Positions 1 through 25,861 of a stretch of DNA of 25,861 nucleotides are shown here, piece by piece. How positions within the stretch are numbered: position 1 is the stretch's first letter; every line of letters begins with the position of its first letter. Both the position numbers and the translations under genes were made by a program. The stretch is taken from positions 1-25,861 of the forward strand of contig CAZLZF010000002.1 of assembly GCA_964563945.1 (NCBI GenBank), in the 5' to 3' direction. Under the pieces are notes generated by a model. The model ran no database searches, was not told the DNA's origin, and was given only the letters and a program-made list of their open reading frames with translations. Origin of the DNA: Candidatus Woesearchaeota archaeon. Its GTDB lineage: Archaea > Nanobdellota > Nanobdellia > Pacearchaeales > GW2011-AR1.

Positions 1-19
1 GTTAATACCCTGTTTGAAC

Positions 20-100
20 CGGATTTTTTGCACACGGCAGGGGCCGCCGGTCTTCAGGGACCCCGGTCGTGGAGATTTCGACCGCCCCTGGGGCCCTGGC
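20..100 (-). other. Putative cos / packaging-initiation region downstream of HNH
   Basis: Non-coding GC-rich tract just after the HNH stop. Minus strand reads GGGGCGGTCGAAATCTCCACGACCGGGG...ACCGGCGGCCCC...CGTGTGCAAAAAA, with an inverted repeat CGGTCG/CGACCG at 64-84. This is where cos lies in HNH-terminase cos phages. The cut site cannot be fixed from sequence alone. Confidence 0.45.
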
Positions 101-110
101 TCTCGCCGCC

Positions 111-470
111 TCAGTACCCATAGGTAGGCCTGCTGTCCTCGTCTCCTGTTTTCTTATCGTGGCAGGGCTTGCAGAGCGGCTGCCAGTTGTCCCGGTCCCA
201 GAAGAGCCTCTGGTCTCCCCGGTGGGGAACCTTATGGTCAACGACCGTTGCTTTGACGTAGCGTCCGTTCCGTTCGCACTCGGCGCAGAGAGGGTGGGCA
301 CGAAGGAAAGCCTTCGACTCCCGTCTCCACCTGCTGCCGTAGCCACGGGAAGAAGCCGACCGCACTTCCTCCGGGTGCAGGGGCAAGTGTTCGTCACAGT
401 ATTTATGTCCACTGGGGACGAGCCTTGGACAGCCCGGATGGCTGCAAGGGTGGTCAGGAAACCTTGGCAC
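111..470 (-). CDS. Phage HNH endonuclease (terminase-associated); alternative in-frame start at 545
   Basis: Motifs C-x4-C...C-x2-H, RGYGSRW, LCAEC...VVDHKVPH...NWQPLCKPCHDKKT. GTG at 470 has AAGGAGG 8 nt upstream. Confidence 0.9.
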   Translation of the reverse strand: MPRFPDHPCSHPGCPRLVPSGHKYCDEHLPLHPEEVRSASSRGYGSRWRRESKAFLRAHPLCAECERNGRYVKATVVDHKVPHRGDQRLFWDRDNWQPLCKPCHDKKTGDEDSRPTYGY

Positions 471-564
471 GGCAAACACCTCCTTCAACTTGAAGCGGAT
501 CATGTACCAGCACTGTTCCAAAGCGCCGACCTTCCTGTAAGGCATCCGCATCACCTCCGCGCAT

Positions 565-595
565 ACAAAAAGCCCAGGGGATTGCTCCCTTGGGC
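565..595 (-). terminator. Intrinsic terminator-like hairpin upstream of HNH
   Basis: Minus strand GCCCAAGGGA-GCAA-TCCCCTGGGC-TTTTTGT: 10-bp stem with one mismatch, GNRA loop, U-tract. Confidence 0.7.
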
Positions 596-603
596 CTCGT
601 TCT

Positions 604-744
604 CATGATATAAGGATAACACGTCCTGCAAGAAACATCTTACTCGATTTTGGACACTTGGGTCTTACCCTGGCGTCCTCCCGCGCTTTTCCATGATATC
701 AGTATAGCGCCTTTCGCAAGAAACATCTTATCCTGTTTTGGACA
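604..744 (-). promoter_or_regulatory. Two 53-bp direct repeats (604-656, 692-744), putative tandem activator-dependent late promoters
   Basis: Hand alignment gives 41/53 identity. Each copy on the minus strand reads TGTCCAAAA-N5-TAAGATGTTTCTTGC, then a -10-like TATACT/TATCCT, then ATATCATG. No canonical -35. Lies between the RinA/ArpU-like gene and HNH. Confidence 0.6.
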
Positions 745-1206
745 TCACGGTTTTCCGAACAGCAGAACGGTCAGCTTGTCCAGCGCGCGGTTCTTCCGCT
801 TATAGGCGGAGGACTGTTCGATCTTGAAATACTCCGACACATAGTAGGCGGCGTTGCTGCCGTAGGTATTGCCGTCCCCGTAAAAGGTCTCAAGGCAATA
901 ACGCTCATCATCGGAGAGCTGCTCCCAGGCGGGCTTGAACCAGTCCATGTATTCCATGGCCTGGCGGAAACGCTCCTTAAGAACGTCAATCTCCTCGATG
1001 ATGTTGATAAGGCGCTCCTCTCCCGCATGGGGATTGTGCGTCCTCGGCATTCCGTCATAATGGGGACCGGCAACGCTGCCCATCTTGTCGTATGCATCCT
1101 TTATCTCAGCATCGGTGTTTCGGATGATGAACTGCATGCTTTCAAAATCCTTTATGGCGGCTATGGTAGCCGACCGCTTGTCCAGATACTTCCACATAAT
1201 GCTCAT
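745..1206 (-). CDS. Phage late transcriptional activator-like protein (RinA/ArpU-like, sigma-70 region 4-type HTH)
   Basis: 153 aa from ATG 1206 (RBS GGAGG). C-terminal WEQLSDDERYCL...IEQSSAYKRKNRALDKL is HTH-like. Sits between SNF2 and HNH. Confidence 0.65.
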   Translation of the reverse strand: MSIMWKYLDKRSATIAAIKDFESMQFIIRNTDAEIKDAYDKMGSVAGPHYDGMPRTHNPHAGEERLINIIEEIDVLKERFRQAMEYMDWFKPAWEQLSDDERYCLETFYGDGNTYGSNAAYYVSEYFKIEQSSAYKRKNRALDKLTVLLFGKP

Positions 1207-1266
1207 ATGGCACTTACCTCCGTAGGTTTTATTTGTGTTCCCCCGGATTGCCATTGAGATTGTCAT

Positions 1267-2655
1267 TCAGATTGTCAGTTGCGCCTTCACCGCGGCGATA
1301 AGGTTCTGCTGGGTGGTATCCTTATGCTCCAGGGCTTTCAGGACGTCCCCGTCCACGGTATCGCGGGTAATGATGTGGTGGATGGTGACTACTTCCTTCT
1401 GCCCCTGCCGCCAAAGGCGCGCATTTGTCTGCTGGTACATTTCAAGGGACCATATAAGCGAGAACCAGATCAGGATGTGGCCGCCCTTCTGGATGTTCAG
1501 CCCGTGTCCGGCACTGGCGGGCGAGATAAGCCCCACCTGAATCTTCCCGGCATTCCAGTCCGCTATATCCGCATCGGTTTTAAGGTCTCTGGGCTGGTAT
1601 CCCTGCTCCGACAGGTATTCCCGGATTCGGCTGTGGTCGTGCTGGAACCAGTACGCCACCAGGACGTTCTGCCCGTTGGCCTGCTCGATAAGGTCCGAAA
1701 GCATCTCCAGCTTTTTGTCATGGATGATGCACATCTCTTTATTGTCGTTATAGATTGCCCCGTTTGCCATCTGCAGGAGCTTGCCGGAAAGCACCGCCGC
1801 ATTGGCGGCATCTATGGTGTCATCCTCCAGCTGCACCAGCAGTTCCGTTTTCATTTCCTCATACAGTGCCCTGTCACGCGCGTCCATGTCGACCGGGTGG
1901 TTTACCATCACGCACTCCGGCATGTCCAGATAATCCAAAGCCTTCATGGAAACGCTGATATCGGATATTTTGCTGTATATGGCTTCCTCCGCGCCTGGGA
2001 GAGGCACATAGTTGAAGACCACTCCCGTGTACGGATTCATTCCCGCCGCCTTGAAATACGCTTCCCGGTATCTGCCGATAAAGCGGCCAAGTCTCTCGCC
2101 GTTATCGATAAGAGCCGTCTCCGCCCACAGATCCATCAGCCCATTGCTGGCGGGAGTGCCAGTCAGCCCCACGATGCGCTTTATCTTCGGACGCACCTTC
2201 CGCAGGGCTTTCCACCGCTGCGACTGGTGGTTTTTGAAGGAAGATAGCTCATCGATCACCACCATATCGAACGGCCAGGGGATGCGCTTCTTTTCCAGGT
2301 AATCCACAAGCCATTTCACGTTCTCGCGGTTTATGACATAGATATCAGCCTTTTCATGCAACGCCGCCTCCCGCTGTTCTGCGCTGCCCACCATGACGGA
2401 CATCTTAAGGAAAGATGCGTGCTCCCAGTTTTCCCGCTCCTCCGGCCATACGGTTTTTGCCACTCTGAGTGGTGCTATGACCAGTACCCGACCGACATCG
2501 AAACTGTCAAACATAAGGTCAAGGATTGCGGTCAGCGATATGCAGCTTTTCCCAAGTCCCATCTCAAGTATCAGCATTGCCATCGGGTGGCTTTTCAAAA
2601 AATCCACGCAGTATTTCTGATATTTGTGTAAGTCAGTTCTTTTCATATTTCTCAT
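1267..2655 (-). CDS. Phage SNF2-family (DEAD/DEAH-like) helicase
   Basis: LEMGLGKS (motif I), VVIDELS (II), GLTGTP (III), SAGHGLNIQ (V), QQTNARLWRQGQ (VI). Start at 2655 or 2646. Confidence 0.93.
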   Translation of the reverse strand: MRNMKRTDLHKYQKYCVDFLKSHPMAMLILEMGLGKSCISLTAILDLMFDSFDVGRVLVIAPLRVAKTVWPEERENWEHASFLKMSVMVGSAEQREAALHEKADIYVINRENVKWLVDYLEKKRIPWPFDMVVIDELSSFKNHQSQRWKALRKVRPKIKRIVGLTGTPASNGLMDLWAETALIDNGERLGRFIGRYREAYFKAAGMNPYTGVVFNYVPLPGAEEAIYSKISDISVSMKALDYLDMPECVMVNHPVDMDARDRALYEEMKTELLVQLEDDTIDAANAAVLSGKLLQMANGAIYNDNKEMCIIHDKKLEMLSDLIEQANGQNVLVAYWFQHDHSRIREYLSEQGYQPRDLKTDADIADWNAGKIQVGLISPASAGHGLNIQKGGHILIWFSLIWSLEMYQQTNARLWRQGQKEVVTIHHIITRDTVDGDVLKALEHKDTTQQNLIAAVKAQLTI

Positions 2656-2872
2656 CAATCTCCTTCATCATTCTCCGAAGCAGCGCCGGGCCGTCCAGGT
2701 CTGTAAGAGTCTGGAAGTAATCGGAACAGAAGAACTTGGTGCAGCTCCTGACCTCCGATTCCGCCAGCCTGTCATTCGGGAACCTTTTCAACCGCTTATA
2801 GGCGGCCCTGAAATCCTTGGCAGCCTGCACGATGATGGCATTGGCAAGCTCCTGGTAATTCTCCTCATACAT
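2633..2872 (-). CDS. Conserved phage hypothetical protein
   Basis: 79 aa with RBS GGAG, overlapping both neighbours. The ELANAIIVQAAKDFR motif resembles small proteins of phage replication modules. Confidence 0.7.
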   Translation of the reverse strand: MYEENYQELANAIIVQAAKDFRAAYKRLKRFPNDRLAESEVRSCTKFFCSDYFQTLTDLDGPALLRRMMKEIDEKYEKN

Positions 2873-3209
2873 TCAGCTCCCTCCAGGTGATCGTCCCTAT
2901 CTTTCCGGCAGCCGTGGAGAGCTTCCCGCGGTCGATATCCTTTTCACGGATAAGACCTGCGATGATCTCCGACTGCTCACGAAGCTGGCGGATAACATCC
3001 TTATGATGTTCCTTTGCGGCTTTCAGTTCGGACTCCAGTTCCTCTATAACCTCGGCGTCATTGGAGTGCTCACATTCCCAGTCGGAAAAGTAGTCCTCCA
3101 GCCAGCGCCTTGCCTCGTCACCCGCATATTCTTCGATAAGCCAGAACAGGTCTCTCTCATCGAACAGGGTATGGTTCCTTCCGTCCTTAGTCGTTATCAC
3201 ATCTGCCAT
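2865..3209 (-). CDS. Hypothetical protein (helical / coiled-coil)
   Basis: 114 aa with GGAGGTG RBS, overlapping VRR-NUC and the next gene. Confidence 0.7.
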   Translation of the reverse strand: MADVITTKDGRNHTLFDERDLFWLIEEYAGDEARRWLEDYFSDWECEHSNDAEVIEELESELKAAKEHHKDVIRQLREQSEIIAGLIREKDIDRGKLSTAAGKIGTITWRELNV

Positions 3210-3483
3210 GCTGCACCTCCTCGATTATGGCGGGTATCTGCTCCGGGTCATCCAGCACATAGGACTGGAAGCCCAGCGCCCGTAACTGCTCCTGTCTCCA
3301 CACCTGCAAGGACCGTGGTTTCTGCCCCGGAGCCTTGACCTCCACAAATCCGATCTTCGCTTTCGGCAGAAGCACCATGCGGTCTGGCATCCCATCGGTG
3401 CCGGGCGACACCAGCTTGGGGCAGATACCGCCGTTTTCCTTTACCGCCTTCACGAGCTTCTGCTCCACCGTCTTTTCCCTCAT
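3187..3483 (-). CDS. VRR-NUC domain nuclease
   Basis: EKTVEQKL...KLVSPGTDGMPDRMVL...FVEVKAPG: standalone phage VRR-NUC PD-(D/E)xK pattern. Confidence 0.92.
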   Translation of the reverse strand: MREKTVEQKLVKAVKENGGICPKLVSPGTDGMPDRMVLLPKAKIGFVEVKAPGQKPRSLQVWRQEQLRALGFQSYVLDDPEQIPAIIEEVQHGRCDND

Positions 3484-4022
3484 GTGCGTCCCTCCCTCGG
3501 ATCAGCCAGGTCGAACGCCGCGTAATATGCGGAGTACAGATCCCGTATCGGCTTTCCCTTATAGGTAAGCGCCGTCCTGTTTCCTGCGTGTACCGCATAG
3601 CTTCCGCCATGATCGACAATCATTAACTGCATTTCATGATAGGTGCGGTACCAGACGTTCCTGGCGGAATGCTGCCACTTGTGCTTCACAAAATTCCTGC
3701 GGCGCTTGGCTCGGTTTCGCATCTTCTTTTCACGCTCTTCGGCGGCGAGGATGTCGCCCTCCATAATGCCGGCGCATATGCACCCGACACGGACGGGTTC
3801 AAAATACAGATCATTATCCATCACGTGAATGAACCGTACCTTGTCGCATCCGCATAATTCGCAGGTCCAGAGTTCGGCATCATAGTCCTCTTCCCTGACA
3901 TCCACCACGTCTATGCAGTACCAGCCTGTAAGCGGAGCGCCCCACTCTTTCAGGGTCTTAAGGCACCTCGCCAGATACTTTTTGTCCAGCCCCTCAGAGC
4001 CGTTTATCATCATCTCGGACAT
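3480..4022 (-). CDS. Hypothetical protein with probable Zn-binding motif
   Basis: 180 aa, GGAGG RBS, ATGA overlap with VRR-NUC. Contains CELCGC...H...GCICA. Confidence 0.75.
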   Translation of the reverse strand: MSEMMINGSEGLDKKYLARCLKTLKEWGAPLTGWYCIDVVDVREEDYDAELWTCELCGCDKVRFIHVMDNDLYFEPVRVGCICAGIMEGDILAAEEREKKMRNRAKRRRNFVKHKWQHSARNVWYRTYHEMQLMIVDHGGSYAVHAGNRTALTYKGKPIRDLYSAYYAAFDLADPREGRT

Positions 4023-4054
4023 AAAAAACCTCCATTCTACGGGGCTTCCCAGAC

Positions 4055-4250
4055 TTTTGTCCTTTTGTCCCTTTTGTCCCTTGTCCTGAAAATTTCAGGG
4101 TTTATATACAGATTTCTATAAATAAATAGATAGTTAAAATTGGTTTTATATAGGGTTCGGACAAAAAGGACAAAAGCTGGAAAGCCTTTATTTAAGCCGT
4201 GTTGAGCTGTCACACTCCTGGCGTGACAGGCGCGTGACAAAAGGACAAAA
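4055..4250. repeat. Iteron array flanking an AT-rich core: putative replication origin
   Basis: TTTTGTCC at 4055, 4063, 4072 plus TTGTCC at 4081. Inverted copies GGACAAAA at 4159, 4168, 4243. Variants TGTCAC 4208 and GTGACA 4223, 4234. AT-rich tract about 4088-4150. Directly downstream of, and overlapping, the 3' end of the primase-helicase gene. Confidence 0.75.
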
Positions 4251-6479
4251 CACCTGGAATGTCCTCGGATTTACCGCATACCTCGGAAGAGGCGGTCTTC
4301 CCGTAACCACTCCGCTCGGTTTCTCGCCCTTCTGTACGATATAGCCGTAATCATCAAGGAAATCCAGCACCGGCTGTATCTCCGCCACCGTCTTAAACGA
4401 CCTGCACCAGCGCATGGCGGCGCGGCGGTCAAACTCCTGCAGCTTTTTATCCACGATCATCTGAAGGATCAGGCTGGCCTGCTGGTACATGCCGTCCTCC
4501 GGCAGCACATCATATGCCGCCTGGGCATGGTTTAAAAAATACTTACCCAGCCTTATCGCCTTTTCCATCGTTTTGCCGTCCACCTCAAGGGTATCGGACA
4601 CGTCCAGGAAGTCGTGGCTTCGGAAAGTGCCTGCCCGGCACAAGAGCCCTGCGATCCTCAGTGTGTTACCTACGAGCTTTCCCGCCCAGTCAGCCATTTC
4701 CGCATACTCGTCCACAAGTTTCGGTTCGAGTTCTTCCGCAAAGGATGAAAGCAGCTTCTCCGCCTCATCCGAAAGCGTTATTACCTCGGGGCTTGCCGGA
4801 TACTCGTCCTCCAGCAGGTTTACGATCTTCTGCTCATACCGCTGATAGGAATCCTCGGTGATGGGCTTGCTGTTGTATCGCCTGCCGCCCACGTTCGATA
4901 TGGGCATGCAGTACAGGAAACGCGCCGTAAGACCTCTGCCTCTGAAGGTGGTGTTGCCCAGCACCGCCGATACCACGTTCGGCTGCGCCATCAGAAGAAT
5001 CGTCAGCGCGGGATTATTGATGCTCTCGCTGTCCCTGCCGATACGGTCAACGCGGATCGGGTCTCCCGAATAACCCTTAAGCATGACGTCGATGTTCACG
5101 TTCTTCGTATAAATGCCTGCAAGGGTATCAAAGATGCCTCCCTCACTGGAAATAAGGGCGGCGCGGCCATGGTTCGAGGATATGACCGACACCAGCTTTT
5201 CGGTTGTAATGTCATCCACATACAGCTGGAGCGGCTGTTCCTCTTCAAAGTCCGATATCTCCTGGGCGATCTTTTCCATTTCCTCCGGCTCCGCCTTGCC
5301 CTTGGCGATAGCATCCTCCAAAGCTTTCTGCTTTCGTTCCAGTATGCGTTTCTGCATACGGCTGCTCTCCACATGGGCGGCGTTGCGCTGGTTATACTGC
5401 GTCTCGAATACATTGAGCGGTTTCAGCATAAGATGCTGTACCGCAGACTTCCTTTCCGACGGCATCGCTATGACAAGCGAATAGGTATTGAGCGGTTCGA
5501 TCCAGTCAGCCTTGCCCCGGATGCAGAACTTCCCCTGCGTGCATACCGACAAGATGGAAAGCGCCACCGCTCCCGCCATATCGATAGGCGTCTGTGTGCT
5601 TTCCGCTACGGCGGCAACGTACTCCGCTATCTCGTCCGGCAGCGCGTCCACGGGAAACTGCTCCATGATGTGCCTTCCGAAAGGAATGGGATCTTCCCAC
5701 TTCGGAGGAACCTCGCCGTTATATTCCTCGGGGCTTACATACCCCGGCTGGCTTTTTATCTTTTCGTAGTACTTCCCGGCGCTCCACCAGATCTTGCCGA
5801 GTTCGCTCTCCTCAAGCGGTGGGGTGCATTTCTCCGCCTCCCGATAAAACTGCTTTTTGGATTCTTCATTATTCCCATAGCGTTTCATGGAGCGTACTGC
5901 CCACCGGAACATCGTCCTGTTCCTGCTGCCCTCGGGGATAGCGACCTCGATCTCGTCCGCCGTTACCAGCGACTCGATAGTTTCTGTGCCGTCATGCCAG
6001 ACCGCCTCTTTGGATATGCTGCCGTAAATGAAACGGCCCGCGTCCAGCGCGTTATCGTCATAGAACGGATACACCGCCCGGATGTTACGCTTAAGCGCCG
6101 CATAGCGTTCAGCGTCCTTATAGATGGATACTTCAAAATAAACATGGAAACGCGGCCTTGCGCTCTTGCCTTCCTTCTTCTTCATATGATGGCGGCTGAA
6201 GGTGATCGCATATCGGATGTCCCCGTATTCCTCCGCCAGGCTCTCCGGCGTGATCCACTCGGCGGGATCATCGGAGTGGTCGTTATCAACGTCCATCACC
6301 ACGCAGTTGGAACGGAGAAAGTTGTCCGTACCGCGATATCCGCCCTTGTACTCGGCGCAGACGTGGTCTTTTGCTATGGCGGCGATAAGCCCCGCCGCGG
6401 CCGTCACAACCTGCTTGTTCGGATACAGGCAGTTGCTCTCCACGCCGACCACATCGGCTGTATAAATGATGAGCTTCAT
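4188..6479 (-). CDS. Primase-helicase: AEP-like primase domain + PriCT-1 + DUF3987 (YfjI-like) domain
   Basis: N-terminal MDVDND (DxD), RPRFHVYF, ALDAGRF. IPEGSRNRTMF...CTPPLEESELGKIW is PriCT-1-like. C-terminal FPVDALP, AMPSERKS, DDITTEKL, SSEGGIF and GDPIRVDRIGR are DUF3987-like. ATG 6479 has a GGAGG RBS. Confidence 0.8.
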   Translation of the reverse strand: MKLIIYTADVVGVESNCLYPNKQVVTAAAGLIAAIAKDHVCAEYKGGYRGTDNFLRSNCVVMDVDNDHSDDPAEWITPESLAEEYGDIRYAITFSRHHMKKKEGKSARPRFHVYFEVSIYKDAERYAALKRNIRAVYPFYDDNALDAGRFIYGSISKEAVWHDGTETIESLVTADEIEVAIPEGSRNRTMFRWAVRSMKRYGNNEESKKQFYREAEKCTPPLEESELGKIWWSAGKYYEKIKSQPGYVSPEEYNGEVPPKWEDPIPFGRHIMEQFPVDALPDEIAEYVAAVAESTQTPIDMAGAVALSILSVCTQGKFCIRGKADWIEPLNTYSLVIAMPSERKSAVQHLMLKPLNVFETQYNQRNAAHVESSRMQKRILERKQKALEDAIAKGKAEPEEMEKIAQEISDFEEEQPLQLYVDDITTEKLVSVISSNHGRAALISSEGGIFDTLAGIYTKNVNIDVMLKGYSGDPIRVDRIGRDSESINNPALTILLMAQPNVVSAVLGNTTFRGRGLTARFLYCMPISNVGGRRYNSKPITEDSYQRYEQKIVNLLEDEYPASPEVITLSDEAEKLLSSFAEELEPKLVDEYAEMADWAGKLVGNTLRIAGLLCRAGTFRSHDFLDVSDTLEVDGKTMEKAIRLGKYFLNHAQAAYDVLPEDGMYQQASLILQMIVDKKLQEFDRRAAMRWCRSFKTVAEIQPVLDFLDDYGYIVQKGEKPSGVVTGRPPLPRYAVNPRTFQVFCPFVTRLSRQECDSSTRLK

Positions 6480-6670
6480 TCCGTGTCCTCCCATTCCTTA
6501 TATGATGAGCAGACCATGCCGTCGTCCGTGATACGCATTTCCTTAATATGTGTGCATTTGCAGTTGACGCTCCCCGCGGACTGGCAGATAGTCACGCTAC
6601 CTTGGACGATCACCCTCGGCTTATCGGCGATGTCAGCCCAGATGCACCTTTTGCATTCCGTATTTTTCAT
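6476..6670 (-). CDS. Small Cys-rich hypothetical protein
   Basis: 64 aa from ATG 6670 (GGAGG RBS), ATGA overlap with the primase start. CKRC...C...CKC...C. Confidence 0.6.
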   Translation of the reverse strand: MKNTECKRCIWADIADKPRVIVQGSVTICQSAGSVNCKCTHIKEMRITDDGMVCSSYKEWEDTE

Positions 6671-6688
6671 AAGTCCATAACCTCCGTT

Positions 6689-6727
6689 AAGGCAGACCGG
6701 TACACCCCCCGGCCTGCCTTTTTCTTT
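6689..6727. terminator. Intergenic hairpin with plus-strand T-tract
   Basis: AAGGCAGACCGG-N8-CCGGCCTGCCTT-TTTCTTT. The U-tract geometry fits plus-strand (antisense) termination; the stem pairs fully with one G-U on the minus strand. Confidence 0.45.
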
Positions 6728-6728
6728 G

Positions 6729-7061
6729 TTAATCGTCCACATCGCATCTCTGGTCGTTTAAGGCATCCTGGGCAAATTCCAGAGCCTTCATGATGGCGTT
6801 AAGCCCGGCGTCACCGCAGCAGGCCATCACAACTCCGACCTGGCGTCCCGTCTCATCCTTAACGGGGCTGAAATGGAAGTCGCCGCACTGACAGACGATG
6901 GAAAGATAAGTCCTGCCTCCGGCATCGCGGCAGATGCCGCCCTTGTACCCGGTAGTGCCTGCCTCAACAAGCAGGCCGGTATTCACTTCTGTAATCTCAC
7001 GGCAGAATGTCTCGACAGTCTCGCCGTTGATCTTCTGGATTCCTTCTTCAATCGCAAACAT
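6729..7061 (-). CDS. Conserved phage-element hypothetical protein
   Basis: 110 aa with GGAGG RBS. VEAGTTGYKGG...GGRTY motif resembles small proteins upstream of primases in such elements. Confidence 0.7.
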   Translation of the reverse strand: MFAIEEGIQKINGETVETFCREITEVNTGLLVEAGTTGYKGGICRDAGGRTYLSIVCQCGDFHFSPVKDETGRQVGVVMACCGDAGLNAIMKALEFAQDALNDQRCDVDD

Positions 7062-7383
7062 TGATCTCTTCCTCCTTTATGGCGCGCATCGGAATACCGA
7101 GCGCCTTTGCCTGGTTTATCTCGTTTCTCATGCCGCTGCTGACCGTGCCGCCGCAGACCCATATCTCCTGGCATACGGACAGGAGCCTAAGTCCTGCCGC
7201 AAGCGCCGTCTCCCGCTCCGTCTCTTCTGATATGAATGCGGGAAGGAACAGGTGAGGCGTCAGAGGAACGCATCCCCGGTCAACGGCAAGGCGGCTGTAG
7301 GCCTGCGCCTTCTTCACGTTCTTCTCCACGTCGCCTGAGTATGGCGAGCAGATATAAACGATCGGTGAGTCCTTGTTGTTCAT
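7048..7383 (-). CDS. DUF4406/DUF7768-like protein (nucleoside 2-deoxyribosyltransferase-like fold)
   Basis: VYICSPYSGDVEKN...PLTPHL...LLSVCQEIWVCG...SSGMRNEI. Confidence 0.8.
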   Translation of the reverse strand: MNNKDSPIVYICSPYSGDVEKNVKKAQAYSRLAVDRGCVPLTPHLFLPAFISEETERETALAAGLRLLSVCQEIWVCGGTVSSGMRNEINQAKALGIPMRAIKEEEINVCD

Positions 7384-7666
7384 AGGAAAGTGCCTCCTTT
7401 CATTGTTCTGCTTTCCTATGCCTTGTTAGGCCCGATTTTTATAATCCGCAGGTAAAAAAACTGATCGCTACCTTTTTTATATGGAAAAACCGCCCCGGAA
7501 AAAAATCTCCGAAGCGGTTATAAAAAATCCTCCTTTCAAGGCATAGGAAGGTGTCCGAAGAACGGCGGACACGACGGCAGAAAAAAAGTCTGAAAAGCCG
7601 TTATAAAAATCCGCTGTTTCAAGGCATAGGAAAACGAGAACAACGGAAAGGAGGAATGATCCCATG
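7381..7666. promoter_or_regulatory. Divergent control region with three copies of a TTATAAAAA(A)TC-N-CAAGGCATAGGAA element
   Basis: Minus copy about 7411-7449, plus copies about 7514-7550 and 7597-7634. 7-bp inverted repeat GTGTCCG/CGGACAC at 7551-7572. 10-bp inverted repeat CATAGGAAAG/CTTTCCTATG at 7381-7420. Confidence 0.7.
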
Positions 7667-8026
7667 ACAAAAAAGGACAAGGCAGTTCTCATTGCAGGGC
7701 TTCAGAAGCTCTCCCAGGACATCGCGGATATCGCTGCGGTACTGGAAGGCGCAGACGCGGCGCCGGCAAAGAAGCAGGACGTACCTGCACAGGACACCGC
7801 CCTGGGGCCGGAACAGGCTGTGGAACCTGAAAAGGCTGAAGAGCCTGCGAAGGTCTACACCTATGAGGAAGTAAGGGCGATCCTTGCGGAGAAGTCCAGG
7901 ACAGGGTTCAGGGCTGAGGTCAAAGCATTGCTTACCGCCCACGGCGTGAAGCAGCTCTCCGACGTCACCGACCCGGAAGTTTATGCCGCCATCGTGGCGG
8001 AAGCGGAGGGAATAGGTAATGGCTAA
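7664..8026 (+). CDS. Conserved phage hypothetical protein preceding DUF2800
   Basis: 120 aa with AAAGGAGG RBS. Ala/Glu/Pro-rich linker, then TYEEVRAILAEKSRTGFRAEVKALL. Confidence 0.8.
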   Translation: MTKKDKAVLIAGLQKLSQDIADIAAVLEGADAAPAKKQDVPAQDTALGPEQAVEPEKAEEPAKVYTYEEVRAILAEKSRTGFRAEVKALLTAHGVKQLSDVTDPEVYAAIVAEAEGIGNG

Positions 8027-9167
8027 ACACGCATACCTTTCCGCCTCAGCGAGTGAACGGTGGCTTAAATGCCCGCCAAGCGCAAAGCTGTGCGCCCAGG
8101 AGGAAGACAGAGGTTCTCCTTACGCCCAGCAGGGCACGGACGCTCACGAGCTCTGCCAGCATCTGGTGGAAACAGCCCTGGGCAGGCCGAGCAAGAACCC
8201 TACCGAAGACCTTACCTATTACGATGCGGAGATGCAGGAATCAGCAGAAGGCTACCGCGACTTCGTGATGGAACAGGTCGAGGCGGCGAAGAAGCTCTGC
8301 AAGGACCCGCTGGTATGCGTCGAGCAGACGCTGGACTTTTCCAAATGGGTGGAGCACGGCTTCGGCACCGGGGACTGCGTCATCGTTGCTGATGACCTGC
8401 TGCACATCATCGATTTCAAGTTCGGGCTTGGCGTGCTGGTAACGGCATCCGGCGAGGACGGCACGGGAAATTCACAGCTGAAATGCTACGCACTCGGTGC
8501 GCTGGATACCTTCGGTGATCTTTATGACATCAAGCGTATCAGGCTCTCCATCTACCAGCCGCGCAGGGAAAACGTGGACACCTTCGAGCTTACAAAGGAA
8601 GAACTCCTGAAATGGGCTGACGAGGTGCTTGCTCCCACCGCCAAACTGGCATACGAGGGCGAAGGCGAATTTGCAGTCGGCGACCACTGCCAGTTCTGCA
8701 AGGCGAAAGCCACCTGCAGGAAACGCGCGGAGTACAGCATGGAGCTTGCAAAGTATGAATTTGCGGATGCTCCCACCCTGGACGAGGACGAGATTGCGGC
8801 GATCCTGCCGCAGATCGACACCCTTATCTCCTGGGCGGAGGACGTAAAGGAATACGCATTAAAACAGGCTCTCGCAGGTGTCCGCTATCCCGGCTGGAAG
8901 CTGGTCGAAGGCAGGAGCAACCGTAAGTACACCAATGAGACCGCTGTGGCGGAGGTCGTATCGAAAGCCGGATACGATCCTTATGAAAAGAAGCTCTTAG
9001 GCATCACCGCGATGCAGAAGCAGTTAGGCAAAAAGAAGTTTGAACAGTTACTGGCGGGGCTGATCATAAAGCCCCAGGGCAAACCGGTATTGGCTCCAAA
9101 TTCAGACACACGTCCGGAGTTCAATACAGCAGCAAATGATTTTATGGAGGATAACGAAAATGAGTAA
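8019..9167 (+). CDS. DUF2800 family Cas4-like PD-(D/E)xK exonuclease
   Basis: HAYLSASASERWLKCPPS, GTDAH, FGTGDCVI...IIDFKFG, NSQLKCYALGA, GDHCQFCKAKATC. Confidence 0.9.
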   Translation: MAKHAYLSASASERWLKCPPSAKLCAQEEDRGSPYAQQGTDAHELCQHLVETALGRPSKNPTEDLTYYDAEMQESAEGYRDFVMEQVEAAKKLCKDPLVCVEQTLDFSKWVEHGFGTGDCVIVADDLLHIIDFKFGLGVLVTASGEDGTGNSQLKCYALGALDTFGDLYDIKRIRLSIYQPRRENVDTFELTKEELLKWADEVLAPTAKLAYEGEGEFAVGDHCQFCKAKATCRKRAEYSMELAKYEFADAPTLDEDEIAAILPQIDTLISWAEDVKEYALKQALAGVRYPGWKLVEGRSNRKYTNETAVAEVVSKAGYDPYEKKLLGITAMQKQLGKKKFEQLLAGLIIKPQGKPVLAPNSDTRPEFNTAANDFMEDNENE

Positions 9168-9744
9168 GAACAACACAGCCAAGAATCCCACCAAGGTTAT
9201 CACCGGTCCCAAGACCGTGATGAGCTATCTGAACGTCAACGAGCCGAAGGTTCCACTCGGCGGAGGTACCCCGAAGTACAGCGTATCGCTGATCATTCCG
9301 AAGTCCGATACCGTGACCATCGCGAAGATCCGCGCCGCCATCCAGGCAGCGTACACCGAGGGTGAAAGCAAGCTGAAGGGTTCGAGCAAGTTCGTGCCCG
9401 CGCTGGAGGATCTTAAGACTCCTCTCCGCGACGGTGACAAGGATCGCAAGGGCGATGAGGCTTACAAGGATTCCTATTTCGTCAACGCCAACAGCACCAC
9501 CAAGCCCGGCGTGGTCGACGGGGACCGCCAGCCCATCCTGGACAGCTCGGAGCTTTACTCCGGCATCATCGGCAGGGCAAGCATCAACTTTTATGCTTTC
9601 AACTCCAACGGCAACCGCGGCATCGCATGCGGCCTGAACAACATCCAGAAGCTCTCCGACGGCACTCCTCTCGGCGGCCACAGCAGGGCTGAGGACGACT
9701 TCGCAGACCTTGACGATGACGACGATGAGGATTTCCTCGGTTAA
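9160..9744 (+). CDS. DUF2815 family phage ssDNA-binding protein (T7 gp2.5-like)
   Basis: KYSVSLIIPK, PLRDGD, FYAFNSNGNRGIACGLNNIQK and an acidic tail ending in F-L-G. GGAGG RBS before ATG 9160. Confidence 0.9.
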   Translation: MSKNNTAKNPTKVITGPKTVMSYLNVNEPKVPLGGGTPKYSVSLIIPKSDTVTIAKIRAAIQAAYTEGESKLKGSSKFVPALEDLKTPLRDGDKDRKGDEAYKDSYFVNANSTTKPGVVDGDRQPILDSSELYSGIIGRASINFYAFNSNGNRGIACGLNNIQKLSDGTPLGGHSRAEDDFADLDDDDDEDFLG

Positions 9745-9750
9745 CACTTA

Positions 9751-9781
9751 CGGAGCGGCGGGCATCCCGTCTGCCGCTCCG
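9751..9781 (+). other. GC-rich hairpin after SSB (stabiliser or weak terminator)
   Basis: Perfect 9-bp inverted repeat CGGAGCGGC/GCCGCTCCG with an inner GGG/CCC pair; no strong U-tract. Confidence 0.5.
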
Positions 9782-9801
9782 CCCCTTTGGAGGATAAGCA
9801 A

Positions 9802-9990
9802 ATGGCAACTGAAGTTATTTATGGTTTTATGGAACAGACCGTGCAGTGGACTTTCATCCTGATCTGCGTCGGATTCTGGTGCATCGGGCTGATCGCAATC
9901 TGGAAGTGGTTCATCGGCGTCATCCGCGGGATGCTCCGCTACCTGTTCCCGAAAAGATTCAGAAAGTATGAGGATAACGACAATGCTTGA
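9802..9990 (+). CDS. Small single-pass membrane protein
   Basis: 62 aa, GGAGG RBS. Hydrophobic WTFILICVGFWCIGLIAIW followed by a basic tail. Confidence 0.6.
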   Translation: MATEVIYGFMEQTVQWTFILICVGFWCIGLIAIWKWFIGVIRGMLRYLFPKRFRKYEDNDNA

Positions 9991-10159
9991 TTATGAGTTC
10001 ATGAGAAATACGGTGATCGCAACAGCCTTCGTGTTCATCATCATGCTGGACATCTGGGGCATCGGCAACATGATCGTGACCTTTGTGAAGTGGATCTGGA
10101 AGAAGACCCATAAGGCAAAGGACGAGCCTGCGGACACCGCAGAAGCAACTGAAGAATAA
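9983..10159 (+). CDS. Small single-pass membrane protein
   Basis: 58 aa, GAGG RBS, overlaps the previous gene. Hydrophobic VIATAFVFIIMLDIWGIGNMIV, then a basic patch and acidic tail. Confidence 0.6.
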   Translation: MLDYEFMRNTVIATAFVFIIMLDIWGIGNMIVTFVKWIWKKTHKAKDEPADTAEATEE

Positions 10160-10169
10160 CCAGAAGATG

Positions 10170-10204
10170 GAGGCGGCAGGAGGAACATTCCTGCCGCTTC
10201 TTTT
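10170..10204 (+). terminator. Intrinsic terminator-like hairpin immediately upstream of the polymerase RBS
   Basis: GAGGCGGCAGGA-N7-TCCTGCCGCTTC-TTTT: 12-bp stem with one G-U. Confidence 0.55.
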
Positions 10205-10217
10205 GAAAGGAATGGAT

Positions 10218-12206
10218 ATGAAGATAGAGAGTTTGTCTTTGGACCTTGAGACGAAATCAAGTGTCGACATCACCAAGTGTGGTGCCTATAAATATGCGGA
10301 AAGCCCGGACTTCGATATCCTGCTTTTCGGCGTTGCGGTAAATGGTGGTGGCGTCATCGTTTATGACCTTGCCTGCGGCGACATCGTCCCCGATGACATC
10401 CTTGCCGCCCTCTCCGATGACAGCGTTGTGAAGTGGGCATATAACGCTTCATTCGAGCGCATCTGCCTTTCCGTATGGCTGCGCAGGAACTATCCGCAGT
10501 ACTTCTCCACCTACAGCATAGAGGGAGACCCCGTGCAGAACTATCTCGACCCGGCATCCTGGAAATGCACCCTGGTCTGGGCGGCATACAATGGCCTCCC
10601 GTTATCGCTGGAAAAGGTCGGTGCCGTTCTCGGATTTGAAGAGCAGAAAATGAAGGAAGGCAAGGAGCTTATAAAGTACTTCTGCTGCCCCTGCAAGCCC
10701 ACCAAGGCAAACGGCGGCCGCACCTGGAACCTGCCGGAGCACGCCCCGGAGAAATGGGCTCTATTTAAGAAATACAACGAGCGGGACGTGCAGGTGGAAA
10801 TGCAGATACAGGAACGCCTGCGCAACTATCCCGTGCCGGACTTTGTCTGGGATGAATATCATCTTGACCAGGAGATAAATGACCGGGGCATCATGATAGA
10901 CCGAACCTTTGTCGAACAGGCGCTTAAGATCGATGAGCTTTCCAACGCCGATCTCACCACCAGAATGCAAAAAAAGACCGGGCTGGAGAATCCCAACTCG
11001 GTCATGCAGATGAAGGATTATTTGAATGAAAACGGCATGGAGGTCGATAGCCTCGGCAAAAAGGAAGTCGCCGCCATGATAAAGACCGCTCCGGAGGCAC
11101 TGGCCGAGGTGCTGGCACTGCGCCTGCAGCTTGCCAAAAGCAGCGTTAAAAAATATCAGGCAATGCAGAATGCCGTCTGCGCTGACAGCCGCTGTCACGG
11201 AATGTTTCAATTCTATGGTGCAAACCGCTCCGGGCGCTGGGCTGGACGGCTTATTCAATTACAGAACCTTCCGCAGAACCATATGGAGGATCTGGAACAG
11301 GCAAGGGAACTGGTGAAGTCCGGCGATTATGAAATGCTGGATATGCTTTACGACTCCGTTCCCGGAGTGCTCTCGGAACTGATCCGCACCGCCTTTATCC
11401 CTCGCCCCGGATACAAGTTCATCGTATCTGACTTTTCAGCCATCGAGGCTCGTGTCCTCTCGCACCTTGCCGGAGAAAGCTGGCGTGCAGAAGTCTTCCA
11501 TAACGGGAGGGACATATACTGCGAGTCGGCATCAAGGATGTTCGGTGTTCCCGTTGAAAAGCACGGTCAGAACTCCCACCTGCGCCAGAAAGGCAAGATC
11601 GCAGAGCTGGCTCTCGGTTACGGCGGTTCCGTCGGCGCACTGAAAGCGATGGGTGCTCTGGACATGGGACTTGAGGAAGAAGAGCTTCAGCCCCTGGTGG
11701 ATATGTGGCGCGACAGCAATCCAAACATCACGGCTTACTGGTGGGCGGTCGATACCGCCGTTAAGACTGCGATAAAGAAGAAAACGCCTGCGAAGGTCGG
11801 TGACATCACTTTTGCCGTCCGAAGCGGCATGCTTTTCATCACACTGCCTTCCGGCAGAAAGCTGGCATATGTGAAACCGAAGATCGGACAGAATAAATTC
11901 GGCGGCGAGTCCGTCACCTATATGGGCATTGACGCGCAGAAGAAATGGAGCCGCATCGAATCCTACGGTCCGAAATTTGTGGAGAACATTGTCCAGGCTG
12001 TAAGCCGGGATATCCTTGCCTATGCCATGCGGACGCTGTCCCATTGCTTCATCTGCGGTCACGTCCACGATGAACTTATCATCGAGTGTGACCCTCGCGT
12101 ATCGCTGGATGCTGTATGTGAGCAGATGGGCAGGACGCCGCCCTGGCTGCCCGGTATCGAGCTTCGGGCTGATGGTTACGAGTGTCCCTTTTATCAGAAA
12201 CAGTGA
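10218..12206 (+). CDS. Phage family-A DNA polymerase with 3'-5' exonuclease domain
   Basis: SLDLET (ExoI), AYNASFER (ExoII), YNERDV (ExoIII), DFSAIEARV (motif A), RQKGKIAELALGYG (motif B), HVHDE (motif C). Confidence 0.95.
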   Translation: MKIESLSLDLETKSSVDITKCGAYKYAESPDFDILLFGVAVNGGGVIVYDLACGDIVPDDILAALSDDSVVKWAYNASFERICLSVWLRRNYPQYFSTYSIEGDPVQNYLDPASWKCTLVWAAYNGLPLSLEKVGAVLGFEEQKMKEGKELIKYFCCPCKPTKANGGRTWNLPEHAPEKWALFKKYNERDVQVEMQIQERLRNYPVPDFVWDEYHLDQEINDRGIMIDRTFVEQALKIDELSNADLTTRMQKKTGLENPNSVMQMKDYLNENGMEVDSLGKKEVAAMIKTAPEALAEVLALRLQLAKSSVKKYQAMQNAVCADSRCHGMFQFYGANRSGRWAGRLIQLQNLPQNHMEDLEQARELVKSGDYEMLDMLYDSVPGVLSELIRTAFIPRPGYKFIVSDFSAIEARVLSHLAGESWRAEVFHNGRDIYCESASRMFGVPVEKHGQNSHLRQKGKIAELALGYGGSVGALKAMGALDMGLEEEELQPLVDMWRDSNPNITAYWWAVDTAVKTAIKKKTPAKVGDITFAVRSGMLFITLPSGRKLAYVKPKIGQNKFGGESVTYMGIDAQKKWSRIESYGPKFVENIVQAVSRDILAYAMRTLSHCFICGHVHDELIIECDPRVSLDAVCEQMGRTPPWLPGIELRADGYECPFYQKQ

Positions 12207-12209
12207 CTG

Positions 12210-12244
12210 AAAAAAGCCTCTCTTCCGGGTGTGGAGGAGAGGCT
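12210..12244 (-). terminator. Terminator between the convergent polymerase gene and defence operon
   Basis: AGCCTCTCTTCC-N6-GGAGGAGAGGCT with an A6 run on the left, giving a U-tract for the minus strand; probably bidirectional. Confidence 0.75.
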
Positions 12245-12248
12245 CGTT

Positions 12249-13145
12249 TTATACTTTCGCAAATTCCCTGAAAACCTTCAGAAGCTCGTTCCAGTATGGC
12301 GGATAATCATTGCTGCCGGAATAAGAGCGTTTCCTGTTTCCGGTCAGGCTGATGTCGAGGCTCCATTGCGTTCCGTCCAGCACGCAGGGATCAACGAAGC
12401 TCTTCTTCCACTCATGCAGATACATCTGGCCATATAGCTTGTTTATTATTCTCTGCCACTTTGCGGGTGTGATCTGGCGGTCATCTGGGACTTCTTCCGG
12501 CTCCAGCATTTTCTGAACACTTACCAGCGCACCTTTATCATTCTTCCTGATCGTAATATCCGTATAGCCGTCGAAGTAGCCTCCGACAGAAAACTTGATG
12601 CAGGTAACGATATCCCGGTAGTCTTCTGCGGTATCATTCTTCGGTGTTATGAGAATTGGCGCTGTAGCAAAATCCTTCTTACAGTCATTGCATTTTCTCG
12701 CCGGCATGGTGTCAACATGATGTCCGTTGATCTCGATGCTGCTGATACAGCAACCTCCGAGAACCCACTTCCCGGCATCCAGCTTTTGCTGCATTTCTTC
12801 GCTGAAAGCCGGATAACCATATATGTACCGAGCGGTATTCTTGCTGCCGCAGCGCGGGCATTTAATCTGCGCCTTCTTGTTCTTAACGATAAAAGTCAGA
12901 TTAAATGGCAGCCCCTCCACCTTATCCTTATGCTCCGACATATCCAGAGTGATGTGGTTTGCCCTCGCCGCCCTGAAAAGGGCATCATGCAGATCAAAAA
13001 GATCGAAGGTTTCCATATCTTCATATCCAAAGGCACGAGCCAGCCGTCCTGTTGTGGTAACTGTTCCGTCCTCGCACTCACGAAGTTCTTCTATCATGCC
13101 TTCCGCTATATGCCGAAGGTCAGCTTTTGAATATTTCTCACTCAT
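12249..13145 (-). CDS. Hypothetical three-part protein with central Zn-ribbon
   Basis: 298 aa from ATG 13145 (GGAGG RBS). CPRCGS...YGYP...LGGCC...CNDC. C-terminal LDGTQWSL...YSGSNDYPPYW domain. Confidence 0.75.
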   Translation of the reverse strand: MSEKYSKADLRHIAEGMIEELRECEDGTVTTTGRLARAFGYEDMETFDLFDLHDALFRAARANHITLDMSEHKDKVEGLPFNLTFIVKNKKAQIKCPRCGSKNTARYIYGYPAFSEEMQQKLDAGKWVLGGCCISSIEINGHHVDTMPARKCNDCKKDFATAPILITPKNDTAEDYRDIVTCIKFSVGGYFDGYTDITIRKNDKGALVSVQKMLEPEEVPDDRQITPAKWQRIINKLYGQMYLHEWKKSFVDPCVLDGTQWSLDISLTGNRKRSYSGSNDYPPYWNELLKVFREFAKV

Positions 13146-14898
13146 TGTCTTCGCCCTCCTTTGGCTCAATGCTGGAATCCATGCCAGCGATAATGTCAAA
13201 CATCTCTCTCGGCACTACGAACGGCTCGGAAAAAGCGTTGATGACGATGCCCTTTACGTTCTTCTCATTATTCCGAGCCAGGATCATTGCCTCCATGAAG
13301 TGCCTCTCCATCTTGGAAAACTGCTCGCCGTATTCTCCCATTTCCGTATCGGAAGTAAATACGGGGAAGAAGAAGTCATCTCCATTCTGGAGGATATCGG
13401 GAACCATTCTTGTCTCGTCATGCGCCACGAAGTTCTGTCCGACCAGCGAATCAAGTCCTTCACCGTCCTTCGCAGCTAAGACCATCTTTTCAAAAGCTTC
13501 ATAATCCGCATCGCTCATGATGGCATTGCAGGGTACCCATACCCAGCTGTCACGGAGAATTTTCGCCAGCTTGATGAGGTTCAGCTGCGTCCTGTTCCTG
13601 TTGCATATCTCCGTGGCTCTTTTCAGGAAAGCACCGCCCTCCAGCAGTTCCGGCGTGATCTTATCGTCCGGGACGGAGTATTCCACATCTCCATCAGCCT
13701 TGAATATCATCTCGATCAGTTCCTTGGCAAGCATAAAGGACTGCCCCCAGGGATTGATGATGAAACCTTCGGCCCCGGTATCAACGCAGGCTTTCAGCAT
13801 ACTGTCGATAAAGTGGGAAAGCACCTGGCTGGGCTCGCCCTTTTCAAACTCTGCCTGGGAAGTGAATACCGCATGCCACATCTTGCCGTCCTTCGTCTGT
13901 ATGGAACGGAAAGCGAACTGGCTATCATCCTCTTCATCCGTAATGACGGGAACGATAAAATGCCCGTCTGCGTGCATTCTGGTACGGATGGCATCCAGAA
14001 CTGCGATCAGATTCTCCTTGCTGGCATCAGCGTGATACTTGCTTATGGCTTCCTCGATCAGCTCGTTTCCATCAAGGAACATATCGTGAAAGCCGTCCTT
14101 GCCTTCGCTGCCGGATGCATCAAAGCGGTCGATCACGGCGAGCATATCATCCGGCAGACGTTTACGGCACTCATTTACCATCTCCGCAGGGATGCCATAA
14201 AACGCCTCCGCCATGCCGCCAGCTATGCAGGTCAGGGTGTCGCAGTCTCCGCCGAGGGAAACAGCTGTGCGGATAACATCTTCAAAGTCCGTGCCTTCCA
14301 TAAATGCCGTGATTGCCTCCGGCACCGTCTGCTGGCATGTCTCCACATGATGGTATCCCGGACGGATCTCATCGCAGGTACGGGAAAGGTCATAGCCAAA
14401 CTCGCTGATGATGTATTCCTTTATCTCCTCTTTGCTGTTGCCATTCCTGGCGAGGAAGATTGCGCTGGCCGTAGCCTCCGCTCCCTTGATGCCTTCCGGG
14501 TGGTTATGCGTAACCTCGGCGGTAAGCCTTGCCATATGCCTGGTCTCTTCCAGAGTGCCGAAAAGCCAGCCTGCGGAAGAAACACGCATGGCAGAGCCGT
14601 TGCCGAAACTGCCGTAAGGCTTCGGATTCTTCTCACGCAGCCACTGATAGAACATCCCGCCATATCCGGCATTAGGATAACGCTTGCCCCACTTCTGCAT
14701 GGACTCCACCAGGGCAGTCCTGATCTCGTCATCGCTCTTTCCGATGGTATCCATCAGAGCCTCCGCCACTGCGATAGTCATAACGGAATCATCCGTAAAC
14801 TGTGACCCTCTGCTGAAAAGTGGGAACTCCTTCGTCTTATTGCCCCTGTCAAATTCATACGGCGCACCGATCATGTCGCCCATTATTGCTCCGATCAT
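13138..14898 (-). CDS. ADP-ribosylglycohydrolase (DraG/ARH family) fused to two SseB-like domains
   Basis: GAIMGDMIGAPYEF, FTDDSVMT, SFGNGSAMR, THNHPEG, SLGGDCDT. C-terminal half has two repeats of a PV...xFTS...GxxINxxx pattern typical of the SseB N-terminal domain. Confidence 0.88.
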   Translation of the reverse strand: MIGAIMGDMIGAPYEFDRGNKTKEFPLFSRGSQFTDDSVMTIAVAEALMDTIGKSDDEIRTALVESMQKWGKRYPNAGYGGMFYQWLREKNPKPYGSFGNGSAMRVSSAGWLFGTLEETRHMARLTAEVTHNHPEGIKGAEATASAIFLARNGNSKEEIKEYIISEFGYDLSRTCDEIRPGYHHVETCQQTVPEAITAFMEGTDFEDVIRTAVSLGGDCDTLTCIAGGMAEAFYGIPAEMVNECRKRLPDDMLAVIDRFDASGSEGKDGFHDMFLDGNELIEEAISKYHADASKENLIAVLDAIRTRMHADGHFIVPVITDEEDDSQFAFRSIQTKDGKMWHAVFTSQAEFEKGEPSQVLSHFIDSMLKACVDTGAEGFIINPWGQSFMLAKELIEMIFKADGDVEYSVPDDKITPELLEGGAFLKRATEICNRNRTQLNLIKLAKILRDSWVWVPCNAIMSDADYEAFEKMVLAAKDGEGLDSLVGQNFVAHDETRMVPDILQNGDDFFFPVFTSDTEMGEYGEQFSKMERHFMEAMILARNNEKNVKGIVINAFSEPFVVPREMFDIIAGMDSSIEPKEGEDNE

Positions 14899-15230
14899 TG
14901 TATTTGCTCCCTCTTACATATACCCAGCTCCAGAAATACCGGGTAAAGATAGCTCGCACCAAACACACCGAGCTTTTTCGGTCCCGATACGCAGCCTTCT
15001 GTTTCCATCAGTTCCAAAGCTTTCTCATATGCCAGCAGCACCGTGTTACGGGTTATCGTTTTTTCCTTGCGATCAATCACCAGCTCGCCCAGCGGTTCTC
15101 CTGTACGGCTGATTTTCTGGTGGTATGTAAACGGCAATCCCCGCGCCGTTTTGAACTCTTCTCCGGCATGAGCCAGGAGCATAGACCAGATCTCGTCATC
15201 CCGCTCATCCGTTACGGTATGGTAGTTCAT
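14895..15230 (-). CDS. Conserved hypothetical protein
   Basis: 111 aa with ATGA overlaps on both sides. FKTARGLPFTY...DRKEKTITR...GPKKLGVFGASYLYP. Confidence 0.75.
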   Translation of the reverse strand: MNYHTVTDERDDEIWSMLLAHAGEEFKTARGLPFTYHQKISRTGEPLGELVIDRKEKTITRNTVLLAYEKALELMETEGCVSGPKKLGVFGASYLYPVFLELGICKREQIQ

Positions 15231-15760
15231 GAACCGTACTGAGGAGCAATCTCCTCCAAGGTCTGCTGCCCCAGCGCAAGGATGCCGTCATCCAGCACAG
15301 CAAATACCACCTGCAAGTCTGCATCGGGATTCTTCTGGAAGAAGTCATTGCATGCCTGTATGGCTTTTCTCCATGCCTTGTCTTTCGGATAACCGAAGAT
15401 GCCTGCGGAGATTAGCGGAAAGCCAATAGAATGACATCCGTTCTCCACCGCCAGTTCCAGCGACCTGCGGTATGCGCCATAGAGCATTTGTGGTTCCTTA
15501 TTGTCACCGCCGCTCCATACAGGACCTACGGCATGGATGATATATTTCGCTTTCAGGTCAAAGCCGGGAGTGATGACTGCGGAACCTGTATCACAATGCC
15601 CGATGGCATCACAGGCAGCCTGGAGCTTGTCGTGTCCGGCTGCACGGAAGATAGCTCCGCACACACCGCCGCCAGCCCATAAGCCGTCATTGGCTGCATT
15701 GACGATAGCGTCTGTATCCAAATCGGTGATACCGATTTTCTGTATCTTAATCGAGTTCAT
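15227..15760 (-). CDS. Macrodomain protein (MacroD/YmdB-like ADP-ribosyl hydrolase)
   Basis: DAIVNAAN, GGGVCGAIFRAAG, IIHAVGP, SIGFPLISAGIFGYP. Confidence 0.95.
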   Translation of the reverse strand: MNSIKIQKIGITDLDTDAIVNAANDGLWAGGGVCGAIFRAAGHDKLQAACDAIGHCDTGSAVITPGFDLKAKYIIHAVGPVWSGGDNKEPQMLYGAYRRSLELAVENGCHSIGFPLISAGIFGYPKDKAWRKAIQACNDFFQKNPDADLQVVFAVLDDGILALGQQTLEEIAPQYGS

Positions 15761-15770
15761 AAGCGCCTCC

Positions 15771-18443
15771 CTATTGCTTTATTTCCGGCTCAAACAAATC
15801 CGGCGAGTTGAAAACCACTTGGTTTGCTTCGACTTTCGTATTCTCATTGGTACAGGTCAAAGCATCTCGTTTCAGCTTTATTGTTCCGTCTTCCTGGCGG
15901 ATGATCCAGTCCTCATGATTATCCTTTATGTATGTCGCTGCCTCACGGGAAAAGCCGTGCCTCTGAAGCTGGATGGTTACGGGATTTGTCGTGCCATACT
16001 CCACATACTCGTACCAGTTGTTATTGAACTCCGTAATATCATGAATCCGCATGTACTCATTTGAAAACTTCAGGAAGTAGTTCGAGATGCTGAAAAGGAT
16101 CACATTGTCGATTACTTCCAGCGTGGAGGAAAGCACAATATTCTTATGGGTAAGCGAATAATCATAGGTGGTTTTCTGATATTTGCTTATCCAGAAGTTT
16201 TGCGGGTGATTCTCTCGCCATTCCACCGCCGATTTCATTATCAGGAATAATCCGCTGCCTTCCATCCACTGTCTGAGAATAACGGAATACCACCTGATAA
16301 GCTGAAGATTGCCGTGCTCATCCGCCTTCCCAAGGCTCGAATATTCATAGGTTCTCCAGTCAAACACATCTGCCAGCGTTGTAAGAAATTCTACTATGCT
16401 GTCATAGTCAAATTTTCCATCAGGCTTCAGTTTCGGATATTCCAATCCCTGTTCTATCGCCTTTGCCAGTTTCTTTGTCTGATCCACAGAAGTGTTTATA
16501 TCATCGTCCGGGAATATAAAGGGATCATCAAACATTGCACGGATTGCCTGTTCCTCCTCCGGTGTGATGTAGTCCCTAAACTCACGGCGCACAAGACTAT
16601 CTCGGTTTTGCATGATATCTCGGAGAAGCACCAGCGCAAATTTTCGCATCATCTCATACGATTCTTCTGACTGGTCATCCCGGCGCTTTGGCATTTCCGT
16701 AGTGCCGCTTTTCAGAATATCTGCCACATACTTTTTCTCAACGCCCTTCAGTACATTGGGGTCAGTTGATATGGAAAGCGTCTGCGTAGGAACCGGTGTT
16801 TTCAGCATTTCCTTGAAATCTGAAACACCCTGATCCTTTTCTCCTGTGGCCACAAAGAATACGTTGCCGTGAAGATTAAACCGAATCCTGCCCACGCGCC
16901 CGATCAGATTCTTAAAATCCACAGGTGACATCTTGCTGCGGAATATCTTTGTATCCGTAATAAAAAGATTGTCCGCAGGCAGATTAACGCCTTCCAGCAG
17001 GGTGCTTGTGCAGAAAAGGGTAGTGATCTTTCTTTTCTCAAACAATTCCTCAATGCGCCGCCTTATCGACGCAGGCAGGTATCCGATATGATAAGCAATG
17101 CCCATCCGAAGGAGCTTTACAAGATAATACTCCCCATGAACTTCTTTCTTGATGTCATCCGAAAGCTCAATAAGCTCCTTATCATCCTTTTCGTACTTTA
17201 CTTCTTCAGCAAACGCAAGAGCCGCATCAATGGCTTTCTGGCGACCATTGCAATAAACAATCGTCTGCTGCCGCTGTTCCGGGGGAAGCAGTATGTTGGG
17301 AGCCTCAAAACGGTATAAGAGTTTACTCAGCGTTACATTTCTGAGGCGAATAAGCTCGGTCGAGGTTTCTGTCCTGTCATTGTATATTTCTATGTTTCCC
17401 TGTTTGAGGTCAATCAGAAACTTAATCTGTGTTACCGGGGAATAAATGGATGCCAGCTTGCTGCCGGAGGTATCCTCCTCTTCCTCAATCAGATCGGTCA
17501 ACAGACGAAGGTAAAGCTCAGGGTTCGGAATATTCGGTGCCGCAAATATAAAGTGCGGCCTGTCATCCCGATGCAAGAGCATATCAACAACCTTGTAGTA
17601 GAACGGACCTCGCCCGTTTTTCCCGGATAGTTTATGTGCCTCGTCCACGAACAGATAATCAATATGGAGTTCCGGCTTCTTTATCAGCAGATAGAGCATA
17701 CGCTCCGGCGTCAGTACGAAGATAAAGTTGTGTTCCTCTTCAAGTGCCAGCTCTCCCGCCGCTGTAATAACACGGTAATTCTTCCCCTTAAGGTTATCCT
17801 GCAAGTCCTCGATTATTTTCCCTTTTATCTCATTGATCAGAGCCTTTGTCGGCACCAACAGGGCAAAATTCAAGTGAGCATTATTCAGAACCTGTTCCTT
17901 GATGAACATCCGCATGATGAAGGATTTTCCCATGGATGTTGGACCGGAATAGGTAAAGTAGTCATCTGTCAGATGATCATATGCAATTTTCTGGTCATTA
18001 AAAAAGCGGAGCTTCGGTTCAGCCGGGATTGTGAGGTAATCATCCCGGAACTCGGAATAAATCTGCTCGAACACATCAAAGCCACGAAAGTCGGACTTGA
18101 TGATGGTCATGCCCTGCAGGTTTCCCGTATTTAGGAATACGGAGCCTGCTACAAGCTTCACCGTTTCATTCTCCGGGTACAGTTCTGAAAGCAGAATTAC
18201 TATCTCCTGCGCCCATTGCTTATGCTGTTCGGCATTTTTAGGATGGTTTGACTTTGAAAGCAGATCCGCAAAGCGAAGCGCATCTGTTACATCAACATCC
18301 TTCTGTATCTGCCTTCCAGTAGCCCGCTGCACTTTCTTCATTCCGTAGTTGTACAGCAAATGGTCATACAGCTTATTCAAATATGGATTATTCTCGATGT
18401 CAGCGAAAATCACCGACCCGAGAGTAGGCTTAGTGTCGGTCAT
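15771..18443 (-). CDS. hamB: Hachiman HamB-like Ski2/DEAH-box SF2 helicase
   Basis: GPTSMGKS, LVPTKAL, VDEAH, AYHIGYL, CTSTLLEGVNLP, NLIGRVGR. ATGA-coupled to the upstream DUF1837-like gene. Confidence 0.8.
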   Translation of the reverse strand: MTDTKPTLGSVIFADIENNPYLNKLYDHLLYNYGMKKVQRATGRQIQKDVDVTDALRFADLLSKSNHPKNAEQHKQWAQEIVILLSELYPENETVKLVAGSVFLNTGNLQGMTIIKSDFRGFDVFEQIYSEFRDDYLTIPAEPKLRFFNDQKIAYDHLTDDYFTYSGPTSMGKSFIMRMFIKEQVLNNAHLNFALLVPTKALINEIKGKIIEDLQDNLKGKNYRVITAAGELALEEEHNFIFVLTPERMLYLLIKKPELHIDYLFVDEAHKLSGKNGRGPFYYKVVDMLLHRDDRPHFIFAAPNIPNPELYLRLLTDLIEEEEDTSGSKLASIYSPVTQIKFLIDLKQGNIEIYNDRTETSTELIRLRNVTLSKLLYRFEAPNILLPPEQRQQTIVYCNGRQKAIDAALAFAEEVKYEKDDKELIELSDDIKKEVHGEYYLVKLLRMGIAYHIGYLPASIRRRIEELFEKRKITTLFCTSTLLEGVNLPADNLFITDTKIFRSKMSPVDFKNLIGRVGRIRFNLHGNVFFVATGEKDQGVSDFKEMLKTPVPTQTLSISTDPNVLKGVEKKYVADILKSGTTEMPKRRDDQSEESYEMMRKFALVLLRDIMQNRDSLVRREFRDYITPEEEQAIRAMFDDPFIFPDDDINTSVDQTKKLAKAIEQGLEYPKLKPDGKFDYDSIVEFLTTLADVFDWRTYEYSSLGKADEHGNLQLIRWYSVILRQWMEGSGLFLIMKSAVEWRENHPQNFWISKYQKTTYDYSLTHKNIVLSSTLEVIDNVILFSISNYFLKFSNEYMRIHDITEFNNNWYEYVEYGTTNPVTIQLQRHGFSREAATYIKDNHEDWIIRQEDGTIKLKRDALTCTNENTKVEANQVVFNSPDLFEPEIKQ

Positions 18444-19387
18444 ATAAGGTTGACATCTCCTTTCAGAACATCCTCCATGACTTTCTTCTTATCGCTTTCC
18501 GCATCATTAAACGGAACAATGAAAAAGTAGAAAGACTTCATGCCAAGATTGTTGTCTTTTATTTTCTGTATGATTTGAGGAAGGTGTCTCTGCAAGTCAT
18601 CCAGCACCTTGTCCTCCAAAATTGTCGGAAACTCAGCTGGAGTATAGTTCTCAGGAACAAGTCCAAGGGAGTAACCCAGGAATACGGCAAACGATGTGTT
18701 TCTCGGCACCTTTTTCCCTTCAACAGGAACAATCATTTCTTTCAAGAAATCAATATCCGACTTATTCGAAAATCGGTCTGCAGGTGTTTCGAGAATAAGA
18801 TTATCTACCAGCCCAAGTTCATCAGACTTGTGCTGCTCGATGCTTATGATCCTGTCAAAAGCACTGTTGATGGCATATTTCAAATCCCCAACGATGGATG
18901 AGGAACCGAATACCACCTGGTGATAAGGCATCCCGGAGATGCCCGCAGGAAGGAGATGGATATTATCAGGTTCACTGTTATAGCGCGCCCCATCCGTGGA
19001 TAATTCCACCCTGCTCATCAGCTTCGGTGCATCCAGCTTTTCTTCCGTGAAAATGTAGTTCAATACCTCGCCAAGTTCAGACCCTGTGCCTTTTACATCA
19101 GCGCCTTTCTTTTTCAAAATCCTCTTTGCCTGGTCGATAATGACATCGGCGTTACCGGCATTTTTGAACTTGTCTATCTGTGCACGGGAAAACGCATATG
19201 TTCCGATATTCAGATACAGCTGGGTTTTCAGTTTCTCCAGATCAAAACGGTTGTCCGGCATATCTGATAGGTAATAGAGGTGCAGCTTCTCAGGAACACG
19301 CAAACCAATCTTCTCGGAGTGCGTCACCTCCGTGAAGATACCATCAATGCTATGTTCCTTTACGCTTTTCCCTATAGAATCCGGCAT
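18440..19387 (-). CDS. hamA: Hachiman HamA-like (DUF1837) protein with degenerate nuclease motif
   Basis: GSELGEVLNYIFTEEKLDAPKLMSRVEL, PDNIHL, VVFGSSS..GDLKYAINSAFDRI, FAVFLGY, FYFFIVPF, directly upstream of the Ski2-like helicase. Confidence 0.72.
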   Translation of the reverse strand: MPDSIGKSVKEHSIDGIFTEVTHSEKIGLRVPEKLHLYYLSDMPDNRFDLEKLKTQLYLNIGTYAFSRAQIDKFKNAGNADVIIDQAKRILKKKGADVKGTGSELGEVLNYIFTEEKLDAPKLMSRVELSTDGARYNSEPDNIHLLPAGISGMPYHQVVFGSSSIVGDLKYAINSAFDRIISIEQHKSDELGLVDNLILETPADRFSNKSDIDFLKEMIVPVEGKKVPRNTSFAVFLGYSLGLVPENYTPAEFPTILEDKVLDDLQRHLPQIIQKIKDNNLGMKSFYFFIVPFNDAESDKKKVMEDVLKGDVNLI

Positions 19388-19431
19388 ACCTCTGCACCTC
19401 CTTCAAAACCAATACCAACATATGCCCCGAT

Positions 19432-20337
19432 TCATTCGTCATCACTAAAATAATCGTAATCGATCTTCATGATTTTATGAGTAACAACAGGCGTTACTCC
19501 AAGTTCATATTCAATCATCAGCTCAACCAGTTGCTTTCCGTCTATGAGCATGATCTTATATCCGCCGGGATTCTTCTCGGCACAATCCCGCGCCCCGCTT
19601 GAAAATTGGCCTGTGGTAATGAACAGCCCTTTTGATGCGCCATGCTCTACCATTGCCCCGAGGAATTTCTGGATATCCGGCCTCTGCACATGAGAGTCTG
19701 CCTTCCATCTCTTTGCCTGAGTATAAACAGCATCAAAACCAAGCCTGTCCGCACGGACAATGCCATCAATACCACCGTCGCCGGATTTCTTGGTTACGGC
19801 ATCCTGGTTCTCTTCCGGTTTTCCATATCCCATTTTTAATAAAAGATCGACAACGACCTGCTCAAAGGCATACTCATTCATGCGGGATACTTCTGAAAAA
19901 AGATCATCGGCAAGCCCTGACCTCAACTGCTTCATCGCCAGATCGATAGCCTCTTGTGGACTCTGGGTATCCGCCACCTGTGTAGTTTCAGACGTGGCTT
20001 CCGGTATTTCTCCACCGTTTTTCACTTGCAGGTCATGCACATATTCAAGTGAAAGCTCCGTGCCTTTATCCAGTGCATCTTTTCCAAGAGCCGTAATGCA
20101 GAACTTTGCCCTGCTGGGACTATCTATCAAGCCAGCCTTCTTCAAATGGGTTTTTGCCCAGCCGACACGGTCTATAAGCATATTTCTCCCGCTCGGAATC
20201 ACAGCATTCCTATCCTCATCAGACAGTTGAAAACTATCGGCGCAATATGCTCTTATTTCTTTCAGATCATGTTCTTGTCCATCGCCGAGGATTTTGAGAA
20301 ATGACGGAAAAAACTCATTATACTTTGGTACTGCCAT
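19432..20337 (-). CDS. mrr: Mrr-family type IV restriction endonuclease
   Basis: Mrr_N-like N-terminus (DRVGWAKTHLKKAGLI). Catalytic domain FEQVVVDLL..MGY, SGDGGIDG, TQAKRW, GLFITTGQFS, IMLIDGKQL. Confidence 0.92.
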   Translation of the reverse strand: MAVPKYNEFFPSFLKILGDGQEHDLKEIRAYCADSFQLSDEDRNAVIPSGRNMLIDRVGWAKTHLKKAGLIDSPSRAKFCITALGKDALDKGTELSLEYVHDLQVKNGGEIPEATSETTQVADTQSPQEAIDLAMKQLRSGLADDLFSEVSRMNEYAFEQVVVDLLLKMGYGKPEENQDAVTKKSGDGGIDGIVRADRLGFDAVYTQAKRWKADSHVQRPDIQKFLGAMVEHGASKGLFITTGQFSSGARDCAEKNPGGYKIMLIDGKQLVELMIEYELGVTPVVTHKIMKIDYDYFSDDE

Positions 20338-20372
20338 GCCGCGTGCCTCCTTTAATGCTTGAAAATCGTTCT

Positions 20373-23300
20373 TTATTTATGGCTCTGAATAATCTCCATT
20401 GCTACCGTTGAGAGATCCTTGCCTTCATATGTTGTCAGCAGTTTTCCGGGGAAGTTCTCCTCGTACCACTTCTCTTTGATCTCCCAGTGAGCCTTATACT
20501 TTGGAAGATCAAGCCTTCCAACATGCTCCCAGTAATAAGTTTCACCTTTGAATTTGACTGTGAAGTCCGGCAGGAACATCGAGCCATCCTTCGCGAATAA
20601 AGGTTGCTCATACACAAAAGGAATATCCTCGGACACAAGCATATTTGCTATGATCACTTCCGACTTTGACCTTACAAAATACTCCGAGAGTGTTGCCAGC
20701 TTCTTTTCTTCCTTGTACCAGTCCCCACTATATAGTAGTTCATCCGGGAGCGGATTAAACTCAAATACAGATGAGTTTATCTTTCTTACCGCAGACTTCT
20801 CCACATGGCTCATAGTGGTAAGCGTACTCATATCCTGCTGGAGGAATACAGTCACATGCTTCTGCGCTCTTGTAAGCGCGGTATAAAGCAGTTCCATACT
20901 CAGCAAATGGCTGTCTCTTGCCGGAATGACGATGTAAACATAGTCAAACTCCGATCCCTGAGACTTATGCACGCTTATCGCATATGCCAGTTCAAGATTG
21001 TCCGTTACTTTCTGGTCGGGAATCCAATAATCCCGATCATCCTTTCCCAGGTCTTTTCCGTACATATAGCTATAGTTCTTCCTGGATGAGCCAGAAAAAT
21101 TGCACTGAAAGTGCTTGAGACTCGACATGTAATTTATCTTCTTCCGCTCATACCCCATAGGAGAAACTGTACCTATCTCGCCATTGTAAATTTCCTGCCT
21201 TCCAGTTTTTCTCGCAGACCAGTCATAAACATAGGCTTTATCAGATGCCGGACGATTCCTTATCTGAATAACTTTATCAAACAGACCGATGCCTTCAACA
21301 TTCAGCTTGCGGCTCCAATAACCATTGAACACTTCCTGCATGAATGTGTTGATAGACATCGTTCCGTAGAACTCACCGCGGTATGGTGAAATCACCTGGA
21401 ACTTCTCTGGGGAATCCTTTGTCGCCTCCGTCCACAGTTTATGAAGCTCCTGATCCGTTCCAGCTGGAAGCCCTGTCATTTCCTGCATATCTTCGACAAG
21501 ACACTTTTTCATCAAGACTTCGAGGTCTTCCTGCTCATTCCAGAAGTAAACGCTCAAGTCATTATCAACTGCGCCGTTGCCATTCTCAAGGATAGATGTG
21601 AATATCTTTTCTTTTTCGTATTTGAGCATTGCAGCGGCATCGGAGTCCTCTCCGGCAGTCTGTTTTTCCTGTATGAATACATTCGCCAAATCCAGAATGC
21701 CGGTTCCGTTTCCTTCTACAGTATTTACAAGTTGGCGGATGTTTTCCGTAAGCGTACCGACACTTGCTGCATACTCATCATCTGATTTTAACCATTCAAT
21801 CGTGTCTGCGAACACCTTACCCCTACCAATAGGCGGAAGCTGGTTAGGATCGCCGACAAGTATTAGTCTCTGCACACTGTTCCAATTGATAGCCCGGAAC
21901 AAGGTAGCAAACAAATTCAGGTCAATCATGGAGCATTCGTCAAGGATCAGCGTATTCACATCTCTGCTCGTACTGCCACCTTCACGCTTCAGTGTCATGT
22001 TCTTATTCAGCCAGCCGTTTTTTGCAAGGAAAGAATGTATGGTGGAGGACGGCTTTCCGGTCTGGACTTTGATCCTCTCCGCCGCTTTTCCCGTAGGAGC
22101 CATAAGCAGGAAGCTGGTGCCCTCACCATGGATTTTTTCGATGGTATCCAGAATAGAATCAATTACTGTCGTCTTTCCTGTCCCCGCTGCGCCGGAAAGA
22201 ACGCAGATAGGTTTCCTGAAAATCTGCATACATACATCAGCCTGACGGTTTATGATGCGCTCATATTCCGCTGCGGTATCCTCGTCATCCAGTAATTTGG
22301 AATCTTCACGCCTCAACGTCCGTTTGAATTTATCCGGGGATACCTTCAGCTTCAACTCAATATCCGGTCGTTCTGCGAGCATACGGAGTACTGATTCGAC
22401 GGTGCGTTCATCTTCATATACGGAGCGGAGATAAAGGTACAGCACGCCTTCTTCGTCCTTCTTAAGGAATAAGCCGCCATTAAGAATATCCTTGTCTACT
22501 TTAAAATTCTTGATGCTATAGACATTTTTCTTCCACTCCGACATCCTATCAAGTCTCGCATTTATGGATTTCAGGATTGTCTCGGCTTTTCCGAATGAAT
22601 GAGCAGGAATCCAATTCAGCTCATCAACGCAAAGAGCGCGCAGCCTTTCGGTAGAACCTGCATCGAGAATCTCCTCCAACCCGTATTCCGGTGAAGGAAT
22701 AACACCGTTGTCAATCTTGTAGAAAGGAATGGTATCATCCGAATCATCTCCACGGTACTGCTCGAAAATGATATACGGATTCTCTAACAGCTCATCCGTT
22801 GATGCCGTGATAGAAACATCCTCCTTATTTTCAGACATGATACCTCTGACCTGTTTTGCAGTAAGGTCGAACCGTGGAAGCATCTCCAGAAGTAGTTTCT
22901 GTTCGTTGTCTTCCATCATCTGATAGTTCCTGCGGATTACCTTCAGATCCTTGGCCGCAAACTCAATGCCGTTTATGCTATCCGTATCGCCATCCAGCAG
23001 TTCCACCAGCTGACCATAAAACTCCCTTTTAGCAGAATCAGTAGACAGATCAAAATATGGTTTTATCAGCGAATGGAGCTGCAGATATTCCATCACGGAA
23101 GCAAGTCCTGGATAAGGGCCTCTGTCCGTCCAAAGCTCGTTCAGTACTGAATTAAGCCACTCCTTGCGCTTTTCCCAGTCCTCAGTCTCGTCGCCTATTT
23201 CTATCAGCACATCAATAGTTTCTATCATCCGCTGAATAACTTCGATGGCATCATCATCGGTTACCTCGCGACTTCCATACTTAAACGGAGAGCGGTTTGT

Positions 23301-24008
23301 GGGCTTTATCACAAGCCGGTCAGACAGGTCTTCATCTCCCATGTACTTCCAATACGGAATACAAAATCCTTCCTCTGGATAGGTGGATGTTATCGGCTTC
23401 TGCCATGCAAAACCTCCGGCGTAATACTCTCTTGTCTTCTCGGAAAGATTGTCGTAAAAATAGAAGTCGTCAATGTGCTTAATTCTTGAAATACCGACTA
23501 TGACAAAGTTATTCTCTTCGCCCTCGGAGAAAGGATTACTATATCCGGCATAGTAGAACACCAGGGACTTCTTTTCCGTGAACTGAGCAAAATACTCCTG
23601 GGCGTTCTGAAACCTTTTATCATAGTTGTACTGTTTTCCGCTGCCCGGAGCAGCGTCAACTCCTTTTTTATACATGGCTTCATAACACCATGTACATGCA
23701 GTTGACGGTGGCAATACAAGCTCTACAGGATCACCCTCATTCAGCCATTCCGGAGGATCAACTTTTGTCTTAACCGTCTCCTTACCGAATGCATTTATGC
23801 TGAGAGCACACGCTATATCGCAGGGATATTTTTGTGCAGACTCACCCGGATGCTTTTTCTCCAGCTCCAGGTTCCTCTTTGATGCTATCAAATCCCCAGG
23901 ATAGGAGTGTGCGCCGACGCAATAGGGGTTGTTGCACGGATTTGCACAAATATGCCCATTCCACCCCTGATCGTGCCAAGCTAACCTTATACTCATATGT
24001 ATTGCCAT
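20373..24008 (-). CDS. RecD2-like SF1B helicase with uncharacterised Cys-rich N-terminal region and C-terminal PD-(D/E)xK (DUF559/Vsr-like) nuclease
   Basis: ENPY..F..ID...ERLRAL (RecD2 HhH-like region), GAAGTGKT, ILDECSM, LVGDPNQLPPIG, AYAISVHKSQGSEF, LLYTALTRA. C-terminal RSKSEVIIAN...YE..L...PDFT...YWEHVG. Confidence 0.8.
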   Translation of the reverse strand: MAIHMSIRLAWHDQGWNGHICANPCNNPYCVGAHSYPGDLIASKRNLELEKKHPGESAQKYPCDIACALSINAFGKETVKTKVDPPEWLNEGDPVELVLPPSTACTWCYEAMYKKGVDAAPGSGKQYNYDKRFQNAQEYFAQFTEKKSLVFYYAGYSNPFSEGEENNFVIVGISRIKHIDDFYFYDNLSEKTREYYAGGFAWQKPITSTYPEEGFCIPYWKYMGDEDLSDRLVIKPTNRSPFKYGSREVTDDDAIEVIQRMIETIDVLIEIGDETEDWEKRKEWLNSVLNELWTDRGPYPGLASVMEYLQLHSLIKPYFDLSTDSAKREFYGQLVELLDGDTDSINGIEFAAKDLKVIRRNYQMMEDNEQKLLLEMLPRFDLTAKQVRGIMSENKEDVSITASTDELLENPYIIFEQYRGDDSDDTIPFYKIDNGVIPSPEYGLEEILDAGSTERLRALCVDELNWIPAHSFGKAETILKSINARLDRMSEWKKNVYSIKNFKVDKDILNGGLFLKKDEEGVLYLYLRSVYEDERTVESVLRMLAERPDIELKLKVSPDKFKRTLRREDSKLLDDEDTAAEYERIINRQADVCMQIFRKPICVLSGAAGTGKTTVIDSILDTIEKIHGEGTSFLLMAPTGKAAERIKVQTGKPSSTIHSFLAKNGWLNKNMTLKREGGSTSRDVNTLILDECSMIDLNLFATLFRAINWNSVQRLILVGDPNQLPPIGRGKVFADTIEWLKSDDEYAASVGTLTENIRQLVNTVEGNGTGILDLANVFIQEKQTAGEDSDAAAMLKYEKEKIFTSILENGNGAVDNDLSVYFWNEQEDLEVLMKKCLVEDMQEMTGLPAGTDQELHKLWTEATKDSPEKFQVISPYRGEFYGTMSINTFMQEVFNGYWSRKLNVEGIGLFDKVIQIRNRPASDKAYVYDWSARKTGRQEIYNGEIGTVSPMGYERKKINYMSSLKHFQCNFSGSSRKNYSYMYGKDLGKDDRDYWIPDQKVTDNLELAYAISVHKSQGSEFDYVYIVIPARDSHLLSMELLYTALTRAQKHVTVFLQQDMSTLTTMSHVEKSAVRKINSSVFEFNPLPDELLYSGDWYKEEKKLATLSEYFVRSKSEVIIANMLVSEDIPFVYEQPLFAKDGSMFLPDFTVKFKGETYYWEHVGRLDLPKYKAHWEIKEKWYEENFPGKLLTTYEGKDLSTVAMEIIQSHK

Positions 24009-24043
24009 AACGCACCTCCGTTATTATCCTGAGAAAAAATATG

Positions 24044-25861
24044 CTACAGGCTTTCCATGATGTTCAGCAGGCTTTGGTAGCTGTCCACGTCATGGTAAAC
24101 CACATCCTCGGTTGATAGTTCCGCAAAGAGCTTCTTTGCGCATTTAATCTTTGCCTGTTCGATAGGCTTCAGATTCAGGGTCTCCATCGTTCCCTTGGTC
24201 TCGGCAATGAAGAAGATATGCTTCACGCTGTCCTTGTTGAATGCAATCGCCCAGTCCGGGGAATAATTGCCAACAGGTGTCGGGATAGAAAAGCCTTTCG
24301 GCAGTTTGGCGTAAACGCATACCTCTTCCGCCAGATCCATATCCTCTGCCATGCGGCGCTCCACGCTCTTTCCATCCTTGGCATAACCATCGGCAAAGAC
24401 GTAATCCTGAACGTTCTTCTTTGAGCGGTATGCCCGTGAGAAATCGCTGTTCTTTTCCGCCGTAAAGATGGCGCTGTCGTATGTGCCCTCAGTACGGTTG
24501 TAGGTGATCTGCTCCACAATCATCGTGGCCTTCTGCTCATTGATAAGCCGGATAGCCTTGGTGATAAACTCCTCCGGGTTATTCTGGAACATGGCAAATG
24601 TCGTAGGACGGATTCCATCAAGGATCGCCGCAACGGTTCTACGGGTGAGCTTTGCGCCTTCCGCAATCTTACCAATCAGGTCATATGTAACGAGGCTGCC
24701 TTCCGCACGGTCGAGCGTATAAGTCTGGCTCTTCTCGGCGAGGAACATGGAGCCGCTCTTTACCTGCTCCGCGCTCCAGTCCTTCTCCTGCTGCCCCGAT
24801 GTGACGGTATACTGCAACTTTGCCACAAACATCTTGTCGTCAATATGATCGATGGACTTCTTTATCAGCTCCTGGCTGTCAAACTCCACCGTGTACGCAT
24901 ACTGATGGTTGATCAGGTTCCAAAGGCGCTGGAACTCTTTCTTGTAGAAATTATCGTTCAACGGATTTTCTGTTATCTTCGTATCATGGCCGTCCTTGAT
25001 CATGTCATCCAGCGCATGCGGATCGAAGATACTCTGAATAAGGGCATGAACTCCCTCGGTTATCTCTGTGCAGCTTTCCGGCACCGGCGCAAGGACATTG
25101 TTTTCCTTATCGGCACGGTACTTGTCGGTAACATGATCCTCTTCATCGATATAGTCATTCTTAATGAGGTAGCGGTAAATATCGCGTCCCTGCTTATCGG
25201 AAACAGTGAACTGGTTTCCTTCGACCACCAGCGTCTTGCCGATAAAGTATTCTGCGGATGCTTTGGTAGGACGCTCATACAGATCGTCCCTGATGCCCTT
25301 CTGAAGATCAGCCACAAAATCCTTATAGCCATCGGAGGCAATGACGGTCAGCTGGTTGACCTGCAGTACCTGGGCTCCCAGCGTTGCAGCATCCATACGA
25401 TCACCGTTCTGGTTTACGCAGAGACGCAGTCCGCGGCCAACTTCCTGCCGTTTCTGGGTAGGCGAGCTGCCGCCGTGCTTGAGCGTACAGATCTGGAACA
25501 CATTAGGATTATCCCAGCCTTCACGCAGGGCAGAGTGCGAAAAGATAAAACGCACGGGATTGCTGAAAGACAGCAGGCGTTCCTTGTCTTTCAGGATCAG
25601 GTCATATGCGGAAATATCATCACTCTCATCACTGCCGCGCTTAAGGGAACTGTCCACCTTGCGGCCTTTCTTATCAATGCTGAAATAACCGGCATGAGTC
25701 TGATGCACATCAATGCTGCGCAGATACTGCTCATACGGCGTATTGAACAGGGTCAGATACTCATTGAGGATGGAGACATATTCCTGCTCGAAAATCTCGC
25801 CATACTCAGAGTTGATCTCGTTGCCGTCCTCATCGTATTTTCTATACTTTGCGACCTCGTC
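24044..25861 (-). CDS. res: Type III restriction enzyme Res subunit (C-terminal part; gene starts beyond the window)
   Basis: Frame is open to the window edge (DEVAKYRKYD...). FIFSHSALREGWDNPNVFQIC, QEVGRGLRL, endonuclease NYSPDWAI...FIAETKG. Confidence 0.92.
   Translation of the reverse strand, partial: DEVAKYRKYDEDGNEINSEYGEIFEQEYVSILNEYLTLFNTPYEQYLRSIDVHQTHAGYFSIDKKGRKVDSSLKRGSDESDDISAYDLILKDKERLLSFSNPVRFIFSHSALREGWDNPNVFQICTLKHGGSSPTQKRQEVGRGLRLCVNQNGDRMDAATLGAQVLQVNQLTVIASDGYKDFVADLQKGIRDDLYERPTKASAEYFIGKTLVVEGNQFTVSDKQGRDIYRYLIKNDYIDEEDHVTDKYRADKENNVLAPVPESCTEITEGVHALIQSIFDPHALDDMIKDGHDTKITENPLNDNFYKKEFQRLWNLINHQYAYTVEFDSQELIKKSIDHIDDKMFVAKLQYTVTSGQQEKDWSAEQVKSGSMFLAEKSQTYTLDRAEGSLVTYDLIGKIAEGAKLTRRTVAAILDGIRPTTFAMFQNNPEEFITKAIRLINEQKATMIVEQITYNRTEGTYDSAIFTAEKNSDFSRAYRSKKNVQDYVFADGYAKDGKSVERRMAEDMDLAEEVCVYAKLPKGFSIPTPVGNYSPDWAIAFNKDSVKHIFFIAETKGTMETLNLKPIEQAKIKCAKKLFAELSTEDVVYHDVDSYQSLLNIMESL

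Follow-up and report, generated by a model that had tools for sequence, protein, structure and literature searches.

A predicted ADP-ribose eraser cassette without a detectable writer in the cargo slot of a Heliusvirales-type temperate phage

Described ADP-ribose-countering systems and the present locus

Iyer, Burroughs, Anantharaman and Aravind (Viruses 2022, section 3.8; PMC9503650) predicted writer-less, ARG-centric systems that counter ADP-ribose; they proposed that these undo ADP-ribosylation imposed by invaders, and the systems described come chiefly from actinobacteria, planctomycetes and proteobacteria. A Nudix or WYL repressor accompanies 42% of them and a phosphatase 55%, the latter being of the rhodanese-phosphatase, calcineurin-like, HD or HAD type (PMC9503650). 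By that description, the four-gene cassette here analysed, contained in a window of 25,861 nucleotides (the whole stretch of DNA under study), is a phage-borne variant of such predicted systems. Both have an ADP-ribosylglycohydrolase (ARH) and no coupled ART or sirtuin was detected in either. The link to chaperone domains, represented in the published systems by SseB, vWA or TY-Chap, takes here the form of two SseB domains fused to the ARH, while the accessory Macro/NADAR feature appears as a Macro gene two genes upstream of it, and variably accreted restriction endonucleases and helicases are a further likeness. On the contrary, the window contains no Nudix- or WYL-HTH repressor, a feature that is frequent but not obligatory in the published systems, and Pfam revealed no coupled phosphatase domain in the cassette. 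The window also differs in its fixed slot on a phage, in the ARH-2xSseB fusion, and in a partner protein with winged-helix, Zn-ribbon and Mago-like parts (ZnR).

Two other described arrangements come close. The Bxa-BAH-Bsi locus of a Bacteroides stercoris prophage (PMC11699363) likewise involves a prophage enzyme of the ARH family that protects by reversing ADP-ribosylation; its cognate writer, Bxa, is adjacent, whereas the window has no detectable one, and the host phylum differs. The abstract describing that locus mentions no SseB fusion for BAH, such as the ARH of the window has. Orphan DarG/NADAR-like phage enzymes related to DarTG (PMC11825919) resemble the cassette as Macro-type erasers carried by a mobile element without the toxin. 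The window differs in having no DarT match, in what was a weak profile search, in a Macro protein of MacroD/YmdB-like type, and in the siting of the genes in a moron slot.

Gene layout and phage context

The original prediction described a hamA-hamB pair followed after 10 nt by four overlapping cassette genes that end at a single terminator, and this layout is confirmed by Pfam, PADLOC and reading of the junctions (Table 1). Genes hamA and hamB overlap by 4 nt, the TAG stop of hamB is followed by the GGAGG and the macro ATG lies 10 nt on, ATGA overlaps of 4 nt each join Macro to X111 and X111 to ARH, and the ARH and Zn-ribbon genes overlap by 8 nt (ATGAGTGA). The terminator is shared with polA, which runs towards the cassette from the other side. 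One detail had to be amended, since the Zn-ribbon gene, formerly read from TTG 13199, most likely starts at ATG 13145, with AAGGAGG as its ribosome-binding site; the Atlas database entry of ZnR begins at the residue encoded by this ATG. No PADLOC v2 model covers any of the four cassette genes.

Table 1. Features of the window, in order of position
Feature	Position	Strand	Evidence or remark
Heliusvirales-type phage replication module	745-12206	both	Pfam
Bidirectional intrinsic terminator	12215-12244	both	13-bp stem, 7 GC pairs, T-run on each strand
ZnR, 298 aa, weak Zn-ribbon match	12249-13145	minus	most likely start, ATG 13145
ARH-2xSseB	13138-14898	minus	Pfam PF03747 (E 2e-37) and PF07179 in two stretches
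X111, conserved 111-aa protein, no family	14895-15230	minus	Pfam and PADLOC, none assigned
Macro domain protein, 177 aa	15227-15760	minus	Pfam PF01661, E 1e-39
hamB-macro spacer, 10 nt, GGAGG ribosome-binding site	15761-15770	minus	read from sequence
HamB	15771-18443	minus	PADLOC HamB1 PDLC00190, E 0
HamA	18440-19387	minus	PF08878; PADLOC HamA1 PDLC00162, E 2e-100
Mrr type IV REase	19432-20337	minus	Pfam and PADLOC
PDC-S68 helicase-nuclease	20373-24008	minus	Pfam and PADLOC
Type III res gene, cut by contig end	24044-25861	minus	Pfam and PADLOC

The replication module encodes SNF2, a DUF3987 primase-helicase and DUF7768 on the minus strand, and a DUF2800 nuclease, an Enc34-type SSB and PolA on the plus strand, with PolA 64-70% identical to those of Ca. 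Heliusvirales phages. Locus L091 repeats this divergent arrangement, its cargo likewise following polA, with a type I R-M in the slot. The cassette abuts the convergent polA in the window and in three related phages (L001, L107 and L121), and the cargo upstream of it varies, consisting of nitroreductases, a flavodoxin and a 2H phosphoesterase in L001, McrBC in L107, and GmrSD together with HamB in L121. The island fills a slot of variable cargo that follows polA and that in relatives holds type I RM, McrBC or GmrSD. The contig has 50.8% GC vs about 30% for the 678-kb MAG to which it was assigned; it is probably mis-binned there, so that the organism of the MAG may not be that of the host.

Predicted activities and conservation of the cassette genes

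The cassette has its conserved anchor in the ARH-2xSseB protein, whose gene (with or without the SseB part) has more than 7,400 homologues. An ADP_ribosyl_GH domain (about residues 1-260) is followed by SseB domains at about residues 281-396 and 430-575. Residues E15, D36, D37, D218, D220 and T221, invariant across 30 ARH homologues, align with the metal-binding and catalytic residues of ARH3 (TDD and GGDxDT motifs), and the domain holds a complete di-metal active site and is predicted to be catalytically competent. The label of Arg-specific hydrolase given to it earlier is not established, because ARH3 (E 1e-14) matches the domain more closely than DraG does (E 1e-4). This ARH3-like similarity points away from Arg-ADPr, the product of T4 Alt and Mod, as the probable target. 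Exchange within the protein is also apparent. In L001, nucleotide homology is confined to the phage backbone and to the ARH-SseB gene (13140-14903), ending at the gene borders, and position 13140 is a variant junction in a landfill metagenome as well; in L121, the ARH head is exchanged for a restriction-endonuclease-like one, with the SseB part still 99% identical. The 2xSseB scaffold may serve generally as an adaptor for interchangeable enzymatic heads.

The Macro protein is of the MacroD/YmdB type, with DR_2288 (9w48, E 7e-42) and YmdB (E 4e-34) as its nearest solved structures. Its GIFGYP motif is intact, and its loop GGGVCGAIF has Cys for Asp and Phe for His; the ADP-ribose pocket is intact and the protein should hydrolyse ADP-ribose adducts. 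Its identity is 67% with the Macro half of the Macro-NADAR fusions at L103-105, but only about 40% with the long-form Macro usually found together with ARH. That the defence-rich island holds two ADP-ribose hydrolase genes therefore stands, both being intact and writer-less as judged from sequence.

Across loci, what recurs as a core is the pairing of Macro with ARH(-SseB). A Macro gene is present at 26 of the 43 loci whose ARH is at least 60% identical, and single-ORF ARH-SseB-Macro fusions occur in L013, L014 and L016. The middle genes differ between loci and are unrelated to each other, and the four genes do not travel together as had been envisaged, with X111 found elsewhere without erasers and the fourth gene exchanged for SIMPL or a serpin in relatives. 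The vWA-like genes recur in the loci of 10 relatives and Nudix-NrtR regulators in 8, the latter adjoining distant ARH-only relatives in Bacteroidales.

X111 is a free-riding cargo gene, not specific to the cassette. Its 347 homologues include members in other islands that lack Macro or ARH, it was found in none of the 81 other ARH loci, and fold comparison of its AlphaFold model (pLDDT 90) yielded no match (Foldseek E > 0.2; VIA Z < 4). ZnR, with 288 homologues, is a swappable accessory. It comprises an N-terminal winged helix, a central CPxC...CxxC Zn-ribbon and a C-terminal Mago-nashi-like alpha/beta domain; in its model (pLDDT 86), residues 4-93 match winged-helix domains (Z about 6.6) and residues 179-297 match Mago (Z 10.0), with the same fold of a sheet plus two helices. 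ZnR adjoins ARH-SseB in L002, L031, L107 and L121 and Macro-NADAR in L103-105, and it stands alone in L098 and L100.

Regarding a writer, the original prediction that the window carries no ADP-ribosyltransferase, sirtuin or DarT-like gene holds, part of the profiles used being weak. Pfam on all called genes of the window gave no ART, DarT or SIR2_2 match, and a six-frame search of the contig for DarT (PF14487), ART, ADPrib_exo_Tox and SIR2_2 gave none either, although two of these four profiles matched no control genome; PF14487 is among them, so that the DarT search was a weak one. The predicted models of X111 and ZnR are not ART-like in fold. No ART was found within 13 kb of the cassette, nor among the top Pfam families of 101 neighbours. 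The phage may still carry a writer in the prophage portion beyond the contig.

Function of the eraser pair and its relation to Hachiman

A stand-alone, writer-less eraser module, lodged in the variable cargo of a temperate phage of the Heliusvirales type and used against foreign ADP-ribosylation, is the reading that lies just on the probable side. The module would occupy the polA-proximal end of the slot, with Hachiman, Mrr, PDC-S68 and the type III R-M as presumed other tenants. Its working core would be ARH-2xSseB and Macro, both expected from their residues to hydrolyse ADP-ribose adducts, while the two SseB domains may bind clients in a chaperone-like manner and bring modified macromolecules to the ARH head. 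ZnR would act as an exchangeable adaptor, in keeping with its replacement in relatives, and X111 would be a passenger. Presumably expressed alongside the other prophage cargo, the module would strip ADP-ribose that foreign transferases, perhaps delivered by superinfecting phages or as injected ART toxins, set on proteins or nucleic acids of the lysogen. Elsewhere, the defence-type genes seen around ARH loci include McrBC, ZacC, several PDC candidates, ZorD-like, DpdE, Abi_C, AbiEii and Fic. Against a protective role, on the other side, many ARH-only relatives have housekeeping genes around them, for example those for ribosomal protein S2, EF-Ts and transporters. The idea that the erasers undo foreign ADP-ribosylation is plausible, but not new, having already been published as a prediction (PMC9503650).

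Among the alternatives, a counter-defence role is doubtful, although it fares best. The phage erasers would then remove ADP-ribose placed by host transferases on phage nucleic acids, or destroy immune signals derived from ADP-ribose. Host defence transferases do act on such targets, DarT-type enzymes on DNA and CmdT-type ones on mRNA. The fixed position of the cassette in four related phages would suit this role, as would the ARH-only relatives in Porphyromonas and Bacteroides phages and in jumbo phages, the related Macro in another Heliusvirales phage, and the mostly viral labels of the ZnR clusters in Atlas. Phages are moreover reported to carry orphan antitoxin-like erasers against DarTG (PMC11825919, PMC11481870, PMC13309987). 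Nonetheless, the cassette points towards the replication genes and shares its orientation with R-M, Mrr and Hachiman, as expected of moron-like cargo and not of an early lytic operon; only 4 IMG/VR contigs were matched vs 93 stretches in one-genome-per-species contigs, and at most loci no phage backbone is evident.

It is quite improbable that the pair guards the guards, that is, that the erasers, seated at the base of the defence-cargo slot, strip inactivating ADP-ribose of the AcrIF11 style, set there by incoming phages or plasmids, from defence proteins of the lysogen, so that Hachiman, Mrr and R-M stay working. Immunity to an ART toxin, either the phage's own MuF-type toxin, from its unassembled structural module, or one of neighbouring bacteria, with ARH-SseB acting like BAH or Tri1, is decidedly improbable. 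An immunity gene is normally found right next to its toxin, and the neighbourhood searches above found no ART; the cassette is also far from the expected place of a MuF gene in the head module. Precedents do exist, with the prophage ART Bxa neutralised by the ARH enzyme BAH (PMC11699363) and orphan PARG erasers protecting against the RNA-ART toxin RhsP2 (PMC11833690), and a WHH nuclease toxin with a SUKH immunity gene lies near L103.

The composite system of Hachiman and erasers that was originally put forward, in which the erasers would control or shield HamAB or the restriction enzymes nearby, for example by reversing inactivation by anti-defence transferases of phages, is very improbable. 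Genes hamB and macro do share a strand with no terminator between them, and their junction is spanned with zero mismatches by a 779-nt contig from a landfill metagenome and recurs in six studies of bioreactor, sludge, landfill and digester samples, with 15 DNA runs between them; anti-defence proteins of the ART type also exist, such as AcrIF11 (PMC12421852). The 10-nt gap is however unremarkable, because all genes of the island are spaced by at most 45 nt. Neighbourhood tests in both directions were negative, with HamA or HamB within 10 kb at 0 of 81 other ARH(-SseB) loci, and Macro, ARH, ZnR or X111 within 1.5 kb at 0 of 9 other HamAB loci among 401 genomes of the order. The sole other case is L121, where HamB recurs upstream, so that an ancestral link within this phage lineage may exist; that HamB is only 50% identical to the one in the window, against 92-99.5% for the cassette, and a GmrSD gene and a DUF4268 fragment intervene between hamB and macro. 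No Hachiman was found in the assembled upstream stretch of L001 or L107, which amounts to 2.8 kb for Macro in each. GC also steps at the hamB/macro junction, from 44-46% in hamAB to 48-53% in the cassette, which bears out the earlier caveat that the two may differ in origin. Hachiman is a neighbour and no part of the cassette, their adjacency probably reflecting hotspot stacking and not a shared mechanism.

The Hachiman pair itself, an adjacent DUF1837 HamA and SF2 helicase HamB, is a bona fide HamA1/HamB1 match, while the cassette genes are absent from described Hachiman systems and did not co-occur with it in the 81 and 9 loci. Its HamA differs in lacking the PD-(D/E)xK-type E-x-K motif, reading FGSSS instead; FG(A/T)S stands in its five closest homologues and G-E-(A/S)-K in four distant ones, and the only solved relative found is also without E-x-K at the aligned place.

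Least probable of all is metabolic clean-up of free O-acetyl-ADP-ribose and ADP-ribose-1''-phosphate by an auxiliary unit with no conflict role: MacroD/YmdB and ARH3 relatives act on O-acetyl-ADP-ribose (judging by how the matched entries name their molecules), housekeeping-like settings occur at some ARH loci and the upstream genes of L001 would fit, but the double SseB fusion, the rapid swapping of partners and the repeated siting among restriction and abortive-infection genes are hallmarks of conflict systems.

The tight spacing of genes inside prophage cargo slots calls for caution before it is read as a composite system. For the eraser module, sister phages offer ready partners for comparison, with SIMPL in place of the Zn-ribbon gene, McrBC or GmrSD in place of Hachiman, and a replaced ARH head. 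Near relatives of the ARH-2xSseB architecture number in the thousands across gut, rumen and digester metagenomes, and writer-less ADP-ribose erasers form an abundant class of candidate immunity genes, of which this locus is a compact and intact example on a temperate phage that makes the 2022 prediction directly testable.

Gene layout and phage context of the island

Between 12.2 and 25.9 kb, every gene is on the minus strand, and those of the island were identified via Pfam and PADLOC (see the table). The gene content and junctions described in the original prediction are confirmed, a 10-nt spacer with GGAGG separating hamB from the macrodomain gene (Macro) and ATGA overlaps following beyond it. 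The ADP-ribosylglycohydrolase gene with two SseB stretches (ARH-2xSseB) and the Zn-ribbon protein gene (ZnR) overlap by 8 nt, taking the ATG at 13145 as the ZnR start, and a strong hairpin at 12215-12244 forms a terminator common to the cassette and the convergent polA. The spacing between hamB and Macro is not distinctive, since all intergenic gaps in the island are of 45 nt or less. An Rfam search of the window gave no match.

Genes of the island, with the source of each identification
Feature	Position	Strand	Identification
Type III res	24044-25861	minus	Pfam/PADLOC; truncated at contig end
PDC-S68 helicase-nuclease	20373-24008	minus	Pfam/PADLOC
Mrr	19432-20337	minus	Pfam/PADLOC
HamA	18440-19387	minus	Pfam/PADLOC
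HamB	15771-18443	minus	Pfam/PADLOC
Macro	15227-15760	minus	Pfam/PADLOC
X111, 111-aa ORF	14895-15230	minus	without family
ADP-ribosylglycohydrolase with two SseB stretches (ARH-2xSseB)	13138-14898	minus	Pfam/PADLOC
ZnR, Zn-ribbon protein	12249-13145	minus	Pfam/PADLOC

The 1211-aa helicase matches end to end the PADLOC candidate PDC-S68 (E 0), a known, uncharacterised single-gene defence candidate. In HamA, positions 18896-18910 (residues about 160-164) encode FGSSS, where distant homologues display G-E-(A/S)-K. As the five closest HamA homologues, whose partner HamB proteins are 43-53% identical, carry FGAS or FGTS and likewise no E-x-K, the absence of the motif is a clade-wide feature and not a one-off lesion; the aligned position of 9wh1, the only solved relative found, is also without E-x-K.

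The window shows a GC content of 50.8% versus ~30% for its 678-kb MAG, nearly all other contigs of which range between 27 and 32%, and it probably represents a fragment of a phage or prophage that was mis-binned, which would make the MAG taxonomy inapplicable and the MAG uninformative on the host or on a writer (ADP-ribosyltransferase, DarT or sirtuin). Its left 12 kb correspond to a phage replication module (SNF2, DUF3987 primase-helicase, DUF7768, DUF2800 nuclease, Enc34-type SSB and PolA), with PolA being 64-70% identical to that of Ca. Heliusvirales phages. The related phage locus L091 presents the same divergent layout, a convergent block with type I R-M and then an excisionase being found past polA, and the window island therefore sits in a prophage cargo slot. 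This convergent-strand slot downstream of polA is a cargo hotspot of Heliusvirales-type phages (window 12207-25861; L091:14060-22504; and, in three further related phages, L107:25-6231, L121:3-8126 and L001:239-7156), containing type I R-M, McrBC, GmrSD with Hachiman (the hamA-hamB pair), nitroreductases, or the window island.

Fifteen DNA runs, belonging to six studies (bioreactor, sludge, landfill and digester), contain the exact window sequence, and one landfill contig bridges the hamB-macro junction, indicating that this arrangement is real and circulating. In IMG/VR, a single-sequence scan returned 0 matches and an alignment scan 4 contigs. Metatranscriptome contigs from three RNA runs, at depth 2-5, touch parts of ZnR, ARH-SseB, X111 and polA, not hamAB, DNA carry-over or relatives with another hamB allele being possible sources.

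Linkage to Hachiman and the conserved unit of the cassette

The proposal that Hachiman and the cassette make up one composite defence system finds no support in gene neighbourhoods. Homologues of ARH-2xSseB number more than 7,400, over 100 of them above 70% identity, and tblastn with the window HamA and HamB gave no match in any of 81 non-window ARH loci (L001-L007, L010-L089). A survey centred on a Lachnospiraceae isolate and covering 401 genomes of its order gave a HamB homologue in nine, and none of Macro, X111, ARH or ZnR was found in the 1.5-kb flanks of these nine HamB loci. GC content amounts to 48-53% in the cassette and 44-46% in hamAB, Mrr and PDC-S68, with the drop falling exactly at the hamB-macro junction, while the phage backbone shows 54-57%.

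The cassette abuts polA in L001, L107 and L121. The gene order is flavodoxin, nitroreductases, 2H esterase, long Macro, 240-aa gene, ARH-SseB and SIMPL in L001, and McrB, McrC, 244-aa gene, long Macro, ARH-SseB and ZnR in L107. L121 is the sister of the window: the stretch running from polA via ZnR to within the SseB region is 99.5% identical at the nucleotide level, and Macro and X111 are 92% identical; upstream of Macro, first a DUF4268 fragment and then a GmrSD gene separate it from a HamB at 50% identity. Hachiman and the cassette are thus seen together twice, yet both cases belong to one lineage, and in L121 the allele differs and a gene lies between.

Comparison of L121:5993-7252 with the window ARH-2xSseB gene indicates that SseB1-SseB2 is 99% identical (299/302 residues) and that a 117-aa HSDR_N_2 (restriction-endonuclease-like) head replaces the ARH head (856 bp). 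The L121 Macro gene has two frameshifts, and the contig coverage is only 2.85x, which leaves room for errors or a chimera; a genuine variant would represent a natural exchange of heads on a single SseB scaffold. In an independent landfill metagenome (run X5), a contig departs from the window at 13140, exactly at the ARH stop and ZnR start, a divergence compatible with a co-circulating variant having another fourth gene.

Nucleotide homology between L001 and the window covers the phage backbone and then 13140-14903 only, an interval running from the stop to the start codon of the ARH-SseB gene. Of the 43 loci whose ARH is at least 60% identical, 26 also contain a long-form Macro of 330-390 aa (about 40% identity to the short Macro of the window), which gene maps place usually directly upstream of ARH on the same strand, and single-protein ARH-SseB-Macro fusions are found in three loci (L013, L014 and L016). 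Of the four genes proposed as a cassette, Macro and ARH-SseB do recur together, X111 homologues are found in other islands with erasers (ADP-ribose hydrolases) absent nearby, and the fourth gene is swapped; conserved linkage to HamAB is absent. The gene between Macro and ARH varies by locus, one version being vWA-like, and was ruled out as a conserved component, five examples being unrelated. After ARH, SIMPL without signal peptide is commonest (13 loci), with ZnR and serpin as alternatives. ZnR recurs after ARH-SseB or before a Macro-NADAR fusion, the Macro part of which is 67% identical to the window Macro, and also alone.

Other islands display further combinations. At L103:8001-10346 and L105:4311-6656, the ZnR homologue lies immediately upstream of the 481-aa Macro-NADAR fusion, a second, different ZnR-eraser pairing, surrounded by large helicases, a dynamin-like GTPase, an FtsK-like ATPase and a WHH nuclease toxin with SUKH immunity. 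At L092:7072-8333 and L098:5916-7196, X111 and ZnR homologues, respectively, lie directly downstream of DUF4357-containing genes. A gut contig (L005:19747-21663) contains two eraser pairs, separated by 8 kb: in one, a short Macro is accompanied by a 66-aa gene, ARH-2xSseB and a serpin, and in the other a long Macro is paired with an ARH without SseB. Cassette neighbours elsewhere include McrBC, SRA, Fic, AbiEii, Abi_C, ZacC, several PDC candidates, ZorD-like and DpdE, as well as plain housekeeping genes, the tallies (PADLOC, Pfam) covering the 25 top families, such that a rare ART could escape them.

Predicted activities of the cassette proteins

Macro is MacroD/YmdB-like (DR_2288, E 7e-42; YmdB, E 4e-34) and retains the GIFGYP motif, its glycine loop reading GGGVCGAIF, with Cys and Phe replacing the Asp and His of YmdB. 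Since alphavirus macrodomains that are active also have a Gly-Val-Cys loop, hydrolase activity is predicted for the window Macro. For the ARH domain, the closest alignment is that with ARH3 (E 1e-14), the one with DraG being much weaker (E 1e-4), and the arginine specificity assumed for it is therefore unproven. Its catalytic Glu and both metal-binding clusters (E15, D36, D37, D218, D220, T221) are invariant in 30 homologues, and the cassette enzymes would be expected to act as hydrolases. SseB may play a chaperone role. The predicted complex of the 2xSseB region (residues 265-586) with ZnR scored 0.00 against a mark of 0.32, a value that speaks neither for nor against such a pairing.

The X111 model (pLDDT 90) is a small helix-sheet-helix protein with no structural neighbours above noise in Foldseek PDB and wide VIA searches, and only unnamed clusters in Atlas. 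In the three-part ZnR model (pLDDT 86), residues 4-93 form a winged helix (Z about 6.6), a four-Cys Zn-ribbon follows, and residues 179-297 at the C terminus make up a Mago-nashi-like domain (Z 10.0), whose flat sheet has two helices behind it. This last domain shares its general topology with the TY-chaperones of Iyer et al. (PMC9503650), a resemblance only. ZnR had no match in the GenBank phage collection. These folds rule out X111 or ZnR as a cryptic writer. Six-frame searches for DarT, ART, ADPrib_exo_Tox and SIR2_2 gave no match, the two of these four that matched no control genome carrying little weight.

Relation to predicted writer-less systems

In their survey of deconjugating enzymes without a coupled transferase, Iyer et al. 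(2022; PMC9503650, section 3.8) predicted widespread ARG-centric systems that have Nudix or WYL repressors and phosphatases, chaperone-like partners among which SseB and vWA are expressly named, Macro or NADAR genes as accessories, and variable REases and helicases, and proposed that they undo viral ADP-ribosylation. The eraser mechanism of the original prediction is consequently already in print as a prediction and not new. No experimental test of it was found in the literature, and PADLOC v2 has no model for the cassette genes. The window cassette agrees with ARG-centric systems in being writer-less and in its chaperone and Macro components, and differs in being phage-borne and without their regulator and phosphatase.

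Precedents with experimental grounding exist for protective erasers, orphan or cognate: PARG against RhsP2 (PMC11833690), BAH against the prophage ART Bxa (PMC11699363), and DarG/NADAR-like counter-defence enzymes of phages (PMC11825919). The best explanation of the cassette is an independent eraser module, mosaic in make-up and of the predicted class, that shares a prophage cargo hotspot with Hachiman and restriction systems, where its benefit may lie either in lysogen protection or in phage counter-defence.
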